From: a virus
Virus record (IMG/VR): IMGVR_UViG_3300046387_000246
Location: 11,494 to 75,493 of that record
Strand: one strand, 5' to 3'
Length of the DNA stretch: 64,000 bases
Shown: piece after piece, positions 1 through 64,000 of the stretch
How the letters are laid out: each line of letters opens with the position of its first letter
Numbering within the stretch: position 1 is the stretch's first letter
The notes under the pieces: model-generated
Told to the model about the DNA's origin: nothing
Seen by the model: only the letters and a program-made list of their open reading frames with translations
Database searches by the model: none
Translations under genes and position numbers: made by a program

Positions 1-462
1 CCTTCGACTATTCATAGTACACAACCTTGTAATAGTCCTCCTATTGAATTACCAATTATTGTTAAGGACAAAACTTGTTTATGGCCACCAACACCATTGG
101 TTCCATTAACTGCTCTCAATCCAATGCGAGCAACAGTATTGGTAAATGGTTTGCCAATTATGATTAACTCTGATACTTTTACCACACACAGAAGTATCAC
201 AACCAATATTATTAACTATGTGTGCCCTTGTGGTAAGGCAATGTGCATTATACCGACTCCTATTAACTGTAGTTTGCTTACTATGGAAGATATGAAGGGA
301 ATTGGACACGGAAGAACACTATGGGCAACTACATTTACTGTATTTGCGTTCAAAATTCCTATTGGTCGTCTTACAGACCCATTAGGATTCGGTGTAACTG
401 GTAAATCTTGGCCGTGTTCGTCTGCTATTGCCTTTGGAAGTCCAAATGTATTGGCAGGTTGA
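1..462 (+). CDS. PAAR-like spike tip protein (gp5.4-like), 5' end truncated by the window edge
   Basis: Frame 1 is open from base 1 (PSTIHSTQPC...). It has PAAR-type segments TVLVNGLP, IPIGRLTD and a C-terminal CSSAIAFGSPNVLAG, and lies upstream of gp25. Confidence 0.75.
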   Translation, partial: PSTIHSTQPCNSPPIELPIIVKDKTCLWPPTPLVPLTALNPMRATVLVNGLPIMINSDTFTTHRSITTNIINYVCPCGKAMCIIPTPINCSLLTMEDMKGIGHGRTLWATTFTVFAFKIPIGRLTDPLGFGVTGKSWPCSSAIAFGSPNVLAG

Positions 463-470
463 TCTAAATA
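463..470 (+). promoter_or_regulatory. T4-type late promoter (TCTAAATA)
   Basis: Variant of the TATAAATA late -10 box, intergenic, 30 nt upstream of the ATG at 501. Confidence 0.6.
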
Positions 471-500
471 TGCTACAATCCTACTAGATCATTATTTTTT

Positions 501-638
501 ATGGCAGTCTATTCGAATACAAACCTATTGAAGGAACCTAACCCTAAAAAAACACGTCAAGGGATGGGAAAACATAGCAAATTAAGTGCAACTTCACGTA
601 ATCAAAAGCGTAAGAGGTATCGAGGGCAAGGAAAGTGA
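501..638 (+). CDS. Small, very basic hypothetical protein (45 aa, ...PKKTRQG...KRYRGQGK), absent from the ORF track
   Basis: Hand translation gives MAVYSNTNLLKEPNPKKTRQGMGKHSKLSATSRNQKRKRYRGQGK. It fills the gap between PAAR and gp25 and has a late promoter upstream. Confidence 0.8.
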   Translation: MAVYSNTNLLKEPNPKKTRQGMGKHSKLSATSRNQKRKRYRGQGK

Positions 639-645
639 CTAAATA
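638..645 (+). promoter_or_regulatory. T4-type late promoter (ACTAAATA)
   Basis: Late-box variant 27 nt upstream of the gp25 start. Confidence 0.65.
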
Positions 646-672
646 GACATATAATGTCAATATTAACGCTTA

Positions 673-1080
673 ATGGCGTATCGGTTTAACGCAGAAAGAA
701 ATTTATCACGTCAATTCCGTGACCTCAGTATAGGGATGAAAGCAAACCCCAATACTGAGGATTTTTCTATTGTAAAGAATCAGAATGCTATTAAGCAAGC
801 GATGAAAAACCTTATCCTGACAGGATTTGGTGAGAGACCATTTCAACCAACTAAAGGATCTCGTTTACGTCAGATGCTTTTTGAACCTTTTGATGTGTTT
901 ATGTCAGAAGAACTTAAAGAAGAGATGTTTAACGTATTAAAGACTTTTGAACCTCGCATCGTGGTTAATGAAATAAGAATGATACCTGGTGAACCAAATG
1001 AACTAGAAGTGGAAGTTGATTACACCATTGTAGGAGAGACCCTCATACAAACTGTTGATTTCTTATTGGAGAAAGTATAA
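673..1080 (+). CDS. g25: Baseplate wedge subunit gp25
   Basis: GPW/gp25 motifs AIKQAMKNLILT.FGERPFQP..GS and FEPRI; 135 aa; directly upstream of gp6. Confidence 0.93.
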   Translation: MAYRFNAERNLSRQFRDLSIGMKANPNTEDFSIVKNQNAIKQAMKNLILTGFGERPFQPTKGSRLRQMLFEPFDVFMSEELKEEMFNVLKTFEPRIVVNEIRMIPGEPNELEVEVDYTIVGETLIQTVDFLLEKV

Positions 1081-3173
1081 TGGCAGCAATTCCATCCAAT
1101 TTAACCTCGTTAGATTTTACAGAGATCAGAGAATCTATTCGATCATATCTAAGAACAAGAGATGAGTTCACAGATTATGATTTTGACGGTTCTGCTGCAT
1201 CATATCTTTTAGATGTTTTATCATATAACACTTATTATGCTTCATTCACCGCTAATATGGCGATGAACGAGGCTTTTCTCGAATCTGCGACTATTAGAGA
1301 TAACGTTGTTAAAATTGCAAAACAATTAAACTATACACCACGTTCTGTAAAAGCACCAAAAGGATGTGTGCGATTTGCAGTACAAACTACTGTAATTGGT
1401 AATAGCACAGACTATCCTAGTAGTGTAACTATGATTGCAGGTGATGTATTTGTTTCTACAACTGCTGGACAGGGATATACATTCACATTGCCAGAGAATT
1501 TAGTTGCTACTGTTGATCAAGCAACTGGAATCGCAACATTTACACAAGTTGTGATCTATCAAGGTAATACATTAGAGTATGAGTACGTTGTAGAGGACGT
1601 TAAGAAGAGAACATATCTAGTTCCATCAGATGCTATTGATACTGACCTATTAAAGGTCTCTATTGCACCTAACGCACAGTCTGAAGAGATTGACACATAT
1701 AACTTAGTAGAAAATATTGTTGATGTTGATGGAACTACTCGTGGTTACTTCCTTGAAGAGACTGATGACCAAAGATACAACGTAGTTTTTGGTGATGGAG
1801 TTATCTGTCGTCAGTTAATTGCAGGTGAGGTTATTAAACTTAAGTATGTGAAGACTGAAGGAACTGCTGCTAACGGATGTAAGAGATTTAGCTTCATTGG
1901 ACGCATTCAAGATTCAACTGGTCGCTTTGTTGCTACATCAAATGTATCATTAGTGACCATTGACGGTGCACAAGACGGTGAGGACTTAGAATCTACCCTA
2001 TCGATTAAATTCAACGCTCCTAGGGCGTTTAACAGTCAAAACAGGGCAGTTACCGAATCAGACTATGAATACATTACCAAAAAAGTCTATCCTCAAGCAA
2101 AAGCAGTAACTGCTTACGGTGGGGAACGCTTACAACCTCCTGTTTATGGAAAGGTATACATTTCAATTAGGACTAAATCAGGTGCTTTACTTAATACCAC
2201 AACTAAAAAAAGAATCAGGACAGATTTACAAAAATATTCCATCGCTGCGATTGAACCAGTTATCGTTGACCCAATTACCCTCTTTATCAGACCTAAAACT
2301 TGGGCATTCTTTGACGGTAATAAGACTACACTATCAAATAATGAAATTGCGTCTAAAGTTCTTGGAGCTATCGATCAGTACAATTCTCAAGCAGAATCAA
2401 CTCGATTTAATGGTCGTATTGATATCTCTGCTTACCAAACGATGATCGATTCATCAGATCCTGCAATTAGTGGTAATGTCACTCATATGACATTGGGTAT
2501 GAACGTTGCTGGATTTAACTTTGGTCAAACATTTACTCAATGTATTGACTTTGGTAATGAAATCGCTAACCCTAACGATCTTTCAGGAGCAGACAAAGGG
2601 GGAAGTGGTACTGGCACAGATAACGGAGGTACTTGCACACCTAAGTATTCAAGTGTTAAGAGTGGTACATTCTATGCAACTGGTTATACCGAGAGTCTTC
2701 TCGCATTAACTGGAAGCACAAATGGCAATCAGATATCTTCTGCTTCTCTAATAGAGAATGACACTTCTGCATTCCTTCCAGTGAATATTCGTGATGATGG
2801 TTACGGAACTCTAATTTTGGTTACAAAGGTTGACGAAACAGAGACTGTACTGAAAAAGAATGTAGGAACTGTAGATTATAAGAATGGACAGGTATGTTTA
2901 GGACCTATCGATGTAGCAAGTACACCTGATGGAACTAATAGAATCCCTGTTACCGTGATACCTGCATCTAGTAACATAGACGTAGGTCCTGGCTTAGATC
3001 CAGCAATCTTTAACCCAACTGTTCAGTCGATTGATTACACGATTGATACAACAAATGCTAAAACATTTGACCCATTTGACTTTACTCCTATCAACTTCGA
3101 TGGTAGTTCTATAAATATCATTGATTATCCAACCACTGTATACGAAGTACCAGAATTTAATTCTTGCTTCTAG
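1080..3173 (+). CDS. g6: Baseplate wedge subunit gp6
   Basis: LDFTEIRESIRSYL..FTDYDFDGS..LLDVLSYNT..ANMAMNEAFLESA, FGDGV, QNRAVTESDYE and YGKVYISI motifs; 697 aa. Confidence 0.95.
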   Translation: MAAIPSNLTSLDFTEIRESIRSYLRTRDEFTDYDFDGSAASYLLDVLSYNTYYASFTANMAMNEAFLESATIRDNVVKIAKQLNYTPRSVKAPKGCVRFAVQTTVIGNSTDYPSSVTMIAGDVFVSTTAGQGYTFTLPENLVATVDQATGIATFTQVVIYQGNTLEYEYVVEDVKKRTYLVPSDAIDTDLLKVSIAPNAQSEEIDTYNLVENIVDVDGTTRGYFLEETDDQRYNVVFGDGVICRQLIAGEVIKLKYVKTEGTAANGCKRFSFIGRIQDSTGRFVATSNVSLVTIDGAQDGEDLESTLSIKFNAPRAFNSQNRAVTESDYEYITKKVYPQAKAVTAYGGERLQPPVYGKVYISIRTKSGALLNTTTKKRIRTDLQKYSIAAIEPVIVDPITLFIRPKTWAFFDGNKTTLSNNEIASKVLGAIDQYNSQAESTRFNGRIDISAYQTMIDSSDPAISGNVTHMTLGMNVAGFNFGQTFTQCIDFGNEIANPNDLSGADKGGSGTGTDNGGTCTPKYSSVKSGTFYATGYTESLLALTGSTNGNQISSASLIENDTSAFLPVNIRDDGYGTLILVTKVDETETVLKKNVGTVDYKNGQVCLGPIDVASTPDGTNRIPVTVIPASSNIDVGPGLDPAIFNPTVQSIDYTIDTTNAKTFDPFDFTPINFDGSSINIIDYPTTVYEVPEFNSCF
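3110..3117 (+). promoter_or_regulatory. T4-type late promoter (TATAAATA) for the giant gp7-like gene
   Basis: Perfect consensus inside the 3' end of g6, about 72 nt upstream of the ATG at 3190. Confidence 0.7.
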
Positions 3174-3189
3174 TCTCTAAAAACATAAG

Positions 3190-6100
3190 ATGAAGGCTAT
3201 TACAATATCAGATAGGTTGCAGGATCAAATTCCTGCATTCATTAAAGAAGATAACGACCAGTTTGTCAATCTTTTAACGCAATATTATAAATCTCAAGAG
3301 AAATCGGGTCGTCCGTACGATGTTTTAAGTAACATACTGAGATATACAGATATTGGTTCGGGAGAATTTGACCCAAATTTCCTTTCTTCTACCTCTGCTG
3401 TACTAGAAAGAGTAGATCCGACACAAAAAACTATAATTGCAGAAAACGTAAATTACTTCCTCGAAAATGATGGTACAATTAAGATCGATGAAGAAGTCAT
3501 TTACTATGACAAAATTACACACTCTCCTGACATTGTTTTCACGCCTGGTGTTGACAAAGCCGAATTCGATAGAAAAATCCAAGAATTCGAACCAATTTCT
3601 GATCAATTTGATGGTTCAACAACGCTATTTCCTTTAAGGTTACTTGGAAAACCTGTAACTCCTCAAAGTTCACAACATCTTCTTGTTATTGTAAATAACG
3701 AGTTTAAATATCCAGATGTAGACTATTTCCTTGAAGGAGATAAGATACGTCTTGTAAACCCCCCAGAAACCCCTACAGGACTGCTTACAGGTGCTATCAA
3801 TACAGTTCGTTACCTAATTGGTTACACAAGCATTCCTGTACGTTCTCTGGACACCATTACTGTTGCTAATGATGCTAAAGAATTTGAATTAAAGTTAGAC
3901 GGATCAAGTTATACTCCATTATCTACTGTATCTTCTATAGTTGTTGTTAATAGAGTAGAAAAACGTCCATATGAAGATTTTACAATATTTGAAAATAAAT
4001 TAATCTTTAAAGAGGATATTGGTGAAAATTCTGTTATCGCTATTCGTTCAATTGAACTTATTGCACCTGAATTTGGTGGTGGTGCGAGTGCAGTTGCTCA
4101 AATTGAAGATGAGAAGTTAAAATCAGTTATTGTTAAGGAAGGTGGTAGTGGATATCGTTTAAGTTTCGCTCCTAAGATTAGTGTTGCGTCAACTAAGGGT
4201 ACTGGGTTTGGTGCTACTGCTGAAGCACTTGTTAATGGTATTAAAGAGACTCAATTACTATTTGCAGGACAAGGTTACGCTTCAAACAATCCTCCAGTTG
4301 TTATTGTTGACTCACCTGCTGACCCTGAAGGTAAAACTGCTCAAATCCGTGCAGTTGTTGATGATTCCATCGAAGGGGTCTCACAACTCATTGTAGACAG
4401 TTCAGGAAGTGGTTACGATAGGATCCCATCGATCAAATTCCAGAATCCTGGTGGTGCAACCATTAGTAACCCAACGTTAACTAACGGTGTGATCGATCCT
4501 GATTCAATTACTGTCACAGATGATGGTTCAGGATATACTACTGCACCTCTTGTGTATTTGGATCTTCCAACAGGTGACAATGCCATAAGAGCTAACGTTG
4601 TTGCAACAATTGATGCATTCGGGCGTGTTAATGGCATTACAGTCGTTTCAGGAGGACAAGGTTACACCAGTGTTCCTAGAGCACGTATTATTGATCCTGT
4701 AGGTGCACAAATACTTGATGTCAATGTAACTGCGGGTAGAGTTACTAATATTGAACTATTAACTGGTGGTGCAGGTTACACAGACGCTCCATCGGTGTAT
4801 ATCGTTGATAATAGGAAGGATATTACTGGTGCACCAGCTGGTGGTACTGGAGCAACTGCTGTTGCAACCATATTCAACGGAGAGATTACTGATATCAATA
4901 TAACCAGTTTTGGAAATGGATACTCAGAAACAGAACCTCCTCAAGTTTTTATTGCTGCTCCACCTGCACCTGAAGCGTCTTGTGACGTTGGTTTTGGTGA
5001 AATTACTGGATTTACGATCCATAGTGCAGGTTCTGGATATCAACCATCTGCATTTGTTAACTGTAAGCGTGGTGTTTCTAGCACATCTTCATTTGATCAG
5101 AAAGGAAACCAAGTATACAGTACAGAAGCATCTACAATTCAATCTTCACACGAGATTGGAGGAGTCATTCACAACCTAGATACACTCTTTGCTAAGGAAT
5201 TATACAGAAGGTACGTAAATCAATATCTACCAAATGCGGAAATTGACTATGAAAAAGTAAATGCTCCGCAGATCATTAAAACTATTTCGGATTTTTACGC
5301 ATCTAAGGGTACAAAGATCTCAACACAGTACCTATTCAAGATGCTGTTCTCTGAGAATGTGGATGTATCTTATCCAAAAGATGAGGTTATTAAACCATCT
5401 GCTGCATCTTGGAACGTAGATACAGTCCTCCGTGCTGAACTTATAGAAGGTGATCCTATTGATTTACTTGATTCACAGTTAATTCAGTATGTGGATGACG
5501 TAGATAACTCTGTTAAGGGTGCATCTGCACTGATTGAGAACGTTATTGCTATCAATACTGGTGTAGGAACTGTATATGAACTTGCTATATCTGAGGAAAC
5601 ACTACAGGGTTCATTCACTATACCCTACAAAACAACTCTTGTAGAATCACTTAACACTACAGAATCAATCATTACTGTTGACTCTACGATTGGTTGGCCA
5701 GAAAGAAACGGAACTATCCGTATTAATGATACTGAGCAAGTACAATATAAGGAAAAGACACTTAACCAGTTCATTGAGTGTACACGTTCTAAGAATGGTG
5801 TTGTTGAAGATTGGGATGCGGGAACTGTAATTCACTCTGATATATTTGTATATTGCAATCGTGGAACCAATACTGAGATTAAATTGCGTGTTTTAGGTAT
5901 TGCTGATGCAAAATCTACCGTATTGACTGATACTGGTTCGTACTACTTACCTGGTGATAAATTAAACGTTGCATCTCTAGGTTCTACTGCTACAGATCAG
6001 CGTATCACTTCTTGGTTGTATAACGTTAAGAAACTGATAAACGTTACTGATATTGTACCTGGCGGACTTAATAACCAGACTGCAACCGTAACTTGCTCTA

Positions 6101-9100
6101 ATAAGCACGGTCTTCTTGTTGGTGACACTGTTACCATCTACGGTGCAAACCCAACTGTGTTCAACGGTACGTTCCTAGTTACTTCACGTATTAGTGATTT
6201 CCTCTTTGAATACAATATACCTGCACCAGCAGATGCTGCTCCACAAGGTAATATCCTCCTATCTGTTGACTTGAATAAAGGTAAGTCTACAGAAGAAGGT
6301 ATCAGCATTGCAATTAGAGACTTTACTACAAACGTACAAAATACATTCTTTGACGATACACACTCATACATCGCTTCTTCAGGTATACCGAACTATCAGG
6401 TAGGTCCTTTCGTAGGTTCTGCACTGTTACCAGGTAACCAACGTAAACTTATACGTATACCACGTGTCATCAATACAATAAGTAAACGTGAACAAACAAG
6501 TTTCGGTCCTATCGGAGCCTGGGTGAACGGAGTTTCTGCCTGGTCATACAAGTCTGAAACAAAAATTAAGTACGGTGGTGTTATAGACATCTCCATAACA
6601 AACGTTGGACAGGGATATGATGCAGCGAATCCTCCTGTTATTGAGATTAGTGGAGGAAATGGTACAGGTGCTGCTGCTAGTGTTGTTGTAAACGGAGCGT
6701 TAAGTGAGATTGAAGTTACTTCTGGTGGTACTGGTTATACTTCTAGTCCTCTTGTTTCTATCGTGGGTGGTAACGGATTCGGTGCAACTGCTACTGCTGT
6801 TATTACAAACGGTGTAGTTTCTAAGATCTTAGTAGAAAACCCAGGTCAAGGATATACATCTCAACCTGATGTGTCTATTTCAGGTGGTGAAGGAACAGGT
6901 GCAACTGCTACTGCTGAAGTTCGCGGACCTATTCAGTCTGTAAGTATTGACAATGCAGGTTCATCTTATACCGCATCTCCTACTATTAAACTAAATTCAG
7001 GTGAAGGTGCTGTTGCACAATCAATCATTATTAATGGTCGTATCGTTTCAATCGCTATTATTGCAGCAGGTCGTGCATATACTACTGCACCAGAGATTGT
7101 AATCAATGGAGATGGTTATGGTGCTGTGGCAAGAGCTACAATTGGTACAGTTGGTGAAGATAGAGGTAAGGTTATTGGTGTTACAGTTGTAAATAGAGGT
7201 ATAGGATATACAACAGGTAACACAACGATCCGATTGGAAGCAGTCGGTGAGATGGCGACATTCACTGCAAACGTTTTTGAGTGGACACGTAACCTACAAG
7301 ATGAATTAGGACAATCCTTTGATACAGCACGCGGTTATGTGTTTGCAGGTTACAACACTCAGTATGGTGGTGAATATGCTCACGTATCTGATCCAAAACA
7401 GCTCCGTTACGTCTTAGGCGATAATGTCTTCAAAAACCAATCGACTCAACAATTACAAGAACTTGCTACTGGGTGGTTACATTCTCCGATTCTTGGATGG
7501 GCATTCGATGGTAACCCCATTTATGGTCCTTATGGTTACATTGATGCTACCGACCAGTCTTCTGGTGTACGTCGTATTAGAAGCTCTTATAAGATTAAGG
7601 ATGTCTTAATCTATGACGCTGCAACTAACCCAACTCCAGTAAGAGCAGACGGACCTCTACTAAGCAACTATTCAGCTGGATCATTTATTGAAGATTATGA
7701 ATATACTTTCCAATATGGTGACTTAGATCAATATAACGGGCGTTTTTGTAAGACTCCTGAATTCCCTGAAGGCATATATGCGTACTTTGTGTCTATCGAT
7801 GCATCAGATGCAGGTAATCCTATATTCCCATACATATGCGGTTCTCAACTTTATTCTAAAGCAGATGAGTGGAACTACAGTCAGAATGCTGTTCAAACAA
7901 ATATTCCATTAGGTGTTGTTAGATTTAGAGATCCATATGAAGATGTTGACATCGATATTGATCGTCAACCAAACCAAGATACTGATATTCTTGTAACTGA
8001 ATTTGGTGAGGAACTTATCTTTGAAATTGAAGATACAAACCGTGATGGTGTTATCAATAATTTAGAAGATAGTACACCTATTAATATTGCAGAAGAACCT
8101 GTACTTCAGTTATTCGATTACTATCCTAAAGTTTCTACTAGATCAGAAGTTGATATTGACATTGAAACTACGACTAAATTTGAGGATGCTCAAGTTGATG
8201 GATTTGTGGTAGAGAATCCTGGTATTTCTTATAAAGTAAACGATAAACTATACTTTGATAATACAGATACAGAAGGATTTGGTGCTTCTGCTAAAGTTGA
8301 CTCAGTTAAAGGTCTTTCAATATCTGGTTATTCTTCATATATGGCGAATGATATACCTTATGGTCGTATCACTACTCCTTCAGAACACGAATTGCGTATT
8401 GGTGATGAAGTTATCGTTACCAGTAATCCTATATTAGATTCTACAAATAAAACTTATAGAGTTAAAGTTATATCTGGTGTTGAAGAATTAACAATTACAC
8501 AGAATGGTGTTGGTTATTCTTCTGAACTACCTCCAACCTATGAGTTGATTACTGACACAGGACAAGATTTCCAACTTTCTCTGGTTAGAACTGATGCAGG
8601 TGGTGTTTCACAAGCAAATATTATCAACTCTGGTTCTGGATACAGTGCTTCTAATCCTCCACAGATCAGAGTATCACATCCACAGAGATATAAGAAAGCA
8701 ACTTACTTCTTATCCTTTATTAAAGAAGCAACTGGTATTCTTTCAGTAAATGACGTTAGAGTCGCTGATGACCGTACTATCTACGTTGTTGGACAAAGAG
8801 ATATAACTGGTGGTGATACTTGTGGTGTTCTTGCTAAGTTCAACAGTGATGGTCGTTTACTTTGGCAGAGAACCTTAGTTCCTACAGTTCCAAATGCTAA
8901 TCCCAAGTCACTAAAATGGAATTCACTATATGTCGAAAACAGCAATCCTCATAATATCTACGTTATTGGTGAAACTGTTCCTAATATTACTAACTTAACT
9001 CATAACCCAGACGTTATCGTTGCAAAATATACTTCAGGATTTGATAATGCAAACAACCCTGATGGTATTCTTCAGTGGCAACGTGATATTGCAGGTATAT

Positions 9101-12100
9101 CTGGTGCTACAAGAAGGGACTATGCTACTTCTATTGCTCTTGATCAAGATGGAAGAGTAATGATAGGTGGTTATACAGACTCTAACAGTTTGTATGCTGA
9201 CGATATGTGGGTTGCTTTACTTGATATCGATGGATCTATTATGGAGAAGCGTAAAATCGCTTCTAGTGCAGTCAGTGAAAGATTACATCAGTTAAAGTGG
9301 AAGTCTACAGATAGATTCCTTTTTGTTGGTATTAACGAACCAGATAATACCTCTGACATCATTATTGGTGAAACTGTCTATGATAGTGCAACTATTGAAT
9401 TAGCTTGGTCTAAGAAGATCACTAATGCATCTTACAAGTTTAAGAATCCAACATTTACTATTGATGAATATGGTTCTGTATATGTAACTGCTACTGCTGT
9501 TAATACTGATGGTAAGAATTATGGTGTTTTATATGTAAAATTTGACAATGACGTTTATACTTCTACCATACACCAAAAGATCTTTGTACCAAGTGGTACT
9601 TATCAGAGTTGTGAGAATGGTGGAGTTAAATTTGATATCTTTGGTAACGTTGATGTATCTTGTTCTGTACAGGAAGATTTCAATGCTGCTAAATCTGTAA
9701 CTCTAAAGGTAGGTTGGAACACAGGTACCGCTATTAATTCTACAGTTCTATCAGAAACAAGTGGTATTGGTTTCAAACCTGTTGCAGTATCTAATGATAA
9801 CTCAGGTGATACTATTGTTGTTGGTAATAAAGTTGAATCTGACCAACTTGCAATCTTTAACTGGGATACTGCTGATAACTTATTTGATGAGACATATAAT
9901 GACACTTTAAAAACTGGTACAAACAAACAGTGGTATGCTACTGGTAACGCTGTAATTGATGACACTAAGAAATTTGCTGGTGCATCTTCTATTAAATTAG
10001 ATGCTGCTAACTCTCTTGCACTTCAGTATGGATCAGATGTAGCAACCAGTTGGACTATGGAGGGATTCTGGGCACTAGGATCTACTCAGTACGCTGCTGC
10101 TAATACAAAACCAATATTCTATACATCTACTGATAATGCAGGTAACGTTGTTAAATTTGGTCTTGATGCTGATCAAAGTAGTCCCAACTACGGTAAATCA
10201 TTTATAGACATCTCAGGTACAACTACATTCTCTGCTGCATCTGTATACTTTGCTGTACTTAATAATGAAGTATTCATTCACGTAGCAGCAGTTAAAGAAC
10301 GTGTTGGAGTTGGAGATTACAAATATAGATTCTTTATTAATGGTATTGAAACACAAGTTCTTACAAGTACCACAATTGATGTTAATTTAAAAGATGCTAG
10401 TGTGGGTCCTGATGGAACACCTGGTTCAGTCAATAACTGGATTGGTTGGATTGACAACATAGTCATCTCACCGACCGCCAAGTATGTTGAAGCGTTTACT
10501 CCCCCTGATACACCGATTCTTGGTTCTAATAGTATCAGTAAAGGTTTCTTATACAAGGTTGACAAAGATAAAACACAGTTAGGATCATTTACTCTTAACG
10601 ATGTTGAATCAGGACATCAGATAACTCTTGCTTCTACATCTGCATATACATTCAATACTCAAGCAGTAACGCTGAATCCTTGGACAATAGGTCCTGCTGG
10701 TATTCAAATCCTTGACTATGGTGATGTAGTAGCACAGCACGTACCTGGTGTATTTACAGTCACATCTACAGATCAGTCTTACGCTAATAAAACTTCTACT
10801 ATTCCTACACCAGGTGGTAAGAAATTACTTCTTACAACTACTGTTGTACCAAAATACTACTTCAAGGATGCAACATATACACAAATTGACCTTGTTAAGA
10901 CAATATCATTTAATCAACCAGCTACATTCACTAAAGGTGCTACATTACAACAGTATTCAGTGATTGGTGGTTCTGATGTTATATCTGCGTATGGTCAAAT
11001 TGTTGAAGTAGGAGCTAGTTCTGTCAAGATTGGTAAGATTATTGGTACATTTGATAACACAAAACTACTAAAATCAACTGCTAATGACATAAATGAACTA
11101 GAAAGGAACTTTACAGAAGAAAAAACAGAAACACAATGGGCAACTAACTTCAATTACACTGTTGGAGATGTAGTTTATAACGATAAAAAACTCTATACTG
11201 CACAAACAACTGGTGTTTCAAGTACAATTGCACCTGTACATACAACTGGAGTTGTTTCTGATGGTGCTATTAACTGGGCTTATACCTCAGCATCAGGCAT
11301 ATATGTTGTAGATCTTGCAAATACATCTTATAATGGCAGTACATTAGCAACATTTGCTTCTTGGAAAGCATTCTCAGCGTCTGATTACACTATTAAGATT
11401 GAAGAAATCTATGATGACTCCAACTTTATTAAAGGAGACACCATTGATGCTGATGCTGTCAACCTACAATTTGCTGTTGATGCTACTGGTAAGATAGCAA
11501 CCTTCACTGGACTGCTTGGTGTTAAGAAGATATCTTTAATTGCAAAACTTAATAAGGACGTAATTCCTTCTGGATCACTTACAAACACTGATTTAGTATA
11601 TTGTTCTGCTGCAAGTAGACATAATTTCGAACTTAATGACATTATATTCACTGAAAACTTTGGTACTAATGATTATAATGGTTCATTCTTCGTAGAAGAG
11701 ATATTTAATTCTAGAGACTTCAGTTTCCGTCTAAGAAGCACTGCTGTACAAGATCCTACCTTTGCTGGAACTGGATCTTCAGTAGCTAACGTCAATATTT
11801 ACGCTAAACATCCTAAATTCCTCTTTGTTAGAGGTCATCAGTACATTTTTGACCTTGATGATGCTTCTAACTTAGGATATTACTTGTCATTCTCTAAAGA
11901 TAACCAGTATAAACTGGAATATCCTTTCATTAATATCGTTAGAGAAGGTACACCAGGTTTCACTGATGATGATTCACCAACTCCATTGGTTAAATTTATC
12001 ATTAACGAAGACGTTACTAATATTTCATACTACTTTGACCCTTCTAGAACAGGTGCAAACTCTCCTGTTGGTGAAGGATCATTCATTGACGTTATAACTT

Positions 12101-15100
12101 CACCTTATCAAGGTACATTTAGAGTAACTGGTACAAGTAACGGTGGTAAAACATTCGACTTCAGACTATTAAATGAACCAGAAAAAACTACTGGTGCTGT
12201 GGGTAATGATGAATTTGGTCTTCCTCGTTCTACTTACTCAACAACATCAATTAAGGCTATCGGACCTATTTCCGCTATTAAACTGGTAAATCCAGGTGGA
12301 TTCTATCAGAAACTACCAATCGTTACAGATATTGCTTCTAACAGAGAAATTGAAAAGGTTAGAGTTACTAACGGTGGTACTGAATATGTAAATGGTGTCT
12401 ATTATAATGTTCCTATCTCTGGAGACGGTGAAGGTGCTATGTGTAACATCACAGTTACTGATGACGGTGACTTTACTGGTGTTATAACTGATGTTACTTT
12501 AACCTCAGCAGGTAAAGGATATAAAACTGCAACTATTGATGTAGATGCTATACCAGGTATTTTAGGACCTCTACTTGCAGGTTCTGGTGCAGTACTAGAT
12601 GTTGTGATTCCTGATGAAGGTTCAGGTGCATCTGTATTCTTACAAGGTAAATCAATTGGTAAGATCAAGAAACTTAAGAACAATGAATTTGGTTTCGGTT
12701 ATTCTCACGACTATACACTAAAACCTGAAATAACTTTCCCTGTAAACCTTCAGTTGTTTAATACCGCTTTACTAGCACAAATCAAGATAACTGACCCAGG
12801 TTCTGGTTATACTTCAACACCTGCTGTTGTAATCGAAGGTGGTGGTGGTTCTGGTGCTAGTGCTGAAGCAATAGTTAAGAACAACAGACTTTCCGAGATC
12901 ATTATTAAAGATCCAGGTGCAGGTTACAGTTCTGAACCAACAGTTACACTTAAATCAGAATTTAACTACGTTGTTAACGTTGATTTAGGATATCTACAGT
13001 TCAACTTCCCACACGGTATAACAAACGGAGCAGAAGTAACATTAAGAGCAGAGGATCTTGGATCTACAGTCGGTATTCTACCAAAACCTAGTTCAGCAGG
13101 TTTGGTCAGTCTATCTTCTTCCCAGACATACTATGCTATTGCAGGTCAAGCAAATGGTCTTGAATCTGATCAGTTACGTATCTCTCTAACACAGTTAGAT
13201 GCTGAATCTGGTTCTTACATTACATTCCTAACACAAGGTGAAGGTAGACAGATACTTCTTACTGAGGTATTTGGTGGTCAAGCAACTGCTATCGTTGAAA
13301 CTTCTAGATTCCTTGCAGGTGAACTTGTTTATCAAGGTACTTCACTTCAACTTGCATCTGCTACAGGTTATGTTTCTACTAACGAAGGTTGGCAGATCGG
13401 ACCTAGAATCCTTAAACTTGAAAACTATGACGGTGTATGGAATCCTGGTGAAAGAGTAACTGGTGAGGTATCACGTGCTTCTGGTTTGATTGATAACCTT
13501 TCTATTGCAAGAGGTACACTTGAAATTGCATCTCTAACCAATACACCAGGTCAGTTTATCGATGACGTTGGTAAACCATCTGAAATTGTTCAGAAGATTC
13601 AAGATAGTTACTTCTATCAGAACTTCTCCTATGTTATTAAGTCTCAAACACCTATTAACCAGTGGAGAAAACCTGTACTAGAAACAAACCACCCTGTTGG
13701 ATTTAACCTATTTGGTGAACTATCAATCACTGGTGGTAAGGATATATCTGGAAGAAAGGTTGTATCTGACCTTATTAAAGAAGTTAATATTAATAGTTTC
13801 ACTAATATTAATAAAATTACATCATTTGCTAACGCACAACCAATTTATACTCAGTTTAATAACACTGAAGTCTTATTCAGACAGAAGAGACTTACTAACT
13901 CTGAGGAAATTCTAACTTCTATCGTTAAGAAATTAGATGATATTTCTGAGGACTTTGATGGAATTAGAACTCAATTCCCTCTTAATGTAGAGGGTGGAAG
14001 TATTACAGCAGCAGATAATCAGATGTTTGTCTTGATTAATGGTGTTGCACAGTCTCCTAGCGTAGCATTCTCAACTTCAGGACCTTCAGTTGTCTTTACT
14101 GAAGCACCGAAAGCACCTTCTAGAATTAAGTTTAGAAAGGTTACACTAGCACAAAAGATAATCACAAGACTAACATTTAGTAGTATTGGTGGTATTTTCC
14201 CATTACTAGGCAATACAGTTCGTGGTATAGTTTCTGAAGCAACTGCAACTGTAATTGACTCTGGTACTAATTACATTGACGTTATTGATGGAGAAGGAAC
14301 TTTCCAAATCAATGAAAATGTTCTTAATAGTGCCACAGGATTTAACTCTGTTCTTAGCGATGTTTCTCCTCAAACTTCTAAGACTATCTACGAACAAGGT
14401 GAAAGAATTACTAACCTACAAGGTAAGTTTGCTGTTATTGAAGAAAATAACCTAGATGATGGTACTGTTACTAATTTACTTGTTGTTTCTCGTACATCTG
14501 GTACTGCTGAGTTTGAAACTGGTGAATTTGATTTAGGATTTAACGATATAATTTATTCAGCACGTTCTAAGATTGCAGCAACTATTCAGTCTATTGCACC
14601 TTATCAGGATGAGGTATCTAATCAAATTATTGATACAGTTGATCTATCTCCTTCATCTTCCTTCTTTGGTCTTGTATTCCAGAGGGTTCCTTCAATTACT
14701 TTCCCGAACGTTATCCTTGATAATATTTCAGAGACTGTTATTAACCCAACTGAACTTTATACTGAAACAGTTAATAACCAAGACTTCCTAGACTTTGAGA
14801 ATGTACGTAACCAAGAGGTTAGACTTTATAACCAATCTGGTACTGCATTTGTTGCTGGTGATAAATTACGTCTTAAGAAACTATACTTTGGTAACTCTTC
14901 ACTAAGAAGGGGACACGATGTACGTACATTTAACGCTGCTGAGGCTCTAACACGTAATGCAAGATTTATTGCAGAAGAATCCGTGGGAGCAATGTTGGCT
15001 TTCTACCCCTCCTTTAGCATTCAAACTGGAAGAAACGCAGATTGTGAAGATGATATCGTAGATGCTCTTACTATGATGGCGTGGCAGTTAGAGTTTGATG

Positions 15101-18100
15101 GTAACTCTGAAGTATTTGATATTGCTAATACTTACGTTCAAGGTGGCGGTGTATATCACGTAGATGGTGAAGTACCTCAAACTGTTTACGCAATGGAACA
15201 GGCACGAGATCTAGCGATCAAGTGTATCAATATGGTGACTATTAATACTGTACATACTTCATTACAGCAATGGAAAGATTTAACCGTTACTGGTGAGTAT
15301 AGTGTTACTGATAACTCTCACGGTGATGCAAGAACAATGATTCTTGCTAACAAGTGGTATATCGCTCACGAAGCATTGTACTATGCTAAACAGCAGAATC
15401 CTGGTTATACAGTATCTGGTGGAGATGAGCATTGTCTTTCTGATATTGTTGATGTTCTAGAAGCATTAGGATATAACACTGCTCACGGTGGTAATGACTT
15501 TGTATATGAAGCAACTGATAGAATTCTTCATTATGGTGTTACTTCTGGAGACAGAGATACCATCGTAAATGCGATGACTAAAGCCAGAGATATGGCAATC
15601 GCTGTTATGAGAAATACTGCTGTTGCAAAACAAGATACTTCACACGGTTGGACACAGTTTACTGATGCAACTCTAACTGCATCACTTGAAAGTCCACTTT
15701 GTGCAACAGTTGAGGCAACAATAACCACGTTGATGAATTTACTGATTAATGCCCTCGGTACTACTGCATCACCTGGTACAAGAGCAGCATTCTTAGCTGG
15801 TCAAACTAGAACAGAACCAAGTACAGCACTATTATCAGTTCCTGATGCTAATGCTTGTGTAAACCAGACATCTGCTATTACAAACTACTTCAGAATAATT
15901 ACTGATACATTACAGGATCCTACAGGTGCTGATAAAGTAACTTATCCTTGGTCTACAAGTAACTTACAAAGAGTTGCACCTCCATACTCATTTGTTGACA
16001 CTGAAAATCTTAAATCTATTAAGCACGCTTATAAAGATAAGTCATCTGGTGGATTCTTCGTCTTTGGTGAGACAGTTACAGGTATCACATCTGGAAACAC
16101 TGCTGAGATCATCGGTTCCAATGCAGGTAATAAGTGGATCTATACTAAGAACCCAACTGGTGCATTTACTGCTGGAGAATACATTACTAATAGTCTCTTA
16201 ACTAATACTAATGTAGTTGTAGATAACTTAGATTATGCTGTTGGTACTGGATCATTAGAATTTAACGGTAGTGCATACTTAACATATCCTGCAACTGAAA
16301 ATGTTGCTTTTGGAGATGGTGCTGGTGCTGCTGGTGACTTTACTATTGAATTATGGGTCAAGGTTACTGCTGTTAATACTAACCAAGTTCTTATTGACTT
16401 TAGAACTGCTGCTGGTTCTACAACCGAAGCATACTTAATCATTGTTAATAACACTGTTCGTTGGAACACAGGTAATGTTGATAGAATTACATCGTCTGCT
16501 AGTTTACAAGCAAATACTTGGACACATATCGCTGTAACACGTAACTCTGGTCTAACTAGACTATTTGTTGGTGGTTCAAAAGAAGGTGTTGATTATACAG
16601 ACGCTACAAACTATGGCAATATGCCAGTTAAGATTGGTGCGAACGTTGCTGGTTCTCTACCAATGACAGGTCATATTGAAAACTTGATGATTAAGAAAGG
16701 GATTGCTGAATACAGTTCTAGCTTTACTCCAAGTGCAACATATGATTCTGGAGACTTACGTCTAACATTTGGATTTGATGGTGAAGCACCTATTCCTCTT
16801 ATTAAAGGTGAAATTTATGCTACATTCCAACAAACAATAACATCTCAATGTTCTGCTGATGGTGTAGAACTATGGCGTGATGAGATTATGACTGAAGAGA
16901 TTGATCTTGCTCGTGATACTTATAGAGATTGTGCAGATATAATTGAGAAGAATAAGTATTGGATTGCTGAGGAAGCTATCGGAAGAATGAAGGCGAAGTA
17001 TCCTGACTTTATCATTCCTGGTGATACTGGTATATCTGATCAAGGTACTAAGACTTGTTTAAGAGATACTTACGAATATATTATACCTGCTATCGTTGCT
17101 GATCTTAAATACGGTGGTAACTATAATACTATTGTTGCAGGTAGAGGATATCTTGCTAACCAACAAGGTCAGTTAGCACACGTTAATGGAGAACTTCTCC
17201 AGTCCATCTATGCTTGGAGAGAAGTTGGTAAGTTATGTAATACTGTTATCACTGCTAACGCTGATGATCTAACTGGCGTATATACAACTCGTATTCGTGT
17301 TCCTAATTACTTTGCATCACCAGCCTCCAGTACAATCACTACTTACATTAGTGATATTATGGATGATCTTCTTGATGTTCTAGGTCCTACAGGTCACAGA
17401 TATAGAGACGGTGCTGATCTATTGTACTTTAATAGAAAGGCAATCGCTGAAGAAACAGTGATGTGGTTGGAAGAAAAATACAACATAATGATTGGGTTTA
17501 ATACCGCAGATAAACTCACTATACCTGGTGGATCTGTAGGTACCAATAAGTGTATTCGTGACTTGAGAGACCACATTATACCTGCGATCTCAGGAGATTT
17601 ACTTACTGGTGGTAATGCTAATATTCAAGGAATTATAGATTCTTATTTAAGTTCATCTGATAATATTTCTTACGTTGAGACAGAACTACTACCAATGCTT
17701 GATGCTATTGGTTATACTAAGTGGTTAATGGAGAAAGCATTACAGAACTGTTTGGTTGGTAGATCTGAAAACGTCGCTAATATTACAGGTATGACTCCAC
17801 TGACTATAGATGATCTATTCCAGTTGCAGTATACAGACATTCCAGTATTCCGTAAAGAAGTTTCTGCTGATGACAACTTTGCAGAGCAACCTCTTGATCC
17901 TCAGATATATGCAGGATCACAACGTGCTTTAGATGCTGCTGATCTAATCAATACTAATAAGAGAGCGATTGCTGAGGAAGCAGTTGACTTAACAATCAAA
18001 ACAGAAGCATTCAAACATTATGGATTTAGAGTTCCTGGTGGAAAGGTTAATTGTGAAGATGATATTGTTGATATTCTAGAAGGTGTTGTTCACGATCTTA

Positions 18101-21100
18101 GATTTAACTCTAACTCTAAGACTTACGATGCTGCATTATTGTATCTTGATTCTGAGAATGGATTGAAGCACGTTAAAGATCAACCTGCTGAAACACTCTT
18201 TGCTATGAAGATGGCAAGAGATATGACAGTTCTCGCGATTCAGAACCGTCTTGGATTTAAACCATATGCAACATATGCTCCAGCTGGCGGTGGTGCTACT
18301 GGTGGAGAGGGCTTTGCTGGCGGTGGTGCTATTGTAGAACCACGTGATACTTACTACGAAAACGCTTCTGGTAACAAGGCATATAATGCTGCTGATGAGA
18401 TTAGAAATAACTTAAGATTCATTGCTACCACTGCTGTTGGACGTGCTGTACAGCAGTATCCTTCACTAGCATTTGGTGGATATGGTTATCAGTCTTGTGT
18501 TGATGACTGTGTTGATATTCTAGAGTCATTAGTATTCAACTTATCACACGGTGGTAATAACAAGATGTGGTATGCCACTGAGTTTTATATCACTGATGCT
18601 AATGCTATTCAACACGTCAATAACCAAGCAGCTGAAGTTAAGTACGTATTCGAACAAGCACGTGACCTTGCTATTGCAGTAATGAGACAGCAGTTGATCA
18701 CAACTAACGGTTATACCGAAGGTGATGCGATCTATGATCTTGATATTACTATTGACCAAGCAAGTGGAACTGCTAAACATACACCATCAAATGCAACTTA
18801 TAATCCTAATACTGGAGACTTAGTTCTTACTATCACTGGTTCTCATTCAATTACTACAAGTGATACTCTTAGAATTGATACTAATTCATTAGTCTTTACT
18901 TGTGATCAAGATGATCATCAAACTTTACACCCATATCCAAGAGCAACTGATCCTGCTGCATTAGCAATTCTTCCTATTACTGCTGTAAGTGGACAGGATA
19001 TTACAGTCAATGTTGGTATAACACAGAGAATTAACTTTGATGCAAAGGATTCTACTTATGATCCTGAGACAGGTCTATTAACTCTTGATATTGGATCACA
19101 CAATCTAAGAATTGGTCAATCACTTAAGATTCTACAAGATGAACTACTATTCCGTTGTTCACAGGATAATTACAGAACTATTCATAAGTATCCTCGTATT
19201 ACTGACCCAGTAGTTGATAAAGCAATTGATATTGAAGCTGTCGGGACTACATTCCATACTGCTACATTTGCTTCTTGGAGACCTGACAGTGCGTTCTTAA
19301 GTATTACTATTCCTAATCACGGATTCAAGAATGGTGACAGAGTTAGAATCTCTAATCATTCTATGACATTCACTTGTTCTATGGATCAGCATTATAGTAA
19401 GAAGACTTATCCAAGACTTTCTGATGCTGCAAGTGGATTATTCCTACCAATTTCTAATGTAACTAGAAACAATTTTGATGTGAACATTGGTAAGAGTCCT
19501 ATCAAATACTTCACACCATCTCAAGCAAACTACAACCCAACTACAGGTGCACTAGAACTTATTCTTGGAAACCACGGTTTGACTGCTGGTACTCACATCA
19601 AGATAGCAGATAACTCTCTAACATTCACTTGTGATGAGGACGATAACGCTACTTATCACACATACCCAAGAACACAGACTGTACAGGTTACTCCAACAGA
19701 TGCTTCTTACAATCCTGTTAATGGTCACCTAACAGTTACTGTTGCTAATCACGACTTTAAGGTTGGTGAGTTTGTTAAGGTTGCTGAAAATGGAATCGTG
19801 ATGACTTGTGATATGGACGGAAATGCTTCTGAGCATCCATATCCACGTAAGAAGGATCCAGCATATGATTCTTGGATGGAAATTGCAGCAATATCTACAA
19901 ACACATTTACATTTAAGGTTGGAGAATCTCCTCAAATAAGTTTCACACCGACAGATGCGGTTTACACCCCTACTACTGGTGATATGAAACTCACTATTGG
20001 TACTCACAATCTACAAGCTGGTACTGCATTGAAGATTGAAGAAAGTGGAATCGTATTCAGTTGTGCACAAGATAATCACGCTACAGAGCATCCTTATCCA
20101 CGTAGTACTATTCTTACTGCTCCTAATATTTCCAACGCTATGTATGATCCAGCGGCTGGTTTATTAACAGTAACAACTGCTGCTGTTCACGGCTTCACAG
20201 ATGGCGATAAAGTTAAGTTTGCTGATAATGCTATTACATTCACTTGCTCAATGGATAGTAATGCAACAAATCATCCATATCCAAGATCAACTGACCCTGC
20301 ATCTGGTAAGTGGTTAGAAGTTGATGTAACTAGCACAACTGAGTTTACTTGTAACGTAGGTAGGACACCTAGTGTTGTATTCGATCCTTCAATGGTCGTT
20401 TATGATCCTTCTACAGGTATTATGGTTATGACCATTGGTGCTCACGACTTAACAGTTGGAACATCTGTAAGAATCGCTAATAATTCAATTACATTTAAGT
20501 GTGCTCAAGATAACTACGCTACTGATCACTCTTATCCTCGTTCTACTGACCCATTCTATGATACTTCTTGCCCAATCACTGCTGTTACTGACACCACAAT
20601 TTCAGTACAAGTTCTAAGTACAGTTCCATCTACAAACGTAACTGCTCATACTTGGCAACCACCTGCTAAGTTGACACCAACTAATGCAACTTACAACCCA
20701 AGTACAGGGGTTATGGAAGTTACTGTTGCTAATCACGGTTTAATGAATGGTGAGCACATCAGAATCGATGAAAATGCTTTCACATTCACTTGTAATCAAG
20801 ATAGTAATGCTACTAACCACGCATATCCAAGATCAACTGACCCTGCATACCATCAGTTCTTACCAGTTTCTAACGTAACTCAGAATACATTCCAAGTTAC
20901 TGTTCTTGCTGTAACACCTTCTACTAATACTACAACTCACGCATTTGTAAGTGCTGTTTCTGATAGCATTACTAGAGGTGTTGTGAGAAGCGGTGGTATT
21001 TACACTCACGCATTTGTAAGTGCTGTTGCTGGATCTCTTTCATATAAGAAAGACCAAGCATTTGATTCTTCAGTTACTATTAAGCACGAAGGTACTCCTT

Positions 21101-24100
21101 TAACTCCTACAGGTGCTTCTTATAGTGGAACTACTGGTATTTGTCAGATTACTAGCAACAATCACGGATTAATTGATGGTGATTATGTCAAACTAAGAGA
21201 TGGTGCATTGACATTTACTTGTGCTGAGGATAGCAATGCAACAAACCATCCTTATCCAAGACACACTGATTTAGCATCTAATAAGTGGTTAAAAGTAACT
21301 AACGTCACTCAGAATACTTTTGACATTCAAGTACTATTCTCTATCCCATCTACTAACCAAACTGCTCATTTATTTGTTTCTGGTTTAACTGATGGAATCG
21401 TTAAGAAGGACGATACAATTACTGTTAATGTTGGTGCAACTACTGCTGGTAACTACGAGCATAAGTTCTTATATGCAGAACCTGCTGCAATCAAGACTGG
21501 TGGTAATTACAACCACGTATTTAAGTCAGCGTTGCCATATTCTATTACTAAGTCTAAGGATCCATCATACAGTAATGTATTGACAATCGATGGTGCAACT
21601 TCAACTTCAATCACAGTTAATGTTCTTCCAGCAGTACCTTCTACTAACGAAACATCTCATACATTTATTTCTGCTTCCAATAATGCTATTACTACTGGTG
21701 GTCAGTATGTTCATAAGTTTATTGAAGCACAACCTGATGGTATTGAATTAGAATCTGGATCAATTACAGTTAATGTTGGTACAACACCTGCTGTATTCTA
21801 TAGTGTTGCTGATGCAATCTATGATGGTGAAACAGGTGATATGGAACTTATGGTTGGTGCACACGAACTTCTTGAAGGAACAAGTATCAAGATTCACGAT
21901 AATGCATTGACATTTACTTGTGATATGGATGATCACGCTTCTGAGCACGTTTATCCTCGTTTAACTGACCCTGCTGCAAACACTGCTTTAGTAATGAAGG
22001 AAGCAGGTTCCACTTCTCATACTGTTACTGATGCATCTTACAATACTATAACTGGTGATATGACCTGTACCCTTAATGGTCACGGTCTAAAAACCTCAAG
22101 AACACTCTCTCCAACCTTTGCTAAGTTTGATCCTACAACAGGTGATATGGAAATATATTCAGTTAATCACGGTATTACTGATGGAGAAAGTGTCAAACTT
22201 GCTGATGGTGCTGTTACATTTAGATGTGCTAAAGATCAATTCAGTTCAACTCATCCATATCCAAGATCAAGCGATCCTGCATCTGATCAATTCCTAGTTG
22301 TTAAACACGCTTCTCAAAATAGATTTACAGTTAACGTTGGTACTGGAGAAACTGGTGGTGCTATCTCTGACCAGAGTGAGCATAGATTCCAAGCATCAGT
22401 TCCTAATAGTATTACTGTTGCTCCTAATATGGTTAAGTTTGATCAGGATGCTATTACATTCACTTGTACTAAAGATAGTAATGCTACTAACCACGCATAC
22501 CCAAGAGCAGATGATCCTGTAGCTGGACATTGGATTCCAATTAAGGCAGTAACTACAAACACATTTACTGTTAATGTTGGTGTTTCAACTGCTGCTGGAA
22601 ACTATCCTCACACATTCGTCAGTGCAACTACTGGTGGAATGAAACTACAAACTGGATGGGTTAAGGTTAACGTTGGTTCTACACCTTCTACTGGGTTTGA
22701 TCCTGCCACTGCGAGTTTCAACGCAATCACAGGTATTATGACTCTTGGTTTGGGTAATCATTACTTCAATAGATTTGATAATATTAGAGTACAACCTGAG
22801 TCATTAATATTCACTTGTGGTTTAGATAACAATGCAACGAATCATCCATATCCTCGTTCTACTCTCATCGAATCTACTCCTAGTGATGTAGATTATAATC
22901 CTTCTACTGGATACTTAACTATCACACAGAATAATCACGGATTCTCTAATGGTGATTTTGTAAGATTCAAGGAAAACGCATTCACATTTACTTGTGATAT
23001 GAACGGTAATGCTGATAATCATTCATATCCTCGTACAACTGATCCAGTTTATGATAAGTGGGTTACAGTTGAGAGTGTTCAAGCAAATACCTTTAATGTA
23101 TTTGTAGGTAAGACACCTACTACTGGATTTGAACCATATGCTGTAGATTATAATCCTTCTACTGGATTGATGAAGATGACTATTGGTGAGCATAAGTTTA
23201 CTACAAGTCAGAGCATTCGCATCGCTGCGATGTCATTGAACTTCCGTTGTGATCAGGATGGTCAAGCTACAGACCACTTATATCCAAGATCTACTGACCC
23301 TCTATATCAAACTTCAGTACCTATCTCTGCTGTTGACGATACAAGTATTACTATACAAACTCTTGCATCTGCACCTTCAACTAATATAACCACTCACGTT
23401 TGGCAACCTCAAGTTGGTATTACTCCTACTGGTATTGATTATGATCCTGTGACTGGAATGATGACAGTTACTTGTTCTAATCACGGATATAACGAAGGAG
23501 ATATGGTTAAGTTTGCTGAGAACGGAATTACATTTACTTGTGATAAAGATAGTCACGTTTCTGATCACCCATACCCACGTAAGACAGACCCTGCTTGGGA
23601 TAAGTGGTTACCAATTGAAACTGTAACTGGTACAACATTCAGAGTTAAAGTTCTTGACAATGTTCCTTCCACTAATATTTCTACTCATACATTTAAATCT
23701 GCTGTTGCTAATTGTATAACAAGAGCAACTGTTAGAGGTGGTGGTGTTTACAATCATACTACTGTGTCTATTGCTTCTAATAGTATGGAGCATAAGAGAG
23801 ATCCATTCTATCAGAGAGGAATCAACATTGATCAGGTTGAAGAGACAACTCATACAGTAACCAATGCTTCATACAGTCCATCATCAGGTGTGATGAGACT
23901 TACAATACCTAATCATAATTTCACTGCTTCCACATCTCATACTGTAACTGATGCTCTTTATACACCTGCTGACAGTATGTTGAGATTGACTATTGCAGGT
24001 CACGGATTCAAGGAAGGTGACAGAATTAGAATCGCTGATAATTCTATTACATTTACTTGTGATCAAGATAGTAATACTACTAATCATTCATATCCAAGAT

Positions 24101-27100
24101 CAACTGATCCTGGTAGTGGTGCTTGGTTAGTTGCAACTAAGGTAAGTACAAATCATTTCCACGTTAATGTTGGTAACTTCTTTGGTAGAGGTCCGATTTC
24201 TAATCAGACAACTCACTCATTTGTATCTGCAACTGCTAATGGTGTAGAGAAAGCAAATGATAAAATCAAGATGGCAGAAAACTCAGTTACATTTACTTGT
24301 GCTAAAGATGATAATGAAACTCTCCATCCATATCCTAGACAAAATGATCCTGCATACAACGAATATCTACCTATTTCTGATGTAACTACTCACGAGTTTG
24401 ATGTATTTGTTGGTCGTGCAAACTTAGATCAGACTGTTCATCAGTTCTACTCTGCAACAGATAACGGAGTTACACATCCTACTGGAAATATTACAATCAA
24501 CGTTGGTATTTCTTCTAACACTACAACTCACAACTACGTTACCACTACTACAACTTACGATATAACTGGAGCGACCTACAGCCCAACTACAGGTGTAATG
24601 ACGCTGACCATTCCTAATCATAAGATGTATGTGGGTGAGTACATTTATCTTGCTGATGGTGCTGTTACCTTTAGTCAAGGTGCTTTACCAAATTCAAATG
24701 ATGAAGTAAGTGGAAGAATGATTCGTGTACAAGGTGTAATTTCTGATAACCGCATTCTTATTGTTTACGGAACTAATAGTAATACTGCATCTTGGTCATA
24801 TCAATCTGCTACTGCTGGTGCAGTTACTAAACCTAAGATTCTTGGTGGTGGTGTTTACAATCACAAGTATGTTAGTTCTACTGGTATGGCAGTTCGTGGT
24901 GGTGGACATTATACTCACCAATTCGAAGGTCCTGCTAAGACAACTGTTACTGACGCTGCATACAATCCTACTTCAGGTGTTATGACTGTTACAGTTCCTA
25001 ACCACGGTTGGGAAACTGGAGATGGTGTTATTATCGATGACGATTCTATCGTATTCACTTGCACACAAGATAGTGGTGCTACTGAACATCCATATCCAAG
25101 ATCAAAGGATCCTGTAAGTCGTCAGATTCTTACAATTTCAAATGTAACTACTAACACATTTGATGTACAGGTTCTAGCAACCACACCTTCTACAAACACA
25201 ACTACTCATACATTTGTAAGAGCAACTAAGCACGGTATCAGAAGAGCTGCTATTCACACTGGTGGTGCTTATAATCACATCTTTGTTAGTTCTACAAATG
25301 ATTCTCTAACATCATATGTTGGTGGTGGTGCTGCTCGTTGTCAAAACGAAGCATCTGCTATTACTACATTAATGAATATTCCTATCAATCTATTTGGTAG
25401 TGGATCAGCTAATCCAAATACTTACATAAGTGGTATTACTAGAACTCTACCGAAGGAGTGGCCACTAACAGGTGAACGTGCAATTCAACGTGATATTTCA
25501 ATCACATATGATAGTGGATCTGGTGACTGTGCAACTGAAGCATCTACAATTAGTACATTATTTGGATACTTAATTAATGTTATTGACACTGCTTCTAAAG
25601 GAAATGGTAACTACTTTACTAACCAATCAATAACAAGAAACGCACCTGCTCAAACTAATACACTTCTTGCTGGTGGTGGTATTTGCTATAACGTAGTTTC
25701 TGCTATGTCAACATTGGCAGACTTGTTAGAAGATACTCTTGGACAAGCTCCTGAAATGTATCGTCAAACTGCAAGACTACTATTATTGAATGACACATAC
25801 GTCAGACGTGAATCATATTATAAGACAGTACAAACTTACGCAGGTTATAACGGTGACGAAGATTTCGGTGATTCAGTACGTAAAGCATTTATTTATGACT
25901 TACTCACAGACGGTAATATTGCAACAATCGACTTAGTTAATAGTTGGTTTGATGCCGAGGGTAATTTCATCGCGTATCCTGGCATCTTCAGGACACAATT
26001 AATCTTCCACGCAGACGCTGTTAAAGAAATGTGTGTCAAGATTATTAAACAGAAAGCAGATAATCCTGGTGGATATAACCAAGAGATTCCTTATGAGAAT
26101 AAGGAGTATCGTCCTACTGAGACTGCTGAACACAAATTACATCAACTATATCATATAATTGACGTTGCACTTAACCGTTCTACATTCCCATCAATTTACT
26201 TGAAGTTTAACTTTGATGTTGGTGCTCAGGTTAATCAGAATGGTTCACTTGATGCTCCTGATGGACACAACTTCGAAGCATATGATCGTGTAACTTATAC
26301 AGTTCTTGGTACTGCTATTGAAGAATTAGATCGTACAACTTATATCATTCACCCAGACACATCAGAGAATCTAATCTGGTTGGCAGAAGAGATTGATGGT
26401 GAGAAACTTACCGTACTATCTCCAGGCACACCTGGTCAGACTCACCAATTATCTGTATCTGATGAGACTGGTATCAATAGAGTTCCTACAACTTACGGTA
26501 CACGTAATGTTCCTACACCTATTACTGGTGGTATCAATACTGCTGATATATTCTTCGGTGAAACTTCAGGTGCATATGGTGAAGTTATTAGAATCCAAGA
26601 CAACTTAGCAGATATTCTATACGCTGTTAAGTGGATGCCACTCACACGTACAAGTGATCCTGAGACATTTGTTAACGGTGAAGAAGTTGTTAAGACTGGT
26701 GCTACTGGTAACAAAGGAACTATCCTCGCTACAGACAATGCAACATATGTGAAGATTATTATTACTGGTGGAAACATTCAATCTGGTGATGCAATCGAGG
26801 GATCTACCTCTGGTGCTACAGGTAATATTGGATCTGATATTCACGATCGCTTATTGATCAACATCAAGCAAGGTGATTTCATTGCTACTGATATACTTTA
26901 TGCTAAGAATGCTACAAGTAAGGCAGAAGCATTGATAGTACGTAATAACGATGGTGCTCTACTTGATAACCAATCTGGACGTGTCACATTTGACATTGAA
27001 TCTGTTAAAGGTCAATTCAATAGTGGCGATGTTATCTACGGTTCTGTTACTGATCAAATCATCGAGATTGAAGGATTTAATATCCTTCCTGGATTTGGAG

Positions 27101-28890
27101 AATATATTCACTCAACATTCATAACAAGATTTGAATATGCATCATTAGTTACTGACTTCGGTGTTGATGATACCTTTAAGGTTGGTGATACATTACAATT
27201 ACAGAACGCTGGACAATCTGTAGGACATACATTTATTGTTACTGAACACGATGCAGACAATAATTACGTATACCTTGCAAATGAAGAAGGTAGATACGTA
27301 GGTATTGGTGAAGATTTAACTGTAATCCAAGGTGATACTGCATATCAACTTGCTAAGATTCCACCTGGATCTAACTTCCCAAGCGTTACAACTTCTGCAA
27401 TAACTACAGTAAATATTTCAAACACAACTGCTTATGGAAAGATTGAAAAAATTGAACAAATCGGTCTACGTGCGATCATTCACCTTGGTGATACTTCTGG
27501 AACATTCGTTAAGAACGCTCAAATCATCGGTGATTATGGATTCAGAGGTGCTTGTTCAGTTGCTAAGACTTTACGTGGACGTGTTAGAAGGTACTTCAGA
27601 GGATTCGATGGAGAAACTAAGAACTTCAAGTTAACACAAACAAACGGTACTGCATACTTCCCAGATCCAGCAGGTCATATGATGATCTTCGTGAACGGTA
27701 TTCTACAACCACCAGGCGGTAGTAACGCATTCACTGCATTCTCTGACAACATTCAATTCACTGAAGCACCTGCAATTAACTCTACCTTCCACGGTGTGTA
27801 CGTAGGTAAGTTAAGACAGTTGGATGACATCTCATTCGACTTCGATTCATTACGTAACTCATTCAACTTGAAGTTAGGTGGAGTGTTCTACTCCTTGACA
27901 CTAACTGAAGGTGTACAGTCAAATACAATTAGACCTGAAAACAACATCATCTGTCAGTTAAATGGTGTTATTCAGGAACCAGGCATCGGTTTTGAGATCG
28001 TTGGTTCACGTATTATCTTCTCTGAAGTTCCTCGTGCTGGTTCAACATTCGTTGCATTCTCCTACATTGGTTCTGATGTTGACGTTATTGCTGCAACAGT
28101 CGTACCACCAATCGAAGCTGGTGACAAACTAGCAATTGAAGGTGAAGAATTTGAAAGAACTGTTGCTCTGATTGAGTCTTCTAACTCACTAATTACCTTC
28201 GAATACACTGGATCTGTTCGTGGACGTAACGCTTCTGCTCTTGCAACTATCGAGAAAGGACGTATCACTGAAGCGATACTTACAAACTCAGGTGATGGTT
28301 ATACATCTCGTCCAAACGTTGATGTGATTTCCTCCTCTGGTTTCGGTGGTAAGATTAAAGCACTCGTTGGTCTCGCACGTATTGATGTTAAGAATGCGGG
28401 TCAAGGTTACTCACATCCATCGATTGAAGTTGCTACTACAGTCGCAGACGACTTCTTAGGACCTATAGGTGCTGGTGTTAACGGTGGTATCGATATTTAC
28501 GATCCTAATTACATTCCACCTGGCGAAACTGAGGCAGTTGGTGAAGCATTTATAACCATTGAATCACAACCTGTTAACACAACAGTTAACCAAGGTGATC
28601 CTGCATCATTCACTGTGATCGCATCCACAACACCTGCTGGTGGCACTATTAACTATCAGTGGCAGAAGAAGGATTATGGTACTAACGCTTGGATAAATAT
28701 ATCAGGTGCTACATCACCTACCTTCAATGCTCCTGCAACTACACAGGCAGATGGTGGTGATGAATTCAGAGTCGGACTTACATCAGTCGGTGCAACTCCA
28801 ACATTATCTCAATCAGCAGTTCTAACGATTAACATCGGTGCAACTACAGTTGATAACTTCAGTCCAGATCAAATCTTTGATGACAACTAA
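3190..28890 (+). CDS. g7: Giant (8,566 aa) baseplate wedge initiator gp7-like protein with many inserted domains (Gly-rich beta repeats, YHYH-like, beta-propeller, two LamG, CBM-like, helical repeats, 21 Cys/His beta-domains, C-terminal Ig-like)
   Basis: Follows gp6. gp7-type segments are QIPAFIKED..F..LL.QYYKSQE (N-term), IKTISDFYASKGT (~5275-5313) and IQDSYFYQNFSY..HPVG (~13594-13701). The reading frame is uninterrupted. Confidence 0.85.
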   Translation: MKAITISDRLQDQIPAFIKEDNDQFVNLLTQYYKSQEKSGRPYDVLSNILRYTDIGSGEFDPNFLSSTSAVLERVDPTQKTIIAENVNYFLENDGTIKIDEEVIYYDKITHSPDIVFTPGVDKAEFDRKIQEFEPISDQFDGSTTLFPLRLLGKPVTPQSSQHLLVIVNNEFKYPDVDYFLEGDKIRLVNPPETPTGLLTGAINTVRYLIGYTSIPVRSLDTITVANDAKEFELKLDGSSYTPLSTVSSIVVVNRVEKRPYEDFTIFENKLIFKEDIGENSVIAIRSIELIAPEFGGGASAVAQIEDEKLKSVIVKEGGSGYRLSFAPKISVASTKGTGFGATAEALVNGIKETQLLFAGQGYASNNPPVVIVDSPADPEGKTAQIRAVVDDSIEGVSQLIVDSSGSGYDRIPSIKFQNPGGATISNPTLTNGVIDPDSITVTDDGSGYTTAPLVYLDLPTGDNAIRANVVATIDAFGRVNGITVVSGGQGYTSVPRARIIDPVGAQILDVNVTAGRVTNIELLTGGAGYTDAPSVYIVDNRKDITGAPAGGTGATAVATIFNGEITDINITSFGNGYSETEPPQVFIAAPPAPEASCDVGFGEITGFTIHSAGSGYQPSAFVNCKRGVSSTSSFDQKGNQVYSTEASTIQSSHEIGGVIHNLDTLFAKELYRRYVNQYLPNAEIDYEKVNAPQIIKTISDFYASKGTKISTQYLFKMLFSENVDVSYPKDEVIKPSAASWNVDTVLRAELIEGDPIDLLDSQLIQYVDDVDNSVKGASALIENVIAINTGVGTVYELAISEETLQGSFTIPYKTTLVESLNTTESIITVDSTIGWPERNGTIRINDTEQVQYKEKTLNQFIECTRSKNGVVEDWDAGTVIHSDIFVYCNRGTNTEIKLRVLGIADAKSTVLTDTGSYYLPGDKLNVASLGSTATDQRITSWLYNVKKLINVTDIVPGGLNNQTATVTCSNKHGLLVGDTVTIYGANPTVFNGTFLVTSRISDFLFEYNIPAPADAAPQGNILLSVDLNKGKSTEEGISIAIRDFTTNVQNTFFDDTHSYIASSGIPNYQVGPFVGSALLPGNQRKLIRIPRVINTISKREQTSFGPIGAWVNGVSAWSYKSETKIKYGGVIDISITNVGQGYDAANPPVIEISGGNGTGAAASVVVNGALSEIEVTSGGTGYTSSPLVSIVGGNGFGATATAVITNGVVSKILVENPGQGYTSQPDVSISGGEGTGATATAEVRGPIQSVSIDNAGSSYTASPTIKLNSGEGAVAQSIIINGRIVSIAIIAAGRAYTTAPEIVINGDGYGAVARATIGTVGEDRGKVIGVTVVNRGIGYTTGNTTIRLEAVGEMATFTANVFEWTRNLQDELGQSFDTARGYVFAGYNTQYGGEYAHVSDPKQLRYVLGDNVFKNQSTQQLQELATGWLHSPILGWAFDGNPIYGPYGYIDATDQSSGVRRIRSSYKIKDVLIYDAATNPTPVRADGPLLSNYSAGSFIEDYEYTFQYGDLDQYNGRFCKTPEFPEGIYAYFVSIDASDAGNPIFPYICGSQLYSKADEWNYSQNAVQTNIPLGVVRFRDPYEDVDIDIDRQPNQDTDILVTEFGEELIFEIEDTNRDGVINNLEDSTPINIAEEPVLQLFDYYPKVSTRSEVDIDIETTTKFEDAQVDGFVVENPGISYKVNDKLYFDNTDTEGFGASAKVDSVKGLSISGYSSYMANDIPYGRITTPSEHELRIGDEVIVTSNPILDSTNKTYRVKVISGVEELTITQNGVGYSSELPPTYELITDTGQDFQLSLVRTDAGGVSQANIINSGSGYSASNPPQIRVSHPQRYKKATYFLSFIKEATGILSVNDVRVADDRTIYVVGQRDITGGDTCGVLAKFNSDGRLLWQRTLVPTVPNANPKSLKWNSLYVENSNPHNIYVIGETVPNITNLTHNPDVIVAKYTSGFDNANNPDGILQWQRDIAGISGATRRDYATSIALDQDGRVMIGGYTDSNSLYADDMWVALLDIDGSIMEKRKIASSAVSERLHQLKWKSTDRFLFVGINEPDNTSDIIIGETVYDSATIELAWSKKITNASYKFKNPTFTIDEYGSVYVTATAVNTDGKNYGVLYVKFDNDVYTSTIHQKIFVPSGTYQSCENGGVKFDIFGNVDVSCSVQEDFNAAKSVTLKVGWNTGTAINSTVLSETSGIGFKPVAVSNDNSGDTIVVGNKVESDQLAIFNWDTADNLFDETYNDTLKTGTNKQWYATGNAVIDDTKKFAGASSIKLDAANSLALQYGSDVATSWTMEGFWALGSTQYAAANTKPIFYTSTDNAGNVVKFGLDADQSSPNYGKSFIDISGTTTFSAASVYFAVLNNEVFIHVAAVKERVGVGDYKYRFFINGIETQVLTSTTIDVNLKDASVGPDGTPGSVNNWIGWIDNIVISPTAKYVEAFTPPDTPILGSNSISKGFLYKVDKDKTQLGSFTLNDVESGHQITLASTSAYTFNTQAVTLNPWTIGPAGIQILDYGDVVAQHVPGVFTVTSTDQSYANKTSTIPTPGGKKLLLTTTVVPKYYFKDATYTQIDLVKTISFNQPATFTKGATLQQYSVIGGSDVISAYGQIVEVGASSVKIGKIIGTFDNTKLLKSTANDINELERNFTEEKTETQWATNFNYTVGDVVYNDKKLYTAQTTGVSSTIAPVHTTGVVSDGAINWAYTSASGIYVVDLANTSYNGSTLATFASWKAFSASDYTIKIEEIYDDSNFIKGDTIDADAVNLQFAVDATGKIATFTGLLGVKKISLIAKLNKDVIPSGSLTNTDLVYCSAASRHNFELNDIIFTENFGTNDYNGSFFVEEIFNSRDFSFRLRSTAVQDPTFAGTGSSVANVNIYAKHPKFLFVRGHQYIFDLDDASNLGYYLSFSKDNQYKLEYPFINIVREGTPGFTDDDSPTPLVKFIINEDVTNISYYFDPSRTGANSPVGEGSFIDVITSPYQGTFRVTGTSNGGKTFDFRLLNEPEKTTGAVGNDEFGLPRSTYSTTSIKAIGPISAIKLVNPGGFYQKLPIVTDIASNREIEKVRVTNGGTEYVNGVYYNVPISGDGEGAMCNITVTDDGDFTGVITDVTLTSAGKGYKTATIDVDAIPGILGPLLAGSGAVLDVVIPDEGSGASVFLQGKSIGKIKKLKNNEFGFGYSHDYTLKPEITFPVNLQLFNTALLAQIKITDPGSGYTSTPAVVIEGGGGSGASAEAIVKNNRLSEIIIKDPGAGYSSEPTVTLKSEFNYVVNVDLGYLQFNFPHGITNGAEVTLRAEDLGSTVGILPKPSSAGLVSLSSSQTYYAIAGQANGLESDQLRISLTQLDAESGSYITFLTQGEGRQILLTEVFGGQATAIVETSRFLAGELVYQGTSLQLASATGYVSTNEGWQIGPRILKLENYDGVWNPGERVTGEVSRASGLIDNLSIARGTLEIASLTNTPGQFIDDVGKPSEIVQKIQDSYFYQNFSYVIKSQTPINQWRKPVLETNHPVGFNLFGELSITGGKDISGRKVVSDLIKEVNINSFTNINKITSFANAQPIYTQFNNTEVLFRQKRLTNSEEILTSIVKKLDDISEDFDGIRTQFPLNVEGGSITAADNQMFVLINGVAQSPSVAFSTSGPSVVFTEAPKAPSRIKFRKVTLAQKIITRLTFSSIGGIFPLLGNTVRGIVSEATATVIDSGTNYIDVIDGEGTFQINENVLNSATGFNSVLSDVSPQTSKTIYEQGERITNLQGKFAVIEENNLDDGTVTNLLVVSRTSGTAEFETGEFDLGFNDIIYSARSKIAATIQSIAPYQDEVSNQIIDTVDLSPSSSFFGLVFQRVPSITFPNVILDNISETVINPTELYTETVNNQDFLDFENVRNQEVRLYNQSGTAFVAGDKLRLKKLYFGNSSLRRGHDVRTFNAAEALTRNARFIAEESVGAMLAFYPSFSIQTGRNADCEDDIVDALTMMAWQLEFDGNSEVFDIANTYVQGGGVYHVDGEVPQTVYAMEQARDLAIKCINMVTINTVHTSLQQWKDLTVTGEYSVTDNSHGDARTMILANKWYIAHEALYYAKQQNPGYTVSGGDEHCLSDIVDVLEALGYNTAHGGNDFVYEATDRILHYGVTSGDRDTIVNAMTKARDMAIAVMRNTAVAKQDTSHGWTQFTDATLTASLESPLCATVEATITTLMNLLINALGTTASPGTRAAFLAGQTRTEPSTALLSVPDANACVNQTSAITNYFRIITDTLQDPTGADKVTYPWSTSNLQRVAPPYSFVDTENLKSIKHAYKDKSSGGFFVFGETVTGITSGNTAEIIGSNAGNKWIYTKNPTGAFTAGEYITNSLLTNTNVVVDNLDYAVGTGSLEFNGSAYLTYPATENVAFGDGAGAAGDFTIELWVKVTAVNTNQVLIDFRTAAGSTTEAYLIIVNNTVRWNTGNVDRITSSASLQANTWTHIAVTRNSGLTRLFVGGSKEGVDYTDATNYGNMPVKIGANVAGSLPMTGHIENLMIKKGIAEYSSSFTPSATYDSGDLRLTFGFDGEAPIPLIKGEIYATFQQTITSQCSADGVELWRDEIMTEEIDLARDTYRDCADIIEKNKYWIAEEAIGRMKAKYPDFIIPGDTGISDQGTKTCLRDTYEYIIPAIVADLKYGGNYNTIVAGRGYLANQQGQLAHVNGELLQSIYAWREVGKLCNTVITANADDLTGVYTTRIRVPNYFASPASSTITTYISDIMDDLLDVLGPTGHRYRDGADLLYFNRKAIAEETVMWLEEKYNIMIGFNTADKLTIPGGSVGTNKCIRDLRDHIIPAISGDLLTGGNANIQGIIDSYLSSSDNISYVETELLPMLDAIGYTKWLMEKALQNCLVGRSENVANITGMTPLTIDDLFQLQYTDIPVFRKEVSADDNFAEQPLDPQIYAGSQRALDAADLINTNKRAIAEEAVDLTIKTEAFKHYGFRVPGGKVNCEDDIVDILEGVVHDLRFNSNSKTYDAALLYLDSENGLKHVKDQPAETLFAMKMARDMTVLAIQNRLGFKPYATYAPAGGGATGGEGFAGGGAIVEPRDTYYENASGNKAYNAADEIRNNLRFIATTAVGRAVQQYPSLAFGGYGYQSCVDDCVDILESLVFNLSHGGNNKMWYATEFYITDANAIQHVNNQAAEVKYVFEQARDLAIAVMRQQLITTNGYTEGDAIYDLDITIDQASGTAKHTPSNATYNPNTGDLVLTITGSHSITTSDTLRIDTNSLVFTCDQDDHQTLHPYPRATDPAALAILPITAVSGQDITVNVGITQRINFDAKDSTYDPETGLLTLDIGSHNLRIGQSLKILQDELLFRCSQDNYRTIHKYPRITDPVVDKAIDIEAVGTTFHTATFASWRPDSAFLSITIPNHGFKNGDRVRISNHSMTFTCSMDQHYSKKTYPRLSDAASGLFLPISNVTRNNFDVNIGKSPIKYFTPSQANYNPTTGALELILGNHGLTAGTHIKIADNSLTFTCDEDDNATYHTYPRTQTVQVTPTDASYNPVNGHLTVTVANHDFKVGEFVKVAENGIVMTCDMDGNASEHPYPRKKDPAYDSWMEIAAISTNTFTFKVGESPQISFTPTDAVYTPTTGDMKLTIGTHNLQAGTALKIEESGIVFSCAQDNHATEHPYPRSTILTAPNISNAMYDPAAGLLTVTTAAVHGFTDGDKVKFADNAITFTCSMDSNATNHPYPRSTDPASGKWLEVDVTSTTEFTCNVGRTPSVVFDPSMVVYDPSTGIMVMTIGAHDLTVGTSVRIANNSITFKCAQDNYATDHSYPRSTDPFYDTSCPITAVTDTTISVQVLSTVPSTNVTAHTWQPPAKLTPTNATYNPSTGVMEVTVANHGLMNGEHIRIDENAFTFTCNQDSNATNHAYPRSTDPAYHQFLPVSNVTQNTFQVTVLAVTPSTNTTTHAFVSAVSDSITRGVVRSGGIYTHAFVSAVAGSLSYKKDQAFDSSVTIKHEGTPLTPTGASYSGTTGICQITSNNHGLIDGDYVKLRDGALTFTCAEDSNATNHPYPRHTDLASNKWLKVTNVTQNTFDIQVLFSIPSTNQTAHLFVSGLTDGIVKKDDTITVNVGATTAGNYEHKFLYAEPAAIKTGGNYNHVFKSALPYSITKSKDPSYSNVLTIDGATSTSITVNVLPAVPSTNETSHTFISASNNAITTGGQYVHKFIEAQPDGIELESGSITVNVGTTPAVFYSVADAIYDGETGDMELMVGAHELLEGTSIKIHDNALTFTCDMDDHASEHVYPRLTDPAANTALVMKEAGSTSHTVTDASYNTITGDMTCTLNGHGLKTSRTLSPTFAKFDPTTGDMEIYSVNHGITDGESVKLADGAVTFRCAKDQFSSTHPYPRSSDPASDQFLVVKHASQNRFTVNVGTGETGGAISDQSEHRFQASVPNSITVAPNMVKFDQDAITFTCTKDSNATNHAYPRADDPVAGHWIPIKAVTTNTFTVNVGVSTAAGNYPHTFVSATTGGMKLQTGWVKVNVGSTPSTGFDPATASFNAITGIMTLGLGNHYFNRFDNIRVQPESLIFTCGLDNNATNHPYPRSTLIESTPSDVDYNPSTGYLTITQNNHGFSNGDFVRFKENAFTFTCDMNGNADNHSYPRTTDPVYDKWVTVESVQANTFNVFVGKTPTTGFEPYAVDYNPSTGLMKMTIGEHKFTTSQSIRIAAMSLNFRCDQDGQATDHLYPRSTDPLYQTSVPISAVDDTSITIQTLASAPSTNITTHVWQPQVGITPTGIDYDPVTGMMTVTCSNHGYNEGDMVKFAENGITFTCDKDSHVSDHPYPRKTDPAWDKWLPIETVTGTTFRVKVLDNVPSTNISTHTFKSAVANCITRATVRGGGVYNHTTVSIASNSMEHKRDPFYQRGINIDQVEETTHTVTNASYSPSSGVMRLTIPNHNFTASTSHTVTDALYTPADSMLRLTIAGHGFKEGDRIRIADNSITFTCDQDSNTTNHSYPRSTDPGSGAWLVATKVSTNHFHVNVGNFFGRGPISNQTTHSFVSATANGVEKANDKIKMAENSVTFTCAKDDNETLHPYPRQNDPAYNEYLPISDVTTHEFDVFVGRANLDQTVHQFYSATDNGVTHPTGNITINVGISSNTTTHNYVTTTTTYDITGATYSPTTGVMTLTIPNHKMYVGEYIYLADGAVTFSQGALPNSNDEVSGRMIRVQGVISDNRILIVYGTNSNTASWSYQSATAGAVTKPKILGGGVYNHKYVSSTGMAVRGGGHYTHQFEGPAKTTVTDAAYNPTSGVMTVTVPNHGWETGDGVIIDDDSIVFTCTQDSGATEHPYPRSKDPVSRQILTISNVTTNTFDVQVLATTPSTNTTTHTFVRATKHGIRRAAIHTGGAYNHIFVSSTNDSLTSYVGGGAARCQNEASAITTLMNIPINLFGSGSANPNTYISGITRTLPKEWPLTGERAIQRDISITYDSGSGDCATEASTISTLFGYLINVIDTASKGNGNYFTNQSITRNAPAQTNTLLAGGGICYNVVSAMSTLADLLEDTLGQAPEMYRQTARLLLLNDTYVRRESYYKTVQTYAGYNGDEDFGDSVRKAFIYDLLTDGNIATIDLVNSWFDAEGNFIAYPGIFRTQLIFHADAVKEMCVKIIKQKADNPGGYNQEIPYENKEYRPTETAEHKLHQLYHIIDVALNRSTFPSIYLKFNFDVGAQVNQNGSLDAPDGHNFEAYDRVTYTVLGTAIEELDRTTYIIHPDTSENLIWLAEEIDGEKLTVLSPGTPGQTHQLSVSDETGINRVPTTYGTRNVPTPITGGINTADIFFGETSGAYGEVIRIQDNLADILYAVKWMPLTRTSDPETFVNGEEVVKTGATGNKGTILATDNATYVKIIITGGNIQSGDAIEGSTSGATGNIGSDIHDRLLINIKQGDFIATDILYAKNATSKAEALIVRNNDGALLDNQSGRVTFDIESVKGQFNSGDVIYGSVTDQIIEIEGFNILPGFGEYIHSTFITRFEYASLVTDFGVDDTFKVGDTLQLQNAGQSVGHTFIVTEHDADNNYVYLANEEGRYVGIGEDLTVIQGDTAYQLAKIPPGSNFPSVTTSAITTVNISNTTAYGKIEKIEQIGLRAIIHLGDTSGTFVKNAQIIGDYGFRGACSVAKTLRGRVRRYFRGFDGETKNFKLTQTNGTAYFPDPAGHMMIFVNGILQPPGGSNAFTAFSDNIQFTEAPAINSTFHGVYVGKLRQLDDISFDFDSLRNSFNLKLGGVFYSLTLTEGVQSNTIRPENNIICQLNGVIQEPGIGFEIVGSRIIFSEVPRAGSTFVAFSYIGSDVDVIAATVVPPIEAGDKLAIEGEEFERTVALIESSNSLITFEYTGSVRGRNASALATIEKGRITEAILTNSGDGYTSRPNVDVISSSGFGGKIKALVGLARIDVKNAGQGYSHPSIEVATTVADDFLGPIGAGVNGGIDIYDPNYIPPGETEAVGEAFITIESQPVNTTVNQGDPASFTVIASTTPAGGTINYQWQKKDYGTNAWINISGATSPTFNAPATTQADGGDEFRVGLTSVGATPTLSQSAVLTINIGATTVDNFSPDQIFDDN
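14923..18771 (+). repeat. Helical protein repeats (DAA.LI..N...IAEEA ... C..D..D...A...DL..GGN ... ARD.A) in the gp7-like protein
   Basis: Six units are visible here and a seventh degenerate one at ~25750-26180. The closing helices of three units lie at ~25330-25743. Confidence 0.8.
18772..25317 (+). repeat. 21 copies of a ~100-aa Cys/His beta-domain (TP..A.Y.P.TG...NHG...FTC..D....H.YPR..DP...VNVG...H.FVSA)
   Basis: The motif recurs in the translation: 20 YPR-bearing units plus one degenerate unit. The copies are diverged at DNA level. Confidence 0.9.
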
Positions 28891-30635
28891 TGGCAGCTCA
28901 AGGTTCCTATAATGCAGCAACAGATGTACTAACAGTAACTGGCGATGGAATGCCACATCCAGTTGCTAAGGGTACGTTCCCTAATGCAAACAATCTAAAT
29001 GAAGTATCTGCGTATACTTTCAGTCACGCTTTTACGTATAGAGGTGGAGATAACACAACTGCTGGTGGTTCTATACCACTAGGTATTGTTGGAATTTCTG
29101 CCAACGGTGTTGCTTTGTTTAATCCCTCTGCTGGTAGTCTTGGAACTCCTCCATCTGGATTTAATTGGGTTGCTTCTGATGTCTTTGGTATGTACAATCC
29201 TGGTGATGATGCTGCTGGTGGTAGACCTAACGCTAATGATCAATACCATTATATTGATGGTGATTTTCTAAGTTCTTGGAAAGTTAATCAAGTGATGGGT
29301 TCTTACAATGATTATTATGGATTAAGTCAGTATCAAGGTGATAATATGCGTCACCCTGATGGACATTCTAAAATTTTAGGATTGGCATTTGACGGTTATC
29401 CTGTCTACGGTCCTTATGGATATGATTCAGCACAAGATAACACATCTCCTGTTAAAATTATGGAGACAGGTTATCAAATTAGAGAAAGTATTGCTACTAA
29501 TAGACCTGCATATGGTAATACAGCAGCAAATCCTCCTAAAGGTTCTCTTGTAGAGGACTATGAATATAACGTTAGTAAATCTGGGAGACATTTAGATGTA
29601 TACAATGGTCGCTATTGCCATACTCCTGAGTATCCAAACGGTACTTTTGCTTATTTCGTCACCATATGGAACGACGAAACGGAAACAAAAACACATACGG
29701 TAACTGTTACAAGTGAATCTGATGGTAACAAATATCGTCTTGATGGTGTTCTTTATCCCAACTTAACATTTATTCAAGGAAGTACATATAAGTTTATACA
29801 GGATGACTCTAGTAATCTTACACATCCTATTAGATTTTCAACAACACAACACGGTATTCACGGTGGTGGAGTTGAGTATACCAGTGGCGTAACTCACGTT
29901 GGTACACCAGGTCAACCTGGTGCATATACAGAGTTTGTTGTGCCATCAGATGCACCAAACTTATACTACTATTGCCACAACCATAATGGTATGGCTGGTA
30001 CTGGTGGTGCTATTACAGTATTGCCTAATCGCTACTTGACACCTAAGTTTCCGTATATATTAGGACTTTCTTCTAAAGAGACACTAAATATACCAGCAAA
30101 CCAAGGTATTGGTCAGGCAGCAGCAGGTGGTGGAGATGCTGGTGGAGGAACTCCATCCCAACCTCCTAATATTATAATTACTAATCAACCTACTAATGCA
30201 ACTATTGCTGCTGGAGGATCACAATCCTTTAGTTTGATTGCTGTAATTGAACCTGAAGATGGTACTAAAGGGTACCAGTGGCAAGTTTCAACTGACGGTG
30301 GATTTGCTTGGTCTAATATATCTGGTGCAAATACATCATCATATACATTGACAGCAGCAGCCTTTATGACTGGTTACAGATACCGATGTGTCGTGACAGG
30401 TCCTATAGGTGAATCACAACAAGCACAAAACTCACCCCTTGCATCAAACCTTGTAATCCTTACTGTGACTGGTGGTACCAGTCAAACCGATACGTCCAAT
30501 GTTTTGAAGTGGGACAGTAGTATTGGTAAATTCGATATGACTTCGATACCTTTTGATAGGGATAATAATAATCCCGACTTGGCGAGATCTGACGTACGTT
30601 TTGATCAAACCAATTTTGAATTCGACCTCACATAA
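28890..30635 (+). CDS. Virion protein with YHYH domain, cupredoxin-like domain and Ig-like domain
   Basis: GIVGISANGVALFNP, QYHY, HSKILGLAFDGYPVYGPYGY and LDVYNGRYC (YHYH); HPIRF...YYYCHNHNGM; ITNQP...YQWQVSTDGG...YRYRCVV (Ig-like). Confidence 0.8.
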   Translation: MAAQGSYNAATDVLTVTGDGMPHPVAKGTFPNANNLNEVSAYTFSHAFTYRGGDNTTAGGSIPLGIVGISANGVALFNPSAGSLGTPPSGFNWVASDVFGMYNPGDDAAGGRPNANDQYHYIDGDFLSSWKVNQVMGSYNDYYGLSQYQGDNMRHPDGHSKILGLAFDGYPVYGPYGYDSAQDNTSPVKIMETGYQIRESIATNRPAYGNTAANPPKGSLVEDYEYNVSKSGRHLDVYNGRYCHTPEYPNGTFAYFVTIWNDETETKTHTVTVTSESDGNKYRLDGVLYPNLTFIQGSTYKFIQDDSSNLTHPIRFSTTQHGIHGGGVEYTSGVTHVGTPGQPGAYTEFVVPSDAPNLYYYCHNHNGMAGTGGAITVLPNRYLTPKFPYILGLSSKETLNIPANQGIGQAAAGGGDAGGGTPSQPPNIIITNQPTNATIAAGGSQSFSLIAVIEPEDGTKGYQWQVSTDGGFAWSNISGANTSSYTLTAAAFMTGYRYRCVVTGPIGESQQAQNSPLASNLVILTVTGGTSQTDTSNVLKWDSSIGKFDMTSIPFDRDNNNPDLARSDVRFDQTNFEFDLT

Positions 30636-30638
30636 ATA
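30631..30638 (+). promoter_or_regulatory. T4-type late promoter (CATAAATA)
   Basis: Overlaps the stop codon of the previous gene, 24 nt before the ATG at 30663. Confidence 0.65.
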
Positions 30639-30662
30639 AAACTGTAGAAAAACCCCACTACT

Positions 30663-32327
30663 ATGGCTAAACAGAATCTTAATATTGGTGTAAGTGCCAA
30701 TGATGGAACAGGTGATACCCTGAGAGATGGTGCTATAAAAGTTAATAATGTTATTAACGAAATGTATGCGGCTCTTGGAGATAATACAAACTTACAAATT
30801 TCAATCGGATCACCTTCGACCAACCAAGTCCTAAAATGGAATGGTTCAGTATTTACTGAAGGACAACTTGCAGCATCTAATCTGACAGACGTGGACGTTA
30901 GTGGGGTTACTAATGGACAGGTTCTTAAGTGGAATACTGCAAATGCTCGCTGGCAGCCAGGCGACGATCTACAAGGAGCAGGTGGTGGTGGATCTGCAAT
31001 CAACAACCTAACCAATAATGGTTCTGGTAACGTTGTTATACAAACTCACTTATTGCCTAATAGTGATAATACATACGACTTAGGATCTCCTACATTACGT
31101 TTTAGGGATGCTTACCTGTATAACGCTTCATTATGGTTAGGCGAAACTGCACTCTCTACTGATCCTACATCTCAAGAGATGCAACGTAAGAAACGTCAAG
31201 AACATACTGTACAAACTATTGACACTGGTGCTACTCGTACCGTTCAATCTAAATTGTCTTCTGAAGACTCAACACAAGAGGAGAAGTTTAGATTGCGTTT
31301 CAATGCTATGAAAGCTGGTACTAAGTTACATATTGAAGATAGTAATGGTGCGAAGGCAGAAGTAGAATTCACTTCATTTACTGCTGAAGCAGGTGCTTCT
31401 AGAGGATCTATTCAAGTTGCTGCTGTTGGTGCTAACCAATCACAAGAACTATCTACTGCAAGTGCTGTTAAGATTACATCTATCAACCGTATGTTATCTG
31501 AAGATGAAACAGGTAAAGTTGATATTAGTGGACAAGATTTAGATTTTGGTGGTAGTAATAAACTATTCTTTGATGACTCTGGTGTTTTAGAACTTACTGG
31601 ATCTAAGATTCGTTTTGGTGCTTCTGGTTCTAAGAAACTTATAGAATTTGATGGTAATGATAACCTAGTTCTTGATCAAGATACTGAGATACAATTTGGA
31701 GCAACACATAAATTGGCGATGGACTCATCTGGTAACCTGACGGTACCCGATGGGGAAATCAGGTTTGGTTCTTCTGCGAGGAAACTTAAGGTTGACTCTG
31801 ATGGAAACCTTGAACTACCAGCAGATGGTGAGATCAAGATTGGAACCAAGCGTATGAAGATTGGTAGTAACGGTACTTTAGACGTTGCTAACGATGGTAC
31901 TACCTTCACTGAAGTTGGTGGTGGATTCCAGACTCAGATTGGTAATGCTCCAGCTGGTGCATCTATCATTAAGGGTCACCAAAATGCGACTGTATACAAA
32001 CCTTCACCTGCGTTTTTATACAGGTTTACTGCATCAGGTCAGTCTGCATACTTAGTAAACGGACCTGGCTTGCCAAGCAACGCATCCAATCCTACTACTT
32101 TGGTATTCCATAGAGGATTTACTTATGATCTTCATAACCAAGCAGGTGGTGTACATCCTTTGAGATTACAAACAACAACTGGTACTTCGGGTACTCCATA
32201 TACTACAGGTATTACTGGTGATCAATCTGGTATGCAAGAATTTGTAGTTCCTATGGATGCACCAAATACCTTGTATTTACAATGTACTGCACATACTCCA
32301 ATGGTATGTACTATTACTGTAAAATGA
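30663..32327 (+). CDS. g9: Baseplate wedge tail-fibre connector, gp9/gp10-like, with C-terminal cupredoxin-like domain
   Basis: N-terminal MAKQNLNIG..ANDGTGDTLRDG..KVN....E.Y matches the T4 gp9/gp10 N-terminal motif. Fibre-like repeats follow. Confidence 0.7.
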   Translation: MAKQNLNIGVSANDGTGDTLRDGAIKVNNVINEMYAALGDNTNLQISIGSPSTNQVLKWNGSVFTEGQLAASNLTDVDVSGVTNGQVLKWNTANARWQPGDDLQGAGGGGSAINNLTNNGSGNVVIQTHLLPNSDNTYDLGSPTLRFRDAYLYNASLWLGETALSTDPTSQEMQRKKRQEHTVQTIDTGATRTVQSKLSSEDSTQEEKFRLRFNAMKAGTKLHIEDSNGAKAEVEFTSFTAEAGASRGSIQVAAVGANQSQELSTASAVKITSINRMLSEDETGKVDISGQDLDFGGSNKLFFDDSGVLELTGSKIRFGASGSKKLIEFDGNDNLVLDQDTEIQFGATHKLAMDSSGNLTVPDGEIRFGSSARKLKVDSDGNLELPADGEIKIGTKRMKIGSNGTLDVANDGTTFTEVGGGFQTQIGNAPAGASIIKGHQNATVYKPSPAFLYRFTASGQSAYLVNGPGLPSNASNPTTLVFHRGFTYDLHNQAGGVHPLRLQTTTGTSGTPYTTGITGDQSGMQEFVVPMDAPNTLYLQCTAHTPMVCTITVK

Positions 32328-32330
32328 TAA

Positions 32331-34205
32331 ATGACAAGAACCGTCCCAGGCACAGGAGCAAAAATTGAACCACTCTTTAACTCTATATTTGGTGTTCGAG
32401 ATGTTTATGTGGTGGATGGTGGTAGTGGCTATAACAGCTCTGATCCTCCCCACTTAAAGATATCTAACTGCGGTACTCCAATTCGAGATGCAATACTTGA
32501 ACCAGTTATTGAAAACGGTCAAATTGCATCTGTTAAGGTCTTGGATCCTGGTGAAGGATATGATCCTTTTAGAATAGATGTTGAAACATCTGGAAATGGT
32601 TCAGGTGCATTTGCATCTGCTGTCTTATGGGAAACAGATCAATATGATCAGTTAGGAAATCTTCTTGCTCCTGCTGGATCAATTCAATATATACAAGTAT
32701 TATCTAACGGTGACGAATACTTTTCAGATGCTACAACTGCTACTATAAAAGGTGGTGGTGGATCTGGAGCAGAATTACGTCCTGTTGTGGGATTAGTTAC
32801 TGGTTTGTCTTTGGAGACTGCTGGTGCTAATTATGAGATAGGGGATGTAAACCTCATAGTCTCTGGTGGCGGGGGTCAAGGTGCTACAGGTGTTACCGAA
32901 GTCAGTGAATTTGGTATCGTTAAGAATATAACCATATCAAATCAAGGTGAGTTTTATGAAACTCCTCCTGTTATTCTATTGAATGGTGGTGGTGGATCTG
33001 GTGGTAAAGCAGAAGCAACAGTAAATCTTGGTGCTATTACTAGCATTGATATTAGTAATCCTGGTGGTGGTTATTCTAGTAACCCATCAGTTATCTTTAC
33101 TAGAAATACTGATCTAACAAAACAGTCAAGAACCAGACAATCATTTAACTCAACATTATATGATATAAGTGGTCTTCTTAAAGACGTTGATGAAAATGAT
33201 GAAACAGTCTTTGTTCAAACGACAGCTCCTTATCCAGGATCAGGTAAGATCCTACTTGGTAGGGAGGTTATTCGTTATACAGGAAAGACTCTTACATCAT
33301 TTACTGGATGTGACCGTGCTCTAAACTTTAGATACGATCAAAAAGTTGTATTAGATACTCTCTCAGATATTGACGGTGTATCTAACTATGACTTTAATGT
33401 TGGTGATAGAGTTGTAAGAACTAATGAGAGTTCTGGTAATAAGATTGCTAGAGTATATGATTGGATTCCAGAAACACGTGCTTTATATTTGGTATTTGAG
33501 GTAGACGAACTAGCATTCATTGATGGTGGTTCTTCTAAGATGGTATCACAGGTGATTGACTTTTCTGGTGGTGTATCTGCTGCATCTGCTACAGGTGTTG
33601 AACCTCATATCTTGATTGATGCACCTGGTGAAAAGATTATTACTTTAACAGTTCCTATTCAGGATATCCCAGATAAAGCATTCCAAGATATCGCTGAATT
33701 ACAAGGTTTGGGTGATGGTATCCCTGACCTGGTAAATACTAATACCGATTTCGAAGGTGAAATCAGTCTTGATGGTGGTATTGCATCATCTTTATATGGT
33801 ATTGAAGAAACCCTCGGTGGTACTAACACAACTCTGTTTGCAGTTGGTGACCAAATGACTGACGGTTCTAAACCATCTTTATCACCTACTGTTTCCATTG
33901 CTGGAGAACTTGGTGATGGTGATTATCATTATGCTTATGTTGATTTTGAGTTCCGTAGTCTCGATGCTAGTGGTTCTCAAAACTTTAGTGTTGATGAGAC
34001 TGTCACTGGTTCTATTACTGGAATCACTGCTACAGTTATGACTTGGGATGCAACAACAAAAATACTAAGAGTTAAATCCGTTGTTGAAAATAATGGAAAT
34101 TCACTCTGGAATGGCAACGAATTAATCACTGGTTCTTCGACTGGTGCAGTGGGTACGATCAAACAAATCTTGTATCCATCGAGTATTCGAAACGAGCCTG
34201 ATTAA
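32331..34205 (+). CDS. Virion/baseplate structural protein with Gly-rich GxGY..P beta repeats
   Basis: Has the same repeat types as the giant protein and lies between gp9-like and gp8; 624 aa. Confidence 0.7.
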   Translation: MTRTVPGTGAKIEPLFNSIFGVRDVYVVDGGSGYNSSDPPHLKISNCGTPIRDAILEPVIENGQIASVKVLDPGEGYDPFRIDVETSGNGSGAFASAVLWETDQYDQLGNLLAPAGSIQYIQVLSNGDEYFSDATTATIKGGGGSGAELRPVVGLVTGLSLETAGANYEIGDVNLIVSGGGGQGATGVTEVSEFGIVKNITISNQGEFYETPPVILLNGGGGSGGKAEATVNLGAITSIDISNPGGGYSSNPSVIFTRNTDLTKQSRTRQSFNSTLYDISGLLKDVDENDETVFVQTTAPYPGSGKILLGREVIRYTGKTLTSFTGCDRALNFRYDQKVVLDTLSDIDGVSNYDFNVGDRVVRTNESSGNKIARVYDWIPETRALYLVFEVDELAFIDGGSSKMVSQVIDFSGGVSAASATGVEPHILIDAPGEKIITLTVPIQDIPDKAFQDIAELQGLGDGIPDLVNTNTDFEGEISLDGGIASSLYGIEETLGGTNTTLFAVGDQMTDGSKPSLSPTVSIAGELGDGDYHYAYVDFEFRSLDASGSQNFSVDETVTGSITGITATVMTWDATTKILRVKSVVENNGNSLWNGNELITGSSTGAVGTIKQILYPSSIRNEPD

Positions 34206-34211
34206 ACCCAG

Positions 34212-34219
34212 TATAAATA
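34212..34219 (+). promoter_or_regulatory. T4-type late promoter (TATAAATA)
   Basis: Perfect consensus, intergenic, followed by an AAGGAAGG RBS and the g8 start. Confidence 0.8.
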
Positions 34220-34240
34220 AAAGGAAGGCAATAGTATCCA

Positions 34241-35776
34241 ATGGCATTACTAACCGATCAATTTAGAATTTTTACCGCAGAGAAGTTCATCAAATCGCTT
34301 GAAGGTCCTGATAAGAACCAGAGCGATATAGCTGCTGGTGCGAACAGAGATCGCTTGTATGTTTTTATTGGACGACCTCAAGAGTGGGATAATGAAAATA
34401 ACCCACCGACTCCTGTTGACTCTTTCCAAGAGTTCTCAGATAGTTACGATGATATGATCTCGATGAAGCGTGTTCTAGCGAATGACGCTGTTCAGGTTAT
34501 ACGTCGTATTGACTGGATTCCCCCAGAACAAACAACTGGTGGTTTGGGTTATGTGTACGATATGTATCGTCACGATTATTCATCCAGTAAGACAGCATCT
34601 TCTGGTGCTACTAAATTATATGACGCAGATTTCTACGTTGTAAACTCATCTTATCAAGCATATAAGTGTATCTACAACGGAACAAGTCCAAGTGATCCTA
34701 ATGGTAAACCATCAACGGTTGAACCTACAGGTACTTCTACATCTATCATCACAACTGCTGATGGTTATCGTTGGAAGTATATGTTTACGATCCCAGTTGG
34801 ACAAGTTTTGAAATTCTTCTCAGGCGATTATATGCCTGTGTTACAAGACACTGCTGTTCAATCCGACGCTGTTGGTGGTGAGATTGATACAGTGGTTATC
34901 CAATCATCTGGTTCGGGGTACAACAATGGTACATATGAAAACATTCCTATTAAAGGAGACGGTACTGGTGGACGCATATCTGTTGTGGTTGACGGTGGTC
35001 GTATCGTTAGTGCTACTGTAACGTCTGGAGGATCTAATTATTCCTTCGGTAAAGTTATCATTGATGAAATCAATGGTATTGGTGCAGGTACTGGTAGTGG
35101 TGGTGCTATTGACGTTATCATCCCTCCTAAAGGTGGTCACGGATCTAACCCTGCAATCGAACTTGGAGGTTTCCGAGTTATGATTAACACGAAGTTTACC
35201 TACGATGAAGGATCAGGTGACTTCCCAACTGATAACGATTACAGACGTATCGGTCTAGTTCTAAACCCATTGAAATATGGTACTGAAGAATTAGGTGATG
35301 CTATTACATTATCTTCCACAAACGCTGTGATATTTTCTCCAGATTTTACAGGATCCTTTAACACTGATGAAATTATTACTCAAACTCGTACTATTGGTGG
35401 TCAACAGGTCACTGCTAGGGGTAGAGTTGTTTCTTGGAATAGCACAACTAAAGTTCTGAAATACTATCAGAATAGAGTTGACGGTATCTTCCCAGAAATT
35501 TCTGGTAATAAAACTGTATTTGATGGAGGTAATACTATCGTTGGTTCAGGTTCTGGTACTTCAGCCGACCCTGATATTAACTTCCCAATCATTCCTGGTG
35601 AAGCAACACGTGTTATTAATAACACTGAATATGATCTCGGTATGTCATTCACATCTGGTTACGCCAAACCTGAAGTGAAAAAGGACTCTGGAAAAGTCAT
35701 CTACATAGACAATAGGAGAGCAATCTCCCGTGCTGGCGACCAAATTGAAGACATTAAGATCGTAGTAGAGTTCTAA
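34241..35776 (+). CDS. g8: Baseplate wedge subunit gp8
   Basis: LYVFIGRPQEW, YKCIYNG, DGYRWKYMFTI, NDYRRIGL and YIDNR.AISRA.DQ.EDIKIVVEF motifs. Confidence 0.92.
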   Translation: MALLTDQFRIFTAEKFIKSLEGPDKNQSDIAAGANRDRLYVFIGRPQEWDNENNPPTPVDSFQEFSDSYDDMISMKRVLANDAVQVIRRIDWIPPEQTTGGLGYVYDMYRHDYSSSKTASSGATKLYDADFYVVNSSYQAYKCIYNGTSPSDPNGKPSTVEPTGTSTSIITTADGYRWKYMFTIPVGQVLKFFSGDYMPVLQDTAVQSDAVGGEIDTVVIQSSGSGYNNGTYENIPIKGDGTGGRISVVVDGGRIVSATVTSGGSNYSFGKVIIDEINGIGAGTGSGGAIDVIIPPKGGHGSNPAIELGGFRVMINTKFTYDEGSGDFPTDNDYRRIGLVLNPLKYGTEELGDAITLSSTNAVIFSPDFTGSFNTDEIITQTRTIGGQQVTARGRVVSWNSTTKVLKYYQNRVDGIFPEISGNKTVFDGGNTIVGSGSGTSADPDINFPIIPGEATRVINNTEYDLGMSFTSGYAKPEVKKDSGKVIYIDNRRAISRAGDQIEDIKIVVEF

Positions 35777-35780
35777 AACA

Positions 35781-38700
35781 ATGCCACAGAATACCAATCT
35801 GAACATATCGCCATATTTTGACGATTTCGACGCGGCTAATAACTTTTATCGTGTGTTATTCCGTCCTGGATATCCTATCCAAGCGAGAGAATTAACAACG
35901 ATGCAAAGTCTGATGCAGAATCAGATTGAGTCGTTTGGTTCTCATATGTTCAAGGATGGCAGTATGGTCATTCCTGGTCAGATTGGTTATGACTTAGATG
36001 CAAAAGCAGTTATACTTCAAGGATCATTCTTAGGTGCAGACGTTGAGCAATATAGAACACAGTTAGACGGAAAGATTATCAGTGGTTTGACTACTGGTGT
36101 AAAAGCAAAAATTATTTTTAGTATTCCTTCAGCAACTTCTGAAAGAGGATACATTACATTATACGTTAAGTATCTAACATCTGGTGGTGAGGAATCTACT
36201 GAAGCAACCTTTGTTGATAACGAACAGTTAATTTGTGAGTCTGAAATCACTTATGGTAGTTCTTTGATTGAGATCGGAACTCCATTTTCACAGTTGTTAC
36301 CTACTGGTTCTACTGCTGTGGGTTCTACTGCTACCATTTCTAATGGTGTATATTTTATTAGAGGATACTTTGTTGACATCGTAGAGCAAACTATCATTCT
36401 TGATCAATATACAAACAGTCCATCTTATAGGGTTGGTCTTGAGATCTTTGAATCCATTGTTACTCCTGAAGATGATCCTGCACTAAACGATAATGCTACA
36501 GGTACTTCTAACTACTCTGCTCCTGGTGGTCACAGATTTAGAATCAGAACCAGTCTAGTTAAGAAGGTTATCGATGATGATACAGATAAAAACTTCATCG
36601 AACTTTTAAGAATTAATAATTCTCAAATTGAGAGTTTTGTAGAACGTTCAGCATATAATGAATTAGCAAGAGAGATGGCTCGTCGTACATTTGATGAGTC
36701 TGGTGACTATACTGTTAGAGATTTTGATATCCGTGTAAGGGAACATCAGAACGATGGTATCAATGGTGGTGTATATTTACCTGGTGAAACATCTCCTGAT
36801 GGTGTTGCATCATCTGATGCATACTTTGCTGTTGAGATCGGACCTGGTAAAGCGTATGTTAGAGGATATGAATCTGAAACTCTAGTTCCTACATTCGCTG
36901 ACTTAGAGAAATCAAGGAGTACTGTTGCATTACAGAACTCTATTATCCCATTTGAACTTGGCAACTTTATGCTAGGTGCAAATGTTAAAGGTTCTCCTAT
37001 TATTAATGGTAATAATATTACAGAAAACTATCAGGTTATTGAGTTTAGAGATATTGCACCAGGTGGTAACCTAACTGCATCTGGTACTTGTATTGGATAT
37101 GGTCGTGTTGCAGCATTTGAGTATCATACTGGTACAAGTGCTGTTGCTTCAAATACTATTTTCAAAGCATACATCTTCGATTTACAACCACTTACTGTAA
37201 TGAAGATGAGTGGTAATGTTACTGTAAACCAAGGACACGTCATTAGAGGACGTAGTTCTAAAGCAAAAGCATTTGTAGAAGCAGATTATACTGGTGTTGA
37301 TTTAATTAAAGTATATCAAGTCTATGGACAGTTTAGAGATGGTGAAGTTATTGAAAGAGATGGTGTAGAAATTGGTACTCTAAGTGATTTCTATCAGTAT
37401 GAGATTACTGATTCTAAAGGAATCATTGGTAAAGATCCAGATACTAATGCTATTAGATTTGCAATGGACTTCCTATTAGATCAGGAAACAATCGTTGCAG
37501 GTTCTAACTTCAATATTAATGGTAATCCTTCTGGTACTCTTACAGGTACACAGTCTAACTTTACTTTAGACTTGAGACCTGGTGACATCCTAACTGTTAA
37601 TGGTGTTGCTGAACTACAGATAGATTTAATTTCTACAGTTTCAACTAACATTGATAATCAGATTACCAGTGCTACATCTGCTGCATATAGTAGTAACGCA
37701 GTTCCTATTCCTAATGGTGACTATGGATTTATTGTAAGACGTAGACCACAGATTTATGATAGTGAAACTGCTGATTTGATGATTGAGATGCCTAAACCAT
37801 CTATCAAATCAATCGCTGATGAATCTGCTATTGTTGCAAGATCATTTGATGATATTACTGTTACTGGTGCTAATGACTTTACAATCTCATTACCAGCAGA
37901 CGAACAGTTCCTTGCATATGATAAAGATCATTACCAGTTAGTTGAACTAGCACCTACAGCAGGTACTCTAATTGATATTGCAGCTTCTCATTCATTTAAC
38001 ACAACTGGTACTCCTAGGACATCATTAACTGTCACAGGTCTAACAGGTGTAAGTTCTTGTCGTATGATTACCTCAGTTTCTAAGAACCAAGCTGAGAAGA
38101 AGTTGAAAAATGCTACTGAAATGGAAGTGATGAAGGTTGAGCGTACTGCTAACTCTTCTGATAATATTAGATATGGTTTAACTTATGGTTCTTTATATGG
38201 TACACGTATTGAAGACGAAGAGGTATCTCTAGGTTCTACTGACGTATATCATATTCACGCAGTATTCGAATCTAACGATGACAACGCTGCTGTCATTCCT
38301 CATATGACTTTCCAAGATGCAACCATCTTTAAGAAAGGTACTATCATCGAGGGTGCGACATCTAAAGCAAAAGCACGTGTTGTTAACTTCAACTCAGTGT
38401 CGTATGTATGCCACTTTGTATATGAAAATGAAAATAGATTCTCTCTTGGAGAAAGTGTTAGTGGTTTTGATGCAAACAATAATGTAATTTCAGGTCTAGT
38501 TAATGACGCGGATAATAGTATTAATAATGGTTCAAGAAATATTACTGCTAACTTCTATCTTGATCCTAACCAAAAAGGGCATTTTTATGATGTAAGTAAA
38601 CTACTAAGGTATGCATCTTCTGGTGCACCTCTTCGTAAGTTGATGATCGTATTTAACCGATTCACTCACGAAGCAACAGGTGACTACTTTGCTGCTCAAT

Positions 38701-41700
38701 CTTATGTTGGTATTGATTATTCTAGCATTCCAAGTGTTTCATTCAATGGTGAGAGTAGAGAACTCAGAGATGTTCTTGACTTCAGACCTGCCGTAACTCC
38801 AGTTCTTTCTGGATCAGGAACGGTTGGATCACCATACTATGTTAACTGTGCATCGTTAGACTTTAAAGATAGAGGATTCTCTTCTGGTGGTGTTTCAAAT
38901 AACGCTACGATTATTGATATTCCAAAACCAGAATCAGACTTCCGTTGTGACTATGATTATTATGTAAGTAGAATTGATAAGTTATTCTTAACTGATCAAC
39001 AGAAATTCAAACTTGTTAAAGGTATTCCTGGTGAAGGAGATGATGTACCTGGTAATATTGATAATGCGATGTTACTTGCTACTTTATATCACGAACCTTA
39101 TGGATATGATCCTAGGAATGTAAAAATTGTTAGAGAAAACAACAGACGATTTACTATGCGTGATATCGGTCTGATTGAAAGACGTGTTGATAATTTAGAA
39201 TATTATACTGCCCTAAGTTTACTTGAACTAGAAACATCATCTATGTCTGTTAAAGACTCTGATGGTTTCGATAAGTTTAAGAATGGTTTCCTTGTAGATG
39301 ACTTTACATCTTTTGATTCAGCAGCAACACTACACGAAGACTTTGCTTGTGCTGTTGACTTTGCTGGTGGTCAGTTACGTGCATCACATTACACAACTAA
39401 TGTACCACTCCAATATAATGCTTCAGGATCTTCAGGAGTTACTTATCACACAACAGGAACTTTAACACTTCCATATGAAGAGATTACATTTATTGTTCAA
39501 CCTTATGCATCACGAGTTGAGAATGTAAACCCATTCAACGTGTTTGCTTACATTGGTAGATTAGATCTATTCCCATCATCTGATGACTGGGTAGATACAC
39601 GTCGTGCTCCTGATGAAGTTGTGAACTTAGAAGGTGATTTTACTGCACAGGTTCAACGTTTTGGAGGAGATACAAACACAGGATTTGTTCCAACACAATG
39701 GAACTCTTGGAGAACTAACTGGTCTTCAAGTTCTAATAGATCTGATACTCAGACTATGAGAAGGGGTTCTTGGCCATTCATTAGAAGGATTACAACTAAT
39801 ACTACAAATACAACCAGATCACAAACACGTTCTGGTATTAGAACTACTATCACACCAAGAATTGATAGACAATCTCTAGGTGATAAGGTAATTGAAAGGA
39901 CAGTAGTTCCATTTATTAGATCAAGAAACATTGCGTTTAAGATTCAACGTCTAAAACCAAATACAAGATTCTATGCTTTCATTGATAATGTCAACGTAAA
40001 TTATTACACCTCACCAAGATTAATTGAGGTTATTAAGAACCCAACTGATGATACTCGTACTAATAACACTCCATTTGTTAATGGTGAAACTGTTGTTGGT
40101 CAAACATCTGGTTGTAGATTAAGGATCGTAAGTCCAGACACAGGATTTGATGATGGTTTAAGTCCCTATGATAGTTCTGAACTACCAACATCTTATGCAT
40201 CTACCACACCTCTTCTTAACATCGATACTAAAACGATGTCTGAAACAGTTGCAGGTACTTACTTTGGTAACCCATTAGAAACTGAAATTCTAGTTGGTCA
40301 ATCTTCAGGTGCTCGTGCTGTTGTTAAAACAAAACGTTTAGTTGCAAACACTAACGGTGATATGGAAGGTATTATGTGGATACCTAATCCTGGTGTACAA
40401 ACTAACCCAAGATTTGCTACAGGTACACGTGTTATTAGATTAACAACTTCAGAAAAAGACTCTAGAGTTCCTGGTACTGTTGACTCTGCTGCATCTGCTA
40501 ACTACGTTGCATCTGGTGTCATCGAGACTAAGCAACAAACAATTCTTGCTGTTAGAAATGCTGACATTGTAAGAGATACAGTTGTTAGTGATCGTGTTGT
40601 TAACGATAACTCCACATCAACCAGAGACACAGGTTGGTATGACCCTCTTGCTCAGTCCTTCTTGGTTGAGTCTAAGGGTGGTGCATTTATTTCTAGTGCT
40701 GAATTGTATTTCAATACAAAGGATGCAAGAATTCCTGTATCAGTACAGATCAGAGAGATGGCAAATGGTTATCCAACTACTAAGGTTCTTGCTTTCTCTG
40801 ACGTTACTCTTCTACCTTCACAGATCAATCTATCTGAGAATGGTACAGTTTCTACAAGATTTACATTCCCATCACCTGTATACGTTACAGAGAATAGAGA
40901 ATACTGTTTAGTTGTTCTTTCTGACTCAAACGAATACAAACTCTGGATCTCCAGAATGGGTGAGGATGACGTTACTAATGACAGAACGATCTCTGAACAG
41001 CCATATGCTGGTGTTCTATTCAAATCACAGAACGCATCTACTTGGACTGCTGACCAGTATGAAGATTTAAAATTCAACATATACAAAGCTAGTTTTAGTA
41101 CCTCTGGTTCTGGTACTGCTATATTCAATAACTCTGAACTTGCTATAGGTAACAGTGGTATTGCTCAGTTACGTTCTAATCCAATCAAGACTCTAAAACC
41201 AGAGATTAAGATTATCCTTTCAGATCACCAAGCAAACTTTACTATCGGTGCTGAGATTACACAGACGGATACATCTCCTATACCTTCAGCGATTATTAGA
41301 TCTGTTGTACAAGGTATTTCAGGTTCATCTAATGCTTATATCATCGTTGATGATGTAAACGGAACATTTAGAGAAGGTGTTCAGTCTGGTTCTAATTACA
41401 TCTATAGACTTGTATCTTCAAGATCACTTGCTGATATTACATTAACTGGTGTGACAGGTACGTTTGCAACTGGTACTGCTGTAACAAATGGTACTGGTGC
41501 ATCTGGTATGGTCACCGCTTGGAATTCAGGTACTGGTGTTCTTTCAGTTAAGTCTGTTACTGGTACGTTTGCAGACGCAGACGCAATTCAACAAGAGACT
41601 GGTGGATCTACAACTGGATCTGGTACTATCGGATCTAGTGGTGTAACAGCAACTGGAGATGATATTAACGATTACCCTGCTGCTCCTATCTCATACTTCA

Positions 41701-42995
41701 ACCAAGCAACTGAGGTTGAGATCTTACACGCTAACCACTGTATGCACGACGCAGGTAATAATGTAAAAATAGATGGTGTAATTTCAGAAGTTGCTCCTAC
41801 AATCATTGACTCTGCATATCATACAAATGGTATCACTGCTGCTGATGGTGTGTCTGGTACATTCTCATTACACGTTAACGATGCTTCAGCATTCCATACT
41901 ACTATTAATGGATCTACTGTAGGTACAAGTAATCCTGGTTACATTATCATTCGTGACCCTGAAATTGGACAGAAGCATTATGAAATTATTGAATACAGTG
42001 GTATATCTTCTGATGGTAAGATCATTACACTTCCTTCTGGATCTCGTGGTAAGGCAGGAACTGCTGCATTAATACACAGTTCACTAAGTCTTATTGAATG
42101 TTATAACATAGATGGTATTCCTTTAACAGAAGTTAATAAGTTACACACTGCTATTGGTACACCTACTTTGGATTCTTACAAAGTCGCAGTTACATCTGTG
42201 TCTACAAACGGTATCCAAAATGGTGGTCATAATATCACAGCAACTCAGAACGTTCAATTCGAACAGTTCTATCCACAGTTGCAACAAACTGTATACCCAG
42301 AAACAGATATCATTCCTAGATTGAACGTTGTTTCTGCTACATCTATTAAAGATGGAAATAATACAGACGAAGCATCCTTCATTAATGATGGTGTTTATCT
42401 CGACTGTATTGCAAATGAGGATAATTACCTCACATTCCCTAAACTTATATGTTCTAAAGTAAATGAAGATGCTAAGTTAAGTGGTTCTAAATCACTGACT
42501 TTCCAAATGTTATTAAATTCTAATAACGCTAACTTGACTCCTGTCATTGACACTGATCGTTGTTCTTTGATTACTACATCTAATAGAATCAACGAAGTAA
42601 CACAAGCAAATTCAAATGCTGAGAATAGAACTGGTGATAAGAATGATGCAGTATACATTACTAAGGTAATGAATTTATTGCAACCTGCGAACACCTTGAA
42701 GGTACAGTTTGAAGGATGGAGACATCCTGATACAGAGATCTATGTTATGTACAGAATTCAACCTGTTGGTTCTTCTATTGCATTCGATGAAATCGGATAT
42801 ACATACTTTAATGGGAATGGTAAAGAAGACAAAACTATTCAAAAATCTGAAGCATACTTGCTCAGAGACCTTGAATACACATACAACGGACCTGAGTTCA
42901 TTTCAGCTCAAGTGAAAATTATTATGACTTCGAGAAACCAAGCATATGTTCCTCTCATTAAGAACCTTCGCTGCTTATCGTTAAGTGACCTCTAA
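35781..42995 (+). CDS. VrlC-like / DUF4815 large virion structural protein (2,404 aa)
   Basis: N-terminal PYFDDFD...FYRVLFRPG.P.QARELT..Q; ELAREMARRTFDESGDY; RRFTMRDIG.IERR; NVNPF; DPLAQSF; GVLFKSQNASTW. Confidence 0.88.
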   Translation: MPQNTNLNISPYFDDFDAANNFYRVLFRPGYPIQARELTTMQSLMQNQIESFGSHMFKDGSMVIPGQIGYDLDAKAVILQGSFLGADVEQYRTQLDGKIISGLTTGVKAKIIFSIPSATSERGYITLYVKYLTSGGEESTEATFVDNEQLICESEITYGSSLIEIGTPFSQLLPTGSTAVGSTATISNGVYFIRGYFVDIVEQTIILDQYTNSPSYRVGLEIFESIVTPEDDPALNDNATGTSNYSAPGGHRFRIRTSLVKKVIDDDTDKNFIELLRINNSQIESFVERSAYNELAREMARRTFDESGDYTVRDFDIRVREHQNDGINGGVYLPGETSPDGVASSDAYFAVEIGPGKAYVRGYESETLVPTFADLEKSRSTVALQNSIIPFELGNFMLGANVKGSPIINGNNITENYQVIEFRDIAPGGNLTASGTCIGYGRVAAFEYHTGTSAVASNTIFKAYIFDLQPLTVMKMSGNVTVNQGHVIRGRSSKAKAFVEADYTGVDLIKVYQVYGQFRDGEVIERDGVEIGTLSDFYQYEITDSKGIIGKDPDTNAIRFAMDFLLDQETIVAGSNFNINGNPSGTLTGTQSNFTLDLRPGDILTVNGVAELQIDLISTVSTNIDNQITSATSAAYSSNAVPIPNGDYGFIVRRRPQIYDSETADLMIEMPKPSIKSIADESAIVARSFDDITVTGANDFTISLPADEQFLAYDKDHYQLVELAPTAGTLIDIAASHSFNTTGTPRTSLTVTGLTGVSSCRMITSVSKNQAEKKLKNATEMEVMKVERTANSSDNIRYGLTYGSLYGTRIEDEEVSLGSTDVYHIHAVFESNDDNAAVIPHMTFQDATIFKKGTIIEGATSKAKARVVNFNSVSYVCHFVYENENRFSLGESVSGFDANNNVISGLVNDADNSINNGSRNITANFYLDPNQKGHFYDVSKLLRYASSGAPLRKLMIVFNRFTHEATGDYFAAQSYVGIDYSSIPSVSFNGESRELRDVLDFRPAVTPVLSGSGTVGSPYYVNCASLDFKDRGFSSGGVSNNATIIDIPKPESDFRCDYDYYVSRIDKLFLTDQQKFKLVKGIPGEGDDVPGNIDNAMLLATLYHEPYGYDPRNVKIVRENNRRFTMRDIGLIERRVDNLEYYTALSLLELETSSMSVKDSDGFDKFKNGFLVDDFTSFDSAATLHEDFACAVDFAGGQLRASHYTTNVPLQYNASGSSGVTYHTTGTLTLPYEEITFIVQPYASRVENVNPFNVFAYIGRLDLFPSSDDWVDTRRAPDEVVNLEGDFTAQVQRFGGDTNTGFVPTQWNSWRTNWSSSSNRSDTQTMRRGSWPFIRRITTNTTNTTRSQTRSGIRTTITPRIDRQSLGDKVIERTVVPFIRSRNIAFKIQRLKPNTRFYAFIDNVNVNYYTSPRLIEVIKNPTDDTRTNNTPFVNGETVVGQTSGCRLRIVSPDTGFDDGLSPYDSSELPTSYASTTPLLNIDTKTMSETVAGTYFGNPLETEILVGQSSGARAVVKTKRLVANTNGDMEGIMWIPNPGVQTNPRFATGTRVIRLTTSEKDSRVPGTVDSAASANYVASGVIETKQQTILAVRNADIVRDTVVSDRVVNDNSTSTRDTGWYDPLAQSFLVESKGGAFISSAELYFNTKDARIPVSVQIREMANGYPTTKVLAFSDVTLLPSQINLSENGTVSTRFTFPSPVYVTENREYCLVVLSDSNEYKLWISRMGEDDVTNDRTISEQPYAGVLFKSQNASTWTADQYEDLKFNIYKASFSTSGSGTAIFNNSELAIGNSGIAQLRSNPIKTLKPEIKIILSDHQANFTIGAEITQTDTSPIPSAIIRSVVQGISGSSNAYIIVDDVNGTFREGVQSGSNYIYRLVSSRSLADITLTGVTGTFATGTAVTNGTGASGMVTAWNSGTGVLSVKSVTGTFADADAIQQETGGSTTGSGTIGSSGVTATGDDINDYPAAPISYFNQATEVEILHANHCMHDAGNNVKIDGVISEVAPTIIDSAYHTNGITAADGVSGTFSLHVNDASAFHTTINGSTVGTSNPGYIIIRDPEIGQKHYEIIEYSGISSDGKIITLPSGSRGKAGTAALIHSSLSLIECYNIDGIPLTEVNKLHTAIGTPTLDSYKVAVTSVSTNGIQNGGHNITATQNVQFEQFYPQLQQTVYPETDIIPRLNVVSATSIKDGNNTDEASFINDGVYLDCIANEDNYLTFPKLICSKVNEDAKLSGSKSLTFQMLLNSNNANLTPVIDTDRCSLITTSNRINEVTQANSNAENRTGDKNDAVYITKVMNLLQPANTLKVQFEGWRHPDTEIYVMYRIQPVGSSIAFDEIGYTYFNGNGKEDKTIQKSEAYLLRDLEYTYNGPEFISAQVKIIMTSRNQAYVPLIKNLRCLSLSDL

Positions 42996-43218
42996 TAAAA
43001 AAAAGTACCTCTATGTGGAGGGAAAACCCAATCTAGTCCGAGATACTAATTCTGGTGCTATACTAAATACAAATGCAACCCCTCCTGGCACTGCTGCTAA
43101 AGCAAGACGTGCTAAGGATGACCGAATAGAATCTATGCAAACTGAGCTAGATGTGCTAAAATCAGAACTATCTGACATTAAATCATTACTTATTAAATCA
43201 TTGGAGCTGAACAAATGA
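42985..43218 (+). CDS. Small conserved hypothetical protein with C-terminal coiled coil
   Basis: VEG.PNLVRD..SGAILN followed by heptads (L..LKSELSDIKSLL). GTG start overlaps the VrlC stop region. Confidence 0.75.
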   Translation: MTSNKKKYLYVEGKPNLVRDTNSGAILNTNATPPGTAAKARRAKDDRIESMQTELDVLKSELSDIKSLLIKSLELNK

Positions 43219-43427
43219 CTGCTGACCAAACTGAAACTGTTGATCAGGAAAAACTACTTTCTGATTTTAAAACTCGTTACCAAAACCTGATTGGAGAGAA
43301 CCAAAAACTCGCTGGTCAAATCAAACAAAACGAAACTCAAGCACTAAAACTGCAAGGAGCAATCGAAACGCTAGAATATATTTTACAACCTGGAGAAGAA
43401 GTAGACGAGGTTTCAACCGCAGAATAA
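43215..43427 (+). CDS. Small coiled-coil protein (possible fibre assembly chaperone)
   Basis: 70 aa with LKLQGAIETLE motif; ATGA coupling to the previous gene; followed by a terminator. Confidence 0.75.
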   Translation: MTADQTETVDQEKLLSDFKTRYQNLIGENQKLAGQIKQNETQALKLQGAIETLEYILQPGEEVDEVSTAE

Positions 43428-43429
43428 GC

Positions 43430-43454
43430 AAAGAGACCGCAAGGTCTCTTTTTT
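43430..43454 (+). terminator. Rho-independent terminator
   Basis: AAAGAGACC-GCAA-GGTCTCTTT stem with a GNRA tetraloop, followed by a U-tract. Confidence 0.9.
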
Positions 43455-43459
43455 ACGGT

Positions 43460-43467
43460 TATAAATA
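43460..43467 (+). promoter_or_regulatory. T4-type late promoter (TATAAATA) for the tail fibre gene
   Basis: Perfect consensus immediately after the terminator, 52 nt upstream of the ATG at 43520. Confidence 0.8.
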
Positions 43468-43519
43468 TCTCCAGTAGGCATTTCGTTTTCGTGCACGGAA
43501 ACCATTAGAGATCTAACCA

Positions 43520-46500
43520 ATGGCAAATAGATTACAATTACGACGTGATGGAGCTCAGCAGTGGGCTAACATCAACCCCATTCTCGCACAGGGTGAATTG
43601 GGTATTGAGATTGATACATCACGTATTAAGATCGGTGATGGAGTAACTCCGTGGAATAGTTTAAAATATGAAAGACCTTTAGAAACAGAATCGAACGCTG
43701 CTAATACACTTGTAAAGAGAGACGCTGATGGTAACTTCCAAGCAGGTGCTGTAACTGCTACTCTAATTGGTAATGCTTCTACATCCACACGTCTTGCCAA
43801 CGCACGTCAAATCCAATTAGCTGGTCAAGTTACTGGATCAGGTTCTTTTGATGGATCTCAGAACCTTACATTAACAACTGACCTATCATTAATTACAACA
43901 CTTCCTCATTATAACCCTGCTGATCCTGACGCTAGTGATCTATACACTCGTGTTAGAGTTAACTCACAGGGTAGAGTTATCGGTGCTGAACTTGCTTCTA
44001 CACTTGCAAACTATGGTATTACTGATGCTCAACCATTAGATGACGAACTTACTTCACTTGCTAGTTTAACCACACTTGGACTTCTTGTACGTTCTTCTGT
44101 TGGTAACGTTTCTACTAGACAGTTAACTGGTGGTGCAGGTCGTCTTGTATTTACAGTACCTGATGGTAGTTCACAAAACCCATTTATTGACCTTGCTGAC
44201 ACAGCAGTTGTTGTTGGTAACTATAACGTTGAATCATTAACATCTGTTGATTCTACTGGATCTAGTTCAGAACCTTTTGGTACCGAGACAGTTAATGCTA
44301 CAAGATTTAGTGTTGATAGATATGGTCGTGTTACATTAGCAAAGAATGTTCCTATTGCTACAGCAGTAGAAGGATCTAAGTATGGTGCATATGATGCAGG
44401 TGTCGCTTATAACCGCTATGACATAGTTGAACAGGGTGGAAGGATATATCAGGCAATTCAGGATCTAACTGCTGGTCTAGGTGCACCTGGGCATACTACA
44501 GGAGATGTGGGTGGATGGAGATTTACAAATAATGCTACAATTGAACAGAAAGGACTTGCATCATTTGCTCAAGAAGACTTTGATGTAGATTCAAATGGTC
44601 ACGTAACTATCTCAGCAGCAGGTGTTGATAACACCCAACTACAGAACAACCGCATCATTTATACTGACGGAAATACTGTACAGGAATTTGAGTTAGACAA
44701 TGAGCTAACAACTTCCACTGGACACACAGGATTTGATTACCTCAACTATATTAAAATTAATGACACTTCTGGAAATCTTCTCTTTGGTGCTAATAACACC
44801 GATAATAGTTCTGCTGGTGGAGTTGATATTAATGTTGACACTAATATTAGTGGTGCGAATATCATCCTAGACAGACCTGGCAACACTCCTTTACAGACTA
44901 TTGAAAGGACAGCAGGTTCATTAAAAATTCATCATAATGTCAATTCAGCAACTGATAGAACTCTTGATATTATTTCAAACAATAGCGGTGCTGGTACTGC
45001 TAGTATTAATATTACGGCTGACGAAGATATAACAATATCTGCGACTAATGTATCTAATAGAGTTAATGTAGAGGGATTCCAATTCCAAGACGATACCCTC
45101 AGTAGCACTGCTACTACTATGATCTTGGATCCAGGTGATGACGATGCTGCAACTGGTAAAGTTCAGATTCGTGGTGACCTTCAAGTAGATGGTACAACCA
45201 CTACTGTTAATTCCACTGTGGTAACTGTCGATGATCCAATCATCGTTCTTGGTGGTGACACTGCTCCTGTTGCAGATGATAACAAGGATCGTGGTGTAGA
45301 GTTCTCATATTACGACACACAAGCAAGGACAGGATTTTATGGCTGGGACGAAAATTACACAGACTCTAATATCTGGAATGGCACTGGTGGCTTTAGGTTC
45401 CTCTACAATGCCACTAACACCAATGAAGTATTTACTGGTACAGACGCTGCTCTCATCGCTGGCAACCTCAGACTAACAACAAACACAGGTTCTACATCAG
45501 ATACAACAGGTACATTAGTTGTAACTGGTGGACTTGGACTTTCTGAGAACGCACATATCGGTGGTACTGTTACTATTGCAGGTCAATCCGAAGTTAATAA
45601 CAATGTAATTATCAAGGCAGATAATAAGTCATTCAATATACAGACTGCTGCTGGTGTAGATAAGTTTACAGTTGATACAGATAACGGAAATACAGTTATT
45701 GAAGGTACATTAGATGTTCAGTTAGAAACAACTATAACTGACAATGTAATCATAAAAGCAGACAATAAGAAATTTGATATTCAAACTGCTGCTGGTGTCA
45801 GTGTATTTGATGTAGATACTGACAACGGTAACACACATACAGATGGTACTCTTGACGTAGACAGTGGTGTCACCTTCAACAGTACACTCGACGTTGACCT
45901 TGCTACAACTCTTAATAACATATTAGATGTCGATGGTATTTCCACATTCCATAATGACATCATACTTGATACAACTGGTAAGACCTTTAAAATTACTAAC
46001 GGTTCTGCTGATAGATTCGTTGTAAATAGCACCTCTGGTAATGTAGATTCAGAAGGAACATTAAACGTAGCAAGTCTTGTTCACTTTGAATCTGCTGATG
46101 TACCCACAGTTACTACTGATGCAGGTAATAACTTTATTATAGGATCAGCTGACTACGGTGCTTTACGAGTAGATGGAGGTGGTTACATTGCAGGTGATGT
46201 TCTGTTTAACTCTGACATCTATGTCAACGGTATTATCAATGAAAGAGACTTAGGTACTACTGAAACATTCAACACACAAAACTATTTAAGAGTAAGATAT
46301 AAACTTCGTACTGGTGTTACTGCACAATATACTCCAACTTTTGCACAAGATAATTCTTCAAACTTGAGAGTATTTGGTGGTGGAGGTATTGCAACTGATC
46401 TTCATATTGGTGAAAATCTATTTGTAGGTAAGAAAGCAAACTCAGATAACATTGAATTCTCTGTTGATGAAGATGGTAATACAGTTATTGGTAGATCTGG

Positions 46501-49500
46501 TATTGGTTCTAACTCTCTAGGAACTTTAACAGTACACGGTGACGTTACATTAAACCGTGACGTGTCGTTAACTGGTTCACAAATTACTCTTGGTAATGAA
46601 ACTGCTGACGCTCTAACTGTCGAAGCAACAAGTACGTTTAATTCTAATGTTACTTTAGCATCGGGACAGGATCTGTTAGTTGGTGGTAATGCTGAAATTA
46701 CTGGTAACTTAACAGTTCAAGGAACTACTACAACAACTAATAGTACAGTCGTTACTATTGATGATCCTATTATCACACTGGGTGGAGATACTGCTCCTAA
46801 CACGGATGACGATAAGGATCGTGGTATTGAGTTCCGTTATTATGATTCACAGGCTCGTCTTGGATTCTTTGGATGGGACGATTCTGCTGGACGTTTTGCC
46901 CTTTATAATAATGCTACTAATAGTTCTGAAGTATTCTCTGGTACAAGATCTGGTATTGATGCTGGTTCTATCAAATTGTTTGATACAACTAACGCAACCA
47001 ATTCTTCAAGTGGTGCTCTTATAGTTGGTGGTGGTGCTGGTATAGGTCTAGATCTACACGTCGGAGATGACCTCACGGTTGTTGACGATGTATCAATCGG
47101 TGGAAATGCCGAAATTACAGGTACTCTGGATGTAACAAATGATTTTGCAATCAATTCTAATAAGTTCAACGTTGATAGTATTACTGGTAACACAACTGTG
47201 GCTGGGACGTTCGGTGTGTCAGGCATTGCAACACTTTCTTCAACCGTTAACATCAGTGGAGCAGGTTCGAACCTCACAGTAGGTGGTACTGCTTCTATTT
47301 CAAATGACTTCGATATTAACTCTACTAAGTTTACCGTTGCTGCTGCATCTGGTAACACAGTAATTGATGGAACACTAGACGTAGATGAAGCGACAAACGT
47401 TACATCAACCCTTGGTGTTACTGGAATTATTACTGCTACAGATAGCACACAGTCATCAGTTGGTGGCACATACAATAGCGATGGTGCTTTCAGATTAACT
47501 GGTGGTGCTTCTATCGGTAAGAACGCTGCTATTTCTGGTGATCTTAGAGTTTATACTAACTCACAACTAGATGGAACTCTTGATGTAGAAGGTGTAACTA
47601 ACTTCACAGAGCAAGTCAAGATTAATAAAGTTACTGATTCTGGAAGTGCATCTGATACTTCTGCATCAGTATATACAGCAGGTGGTTTAGCAGTTACTAA
47701 GAAAGCATTCATTGGAGATGACTTGAATGTTGGTGCAAATAACTTTACTGTTGACGGACCTACAGGTAACGTTGGAATTGCAGGTACTTTAGATGTATCA
47801 CAAGCATCTGGATTCTCTACTATTACTGCTAGTGGTGTTGCTGAACTACAATCAACTCTAAACCTTGGTGGAGGATTTAACATCAACACCAACAAGTTTA
47901 ACGTTTCATCTGCAACTGGTACTACAGATATTGCAGGTCAGTTAAATGTCGTAAATGCTGTTGACTTTGATTCTACTCTTAACGTAGATGGTAATGCAGA
48001 TTTCAATGCTGGTATAGATGTCACAGCAGGTAATGCAACTTTTGCTGGTCTTGTACAGGCAGATAACGTAACTGATTCTACTGGATACACTGATGCTTCT
48101 GCATCTGTATCTACAGACGGTGGTTTATCAGTTAAGAAAAAAGCATTCGTTGGTGGTAACTTCTCTGTTGGTGGTGCTGCTGGAGTTAAAGCATCTATCC
48201 TTGCTGCATCTGGTAACACAGATATCAAGGGAACATTAAACGTTGACGATGCTGTAACCCTTGGTTCAACTCTCGGAGTCACAGGTCAGATTACTGGTAA
48301 TGTAACTGGTGATTTAACAGGTAACGCTGATAGTGCAACTCAGATTAATACTACTAATACTAACAACAACACTCTGTTCTACCCTGCATTTATGGGTGGT
48401 AACACTGGTAATCAAGGAGTGTTCGTTGACTCAAGTAACTTAACTTACAACCCATCTTCTAACACTTTATCAGTTAATAACTTTGTATCTACTACGAACT
48501 TCGAAGTTCAAGGTAATATGAACGTTACTGGTTTGATTAGTTTCGGACAATCAGAAGTTTCAAGTCTTGCAAACCACACCACTGATGTTCTTACTGAAGG
48601 TTCAACTAACTTATACTTTACTGACGAACGTGTAGATGACAGAGTAAACAATCTATTTACTGCTGGAACTGGTATCACTAAGGTATATGATGACGCTGCT
48701 AATACTTACACACTATCAGTAACTCAGGTAGATATCGATACTGACAATGTAACTGAAGGATCAAGCAACTTGTTCACCACTGCTGCTCGATCAAGGACAC
48801 ACTTTACTTACGGAACAGGTATTGAGTTGTCTGGTAGTGGTGAACTATCTGTGACTCAAGGTGATATTAATACTGATACAGTAACAGAAGGTTCTACAAA
48901 TCTATTCACAACAAATACAAGAACAAGATCTCACTTCACTTATGGTAATGGTATTGCATTATCTGCTGGTGGCGAACTAACAGTAACTGAATCTCAGATC
49001 GATACTGACAATGTAACTGAAGGATCAACAAATCTATTCACAACTGCTGCAAGAACTAGAACTCACTTCACATATGGAGTTGGTGTTAAGTTAACCTCTG
49101 CTGATCTAGCAATAGACTTTACAGAATTTGACACAGGAAGTATCACTGAAGGGTCTAATCTATACTATACAGATGAGAGAGTTGATGACAGAGTTAATAA
49201 TCTGTTCACTGCTGGCACAGGTATCACTAAGGTTTACGATGATGCTGCTAACACATATACTCTTACAGTCACACAGTCAGACATTAACACTGACAATGTA
49301 ACTGAGGGATCAACAAATCTCTTTACCACTGCTGCTAGGACAAGGACTCACTTCACATATGGCACAGGTATCACTCACAGTTCTGGTACTCTTAGTGTTA
49401 CTCAGTCAGACATTAACACTGACAACGTAACTGAAGGATCTACTAATATCTTCTATACAGAAGCACGTTTCACAGCAAGTCTTGGAGGTAAGAGTACAGC

Positions 49501-50212
49501 AGATTTGACAGAGGGAGCTAACCTCTACTACACAGATGCTAGAGCAGATGCAAGAATTGCTGCTGCTGATACTGACAATCTATCAGAAGGATCAAGCAAT
49601 CTTTACTTCACAAATGCTAGAGCAGACGCTAGAATTGCTGCTGCGGATACTGGAGACCTCAGTGAAGGATCTAACCTTTACTATACAGATGCAAGAGCAG
49701 ACGCAAGAATCGCTGCTGCATCTACAAGTGATCTAACAGAAGGAACAAATCTATACTATACAAACGCTCGTGCTGATGCTCGTGTTGTCGCTGGTATCAC
49801 TGGAAAACTTGACGCATCTGCTGTCAGCACCTTCGGTGGAACCCTAATTGATGATGCTGACGCTGCTGCTGCAAGAACAACTCTTGGTCTTGGCACTGCT
49901 GCTACCACTGCTGCAACTGCATATGCAACTGCTGCACAGGGAACACTCGCTGCATCTGCTACACAACCAGGTGACTTAGCAACTGTAGCAACCAGTGGAG
50001 ACTATGATGATCTAAGCAACAAACCTACATTGGGAACTGCTGCTGCGACTGCATCTACTGCATACGCTACTGCTGCACAAGGTACAAAGGCAGATGCTAA
50101 TGACACTGACATAGATGACATCTATACTCAGTTAGATACGATTGGTAATAACGCTGCTATTACAACAGTTGCAGAACTTAAAGCAGCATTACTAGCAATG
50201 GTAAGGAGTTAA
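43520..50212 (+). CDS. Long tail fibre protein (2,230 aa) with Mtd/hyaluronidase-type N-terminal domain
   Basis: LQLRRD...W...NPILAQGE.G.E.DT..KIGDG.T.W.SL.Y at the N-terminus, beta-strand GxL.V.G repeats, and C-terminal TEGSNLYYT repeats. Confidence 0.85.
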   Translation: MANRLQLRRDGAQQWANINPILAQGELGIEIDTSRIKIGDGVTPWNSLKYERPLETESNAANTLVKRDADGNFQAGAVTATLIGNASTSTRLANARQIQLAGQVTGSGSFDGSQNLTLTTDLSLITTLPHYNPADPDASDLYTRVRVNSQGRVIGAELASTLANYGITDAQPLDDELTSLASLTTLGLLVRSSVGNVSTRQLTGGAGRLVFTVPDGSSQNPFIDLADTAVVVGNYNVESLTSVDSTGSSSEPFGTETVNATRFSVDRYGRVTLAKNVPIATAVEGSKYGAYDAGVAYNRYDIVEQGGRIYQAIQDLTAGLGAPGHTTGDVGGWRFTNNATIEQKGLASFAQEDFDVDSNGHVTISAAGVDNTQLQNNRIIYTDGNTVQEFELDNELTTSTGHTGFDYLNYIKINDTSGNLLFGANNTDNSSAGGVDINVDTNISGANIILDRPGNTPLQTIERTAGSLKIHHNVNSATDRTLDIISNNSGAGTASINITADEDITISATNVSNRVNVEGFQFQDDTLSSTATTMILDPGDDDAATGKVQIRGDLQVDGTTTTVNSTVVTVDDPIIVLGGDTAPVADDNKDRGVEFSYYDTQARTGFYGWDENYTDSNIWNGTGGFRFLYNATNTNEVFTGTDAALIAGNLRLTTNTGSTSDTTGTLVVTGGLGLSENAHIGGTVTIAGQSEVNNNVIIKADNKSFNIQTAAGVDKFTVDTDNGNTVIEGTLDVQLETTITDNVIIKADNKKFDIQTAAGVSVFDVDTDNGNTHTDGTLDVDSGVTFNSTLDVDLATTLNNILDVDGISTFHNDIILDTTGKTFKITNGSADRFVVNSTSGNVDSEGTLNVASLVHFESADVPTVTTDAGNNFIIGSADYGALRVDGGGYIAGDVLFNSDIYVNGIINERDLGTTETFNTQNYLRVRYKLRTGVTAQYTPTFAQDNSSNLRVFGGGGIATDLHIGENLFVGKKANSDNIEFSVDEDGNTVIGRSGIGSNSLGTLTVHGDVTLNRDVSLTGSQITLGNETADALTVEATSTFNSNVTLASGQDLLVGGNAEITGNLTVQGTTTTTNSTVVTIDDPIITLGGDTAPNTDDDKDRGIEFRYYDSQARLGFFGWDDSAGRFALYNNATNSSEVFSGTRSGIDAGSIKLFDTTNATNSSSGALIVGGGAGIGLDLHVGDDLTVVDDVSIGGNAEITGTLDVTNDFAINSNKFNVDSITGNTTVAGTFGVSGIATLSSTVNISGAGSNLTVGGTASISNDFDINSTKFTVAAASGNTVIDGTLDVDEATNVTSTLGVTGIITATDSTQSSVGGTYNSDGAFRLTGGASIGKNAAISGDLRVYTNSQLDGTLDVEGVTNFTEQVKINKVTDSGSASDTSASVYTAGGLAVTKKAFIGDDLNVGANNFTVDGPTGNVGIAGTLDVSQASGFSTITASGVAELQSTLNLGGGFNINTNKFNVSSATGTTDIAGQLNVVNAVDFDSTLNVDGNADFNAGIDVTAGNATFAGLVQADNVTDSTGYTDASASVSTDGGLSVKKKAFVGGNFSVGGAAGVKASILAASGNTDIKGTLNVDDAVTLGSTLGVTGQITGNVTGDLTGNADSATQINTTNTNNNTLFYPAFMGGNTGNQGVFVDSSNLTYNPSSNTLSVNNFVSTTNFEVQGNMNVTGLISFGQSEVSSLANHTTDVLTEGSTNLYFTDERVDDRVNNLFTAGTGITKVYDDAANTYTLSVTQVDIDTDNVTEGSSNLFTTAARSRTHFTYGTGIELSGSGELSVTQGDINTDTVTEGSTNLFTTNTRTRSHFTYGNGIALSAGGELTVTESQIDTDNVTEGSTNLFTTAARTRTHFTYGVGVKLTSADLAIDFTEFDTGSITEGSNLYYTDERVDDRVNNLFTAGTGITKVYDDAANTYTLTVTQSDINTDNVTEGSTNLFTTAARTRTHFTYGTGITHSSGTLSVTQSDINTDNVTEGSTNIFYTEARFTASLGGKSTADLTEGANLYYTDARADARIAAADTDNLSEGSSNLYFTNARADARIAAADTGDLSEGSNLYYTDARADARIAAASTSDLTEGTNLYYTNARADARVVAGITGKLDASAVSTFGGTLIDDADAAAARTTLGLGTAATTAATAYATAAQGTLAASATQPGDLATVATSGDYDDLSNKPTLGTAAATASTAYATAAQGTKADANDTDIDDIYTQLDTIGNNAAITTVAELKAALLAMVRS
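48580..49790 (+). repeat. Tandem protein repeats TD.(V/L)TEGS.NL(Y/F)(Y/F/T)T..R in the tail fibre
   Basis: About 11 imperfect copies are visible in the translation, including a ~75-aa near-identical duplication. Confidence 0.85.
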
Positions 50213-50214
50213 TT

Positions 50215-50535
50215 ATGAAACCATTTCCACTTAAATTTGTCCCTTTATTATTTGTGCTTTGTTGCCTAGCATCATTCACTATAAATGTGGCACCTGTATT
50301 TGCTAATCACTTACCAGTGATGTATGTACAAGTACCTCAGTGGGCAGATGATTGGGCAGTGTGTGCTGTTGATATACCTGATGCTAAATGTCATTGGTAT
50401 GTTATGGCACCTGATAATACATTTGGTGAGGGATTTGACTGGGAGAGTGCTCCTTGGTTTGATGCCAATGGATTAAGTGATATCGCTCCTATGGGTAAAG
50501 AAACAGTTGTACAACAACTACAATATCAAAAGTAA
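50215..50535 (+). CDS. Host-like secreted protein, resembling the picocyanobacterial 'possible hemagglutinin-neuraminidase' family (from recall)
   Basis: Signal-peptide-like N-terminus (..VFA|NH) and a Trp/Cys-rich core VPQWADDWAVCAVDIPD..CHWY..PDNTFGEGFDW..APWF. Confidence 0.6.
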   Translation: MKPFPLKFVPLLFVLCCLASFTINVAPVFANHLPVMYVQVPQWADDWAVCAVDIPDAKCHWYVMAPDNTFGEGFDWESAPWFDANGLSDIAPMGKETVVQQLQYQK

Positions 50536-51353
50536 TGGCACAACCTAATTCAAAAGCAACATTAAAGGAGTTTGCTCTTCGTAGACTCGGTAAACCTGTA
50601 TTGGAAATAAATGTTTCTGATGATCAGGTAGATGATGCATTAGATTATACTATTGAAAAGTTTCAAGAATATCACTACGGTGGTTCTGAGAAGATGTATA
50701 TGAAGCATCAGTTTACTGCTGAAGATTTAGCTAGGTTCCAAGCAGATGAATCTACAACTGGTACTGATACTTTACAGGCAGGTAATACAGGAACTGTATT
50801 TAAAACACAGTCAAACTATTTGATAATGCCTGATCATATTCGGGCAGTGAATGGTATCTTTACTTTCCAAGATAAGGGTACTGCAAATATGTTTGATATT
50901 AGATATCAGTTACGTTTGAATGACCTGTTTGATTTTACATCAACACAGTTTCATCATTACTATATGATTCAGACACACCTTCAAACTATTAACTTCTTAC
51001 TAGAAGGAATGAAACCAACTAGGTTCAATGCTTCTAATGGTAAGTTGTTTATTGATATGGATGTTCTAACTGATGTTAGAGAAGGTGAGTTTGTTGTTAT
51101 GGAATGTGTCAGTGCTATTGATCCAGCTAACTGGACAAAAATATATAATATTATGTGGGTTAAAGATTATGCAACCGCAATGCTGAAGAAGCAATGGGGT
51201 CAAAATATGACTAAGTTTCAGAACGTTCAATTACCAGGTGGAGTTACTCTTAATGGTGAGAAGATTTATTCTGATGCTGTGACTGAATTAGAACAACTAG
51301 ATGAACAACTTCGTAACACATACGAAACTCCACCTATGGATATGATCGGCTAA
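50535..51353 (+). CDS. g13: Neck protein gp13
   Basis: LRRLG.PV.EINV..DQ..D, WVKDYATA..K.QWG.N..KF..VQLPGGVTLNG motifs. Confidence 0.95.
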   Translation: MAQPNSKATLKEFALRRLGKPVLEINVSDDQVDDALDYTIEKFQEYHYGGSEKMYMKHQFTAEDLARFQADESTTGTDTLQAGNTGTVFKTQSNYLIMPDHIRAVNGIFTFQDKGTANMFDIRYQLRLNDLFDFTSTQFHHYYMIQTHLQTINFLLEGMKPTRFNASNGKLFIDMDVLTDVREGEFVVMECVSAIDPANWTKIYNIMWVKDYATAMLKKQWGQNMTKFQNVQLPGGVTLNGEKIYSDAVTELEQLDEQLRNTYETPPMDMIG

Positions 51354-52219
51354 TGGCTACTAATTCTTATTTCACAATGGGAACTTCGGGGGAACAGAAC
51401 CTCGTTGGATCTCTAGTTAAAGAACAGATAAAAATGTTCGGTCAGGATGTGTATTACATTCCTAGAGTCATAGTGGATGAAGATCCTGCATTTGGTGAAG
51501 ACTCGATGTCTAAATTTGATGACGCATATATTATAGAAGCGTACTTAGAAAACGTACAAGGATTTGAAGGAGATGGAGATTTATACAGTAAGTTTGGTGT
51601 AAGGATATCTGATCAAGTTACATTTGTTATATCAAGGGATAGGTTCACAGAGTTAGTGGATGACAATACAACTCTAGTGGTTGAAGGTAGACCTAATGAA
51701 GGTGACTTAATTTACTTCCCTTTAGCATCTAAGTTATTCCAAATTCAATATGTAGAATATGAAACTCCTTTCTTCCAATTAGGTAAGATTCATACTTGGG
51801 GTTTGAAATGTGAACTCTTCGAGTTCAGCAACGAGAACTTCGATACAGGTGTGGATGCTATTGATGTAGTTGAAAGAAATTTCTCTACTACTATCACTCT
51901 AAATTTTGCAGAGGGTGGAAGTGGTACCTTTACTGCTGGTGAAACAATTGCAGGTGGTACATCTAATGTAACTGCTGAGGTTAAATCGTTTGATTCTACT
52001 ACAAGACAACTACAGATATACAACAGGTCTGGTATCTTTACAATTCCAGAAACCGTTACTGGACAGACATCTGGAGCAGCGTGGACAACCTCAAGTTATA
52101 ATACCCTAAATAATACTAACTCAGAGTTTGATCAAAATCAATTCTTTGAGACAGGTGGTGATGCAATACTTGACTTTAGTCAAGGCAATCCATTTGGTGA
52201 ATTCGGAGGCAAGAGTTAA
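51353..52219 (+). CDS. g14: Neck protein gp14
   Basis: EQ.L...L..EQIKMFG.DVYY.PR, SKFG, RPNEGDLIYFP, PFFQLGK and DFS..NPFG motifs. Confidence 0.95.
   Translation: MATNSYFTMGTSGEQNLVGSLVKEQIKMFGQDVYYIPRVIVDEDPAFGEDSMSKFDDAYIIEAYLENVQGFEGDGDLYSKFGVRISDQVTFVISRDRFTELVDDNTTLVVEGRPNEGDLIYFPLASKLFQIQYVEYETPFFQLGKIHTWGLKCELFEFSNENFDTGVDAIDVVERNFSTTITLNFAEGGSGTFTAGETIAGGTSNVTAEVKSFDSTTRQLQIYNRSGIFTIPETVTGQTSGAAWTTSSYNTLNNTNSEFDQNQFFETGGDAILDFSQGNPFGEFGGKS
52105..52112 (+). promoter_or_regulatory. Possible late promoter (CCTAAATA) for g15
   Basis: Late-box variant inside the 3' end of g14, about 106 nt upstream of g15. Confidence 0.4.
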
Positions 52220-53016
52220 TGTTAGGAACATATTCGTACAACGAAATATTTCGTAAGACTGTTATCGCATTTGGTACTATCTTCAATAACATTGAAGTAA
52301 AACGTCAGGCAACTGGTGCAGCAACTGAAGTTATGAAGGTACCTTTGGCATACGGTCCGAAGGATAAATTTCTAGCACGTTTGAATCAAACTGCTGATGC
52401 AAGTGATAGAACAACTCAAATTACTTTACCTCGTATTTCATTTGAAATATCTGGTTTCTCTTATGACACCACAAGGAAAGTAGCACCTACTCAGATCATA
52501 CGTCACGTAGATTCTACTGACAAAACAAGAAAGGCATTTATGCCTGTACCATATAATGTTGATTTTGAATTAGCAATTCTTGCTAAAAATCAAGATGATG
52601 GTTTACAGATTCTTGAACAGATCTTACCGATCTTCCAACCTATGTTCACAGTAACAATTAATTTGGTTGATTCTATTGGTGAGAAAAAAGATTTCCCAAT
52701 TGTTTTGAATGGGGTATCTTATGATGATGATTATGAAGGTGATTATACTACACGTAGAACCTTAATTTACACATTAACATTTTCTGCTAAGACATACTTA
52801 TACGGTCCTGTACCTGATGTCAGCAGCAAGATTATTAAGAAGTCAATTGTTGACACACATCTTAAGGTTGATACTACTGCATCTAGAGAAGTTAGATACA
52901 CAGTCACTCCAGACCCAGAGACTGCTGAGGCTGATGATAACTTCGGATTCAATGAAATTAAATCGGAATGGCAAGATGGAAAAGCCCGCAATCCAGTCAC
53001 AGGAACCGACGAGTAA
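52219..53016 (+). CDS. g15: Tail sheath stabiliser / tail terminator gp15
   Basis: FGTIFNNI, KVPLAYGPK.KFLARL, LPRISFE, PVPYN and QILEQILP.FQP motifs. Confidence 0.95.
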   Translation: MLGTYSYNEIFRKTVIAFGTIFNNIEVKRQATGAATEVMKVPLAYGPKDKFLARLNQTADASDRTTQITLPRISFEISGFSYDTTRKVAPTQIIRHVDSTDKTRKAFMPVPYNVDFELAILAKNQDDGLQILEQILPIFQPMFTVTINLVDSIGEKKDFPIVLNGVSYDDDYEGDYTTRRTLIYTLTFSAKTYLYGPVPDVSSKIIKKSIVDTHLKVDTTASREVRYTVTPDPETAEADDNFGFNEIKSEWQDGKARNPVTGTDE

Positions 53017-53407
53017 GTATGATGGTATAGAAACTGCACTTGATGTAGAAACTTCTATAACACCTACTGAAACTCAAGACATCTCTATGCAACAAGAACA
53101 AGTTGCAAAGGATTACGAGTATACTCGTGGCAATTTGTATTCTCTTATTGAAAAAGGACAAGAAGCAGTTGATGGTATTTTAGACCTAGCACAACAGTCA
53201 GATAGTCCTAGAGCATATGAAGTTGCAGGTAATATGATTAAAAACGTTGCAGACACAACTGATAAGTTAATGGATCTGCAAAAGAAATTGCAAGAAGTAG
53301 AAGCGGGACCTGTAGGTCCTTCTGCTAAAAACGTTACAAACAACACTATGTTTGTTGGTTCTACTGCTGAACTTGCAAAATTTCTTAAGTCCCAAAAGGA
53401 TAAATAG
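52976..53407 (+). CDS. g16: Terminase small subunit gp16 (start moved from 52817 to the ATG at 52976)
   Basis: DYEYTRGNLYSL, SPRAYEVA and TNNTMFVGSTAEL motifs. The ORF-track start overlaps g15 by 200 nt and is unlikely. Confidence 0.92.
   Translation: MEKPAIQSQEPTSKYDGIETALDVETSITPTETQDISMQQEQVAKDYEYTRGNLYSLIEKGQEAVDGILDLAQQSDSPRAYEVAGNMIKNVADTTDKLMDLQKKLQEVEAGPVGPSAKNVTNNTMFVGSTAELAKFLKSQKDK
53399..53406 (+). promoter_or_regulatory. T4-type late promoter (GATAAATA)
   Basis: Overlaps the 3' end of g16, 25 nt before the next ATG. Confidence 0.6.
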
Positions 53408-53431
53408 ATTAGTAAAAGGAATCAAGTCACA

Positions 53432-53971
53432 ATGTCAGTCTTAAATGTATTAGATACACAAACAGTGAACGGTTCAGCAACTGCATACATTGTGGTAAAA
53501 ACTGGTGTAGTACGTGCATATGCGGCTTCTGCATCTACCATCTCTTTTGATGGAGGTCCTGCCATAACTCTTGCTGCTGGTGAAGCGATTCTACTTTCTT
53601 GTGGAAAGTCAAAGAACGTTAGTGTAACTGCTGGAACTAACGCAAACGGTGCAGTGTTTACTGTAGGTGGATCTGGAGCAGGTCAACGTCATTCGTTCGC
53701 AGTTGGAGATTTTATACAAACCATAGATGGTGGAGATACAGATGGATTCGGTTCAGACTTTGAGTCTGCTGCTTCAGGAGGTAAGAAAGTCACTGCCTTC
53801 ACTAACACTACAATTACTACAGATGTTGATGCTTCTGGAGCTAGCGGTGCTTATGCGTTGTCTGCTGCCGATGCAACAGCAAATCTGGTACCATTAATTC
53901 AACGAACTGTTAAAATTGTTGCTGGCGGAAACAACGTTGTTGTTGAGCAAGTACAAGTCGTAGGTGGTTAA
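53432..53971 (+). CDS. Hypothetical protein, probably virion-associated (beta-rich, Gly/Ala/Thr-rich)
   Basis: 179-aa ORF with RBS (AAAGGA) and a late promoter; composition resembles the structural genes. Confidence 0.7.
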   Translation: MSVLNVLDTQTVNGSATAYIVVKTGVVRAYAASASTISFDGGPAITLAAGEAILLSCGKSKNVSVTAGTNANGAVFTVGGSGAGQRHSFAVGDFIQTIDGGDTDGFGSDFESAASGGKKVTAFTNTTITTDVDASGASGAYALSAADATANLVPLIQRTVKIVAGGNNVVVEQVQVVGG

Positions 53972-54622
53972 ATGAACGACGATAGACTTAAAAAACAAAA
54001 ACAGTTTATTGATAAGAAGCAACTAATGCTTAACTTTCGTAAGCTTAGACTTCAAAGAAAGGCTGTAGCAGGTAAGCAAGAGACTGATATGATGTTACAA
54101 ACACAATCATTTAAGATTCAATCCTTTGGTCAGTTCATTACTGAAGGTGGTTTAGCACGTGCTATTGATAAGTCTAAGAAGAAAGTTACTGGTCACATCA
54201 GTGCTGACAGAGGTTCTGACGAAGGAAAGAATCGTGAGAAGCGTAAAGGACTAGAGAAAGATCTTAAGAAGAAGGGTATCGGATATAAGAAGGGTGTGGG
54301 ACAGTACAAGTATGACGATGGTAAAACTGGCACAGAGGTTTCCTATCACACATCAAAACCTGATAAAATGTCGAAACGTCGTTTCGGAAAGATTTCCAGA
54401 CGACTTGGTAGAAAACACGGACAAGAGTCTGTGATTACGAAAGACAAAGCGAAACCTGCAAAATTACACTATACTGATAAGAGTGGTAAGAAATCCGAGT
54501 CTATCGGTAAAACTAAAGCTGGAAAGCATCCTGGTGGATATGGTGAAACATCTTCTACTAACGTGCGTTCTGGTAAACTTCCTAAAAAAGTAAAGGACAA
54601 AAAACTACATTATGACAACTGA
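53972..54622 (+). CDS. Lys-rich hypothetical protein with a capsid-targeting-like motif (possible internal head protein)
   Basis: Contains KIQSFGQFITE|G followed by a very basic domain (ISADRG...LG.K.GQESVI). Confidence 0.7.
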   Translation: MNDDRLKKQKQFIDKKQLMLNFRKLRLQRKAVAGKQETDMMLQTQSFKIQSFGQFITEGGLARAIDKSKKKVTGHISADRGSDEGKNREKRKGLEKDLKKKGIGYKKGVGQYKYDDGKTGTEVSYHTSKPDKMSKRRFGKISRRLGRKHGQESVITKDKAKPAKLHYTDKSGKKSESIGKTKAGKHPGGYGETSSTNVRSGKLPKKVKDKKLHYDN

Positions 54623-54854
54623 ATACGATTGGGATGATTCCAATTGGAGGGAGGAAGAGAAATCTTTCACCACCGATAAACGTTATCTTGAACTATTAGA
54701 GAACGGACCTAAGAGTCTGTCTCAGTCTTGGATCCTTCAGGCACTTCATCAAAAATGGATGCGTCGGAATGGATATAAATATCCAGACACCGAAAACAAA
54801 GGACAACTGCAATCATCATTTAAGGAGTGGAACGATGGAACAACTAAAGTGTAA
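54612..54854 (+). CDS. Hypothetical protein (80 aa)
   Basis: ORF overlaps the previous stop; contains WREE...ELLENGPKSLSQSW and GQLQSSFKEW. Confidence 0.75.
   Translation: MTTEYDWDDSNWREEEKSFTTDKRYLELLENGPKSLSQSWILQALHQKWMRRNGYKYPDTENKGQLQSSFKEWNDGTTKV
54774..54781 (+). promoter_or_regulatory. T4-type late promoter (TATAAATA)
   Basis: Perfect consensus 53 nt upstream of the ATG at 54835. Confidence 0.55.
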
Positions 54855-54978
54855 ATACTGTGGACTCATTGTTCCTAGCAGTAAACCAAATCCTCATAAG
54901 TGGTTAGTGAGACACGAGATGAATTGTGCTCGTAACCCAAATAACAATAAAACCAACGGTCCTATAGGAACTGAGTAA
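54835..54978 (+). CDS. Small C2HC zinc-finger-like protein (47 aa; start moved to 54835)
   Basis: TAAGGAG RBS before the ATG; CKYC...HEMNC motif. Confidence 0.7.
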   Translation: MEQLKCKYCGLIVPSSKPNPHKWLVRHEMNCARNPNNNKTNGPIGTE

Positions 54979-55136
54979 TGGGATTACCAGACAGGACACA
55001 AAAGATCTTTGATAAGGTCTTTGCTTGGGATAGAGACCTTGCAAAAAAACTACAAACTAAGTTTAACTTGACAGATTACCAGATGCTATGCTTAGCTTTT
55101 GGTAAGGGTATCATCATAGGAGCAATACTTCTGTAA
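54978..55136 (+). CDS. Small membrane-anchored hypothetical protein (52 aa), absent from the ORF track
   Basis: MGLPDRTQKIFDKVFAWDRDLAKKLQTKFNLTDYQMLCLAFGKGIIIGAILL; TAATG coupling to the previous gene; hydrophobic C-terminus. Confidence 0.75.
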   Translation: MGLPDRTQKIFDKVFAWDRDLAKKLQTKFNLTDYQMLCLAFGKGIIIGAILL

Positions 55137-55144
55137 CAGGATAA

Positions 55145-55152
55145 ACTAAATA
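55145..55152 (+). promoter_or_regulatory. T4-type late promoter (ACTAAATA)
   Basis: Intergenic and only 5 nt before the ATG at 55158, so the mRNA would be nearly leaderless. Confidence 0.55.
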
Positions 55153-55157
55153 TCATT

Positions 55158-55463
55158 ATGAATTCAGATCCAAAACGCTATTATACGAAGGCAGAAGTTG
55201 ATGCATTGATAGCAGCAACCATTGCAGAAGCAAGAGAAATCGATGAAGCTTCAATGGCAAAACATAACCGAGAAGCTACTATCATTAGTATGATTCTCGG
55301 TTTTACTACATTAGCATTGTTTATCGATGGGCTGTTGAGAATCCTTGGTATCATTCCTCCTTTTATGGATTTGGATGTAAACGTAATTGATGATATAATA
55401 GATAAGGTAAAGGATGATCTCATTCCAATCATAGAATCATCTAAGAACATTATTAGGAGGTAG
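55158..55463 (+). CDS. Hypothetical membrane protein (101 aa)
   Basis: Hydrophobic segment TIISMILGFTTLALFIDGLLRILGIIPPF. Confidence 0.8.
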   Translation: MNSDPKRYYTKAEVDALIAATIAEAREIDEASMAKHNREATIISMILGFTTLALFIDGLLRILGIIPPFMDLDVNVIDDIIDKVKDDLIPIIESSKNIIRR

Positions 55464-55467
55464 ACCT

Positions 55468-55746
55468 GTGTCTACAAGAACTGAAAAGAGACGCAACCAA
55501 ATTAAGTCTCGCTTTTATTATTACTTTTGGGGTATCGCAACTATTGCAGTTGTCTCTGGACAATGGTATGTTGGGAGTGGTTATCGTCAGATGTCCAAGT
55601 CTGTAAATAGAATCCTTGATGCTACTATCACGATCTTGGAATACGAAGCACCAAAACCAAAGGGTAGATATTACCCATATATTCCCTCACCGTCTCCCGA
55701 CACTAAATACCTCAGTGGAACAAGATCGTCGTTATCAGAACATTAA
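55468..55746 (+). CDS. Hypothetical single-TM protein (92 aa)
   Basis: GTG start after an AGGAGG RBS; basic N-terminus followed by FYYYFWGIATIAVVSG. Confidence 0.7.
   Translation: MSTRTEKRRNQIKSRFYYYFWGIATIAVVSGQWYVGSGYRQMSKSVNRILDATITILEYEAPKPKGRYYPYIPSPSPDTKYLSGTRSSLSEH
55702..55709 (+). promoter_or_regulatory. Possible late promoter (ACTAAATA)
   Basis: 5 nt upstream of the in-frame GTG at 55715. Confidence 0.45.
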
Positions 55747-55927
55747 GTCTCTCTATGAACTTTATGAAGAAAACTACAAACTACAAGATATGATTCAAAT
55801 CTACCAAGAAGAGATCAGTAAACTTGTTATCGAAAAAGAGAAGTTGCTTACAGAAGTAACCTTTCTACGACAGCAATTAAGTTTCAAAACTTTAGGAAAT
55901 GATGAAACTAAAAAAGACCCCGATTAA
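55715..55927 (+). CDS. Coiled-coil hypothetical protein (~70 aa; start uncertain)
   Basis: Heptad-rich ENYKLQDMIQIYQEEISKL..EK..L..EV.FLRQQL. The start was placed at a GTG next to the late box. Confidence 0.65.
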   Translation: MEQDRRYQNIKSLYELYEENYKLQDMIQIYQEEISKLVIEKEKLLTEVTFLRQQLSFKTLGNDETKKDPD

Positions 55928-55939
55928 AGGGTCTTTTTT
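55910..55939. terminator. Bidirectional rho-independent terminator
   Basis: AAAAAAGACCC-CGATTAAA-GGGTCTTTTTT, with A/T tracts on both sides, between converging genes. Confidence 0.85.
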
Positions 55940-55959
55940 ATTGGTTTTATTTCATTGGT

Positions 55960-56118
55960 TTAGAGCAGTACTTCTCTGCATATACGTTTACAGGTCGGTT
56001 GGTTGTCCTCGCATTCGATTAGGCATTGGAAATAATCGTTCATATTATCTTCGAAACATAAGTCGGTCTCTACTATGTGGTTCCAGTCTGCCATTTGATT
56101 GCGTGGAAAATTCTTCAT
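55960..56118 (-). CDS. Small Cys-rich protein (52 aa; DYFQCLIECED...CKRICREVL); the main minus-strand gene
   Basis: GGAG RBS before the ATG at 56118, its own minus-strand late promoter, a convergent terminator, and a CxxxC..CxxxC motif. Confidence 0.8.
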   Translation of the reverse strand: MKNFPRNQMADWNHIVETDLCFEDNMNDYFQCLIECEDNQPTCKRICREVLL

Positions 56119-56165
56119 TCGATACTCCGTACTGTGGACAACATTACCAAAAGGTTTGGGGACAT
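56115..56165 (-). CDS. Putative 16-aa leader ORF (MSPNLLVMLSTVRSIE)
   Basis: GAGG RBS 6 nt upstream; the stop codon overlaps the downstream start as ATGA. Confidence 0.4.
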   Translation of the reverse strand: MSPNLLVMLSTVRSIE

Positions 56166-56187
56166 AATTCCCTCGTTGCAACTGATT

Positions 56188-56195
56188 TATTTATA
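56188..56195 (-). promoter_or_regulatory. T4-type late promoter (TATAAATA) on the minus strand
   Basis: The plus strand reads TATTTATA; perfect consensus upstream of the minus-strand gene. Confidence 0.75.
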
Positions 56196-56231
56196 TGGAA
56201 ATCAACACAACTATGGATTTATGTGTAGTAT

Positions 56232-56239
56232 AATAAATA
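56232..56239 (+). promoter_or_regulatory. T4-type late promoter (AATAAATA), divergent from the minus-strand promoter
   Basis: Intergenic, 23 nt before the ATG at 56263. Confidence 0.55.
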
Positions 56240-56262
56240 CCTACTAACAAATACCTAGTGCT

Positions 56263-56436
56263 ATGATTGTCTGGGGTGTAATTTGGATGGTTGCGATATT
56301 ATTGGTAATTGTGTCTTGGTATATCTACTATATACTTCGTATGGCTTATGCGGAGATGAACGATGGGAGCAATGGTTCCACCGAGTCGGAAGAGTTGTTA
56401 CAACTTCCGAGTGACAGAGATAAACAAAGTAGTTGA
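56263..56436 (+). CDS. Small single-TM hypothetical protein (57 aa), absent from the ORF track
   Basis: MIVWGVIWMVAILLVIVSWYIYYILRMAYAEMNDGSNG...; overlaps the 5' end of the nuclease gene by 74 nt. Confidence 0.65.
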   Translation: MIVWGVIWMVAILLVIVSWYIYYILRMAYAEMNDGSNGSTESEELLQLPSDRDKQSS

Positions 56437-56857
56437 TGGTGATACCATTGACGTAACAATCGATCTAGGATTTGATCTTTATAAAAAAGAAAGGGTTCGC
56501 ATAGCTGGTATTGACACTCCTGAGAAAAGGACTAGAGATTTAGAAGAGAAAGAGTTAGGTATCGATGCAACTAACTGGATGAAAGGTACATTGGAGGATA
56601 CAATAAATGGAGATGACGAACTCACTATACGAACTGAACTTAAGGGTGGTGTGGGTAAGTACGGTAGGCTTCTTGGCTGGTTATATGTTGGCGAAAGCGA
56701 TGTATCGTTGAACGAACAGATGATCACCGAAGGGTATGCTTGGGCTTACGATGGAGGTACAAAGAAAAAAAACTTCCAAGAACTAAAAGATATCCGTGCT
56801 GCTCTAGGTACATATGATATTGTAAGACCAGACGGTACGCACGAAATAAATGGCTGA
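56363..56857 (+). CDS. Staphylococcal nuclease-like (SNase/thermonuclease) endonuclease
   Basis: VVDGDTIDV, RVRIAGIDTPE, GKYGRLLG and LNEQMI.EGYA..Y motifs. Confidence 0.9.
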   Translation: MGAMVPPSRKSCYNFRVTEINKVVDGDTIDVTIDLGFDLYKKERVRIAGIDTPEKRTRDLEEKELGIDATNWMKGTLEDTINGDDELTIRTELKGGVGKYGRLLGWLYVGESDVSLNEQMITEGYAWAYDGGTKKKNFQELKDIRAALGTYDIVRPDGTHEING

Positions 56858-58511
56858 TAACCAGATATACCTCGGTAACCCGAATCTAAAGAAAGCAAAT
56901 GTAATGACAAACTTCACACCTAAACAGGTGAAGGAGTTTATCAAGTGCAGCCAAGATCCTATCTACTTTATTAGAAAGTATATTAAGATTGTGTCTTTGG
57001 ATGAGGGTGTCATACCTTTTGATATGTACGATTTCCAAGAGGAAATGGTTACGAGTTTCCACGAGAATAGATTTAATATTGCAAAGTTACCTCGTCAGTC
57101 TGGTAAGTCCACTGTTGTTACTTCCTATCTTTTATGGTATGTAATTTTTACACCTAACGTCAATGTCGCAATCCTCGCAAACAAAGCCCCGACTGCTAGA
57201 GAGATGTTGGGACGTTTACAGCTCAGTTATGAGAACCTTCCTAAATGGATGCAGCAAGGTATTATTGGTTGGAACAAGGGGTCAGTCGAATTGGAGAACG
57301 GATCTCGTCTCCTTGCTTCATCTACTTCTGCTTCTGCTGTTCGTGGGATGTCCTTTAATATTATCTTCCTTGATGAGTTTGCGTTCGTTCCGAATAATAT
57401 TGCTGAACAGTTCTTTGCTTCTGTTTACCCTACTATCTCATCTGGTAAATCAACAAAAGTTATTGTCATCTCTACTCCACACGGAATGAATCTTTACTAT
57501 AAGATTTGGCACGATGCAGAGAGAGGAAAGAATGAATATAAACATACAGAGGTTCACTGGTCACAGGTACCAGGTCGAGATCAGAAATGGAAAGAACAAA
57601 CTATTGCAAACACTTCAGCTGAACAGTTTCAGGTTGAGTTTGAATGTGAATTCTTAGGGTCAGTAGATACTCTTATATCTGCAAGTAAACTTAGAACACT
57701 TGCATATGATGATCCTATTACTTCACAAAATGGATTGGATGTATATACTGAACCAGTACAAGATCACAATTATACTATTACAGTTGACGTTGCTCGTGGT
57801 ATTGATAAGGATTACAGTGCCTTTGCTGTATTTGATACTACTACAGTTCCATATAAATTAGTTGCCAAGTATAAGAACAGTACTATTAAACCCCTCCTAT
57901 TCCCAGATATCATATACAAAGTTGCTACTGCATACAATCAAGCATATGTATTAGTAGAAGTAAATGATGTGGGAGCTCAGGTATCTGATATCCTCCAGTT
58001 TGATTTGGAATATGAGAACTTATTGATGTGTGCTATGAGAGGTAGAGCAGGTCAAGTAGTAGGACAAGGGTTCTCTGGTGGTAAAGTGCAACTAGGTGTT
58101 AAGATGAGTTCTACTGTTAAGAAGGTAGGTTGTTCTAACTTAAAAGGATTGATAGAAGACGATAAGATAATCATTAATGATTACGATATTATATCTGAGC
58201 TGACTACATTTATTCAGAAAGGTTCATCTTGGCAAGCAGAAGATGGATGTAATGATGACCTTGCTATGTGCTTGGTTATATTTGCTTGGCTCAGTGTTCA
58301 GGATTACTTTAAAGAACTACACGATAATGATGTAAGGAAACGTATGTATGAAGAACAACGTGAAGCTATCGATGCAGATATGGCTCCCTTTGGTTTTATT
58401 AGTGACGGTATGGAAGAAGAAACCTTTGTTGATAAAGAAGGAGATGTATGGTCAGCAGCAAAGAGTGGAGATGAGTATGGAGAACGAACATTTATGTGGG
58501 AGTACCGCTAA
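56850..58511 (+). CDS. g17: Terminase large subunit gp17
   Basis: YLGNPNLK, Walker A PRQSGKST, Walker B IIFLDEFAF, ISTPHG, and nuclease motifs TVDVARG / DDLAM. Confidence 0.97.
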   Translation: MADNQIYLGNPNLKKANVMTNFTPKQVKEFIKCSQDPIYFIRKYIKIVSLDEGVIPFDMYDFQEEMVTSFHENRFNIAKLPRQSGKSTVVTSYLLWYVIFTPNVNVAILANKAPTAREMLGRLQLSYENLPKWMQQGIIGWNKGSVELENGSRLLASSTSASAVRGMSFNIIFLDEFAFVPNNIAEQFFASVYPTISSGKSTKVIVISTPHGMNLYYKIWHDAERGKNEYKHTEVHWSQVPGRDQKWKEQTIANTSAEQFQVEFECEFLGSVDTLISASKLRTLAYDDPITSQNGLDVYTEPVQDHNYTITVDVARGIDKDYSAFAVFDTTTVPYKLVAKYKNSTIKPLLFPDIIYKVATAYNQAYVLVEVNDVGAQVSDILQFDLEYENLLMCAMRGRAGQVVGQGFSGGKVQLGVKMSSTVKKVGCSNLKGLIEDDKIIINDYDIISELTTFIQKGSSWQAEDGCNDDLAMCLVIFAWLSVQDYFKELHDNDVRKRMYEEQREAIDADMAPFGFISDGMEEETFVDKEGDVWSAAKSGDEYGERTFMWEYR

Positions 58512-58523
58512 AAGGTAGGAATT

Positions 58524-58531
58524 CATAAATA
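58524..58531 (+). promoter_or_regulatory. T4-type late promoter (CATAAATA)
   Basis: Intergenic before g18, followed by an AGGAG RBS. Confidence 0.7.
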
Positions 58532-58572
58532 ATTTCAAGACTAATTGAAAGCAATTTCAGGAGATTTAAGCA

Positions 58573-61353
58573 ATGGCATCAACCCAACTGTCACCAGGGG
58601 TCGTTGTACTTGAGAAGGATCTCACTACAGTCGCTAACGCGACACTAGATAATGTGGCAGTGGTAGTGGGTTCCTTTGAGAAGGGTCCAGTTAATAAGAT
58701 CGTAGACATCACTTCAGAGAAGGAACTACTATCTGTTTTCGGAAGACCAAACGATTACAACTACGAATACTGGTACAACGCTGCACAATTTTTATTGTAC
58801 GGTGGAACTTTAAAAGTTATCCGTGCAAATTCAAGTTCTTTAAAGAACGGTATTGACACAGCACAGACAACTCTGACAACATTTAGTGCATCAGACACTA
58901 CACTCACAGTAAGCTCTGCTGCGGATATTGCGGTTGATGATTATTTACTAATCGATGCTGAAATTATGCAAGTCACCGTTATTAGCGGTCAAGACTTGAC
59001 AGTGAATCGTGGACAGCTATCTACTGCTGCTACTTCACACGCTGCTGGTGCTTCAATTACACTAATAGAAGATTCTGGTAACTCTACTACTATGAACCAA
59101 GGTGGAACCCTTGCTAGTGGTGGAACTGCCCTAACAGTTACTTCTGTTGCTGCTCTTTCAGTTTCAACAAACGATTACATCAAGATCGCTGACGAAATTC
59201 TAAGGGTTACTGCTATCGTCGGAAACGATCTAACAGTTACTCGTGGAGAACTAGAAACAACTGGTGCTGCACAGACAGACGGACAGACTGTTAAAAAACT
59301 TTCAGTAACAGCTTCAAAGACTACAATCAATGAAAGTACATCAACTGGTGTTGCTGCTCCAATCATCAAGAACTTAGAAGAGTATGAATCTACTGTAGAA
59401 ACTGCTGCTAATGCTTGGAAGTATGGTGCACGTCATCCTGGTCTTTACGGTAACTCAATTCGCGTACTTGTAACAGACGCGGGTCCTGATCAAATTCTTT
59501 CACTTGCACAACCAACATCATCTGAGTGGGAATTCCAAACCACTACTGCTGTTTCTTACAGTGCTGCAAATGCTACTGCTAAGATCTTCCGTTACACAAT
59601 TATTGTATCGCTAGACTCCGCTACCATTGCTGGTGACTTTAACAACGGTGAATACTGGAGAGCAGAAAGTGATGCTGCATCACCTGTAAGTATTGCTGTT
59701 CAAGGTACAGTCAAGGCATATGATCCTGTAACTAGGAAGATTGAACTAGATGTTAACTACACTCTATCATCAGATGTTCTTGAAGTTGGTGACGTTGTTG
59801 CTCTTTGGACTGCTGCTTCTGGTGGATCTAGAACTGGAGACAAAGCAAAAGTTGAAGCAATTAACAGACAGTTACACGTATTAACAGATGAGTCTGCTAA
59901 TAGGTTCGAACCAAACTACACTGTAGAAGATGATAATGGAAGTGGTTCTCCAAACGTTCAAGTTGCTTCAGTAAGATCTGAGTATGATGAGCGTTACTTC
60001 GGTGGTGGACAAAAGTGGTCATCACTTGCTCCAAAACCAAGCACTTCACCTTGGGTCTCTGACCGTGGTGGTGACAATGACCAAATGCATATCGTTGTCC
60101 TTGATGGAGACGGTCTACTAACTGGTTCACCTGGATCTGTTCTAGAGAAGTTCCTCTTCGTATCTAAGGCATCTGATGCTAAAGGTGTACAGGGAGAAAC
60201 AATATACTACAGAGACGTTATTAAAAATAACTCACAATATATCTACTGGGGTTCACACGAATCAGGTTCAGTCTTTGATGTAGATGCAGCTGCTAACGGT
60301 GACTGGGGTCAGTCAGGTATTAGCAGAAAATTTGACTTGATCAAACAAACTGCTGCTATCAAGACTAACGAAACAAATCTAGGTAGAGAAATCATCGGTA
60401 CTGCTGGTGCATCAACTGTACGTTATGCAATCCAAGGTGGTCAAGATGGATACACACTTGCACGTGGAGAAATCCTCGGAGCATTTGATCTTGTTGCTGA
60501 CAAAGAAACCATTGATGTAGATTACATCTTGATGGGTCCTTCGATGGCAGACACTAGCGACTCTATCGCTAAAGCACAAAAGATCATTGACATTGCTGCC
60601 ACACGTAAAGATTGTATGGCATTCATCTCTCCATCACGTCTTGATGTGATTGGACAGAGTGATACAAACGTAATCGTTAACAGAACTATCGATTACTTCG
60701 ACAAGTTATCTTCTACTTCATACGCAGTATTTGATAACAACTACAAGTACATCTATGACAAGTACAACGACAAGTATAGATACATCGCTTGTAACGCTGA
60801 CGTTGCTGGTTTAACCTTAAACACAACTCTCAACGCAGAGTCTTGGTTCTCACCTGCTGGCTTCAACAGAGGACAACTACGTAATGCAATCAAACTATCA
60901 TATTCTCCTCTTAAGGATCATAGAGATAGGTTGTACGCTGCACGTGTTAACCCAGTTGTAGCATTCCCTGGACAAGGTATTGTATTGTTCGGTGACAAGA
61001 CTGCTCTTTCATACAACAGTGCATTCGACAGAATTAACGTTCGTCGTCTATTCCTTGTATTAGAAGATGCAATCTCTGATGCAGCAAAGACACAACTCTT
61101 TGAATTGAATGACGAGTTCACTCGTGCTTCATTCAAGAACATTGTCGAACCATTCCTACGTAGTGTTCAATCACGCAGAGGAATTATAGACTTCTTGGTT
61201 GTCTGCGACAGCAGTAACAACCCACCTGAAGCAATTGATCGTGGTGAATTCTTCGCGGAGATCTTCGTGAAACCCACGAGGTCGATCAATTACATCACTC
61301 TTACATTCACTGCTACTAGAACTGGTTCTAGTTTCGCTGAAGTAACAAACTAA
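58573..61353 (+). CDS. g18: Tail sheath protein gp18 (926 aa, with inserted domains)
   Basis: LSPGVVV.E.D, WFSPAG.NRG, FGDKT, FDRINVRRLF and KPTRSINYITL.F.ATRTG motifs. Confidence 0.97.
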   Translation: MASTQLSPGVVVLEKDLTTVANATLDNVAVVVGSFEKGPVNKIVDITSEKELLSVFGRPNDYNYEYWYNAAQFLLYGGTLKVIRANSSSLKNGIDTAQTTLTTFSASDTTLTVSSAADIAVDDYLLIDAEIMQVTVISGQDLTVNRGQLSTAATSHAAGASITLIEDSGNSTTMNQGGTLASGGTALTVTSVAALSVSTNDYIKIADEILRVTAIVGNDLTVTRGELETTGAAQTDGQTVKKLSVTASKTTINESTSTGVAAPIIKNLEEYESTVETAANAWKYGARHPGLYGNSIRVLVTDAGPDQILSLAQPTSSEWEFQTTTAVSYSAANATAKIFRYTIIVSLDSATIAGDFNNGEYWRAESDAASPVSIAVQGTVKAYDPVTRKIELDVNYTLSSDVLEVGDVVALWTAASGGSRTGDKAKVEAINRQLHVLTDESANRFEPNYTVEDDNGSGSPNVQVASVRSEYDERYFGGGQKWSSLAPKPSTSPWVSDRGGDNDQMHIVVLDGDGLLTGSPGSVLEKFLFVSKASDAKGVQGETIYYRDVIKNNSQYIYWGSHESGSVFDVDAAANGDWGQSGISRKFDLIKQTAAIKTNETNLGREIIGTAGASTVRYAIQGGQDGYTLARGEILGAFDLVADKETIDVDYILMGPSMADTSDSIAKAQKIIDIAATRKDCMAFISPSRLDVIGQSDTNVIVNRTIDYFDKLSSTSYAVFDNNYKYIYDKYNDKYRYIACNADVAGLTLNTTLNAESWFSPAGFNRGQLRNAIKLSYSPLKDHRDRLYAARVNPVVAFPGQGIVLFGDKTALSYNSAFDRINVRRLFLVLEDAISDAAKTQLFELNDEFTRASFKNIVEPFLRSVQSRRGIIDFLVVCDSSNNPPEAIDRGEFFAEIFVKPTRSINYITLTFTATRTGSSFAEVTN

Positions 61354-61385
61354 CTCAAGAGAATTCCTATTAAGGAGTAACAACA

Positions 61386-62075
61386 ATGGCAGAACAACAA
61401 CCAGGACAGGTAGAACAGGCTTCGATTAAGGCTCCTATTTTTACCTTCCGTGACCAAGTAAAGGACTTTGCACGTCCCAATCTGTTCCAAGCAGAAATCT
61501 ATGCTCCTCCTGTTTTACAAAACCAGAACAATGGCACAATGTCAGGTGTATCTGGTGGAGTATCAGGATCTACCGCAGAAGCAACTGAGAACGCAGCAGG
61601 CGGCTCAGCTGGTGGTAGTGCAGCACAGCAACTTGCATTTGGAACCTTCCTAGTAAAAGCAGCAACTCTTCCAGCATCTACTGTTGGTGTAGTTGAAGTT
61701 CCTTACAGGGGAAGAATGCTGAAACTCGCTGGAGATAGAACCTTTGAACCTTGGACTGTAACCGTACTTAACGATCAGTCATTCAAGTTCAGAGCATTCT
61801 TCGAAGCGTGGTCTTCACAGATTCAAGCAATGCAGCAGAACTTCCAATCTGCTAACACTATGGCTCAGTATATGGGTGCAGCAAAAGTTAGACAGATGGA
61901 TAGAAAAGGCAATATTATGAGAACCTATAAGTTCGAAGGTATTTGGCCAAACAACATCAGTGCAATTGATCTTGACTGGGGTAACAATGATACACCAGAA
62001 GAGTACACAGTTGAGTTCCAGATTCAATACTGGACACACGACACAGATGTGAACACTTCTAATGCTAACGGATAG
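61386..62075 (+). CDS. g19: Tail tube protein gp19
   Basis: ARPNLF, KAATLPAS.VG..EVPYRGR.LK.AGDRTFEPWT.TV.ND and EEYTVEFQ.QYW motifs. Confidence 0.96.
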   Translation: MAEQQPGQVEQASIKAPIFTFRDQVKDFARPNLFQAEIYAPPVLQNQNNGTMSGVSGGVSGSTAEATENAAGGSAGGSAAQQLAFGTFLVKAATLPASTVGVVEVPYRGRMLKLAGDRTFEPWTVTVLNDQSFKFRAFFEAWSSQIQAMQQNFQSANTMAQYMGAAKVRQMDRKGNIMRTYKFEGIWPNNISAIDLDWGNNDTPEEYTVEFQIQYWTHDTDVNTSNANG

Positions 62076-62089
62076 GGTTTTAGAAACTC

Positions 62090-62097
62090 GCTAAATA
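62090..62097 (+). promoter_or_regulatory. T4-type late promoter (GCTAAATA)
   Basis: Intergenic, 23 nt before g20. Confidence 0.65.
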
Positions 62098-62120
62098 GTA
62101 CGTAAAACAAAAAGATAATA

Positions 62121-63746
62121 ATGTCCCAACTTTTTGGTTATTCTCTTGAGCGTGCGAAGAAGGGTCAGACTACTGGCCCTTCTTTTGTATCCAAAGAATC
62201 CGATGATGCTGCAACTCCAGTTGCTGGCGGAGGGTATTTTGGTACCGCAATTGATCTTGATGGAACATTTAAGGATGAGAATGATCTCATCCGACGTTAT
62301 CGTTCTATGTCAATTCATCCTGAATGTGACAGAGCAATTGATGATGTAGTAAACGAAGCAATCGCTGGTGATATCGATGATACACCTGTTGATGTAGAAC
62401 TGTCTAACTTAAAAGTTAGCAGTGGTATTAAGAAGAAAATACGTGACGAATTTATGAACGTATTGCGTCTTCTTGATTTTGATAAGAAAGCATATGATAT
62501 TTTCCGTCGTTGGTACATTGATGGAAAGGTATACTATCATAAACTTATCGATCCTAAGAATCCTCGTAGAGGAATTACAGAACTTAGATACGTAGATCCA
62601 CGAAAAATCCGTAAGGTCGTGGAGATGGAAAGAAATAAAGATAGACAACAATTAGATCCACGGACTTTAGAATCGCAGTTGTCACCTAGGACTTGTGAAT
62701 ACTATGTGTACAATCCTAAAGGACTCCGTGCAGGTATGGAGACCAGTGGTCTAAAGATCGCACCAGACGCGATCGCTTTCTGCCACAGTGGTCTGAAAGA
62801 TATGAATAAAAATGTGGTGATGTCACATCTCCACAAAGCAATCAAAGCACTTAACCAGTTGCGTATGATTGAAGACTCTCTGGTTATCTACCGACTGAGT
62901 AGAGCACCAGAACGTAGAATTTTCTACATTGATGTAGGAAATCTTCCTAAGCAAAAGGCAGAACAATACTTACGTGAGGTGATGTCTCGCTATAGGAATA
63001 AATTAGTTTACAACGCAGACACAGGAGAAATTAGAGATGACAGAAAATTTATGTCAATGCTCGAAGACTTCTGGCTCCCACGTAGAGAAGGAGGACGAGG
63101 TACTGAAATCACTACGCTCCCAGGTGGACAAAATCTTGGAGAACTTGAGGATGTCAAATACTTCCAAAAGAAACTCTATCGTGCATTGAACGTACCAGAG
63201 TCACGTTTAGAATCAGAAAGCTCATTCAATCTTGGACGTGCTGCTGAGATCACACGTGATGAAGTTAAGTTCCAGAAGTTTGTGACTAGGTTGCGTAAGA
63301 AGTTCTCAGAACTATTACACGACTTACTCAAAACACAGTTGATTCTGAAAGGTATTATCTCACTCGAAGAGTGGGAAGATATGTCAGAACATATACAGTA
63401 TGATTTTATTGCTGACAACTTCTTCGCTGAATTGAAGGAGAAAGAGATGCTCACAGAGCGTCTAAACCTTGTCACATCAATGGATCCTTTTGCAGGTCGT
63501 TACTTCTCACTTGAATACATCCGTCGTCAAATACTAAGACATACAGATGCAGAGATGAAAGAGATCGATAAGCAAATGGAGAAGGAGATTGCTGATGGTA
63601 AGCTCCCTGATCCTGCAACCATTGACCCTGCTACAGGAATGCCTTTAGAGGATCCTATGGCAATGGAAGGTGAAGGAATGGAAGAGGAAGCGGAAATCAG
63701 TATAGATAACGTAGAACCTGCGGACTATAAACGTGGGGAATTCTAA
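62121..63746 (+). CDS. g20: Portal protein gp20
   Basis: IYRLSRAPERRIFYIDVGNLPK, EDFWLPRREGGRGTEITTLPGGQNLG and ITRDEVKF motifs. Confidence 0.98.
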   Translation: MSQLFGYSLERAKKGQTTGPSFVSKESDDAATPVAGGGYFGTAIDLDGTFKDENDLIRRYRSMSIHPECDRAIDDVVNEAIAGDIDDTPVDVELSNLKVSSGIKKKIRDEFMNVLRLLDFDKKAYDIFRRWYIDGKVYYHKLIDPKNPRRGITELRYVDPRKIRKVVEMERNKDRQQLDPRTLESQLSPRTCEYYVYNPKGLRAGMETSGLKIAPDAIAFCHSGLKDMNKNVVMSHLHKAIKALNQLRMIEDSLVIYRLSRAPERRIFYIDVGNLPKQKAEQYLREVMSRYRNKLVYNADTGEIRDDRKFMSMLEDFWLPRREGGRGTEITTLPGGQNLGELEDVKYFQKKLYRALNVPESRLESESSFNLGRAAEITRDEVKFQKFVTRLRKKFSELLHDLLKTQLILKGIISLEEWEDMSEHIQYDFIADNFFAELKEKEMLTERLNLVTSMDPFAGRYFSLEYIRRQILRHTDAEMKEIDKQMEKEIADGKLPDPATIDPATGMPLEDPMAMEGEGMEEEAEISIDNVEPADYKRGEF

Positions 63747-63749
63747 ATA
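63742..63749 (+). promoter_or_regulatory. T4-type late promoter (TCTAAATA)
   Basis: Overlaps the g20 stop; followed by a GAGG RBS and the ATG at 63772. Confidence 0.6.
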
Positions 63750-63771
63750 GTATACATAATGAGGTTATTTT

Positions 63772-63978
63772 ATGCCTAGCATTCCAGCTACTGAGATCGT
63801 TGACAAACTTTTTTCTGGTAATAAAGATTTAAGTTCAGAAGTTAACGATGCAATGATGGCTATTTCTGCCGAAAAACTCGAAGCAGAAAAGAAAGCTATT
63901 GCTGCAAACTGGTTAAAACCAGAAGAACAACCAGAAACAGAGGTCACACCAGATGAAACTGATAACGGAACAGATTGA
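63772..63978 (+). CDS. Small acidic prohead core protein (gp67-like position)
   Basis: 68 aa with a Glu-rich C-terminus, located between g20 and g21. Confidence 0.7.
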   Translation: MPSIPATEIVDKLFSGNKDLSSEVNDAMMAISAEKLEAEKKAIAANWLKPEEQPETEVTPDETDNGTD

Positions 63979-64000
63979 AGACATTCAAGTTCTTGAAGAA
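63953..64000 (+). CDS. g21: Prohead protease gp21, N-terminal fragment truncated by the window edge
   Basis: MKLITEQIEDIQVLEE; the MKLITE start is typical of cyanophage gp21; GAGG RBS; expected gene order. Confidence 0.8.
   Translation, partial: MKLITEQIEDIQVLEE

Follow-up and report, generated by a model that had tools for sequence, protein, structure and literature searches.

Phycobiliprotein-like domains, probably inserted into one another, may carry a variable beta-domain array in a giant cyanophage baseplate protein

A marine cyanobacterial virus encodes a giant virion protein in which helical repeats open one after another and the matching closing helices appear only beyond a long array of small beta-domains. 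This raises the question of whether the repeats are domains inserted into each other and which fold they have. The window, a stretch of 64,000 nucleotides from an IMG/VR virus record, encodes the protein of 8566 amino acids in ORF 3190-28890 of the ORF list. The protein matched phrog_701 ('virion structural protein') and phrog_2885 ('baseplate wedge subunit'), and the matches to 'baseplate wedge subunit', phrog_2885 and phrog_708, lie in its N- and C-terminal parts. The neighbouring genes are gp6-, gp10- and gp8-like, and homologues bear the annotation 'similar to gp7 / baseplate wedge initiator'. Judged by the PHROG matches and the gene position, the product appears to be the baseplate protein that a T4-like cyanophage encodes at the gp7 position. 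It shares with T4 gp7 the gene site between gp6-like and gp10/gp8-like genes, but is about 8 times longer, and its whole middle (YHYH, laminin-G, phycobiliprotein-like units and the beta-domain array, here called the tree) has no T4 counterpart.

The helical part was divided into openings, defined by an N..[FW]IA.E helix, C..D and GGN, and closing helices. Six openings and six closing helices are present, followed by a degenerate seventh unit. With O for an opening and C for a closing helix, the order is O O C C, O C, O O O [2167-aa tree] C C C. The openings can be aligned with each other and begin near aa 3923, 4054, 4588, 4748, 4923 and 5074. The strings quoted in a preliminary description of this DNA were all found where it had placed them, with RTFNAAEAL at aa 3912 (nt 14923), the closing helix of H2 at aa 4169-4185, that of H1 at aa 4222-4237 (nt 15853-15900) and the three late closing helices at aa 7383, 7446 and 7498 (nt 25336-25728). 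A regular expression for the closing helix had 5 matches in the giant protein, where 0.004 would be expected in a shuffled version; the sixth closing helix is that of H3 (aa 4710-4739), which is free of cysteine. Between aa 4743 and 7372, no match to the closing-helix HMM was obtained. H4, H5 and H6 therefore open without being closed, and exactly three closing helices follow the tree, as had been described. The 'YPR' cores of the beta-domains lie within aa 5205-7372 in 20 of 20 cases and nowhere else in the giant protein. The features are the following, with positions in the window.

3190-28890, plus strand: giant virion protein, encoded in the baseplate wedge cluster at the gp7 position (ORF list, PHROG matches, neighbours)
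14923-15297, plus strand: H1 opening, aa 3912-4036, comprising predicted phycobiliprotein (PBP)-like helices A to G; C-E-D-D is at aa 3952 and the tail carries the G-H loop element KDLTVTGE
15298-15789, plus strand: H2, complete unit with predicted helices A to H, aa 4037-4200, placed in the G-H loop of H1 (AlphaFold model); Cys 4082 within C-L-S-D and Cys 4171 where the closing helix begins
15847-15933, plus strand: H1 closing helix, aa 4220-4248, Cys 4223
16300-16686, plus strand: Laminin_G_3 / concanavalin-like domain, situated after H1[H2] and before H3 (PF13385, E 1e-14)
16900-17415, plus strand: H3, complete unit without nesting, aa 4571-4742; Cys 4623 lies in T-C-L-R-D (PF00502 match, allophycocyanin alignments at the Cys)
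17416-17877, plus strand: H4 opening, aa 4743-4896, C-I-R-D at Cys 4788
17905-18252, plus strand: H5 opening, aa 4906-5021, C-E-D-D at Cys 4955, then a Gly-rich linker; the tail lacks the G-H loop element
18358-18804, plus strand: H6 opening, aa 5057-5205, C-V-D-D at Cys 5103; the loop element DLDITID ends its tail
18805-25305, plus strand: payload 'tree' of about 21 small beta-domains, aa 5206-7372, placed in the G-H loop of H6 (YPR cores, token parse)
25336-25413, plus strand: first late closing helix, Cys 7384, assigned to H6 (abuts the H6 opening in tree-less relatives)
25414-25605, plus strand: return half of the H5 G-H loop, with the motif GITRTLP.EWPLTGER...DISITYD in a highly conserved linker, and second late closing helix (Cys 7447), assigned to H5 (loop-element counts)
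25675-25764, plus strand: third late closing helix, Cys 7499, assigned to H4, continuing directly into H7
25741-26109, plus strand: H7, degenerate seventh unit, both Cys positions absent

The fold of the units was approached by profile searches and structure prediction. On a long piece of the protein, PF00502 scored 30.3 bits (cut-off 22.2), H3 by itself reached 20.2 bits, and 11 of 17 single units matched at E <= 0.1; a precomputed PF00502 match is present in most homologues. When unit profiles were compared with the PDB, nearly all matches were phycobiliproteins (best E 8e-5), and the unit cysteine was aligned to the C-L-R-D of allophycocyanin and phycoerythrin. A profile of the closing helix only gave chance matches in the PDB. 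The template-free AlphaFold model of aa 3900-4262, comprising H1[H2], had a pLDDT of 70 and a pTM of 0.65. About 45 of the best 50 Foldseek rows for this model were PBP beta chains, and a VIA alignment placed model residues 143-291 (H2) on residues 34-172 of a PBP beta chain (Z 13.3-15.1, 129 residues, 2.5 A). It is in this predicted model that helices A, B, E, F, G and H of H2 adopt a globin-like arrangement.

These results indicate that the helical units are seven copies of a PBP beta-like globin fold, the same fold as in the light-harvesting pigment proteins of the host. The closing helix corresponds to helix H of this fold, and the insertions are located in the G-H loop. The earlier proposal that a complete unit consists of an opening and a closing helix is supported. 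Identification of the PBP fold led us to abandon the view of the helices as a generic 'coiled stalk'. With the PBP beta subunits (CpcB, CpeB and cryptophyte beta chains; PF00502) the units appear to share the globin-like helices A to H, the long G-H loop and a cysteine at the beginning of helix H that occupies the beta-153/155 position, with the spacing C-x4-S/A-x-I-x3-F/M in common. They differ in that they seem to lack the X-Y hairpin for alpha-beta pairing: the core alignment begins at chain residue 34 and only about 10 unit residues precede helix A. Some alignments put an H1 helix onto the PBP X-Y hairpin, at an rmsd of 6.5 A. A further difference is that the phage domains are embedded 6-7 times in one baseplate protein, with G-H loops hosting insertions. 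In a literature search, no publication on such PBP-like domains in virion proteins was found.

We then compared the order of openings and closing helices among relatives. The arrangement O O C C, O C, O O O [x] C C C is kept in 31 IMG/VR loci and 105 database homologues, where the payload x between the third opening and the first late closing helix has 0, about 110, about 540 or about 2200 residues. Across homologues, the payload length spans 0 to about 3500 residues, and close relatives bear 0, 1, 5 or about 21 payload domains in the same loop. Isolated phages with this protein include S-WAM1, P-TIM40 and S-RIM2. Where relatives lack the tree, the first late closing helix comes directly after the H6 opening, in precisely the way seen in simple units. 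In other lineages, the units stand in tandem without nesting (P0065) or are nested 2 deep (P0070) or 4 deep with four closing helices (P0027, P0030 and P0032), and an extra inner unit in relatives comes with an extra closing helix. Of the 99 strings of openings and closings that could be assessed, 64 were perfectly balanced, and in none of the 99 did closings exceed openings at any point. The other 35 all had surplus openings, which we assume to reflect the low sensitivity of the 30-position closing model. By this comparison, a complete guest domain interrupts a host domain of which the two parts are both found, and some relatives do not have the guest.

A different reading is that the late helices stand outside H4-H6, either as an independent three-helix domain or as an N-terminal extension of H7, with H4-H6 complete as five-helix domains. 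It could draw on the third closing helix, which continues straight into the first helix of H7, and on the lack of confident packing in the predicted triple nest. However, from lineage to lineage the count of late closing helices changes with that of the unclosed openings (0, 2, 3 or 4), and the first of these helices adjoins H6 in tree-less relatives in the manner of a simple unit. In the H2 model, moreover, the closing helix takes the place of helix H in the PBP fold, so an opening alone would be without a core helix. We consider this reading very improbable. The placement of H2 inside H1, proposed earlier, is likewise supported by matched opening and closing counts and by the H2 model, which has its own helix H.

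Which late helix belongs to which opening was addressed with a sequence element of the G-H loop. In 37 proteins, this element was found in the tails of H4, H5 and H6 in 26, 0 and 24 cases, and ahead of the first, second and third late closing helix in 0, 30 and 0 cases, respectively. The count takes H6 and the first closing helix as a pair, from their contiguity in the tree-less variants. Only under nested pairing does the element occur once per unit; hence nested pairing fits and crossed pairing does not. The similarity matrices of openings and closings correlated weakly in the same direction (r 0.32 for nested, 0.01 for crossed and -0.28 for same-order pairing); the nested assignment ranked 137th of all 720 by this measure and, weakly, first among the three realistic ones. 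Orthology between closing helices and openings, tested by class HMMs against un-nested lineages, was clear for H3 only and otherwise noisy.

It might still be that the helices H complete the openings in a non-nested fashion, crossed or in trans between baseplate copies by domain swapping. Baseplate wedge proteins occur in several copies, and long Gly-rich linkers such as the H5 tail would permit swapping. Against this stand the loop-element counts and the fact that successive insertion of whole domains yields the nested order only. Such insertion is the simplest route because payloads of 0 to about 3500 residues and extra inner units are found at the same site. Crossed or trans pairing is accordingly regarded as unlikely. 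The tree-less variants, the matched counts at depths 1 to 4 and the complementary loop elements uphold the order in which the late helices had been proposed to close H6, H5 and H4.

Structure prediction of the triple nest gave little guidance. A natural tree-less H4-H6 with its three closing helices (L032:10484-12286, 21-row alignment) yielded an unusable AlphaFold model with pLDDT 46 and pTM 0.27. Complex prediction of the window's H4-H6 openings with the three closing helices scored 0.00, 0.69 and 0.00, which is evidence neither way, and the H1 closing helix (model residues 327-343) had a pLDDT of just 52-66 in the H1[H2] model. The nesting is supported by sequence comparison and not by a confident fold.

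Taken together, our results suggest with good probability that the units are PBP-beta-like domains joined by recursive insertion into G-H loops, with a three-unit nest carrying the tree. Each unit would comprise an opening with helices A, B, E, F and G and a closing part with helix H, and would have no N-terminal X-Y hairpin. The G-H loop of H1 would hold H2. In the triple nest, H4 would hold H5 in this loop, H5 would hold H6, and H6 would hold the array of about 21 beta-domains. The chain would run out through three openings, pass through the payload and return through the helices H of H6, H5 and H4, each of which may re-pair physically with its own opening. Of the out-and-back helical stalk with the tree at its tip that had been envisaged, the path is retained, whereas a plain helical stalk is replaced by globular PBP-fold domains. 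The gp7-like N-terminal part and the C-terminal part of about 1000 residues, both conserved, would stay in the baseplate, and a payload of freely variable size, possibly serving display or adhesion, would be presented on a chain of three globular domains. In this manner a phage could vary a displayed module and leave the two baseplate-anchored ends undisturbed.

By a rough token parse, the tree closes last-in-first-out over about nine levels, and on this basis the total depth of about 12 given in the preliminary description is plausible. With about twelve levels, the protein would be a natural example of a single polypeptide in which two folds are nested in series, and would surpass the record of six levels described for the Si3 region of RNA polymerase (PMC13114784). 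In Si3 of the cyanobacterial beta' subunit, sandwich-barrel-hybrid motifs are inserted recursively with six-level nesting (PMC13114784, PMC11515920). The likeness lies in a fold that is repeatedly inserted into itself (A1-B1-C-B2-A2) to a lineage-specific depth. The phage case differs in fold and protein, in having two successive nested folds (3-4 levels of helical units followed by about 9 levels of beta-domains) and in a payload whose length in close relatives can be anywhere between 0 and thousands of residues.

The conserved cysteines had been suggested to form disulphides stapling the 'C..D' site to the closing helix, which would lock helix H onto the opening. Both cysteines are indeed present in 5 of the 6 complete units of the window protein, and a virion protein operates in oxidising seawater. 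However, the two positions appear to coincide with the bilin-attachment sites beta-82/84 and beta-153/155 of PBP beta chains: the first cysteine is aligned with Cys-82/84, and the second is found 19 residues ahead of the end of helix H, like Cys-153 of C-phycocyanin beta. In phycobiliproteins, each of the two sites carries its own bilin, at a good distance from the other. The first cysteine is also often kept without the second, which is missing in 146 of the 350 contiguous units that have the first and in H3 of all relatives, and the number of cysteines per unit is often odd. We therefore regard staples as improbable; it is more likely that the cysteines are functional sites retained from a phycobiliprotein ancestry. 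Over 867 units, the helix-E motif has C in 98%, R in 59% (D in 22%) and D in 95%, giving the consensus C-x-R-D; within the window, its R is retained in H3 and H4 only. The host domains of the nest appear to be true relatives of the light-harvesting phycobiliproteins with bilin-site residues retained.

A tentative and rather doubtful possibility is that the units are chromophorylated in the infected cell, and that bilins in the virion act as a light sensor for light-dependent adsorption. Modification of the helix-E cysteine would be autocatalytic or the work of host lyases; that of the helix-H cysteine, whose beta-153/155 position is a target of T-type lyases, would fall to the phage's own CpeT. 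A light-driven change in the helical domains could then be passed through the nesting to the payload at the tip. The C-x-R-D consensus is a weak hint of bilin attachment. Units and cpeT occur together in 7 genomes, are both missing in 2 (P-SSM2 and S-SSM7) and are discordant in 1 (P-SSM7), again a weak hint (one-sided Fisher about 0.07; the genomes are not independent). A further weak hint is that cpeT lies 1.45 kb upstream of a unit-bearing giant gene in S-PM2, and that in S-RSM4 the unit match nearest to cpeT, on the same strand, is about 3 kb away. No CpeT was found in the window's own record, a 75-kb fragment that is 42% complete. Light-dependent adsorption is seen in P-HM2, P-HM1 and S-PM2, and it is another weak hint that P-SSM2, which adsorbs in the dark (PMC6628666), has no units. 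The PBP-like units are a concrete, testable candidate for the role of phage CpeT and bilin genes, and a candidate explanation for the light-only adsorption of some cyanomyoviruses (PMC6628666, PMC2984593).

Among cellular proteins, the core-membrane linker ApcE offers a parallel, as its PBP fold is likewise part of a large multidomain protein and accommodates an insertion in a loop. ApcE is an antenna protein with a single phycobiliprotein domain that carries the PB-loop; it is not known to have G-H loop nesting. In many relatives of the giant protein, H6 has an insert of about 100 residues between helices B and E.

The DNA derives from a T4-like cyanomyovirus whose tail sheath/terminase/portal region is ~75% identical at the DNA level to P-RSM6 and S-CAM22. 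It encodes one very large protein, to which all aa numbers refer:

3190-28890, giant virion protein, 8566 aa (ORF call)

The reading frame is flanked by a gp6-like wedge gene on one side and by gp10- and gp8-like genes on the other. Both the N-terminal and the C-terminal part of its product match PHROG virion structural and baseplate wedge families. The homologues in S-WAM1, P-TIM40 and S-RIM2 have 6400-7400 aa and are annotated as 'baseplate wedge initiator', 'similar to gp7' or 'virion structural protein'. The giant protein of this phage also has a YHYH domain (7282-7800, aa 1365-1537; PF14240, E 9e-31) and, further on, a Laminin_G_3 domain (16300-16686; PF13385).

The helical units H1 to H7 were divided into an opening (O) and a closing helix (C). 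Six openings at aa 3923, 4054, 4588, 4748, 4923 and 5074 can be aligned with each other and with the degenerate seventh unit at aa 7518. Cys-led closing helices were found at aa 4171, 4223, 7384, 7447 and 7499, five motif matches where 0.004 were expected per shuffle, and H3 is closed by a Cys-less helix at aa 4710-4739. In the preliminary description, whose quoted strings were all located at the coordinates given, H4 to H6 opened without a closing and three closings appeared after the beta-domain array, here called the tree. This was borne out, as the closing HMM found no closing within aa 4743-7372 and the three late closings follow. The beta-domains have 20 YPR cores, every one within aa 5205-7372. 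Along the protein the parts thus run O O C C / O C / O O O [tree] C C C / O. An extra cysteine occurs at a similar place of helix G in H1, H3, H4 and H7 (aa 4012, 4683, 4854 and 7615); in H3, helix A carries another.

The fold of the units was analysed by profile and structure searches. The Pfam family PF00502 (Phycobilisome protein) matched the H3 region with 30.3 bits (cut-off 22.2). Of 17 complete units from this phage and relatives searched one by one, 11 were matched as well. When the PDB was searched with H3 (phmmer) and with unit profiles, nearly all matches were allophycocyanin, phycocyanin and phycoerythrin (best E 8e-5), and the unit cysteine fell on the C-L-R-D bilin site. For aa 3900-4262, comprising H1 with H2 inside, AlphaFold run without templates gave a model with a pLDDT of 70 and a pTM of 0.65, in which confidence for the H1 closing helix was only moderate. 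A Foldseek search of the PDB with this model placed beta chains of phycobiliproteins in nearly all of the 50 best rows (probability 1.0, TM on the target 0.5-0.69), and VIA-align gave Z scores of 13.3-15.1, placing model residues 143-291 onto chain residues 34-172 (129 residues, 2.5 A). From these matches H2 with its closing helix (model 270-290) is predicted to comprise the phycobiliprotein helices A-H, apparently lacking the X-Y hairpin. Helix H is the one that closes the unit, and insertions sit in the G-H loop. What had been described as a helical stalk is a chain of phycobiliprotein-fold domains. Such domains are detectable by Pfam in the homologous giant proteins, and our literature search found no paper discussing them.

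The opening and closing HMMs were then run on 31 IMG/VR loci, 105 database homologues and two isolates. All close relatives retain the pattern (( )) ( ) ((( x ))) (, in which x, measured from the third opening to the first closing, is ~2190-2210 aa in this phage and its nearest kin and ~537, ~112 or 0 aa in others. In locus L014 the ~112-aa x was directly seen to be one beta-domain. In tree-less forms the H6 opening is followed by the first late closing exactly as in simple units, which places the tree as an insertion within the H6 G-H loop and assigns this closing to H6. Lineages further away have complete units in pure tandem (P0065) or a two-deep terminal nest (P0070), and in the four-deep nests of P0027, P0030 and P0032 one more inner opening is accompanied by one more closing. 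After H3-type closings were added and split openings merged, perfectly balanced strings were obtained for 64 of the 99 assessable proteins (depth 1, n=10; depth 2, n=4; depth 3, n=47; depth 4, n=3). The 35 unbalanced strings all had surplus openings, attributed to missed short closings or partial leading matches; closings never outnumbered openings in the 99 proteins.

With H6 fixed by contiguity, H4 and H5 were left to assign. In simple units, a short element of the G-H loop (e.g. D-T-T-I-T-V-D) stands ~8-20 residues ahead of the closing cysteine. Among 37 triple-nest proteins, this element was present in the opening tails of H4 (26) and H6 (24) and never of H5, and it preceded the second late closing in 30 and the first and third in none. 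In this phage the copy ahead of the second closing reads DISITYD and is part of the conserved return segment GITRTLP.EWPLTGER. Only a nested pairing, H5 with the second and H4 with the third closing, would provide one loop element per unit; a crossed pairing would give two to H4 and none to H5. Similarity matrices of openings and closings agreed weakly with the nested pairing, and AlphaFold of a natural tree-less H4-H6 with its three closings gave very low confidence. We infer, rather than see, that the outer helices physically re-pair with their own openings, since this model was too uncertain and the H1 closing helix only moderately confident. The proposal that H6, H5 and H4 are closed in this order around the tree is supported by the tree-less relatives, the counts and the loop element. 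Together they make the nested topology probable, on comparative sequences rather than on a confident structure.

The linker from H5 to H6 (18253-18357, aa 5022-5056) is Gly-rich and in some relatives consists of ~45 residues of nearly pure Gly (same place in L008 and L017), unlike the return linker, which is highly conserved. In many lineages (P0028-P0063; L004, P-TIM40) the innermost, H6-equivalent unit has a second insertion between its helices B and E, ~100 aa long but reaching ~320 aa, alongside or in place of the G-H loop payload. The same loop holds the PB-loop in ApcE. Eight other giant proteins of 4800-6900 aa (P0073, P0079, P0081, P0090, P0093, P0095, P0096 and P0105) consist of 17-35 tandem phycobiliprotein-like openings, with C..D in almost all, and a Cys-led closing helix could not be recognised in them. 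The fold seems to be arranged in a distinct architecture here.

The tree was parsed into beta-domain tokens of four segment types. In this rough parse, runs of opened domains are later closed last-in-first-out, and the first half reaches about nine levels. Adding the three helical levels agrees with the total depth of about 12 given earlier, as far as so rough a parse allows. In the relatives, payload size comes close to a multiple of a single domain of ~105-110 aa. Weak matches to E1_FCCH (PF16190) occur within the tree. Folds inserted recursively into themselves have been described before, the extreme case of a 2026 survey being Si3 of the cyanobacterial RNA polymerase beta', where hybrid-motif domains are nested six levels deep (PMC13114784; see also PMC11515920). 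The baseplate protein has another fold, two folds in series, a different depth and a payload that varies between near relatives.

The C..D cysteine and the closing cysteine had been proposed to form stapling disulphides. The former occupies the Cys-82/84 position of phycobiliproteins. Over 867 units of 108 giant proteins, the column is C in 98%, followed by R at +2 in 59% (D in 22%) and D at +3 in 95%, which matches the phycobiliprotein consensus C-x-R-D. The closing cysteine is model residue 272, 19 residues ahead of the last aligned residue 291; VIA-align sets the latter against residue 172 in several beta chains of C-phycocyanin. In C-phycocyanin beta, Cys-153 likewise stands 19 residues from the C-terminus; it was placed by a 22-residue C-terminal motif that matched exactly in 1ha7_B and 2uum_B (151-172). 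The spacing C-x4-S/A-x-I-x3-F/M is common to the closing helix and the phycobiliprotein helix H. By these aligned positions, the two unit cysteines fall on the two beta-subunit bilin sites, which carry separate chromophores well apart. The second cysteine is missing in 146 of 350 contiguous units that have the first and in H3 of all relatives, and the number per unit is frequently odd. An obligatory intradomain staple is therefore unlikely.

T-type lyases act on Cys-153 of beta subunits, and cpeT and bilin genes are carried by myocyanophages only (PMC10452541). P-HM2, P-HM1 and S-PM2 depend on light for adsorption, a requirement independent of photosynthesis, but P-SSM2 adsorbs without it (PMC6628666). 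Across ten genomes, a small and non-independent sample, matches to the unit profile and to the CpeT family occurred together in seven (P-HM2, S-PM2, S-WAM1, P-TIM40, P-SSM4, Syn9 and S-RSM4). Neither was matched in P-SSM2 (NC_006883) and S-SSM7 (NC_015287), and P-SSM7 was discordant, with units and no CpeT match at E <= 0.001. In S-PM2 (L040, NC_006820, 163952-177267) cpeT lies 1.45 kb upstream of a unit-bearing giant structural gene (3779 aa), annotated 'short tail fiber protein'; in S-RSM4 (NC_013085, 169996-177038) ~3 kb separate it from the nearest unit match, which is on the same strand. Pigment binding by the units is speculative, and these observations make it worth testing. In S-PM2 and P-HM2 the units are distributed over two large ORFs. 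The S-PM2 RefSeq record places 16 tRNA features (168556-173383) inside an 11-kb CDS (165928-177267), which looks like a coordinate problem of the annotation.

What the first reader, a model, noticed from the sequence alone, without database searches (positions are those of the whole stretch)
18772..25317. Balanced recursive nesting of 21 domains inside one another, predicting a branched appendage from one polypeptide
Seen in sequence: a complete unit has three parts, A (TP..A.Y.P.TG..NHG..FTC..D..H.YPR), B (.DP....VNVG) and C (H.FVSA...I). Most units are interrupted by another unit after YPR, in mid-A, in mid-B, after VNVG or within C, and the missing parts reappear later in last-in-first-out order. 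Opening order: D1 (waits for C), D2 (mid-B, ..IEAVG), D3, D4 (after YPR), D5, D6, D7, D8, then D9 complete (~20665-20976). Closing order: D8 'GVVRS'; C7 'GGIYTHAFVSA'; B6 'KKDQAF..[D10]..KDDTITVNVG..YEHKF'; C5 'GGNYNHVF'; B4+C4 'SKDPSY..SITVNV..SHTFISA'; C3 'GGQYVHKF'; B2 'ESGSITVNVG'. A second branch follows, D11[D12[D13]][D14[D15[D16[D17]]][D18[D19]][D20]]. It closes with C11 'GGVYNHKY', C2 'GGHYTHQF[D21]' and C1 'GGAYNHIFVSS'. In my manual parse every opened unit is closed and the depth reaches 9. Inference: if each unit folds, the chain forms a tree rather than beads on a string, giving a dendritic virion appendage built by recursive domain insertion. I do not know of this architecture being described at this depth.
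Basis: partly seen in the sequence, partly recalled or inferred. Interest (0 to 1): 0.95.

Follow-up and report, generated by a model that had tools for sequence, protein, structure and literature searches.

The report
Self-nested beta-barrel tree in cyanophage gp7
A giant (8,566-residue) baseplate protein of a marine cyanobacterial virus contains 21 copies of one small beta-barrel domain inserted into each other's loops up to nine deep, so the chain forms a branched tree of domains, deeper than the six levels a 2026 survey reports as its most complex case.

Summary
Observation confirmed in every detail. Residues 5196-7374 of the 8,566-aa ORF (nt 18775-25311) parse, by an exact maximum-score nested-profile algorithm, into one tree of 21 homologous ~104-aa units. 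Depth is 9 and no residue is left over.

Independent checks agree:
- Each orphan piece, scored alone, resumes the profile where the last-opened unit stopped (14 of 16; 0 of 200,000 permutations reach this).
- The five insertion hot spots all fall in loops of a pLDDT-97 AlphaFold model.
- In a 519-aa five-domain subtree model (pLDDT 89.8), single solved barrels superpose on ranges that run from a split unit's first piece to its last.

Relatives in 37 IMG/VR contigs show the same principle with other trees (depth up to 9-11).

The protein sits after gp6 and matches gp7-like baseplate wedge/virion families of T4-like cyanophages. The barrel resembles the endosialidase and E1 FCCH barrels; no Pfam family covers single units. 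The closest known architecture is the nested SBHM array (Si3) of cyanobacterial RNA polymerase.

The three-dimensional shape, a metal site and an adhesin role are inferences.

This scan had already found the same architecture in other cyanophage genomes (e1-5320718, e1-5771915, e1-5320722, e1-5335961).

The parts
3190..28890 (+). Giant ORF, 8,566 aa, gp7-like baseplate wedge / virion structural protein
   Evidence: Single open frame. PHROG phrog_701 (3232 bits) and phrog_2885 'baseplate wedge subunit'. It follows a gp6 homologue at 1080-3173 (phrog_219). tblastn hits are annotated gp7 or virion structural protein in cyanomyoviruses.
18775..25311 (+). Whole nested tree = span of root unit D1 (aa 5196-7374). 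D1's own pieces are nt 18775-19035 and 25261-25311.
   Evidence: The C piece, scored alone, maps to profile columns 90-103 after D1 stopped at column 87.
19036..25260 (+). D2 (depth 2). Pieces 19036-19254, 21748-21801, 24898-24936, 25243-25260. Hosts D3, D11 and D21 in three different loops.
19255..21747 (+). D3 (depth 3). Pieces 19255-19509, 21697-21747.
19510..21696 (+). D4 (depth 4), split after YPR. Pieces 19510-19683 (profile columns 3-58) and 21553-21696 (columns 57-104).
19684..21552 (+). D5 (depth 5). Pieces 19684-19941, 21499-21552.
19942..21498 (+). D6 (depth 6). Pieces 19942-20127, 21043-21099, 21406-21498. Hosts D7 and D10. This 519-aa subtree was folded.
   Evidence: pLDDT 89.8. 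In one search, single barrels align over model range 1..519 with 71-72 aligned residues.
20128..21042 (+). D7 (depth 7). Pieces 20128-20382, 20989-21042.
   Evidence: In one search, E1 FCCH and phi92 endosialidase barrels align over model 56..369/374 with 77-80 residues, rmsd 2.3-3.1 A.
20383..20988 (+). D8 (depth 8). Pieces 20383-20667, 20971-20988 ('GVVRS' tail).
   Evidence: the tail is predicted as a strand.
20668..20970 (+). D9 (depth 9), uninterrupted.
   Evidence: Folded alone: pLDDT 97.1, pTM 0.88.
21100..21405 (+). D10 (depth 7), uninterrupted, inserted in mid-B of D6.
21802..24897 (+). D11 (depth 3). Pieces 21802-22014, 22645-22695, 24841-24897. Hosts D12 and D14.
   Evidence: The 17-aa middle piece is the only piece that did not map on its own.
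22015..22644 (+). D12 (depth 4), split in mid-A (column 30). Pieces 22015-22104, 22417-22644. Hosts D13 (22105-22416, uninterrupted).
   Evidence: (profile columns 2-28 and 30-102).
22696..24840 (+). D14 (depth 4). Pieces 22696-22872, 23794-23847, 24478-24552, 24832-24840. Hosts D15, D18 and D20.
   Evidence: This subtree is collinear with the D6 subtree at 46% identity.
22873..23793 (+). D15 (depth 5; pieces 22873-23130, 23737-23793), containing D16 (23131-23418 + 23725-23736), containing D17 (23419-23724).
23848..24477 (+). D18 (depth 5), split in mid-A. Pieces 23848-23934, 24253-24477. Hosts D19 (23935-24252).
24553..24831 (+). D20 (depth 5), degenerate uninterrupted unit lacking FTC...YPR.
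   Evidence: 38 bits; 84.5 bits.
24937..25242 (+). D21 (depth 3), uninterrupted, inserted within C of D2.
18370..18771 (+). Helical (phycobiliprotein-like) module M6 that hosts the whole tree. Its last helix follows at nt 25318-25425.
   Evidence: M6 plus the helix after the tree aligns to the complete module M2 across the junction (gain 35.5 against a control mean of 3.3). Pfam Phycobilisome hit in this repeat region.

Best explanation
Residues 5196-7374 of a gp7-like baseplate wedge protein of a T4-like cyanomyovirus are a recursively self-inserted array of 21 copies of one ~104-residue, nine-strand beta-barrel. The fold is like the endosialidase and E1-FCCH barrels.

How it is built: each guest barrel is spliced, with linkers of 0-10 residues, into one of five surface loops of its host barrel (profile columns ~30, ~57, ~74, ~87, ~99). 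The chain leaves a half-made barrel, builds the guest and the guest's own guests, then returns to supply the host's missing strands. Units are therefore completed in last-in-first-out order.

The result is a rooted tree with a trunk of depth 9. Branch points are D2 (3 guests), D6 (2), D11 (2) and D14 (3).

Inferred, not shown:
- Both ends of the array lie side by side and are plugged into a helical module of the same protein.
- Two-stranded junctions make it a fairly rigid, branched protrusion of the baseplate. By analogy with T4 gp7 there would be six per virion.
- It most likely serves as a multivalent surface, possibly glycan-binding, or as a spacer/decoration module.
- A near-invariant Cys/His set may clamp the returning strand, possibly through a metal.
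For: Shown by sequence:
- One tree, 21 units, depth 9, no leftover residue; 2625 bits nested against 2020 flat. Same tree with an independent broader HMM.
- Own length of every rejoined unit is 93-112 aa.
- Shuffled continuation pieces score 2481 +/- 31 bits.
- Pieces scored alone resume where the LIFO partner stopped, 14 of 16; 0 of 200,000 permutations reach this.

Shown by prediction:
- D9 alone folds with pLDDT 97.1 and pTM 0.88.
- 435 insertion events in 528 distinct units fall in five clusters. All five are loops of that model (strands listed).
- The D6[D7[D8[D9]]][D10] model has pLDDT 89.8 and pTM 0.67. No segment is below 50, and the orphan pieces are strands.
- Contiguous solved barrels (4p22_B, Z 7.8, 79 aligned residues, rmsd 2.6 A; 4hiz_A, Z 7.0, 77 residues, rmsd 2.3 A) align to model range 56..369/374. 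That range runs from D7's first piece to the end of its distant C piece. Z is the same as for uninterrupted D9 (7.7 / 7.4). D6 aligns likewise over model 1..519.

Comparative:
- L004, L005, L006 and L010 (about 60-69% identity) keep the same topology.
- L003 has 25 units, with extra units inserted in loops.
- Other relatives have different trees up to depth 9-11.
- C43, H24, Y54-P55-R56, D59 and H92 are 91-99.8% conserved in interrupted and uninterrupted units alike.

Identity of the protein.
Against: Pairing in the model is inferred from aligned ranges only, which give just the first and last aligned residue.

Only the D6 subtree (depths 6-9) was modelled. The D1-D5 pairs, separated by 600-2,100 aa, rest on sequence alone.

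C pieces are mutually similar, so sequence cannot prove which C closes which unit beyond the order and type match.

Structural matches to known barrels are middling (Z below 8).

The function (adhesin or spacer), the metal site, rigidity and copy number per virion are untested inferences.
Confidence: 0.85

Rival explanations
1. The nesting is only an evolutionary scar. Duplicative insertions broke the host units, and only the uninterrupted units (D9, D10, D13, D17, D19, D20, D21) still fold. The interrupted ones serve as extended or disordered linkers.
For: Orphan pieces are short (6-48 aa) and score only 4-58 bits individually. No experiment shows that they fold.
Against: Interrupted units keep the near-invariant residues as strictly as complete ones (C43 in 527 of 528 units, H92 in 483 of 528). 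They also keep a full complement of 100-112 own residues. In the subtree model all pieces have block-mean pLDDT of 79 or more and are strands, and solved barrels align over ranges that end on the distant pieces. The same split topology is conserved at about 60-69% identity.
Confidence: 0.07
2. The units fold, but not in last-in-first-out pairing. Orphan strands complement the nearest neighbouring barrels or swap between copies (domain swapping between the six gp7 chains), giving a mesh rather than a tree.
For: C pieces are interchangeable in sequence: shuffled orders still reach about 2480 bits. Stacks of C pieces lie next to each other in the chain.
Against: The type of each orphan piece (tail only, C, B+C, half-B) matches the LIFO requirement 14 times out of 16, which no permutation reaches. 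Linkers at junctions are 0-10 residues, so guests must sit on the host loop. The AlphaFold ranges for D7 and D6 fit LIFO partners.
Confidence: 0.05
3. Artefact: a mis-assembled repeat region, or an over-flexible parser that would nest any repeat array.
For: The programme returns deep 'nested' parses for shuffled sequences too, so depth by itself is not evidence.
Against: A 25.7-kb open frame. An identical locus on an independent IMG/VR contig, and the same topology on several others at about 60-89% identity. Piece-by-piece mapping without the parser gives the same pairing. HMMER local hits already show the split units.
Confidence: 0.02

Closest known systems
Si3 insertion in the trigger loop of cyanobacterial RNA polymerase beta' (RpoC2): eight sandwich-barrel hybrid motifs, four of them discontinuous (PMC10895346). 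Cited as a six-level nest in a 2026 survey of domain insertions (PMC13114784).
   Same: Copies of one small beta domain are inserted into each other, so several units are built from distant parts of the chain. The whole array is itself an insertion with both ends together. It forms an elongated surface arm (150 x 50 A in Si3).
   Different: The domain family and the best fold matches differ: FCCH/endosialidase-type barrels were found, and no SBHM was listed. The host protein is a virion baseplate protein, not a polymerase. There are 21 units against 8, and depth 9 (up to 9-11 in relatives) against six at most. The tree truly branches, with up to three guests per host. Topology varies strongly between relatives.
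Beta-barrel domain of phage endosialidases (phi92 4hiz, K1F 1v0e; Pfam PF12195) and the FCCH domain of ubiquitin E1 (4p22, 2v31; PF16190)
   Same: Best structural matches of the unit: Z 7.7 with rmsd 2.4 A over 80 residues, and Z 7.4. From my own knowledge of these structures, not tested here, both are inserted domains in their proteins. There are weak cumulative Pfam signals over the region, and the nearest named Atlas cluster carries PF16190.
   Different: No single unit matches either Pfam family at E <= 0.01. The Z scores are middling. Those barrels occur once per protein and are not self-nested.
Tandem Ig-like / FN3 / BIG decoration domains of phage virion proteins (for example T4 Hoc), from general knowledge
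   Same: Many copies of a small beta domain exposed on a virion protein, proposed to give weak multivalent binding to surfaces.
   Different: Those are beads on a string joined by one linker. Here units are joined by two strands and form a tree, and only 7 of the 21 are contiguous.
Earlier reports of this scan on other cyanophage genomes (e1-5320718, e1-5771915, e1-5320722, e1-5335961)
   Same: The same domain family and the same nested principle in gp7-like giant proteins, with 21 units and Si3 named as the closest known case.
   Different: Other genomes. Those reports give depths of 4-8. Here an exact parser, permutation controls, a 37-locus survey and a five-domain model were added.

Membership tests
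Recursive self-insertion architecture (Si3-type nested beta-domain array) | Units are homologous copies of one domain | tested here: met
   All 21 rejoined units align over 104 columns with shared motifs. Each unit's own score is 84-172 bits.
Recursive self-insertion architecture (Si3-type nested beta-domain array) | Host units are interrupted in loops and completed later in last-in-first-out order | tested here: met
   (14 of 16 pieces; 0 of 200,000 permutations). Insertion sites coincide with model loops.
Recursive self-insertion architecture (Si3-type nested beta-domain array) | Discontinuous pieces form one compact domain in three dimensions | tested here: inconclusive
   Prediction only. 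In the subtree model (pLDDT 89.8), single solved barrels align over ranges 56..369 (D7) and 1..519 (D6). There are no coordinates or experimental data. D1-D5 were not modelled.
Recursive self-insertion architecture (Si3-type nested beta-domain array) | Unit has the sandwich-barrel hybrid motif fold and sits in the RNA polymerase trigger loop | tested here: inconclusive
   No SBHM chain appeared among the 50 best structural matches. The context is a phage baseplate protein, not RNA polymerase.
E1_FCCH (Pfam PF16190) | Score at or above the gathering threshold, with a significant domain match | tested here: inconclusive
   The whole 2,182-aa region scores 34.7 bits against a cut-off of 29.5, but no single stretch is significant. 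None of 82 single units matches at E <= 0.01. Structural Z is 7.4-7.8.
Endosialidase beta-barrel (Pfam PF12195) | Score at or above the gathering threshold | tested here: not met
   25.3 bits against a cut-off of 35. Structural similarity only: Z 7.7, rmsd 2.4 A, 80 residues.
T4-type gp7 baseplate wedge protein | Gene follows gp6 in the baseplate module and matches the phage baseplate-wedge protein families | tested here: met
   The upstream ORF matches phrog_219, baseplate wedge subunit (E 1.7e-191). The giant ORF matches phrog_2885, baseplate wedge subunit (820 bits), and phrog_701. Relatives are annotated gp7.
T4-type gp7 baseplate wedge protein | Detectable sequence similarity to a solved gp7 structure | tested here: not met
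   phmmer of aa 1-2600 against all PDB chains gave no match at E <= 0.01. Fold-level comparison of the N-terminal part was not done.

The most novel reading that the evidence does not exclude
The tree is an evolvable, branched adhesin scaffold. Cyanomyoviruses would diversify not only the sequence but also the topology of a 20-26-barrel dendrimer on each baseplate wedge, by gaining and losing whole subtrees, as a determinant of host-surface recognition. Its assembly would need obligatory inside-out folding, with outer barrels waiting up to about 2,100 residues for their last strands, stabilised by a Cys/His (metal) clamp between the early and late pieces.
Probability: 0.2. Interest if true: 0.9.

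Novelty: new variant of a known kind. Interest (0 to 1): 0.78.

Why it matters
If the tree folds as predicted, it is the deepest and most branched natural case of domain-in-domain insertion that I could find. It has 21 units and nine levels (up to 9-11 in relatives), against six levels in the case highlighted by a 2026 survey of 2.7 million classified domains.

It poses a sharp folding problem. The root barrel cannot close until about 2,160 further residues have been made.

It offers a natural series of variant topologies for studying how insertion-tolerant folds evolve, and how rigid branched protein scaffolds could be designed.

For phage biology, it defines a large, variable, surface-exposed part of the baseplate of abundant ocean cyanophages. 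That part is annotated only as 'virion structural protein' and is too long for the usual structure databases.

Tried and rejected
- Complex prediction of D4's first piece (58 aa) against its distant B+C piece (48 aa), each with a 47-row alignment: no verdict (ipSAE 0.29 and 0.28; the mark is 0.32; controls were not run). This counts neither for nor against.
- Greedy excision with HMMER stalled at D8 because the local hit ended at column 95.
- A greedy glocal parser closed open units wrongly by stealing the next unit's first strand.
- A first version of the exact parser, pruned to the 40 best ends, gave a nonsensical parse. These three attempts were replaced by the unpruned exact parser.
- Depth in shuffled sequences stays at 9-10, so depth alone was rejected as a statistic.
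- Foldseek against the PDB gave no match at E <= 0.001.
- A profile search of PDB sequences gave only a chance-level hit (iota-carbonic anhydrase, E 0.007).
- No SBHM chain was listed among the structural matches.
- megablast against phage records found only a 53-nt match.
- Literature searches for a prior description of nesting in cyanophage gp7 found none. The library lacks most subscription journals.


Full report
**Context**

The window is part of a T4-like cyanomyovirus.
- tblastn of the region finds 321 Synechococcus/Prochlorococcus phage records. The hits lie in genes annotated gp7 baseplate wedge or virion structural protein.
- The finding lies in one open frame, 3190..28890 (+), 8,566 aa.
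- That frame follows a gp6 homologue (phrog_219, E 1.7e-191). It matches phrog_701 (virion structural protein) and phrog_2885 (baseplate wedge subunit).
- Other recognisable parts of the giant protein are a YHYH domain (aa 1365-1537), a Laminin_G_3/ConA-like domain and phycobilisome-like helical repeats.

**Checking the observation**

All 20 YPR motifs of the protein lie in aa 5249-7302.

I built a 104-column HMM from the six uninterrupted units. Its local hits show units that stop at column 58, 74 or about 83, stray pieces that begin at column 55 or 89, and two units split around a complete unit at column about 29.

I then wrote an exact dynamic programme. For each candidate start, taken from right to left, it finds the best glocal alignment to the profile. 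It is allowed to jump over any already-scored complete unit, and it maximises the summed score.

The result is a single tree covering aa 5196-7374, with 21 units and depth 9. It scores 2625 bits against 2020 bits when nesting is forbidden.

A broader profile (21 rejoined units plus 81 diverse complete units from relatives) gives the same tree, and every unit scores 84-172 bits on its own residues. The rejoined units align cleanly over all columns. Each has 93-112 own residues, and together they use all 2,179 residues.

**Controls**

The parser will nest anything, so depth is not a valid statistic: shuffles also give depth 9-10. I used three other measures.
- Permuting the 20 continuation pieces lowers the total to 2481 +/- 31 bits (maximum 2534, n=16), against 2625 observed.
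- Without the parser, I aligned every piece alone to the profile. The continuation pieces begin at the column where the last-opened unfinished unit had stopped. Examples: D4 covers 3-58 then 57-104; D6 covers 3-58, 57-73, then 72-104; D12 covers 2-29 then 30-103.
- Of the 16 continuation pieces of 12 aa or more, 14 resume within 5 columns of the expected position. Both misses come from one 17-aa piece of D11. None of 200,000 permutations reaches 14; the maximum is 13 and the mode is 4.

**The fold**

D9, with an 82-sequence alignment, folds at pLDDT 97.1 and pTM 0.88 as a nine-strand all-beta domain.

The best solved matches are the beta-barrel of phi92 endosialidase (Z 7.7, rmsd 2.4 A, 80 residues) and the FCCH barrel of ubiquitin E1 (Z 7.4). 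After these come FNR-type FAD-binding barrels. These Z values are middling.

Pfam gives only cumulative weak signals over the whole region: E1_FCCH at 34.7 bits and End_beta_barrel at 25.3 bits. No single unit matches any family at E <= 0.01. A profile search of PDB sequences is empty.

The family is small. It has 794 representatives among 1.84 billion proteins, nearly always with several copies per protein. In BFVD it is seen in cyanophage structural, baseplate and tail-fibre proteins.

**Do insertions respect the fold?**

I parsed 37 related IMG/VR loci. They contain 528 distinct rejoined units and 435 insertion events.

The events fall in five clusters: columns 20-31 (81 events), 49-62 (57), 66-78 (78), 80-92 (158) and 96-101 (60), with one event elsewhere. 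Each cluster corresponds to a loop between strands of the D9 model. The strands are at 7-11, 16-20, 31-34, 39-43, 51-54, 65-67, 75-79, 92-97 and 102-104. The tight hairpins receive almost no insertions.

Linkers at the junctions in the window are 0-10 residues.

**Do split units re-form?**

I folded the contiguous 519-aa subtree D6[D7[D8[D9]]][D10], with a 40-row alignment of orthologous and paralogous subtrees. Mean pLDDT is 89.8, pTM is 0.67, and no segment is below 50. The orphan pieces (model residues about 346-386 and 489-519) are predicted as strands with block-mean pLDDT of 79-94.

Coordinates are not returned by the tool, but a structural search gives an indirect read-out.
- Contiguous ~82-residue solved barrels align to model range 56..369/374: 4p22_B (Z 7.8, 79 residues, rmsd 2.6 A), 9mc4_A (Z 7.7), 4hiz_A (Z 7.0, 77 residues, rmsd 2.3 A) and 2v31 (Z 6.8).
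- That range runs from D7's first piece (model 63-147) to its C piece about 200 residues later (model 350-367). The scores equal those of uninterrupted D9.
- Two other barrels align over model 1..519 with 71-72 residues, which fits the three pieces of D6.

This is the result that last-in-first-out pairing predicts. A range gives only the first and last aligned residue, so I rate it as strong support rather than proof.

**Relatives**

- L001 is identical to the window.
- L004, L005, L006 and L010 (D9 about 60-62% identical; subtree about 66-69%) keep the same 21-unit, depth-9 topology.
- L003 has the same trunk but 25 units, with additional units inside loops of the D14 branch.
- Other lineages have quite different trees, with 4-26 units and depth from 1 to 9-11.

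Within the window, the D14 subtree is collinear with the D6 subtree at 46% identity over 516 positions. D8 and D16 are reciprocal best matches. This indicates duplication of a whole sub-branch.

**How it most likely works**

Shown: the topology, the conservation and the predicted foldability.

Inferred:
- The chain builds barrels inside-out. The innermost close first, and D1 closes last, after about 2,160 further residues.
- Two-stranded junctions with very short linkers make a stiff, branched protrusion whose two ends sit together.
- That protrusion is itself inserted before the last helix of a helical module. M6 plus the helix at aa 7377-7412 aligns to the complete module M2 across the junction.
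- By analogy with T4 gp7, there would be one copy per wedge, so six trees per baseplate.
- The near-invariant C43, H24, H52, D46 and H92 lie on both early and late pieces. They could form a metal or hydrogen-bond clamp.
- The resemblance to the endosialidase barrel suggests carbohydrate binding. This is a lead from memory and was not tested.

**Comparison with what is known**

Nested insertion of copies of one beta domain is known from the Si3 insertion of cyanobacterial RNA polymerase. Si3 has eight SBHMs, four of which are built from distant chain segments, and it forms a 150 x 50 A arm (PMC10895346). A 2026 survey cites this as a six-level nest, its most complex case (PMC13114784).

The present array differs from Si3 in fold family, host protein, size (21 units), depth (9) and branching. 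I found no paper describing it.

This scan has, however, already reported the same architecture in other cyanophage genomes. I therefore rate it as a new variant of a known kind. The architecture is well supported; the function is open.

Noticed in passing
window 17416-18771 and 25318-25779: The helical modules flanking the tree appear nested too. Three modules opened before the tree (M4, M5, M6; 'C.DD.VD.L' cores at aa 4788, 4955, 5103) lack their last helix. Three 'C....S.I..L' helices follow the tree (aa 7384, 7447, 7499). Rejoined M6 and M5 align to the complete module M2 across the junction (gain about 36 against a control mean of about 3). Total nesting would then be about 12 levels.
   Followed up: partly
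window ~16930-17080 (aa ~4581-4630) and the repeats at aa 3920-5190: These helical repeats hit Pfam Phycobilisome (PF00502) at 34.7 bits against a cut-off of 22.2, with no single significant stretch.
   Followed up: no
window 19942-21498 versus 22696-24840: The D6 subtree and the D14 subtree share insertion columns (58, 88, 98/99, 74) and align collinearly at 46% identity. This indicates duplication of a whole branch, after which D18 and D14 gained D19 and D20.
   Followed up: partly
all 21 units; profile columns 24, 43, 46, 52, 59, 92: A near-invariant His24, Cys43 (527 of 528 units), Asp46, His52 (80%; Lys 17%), Asp59 and His92 across 528 units from 37 loci. This is a candidate metal site joining early and late pieces. 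Geometry was not checked because no coordinates are available.
   Followed up: partly
window 7282-7800 (aa 1365-1537) and ORF 28890-30635: A YHYH domain (PF14240, E 5e-30) lies inside the giant protein. A related YHYH-type virion protein (phrog_25852) is encoded immediately downstream.
   Followed up: no
window ~16300-16690 (aa ~4371-4501): A Laminin_G_3 / ConA-like lectin domain (PF13385, E 2e-16) sits between two groups of helical modules.
   Followed up: no
L027, L021 (IMG/VR contigs): Relatives whose best parse reaches depth 10-11, with 24-26 units. L055/L056 encode a 740-aa protein with four un-nested tandem units. L064 encodes a 647-aa protein with D plus D[D[D[D]]].
   Followed up: partly
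window 35781-42995 and 43520-50212: Two further very large ORFs (2,404 and 2,230 aa) lie downstream. The first matches phrog_358, of unknown function, over its full length.
   Followed up: no
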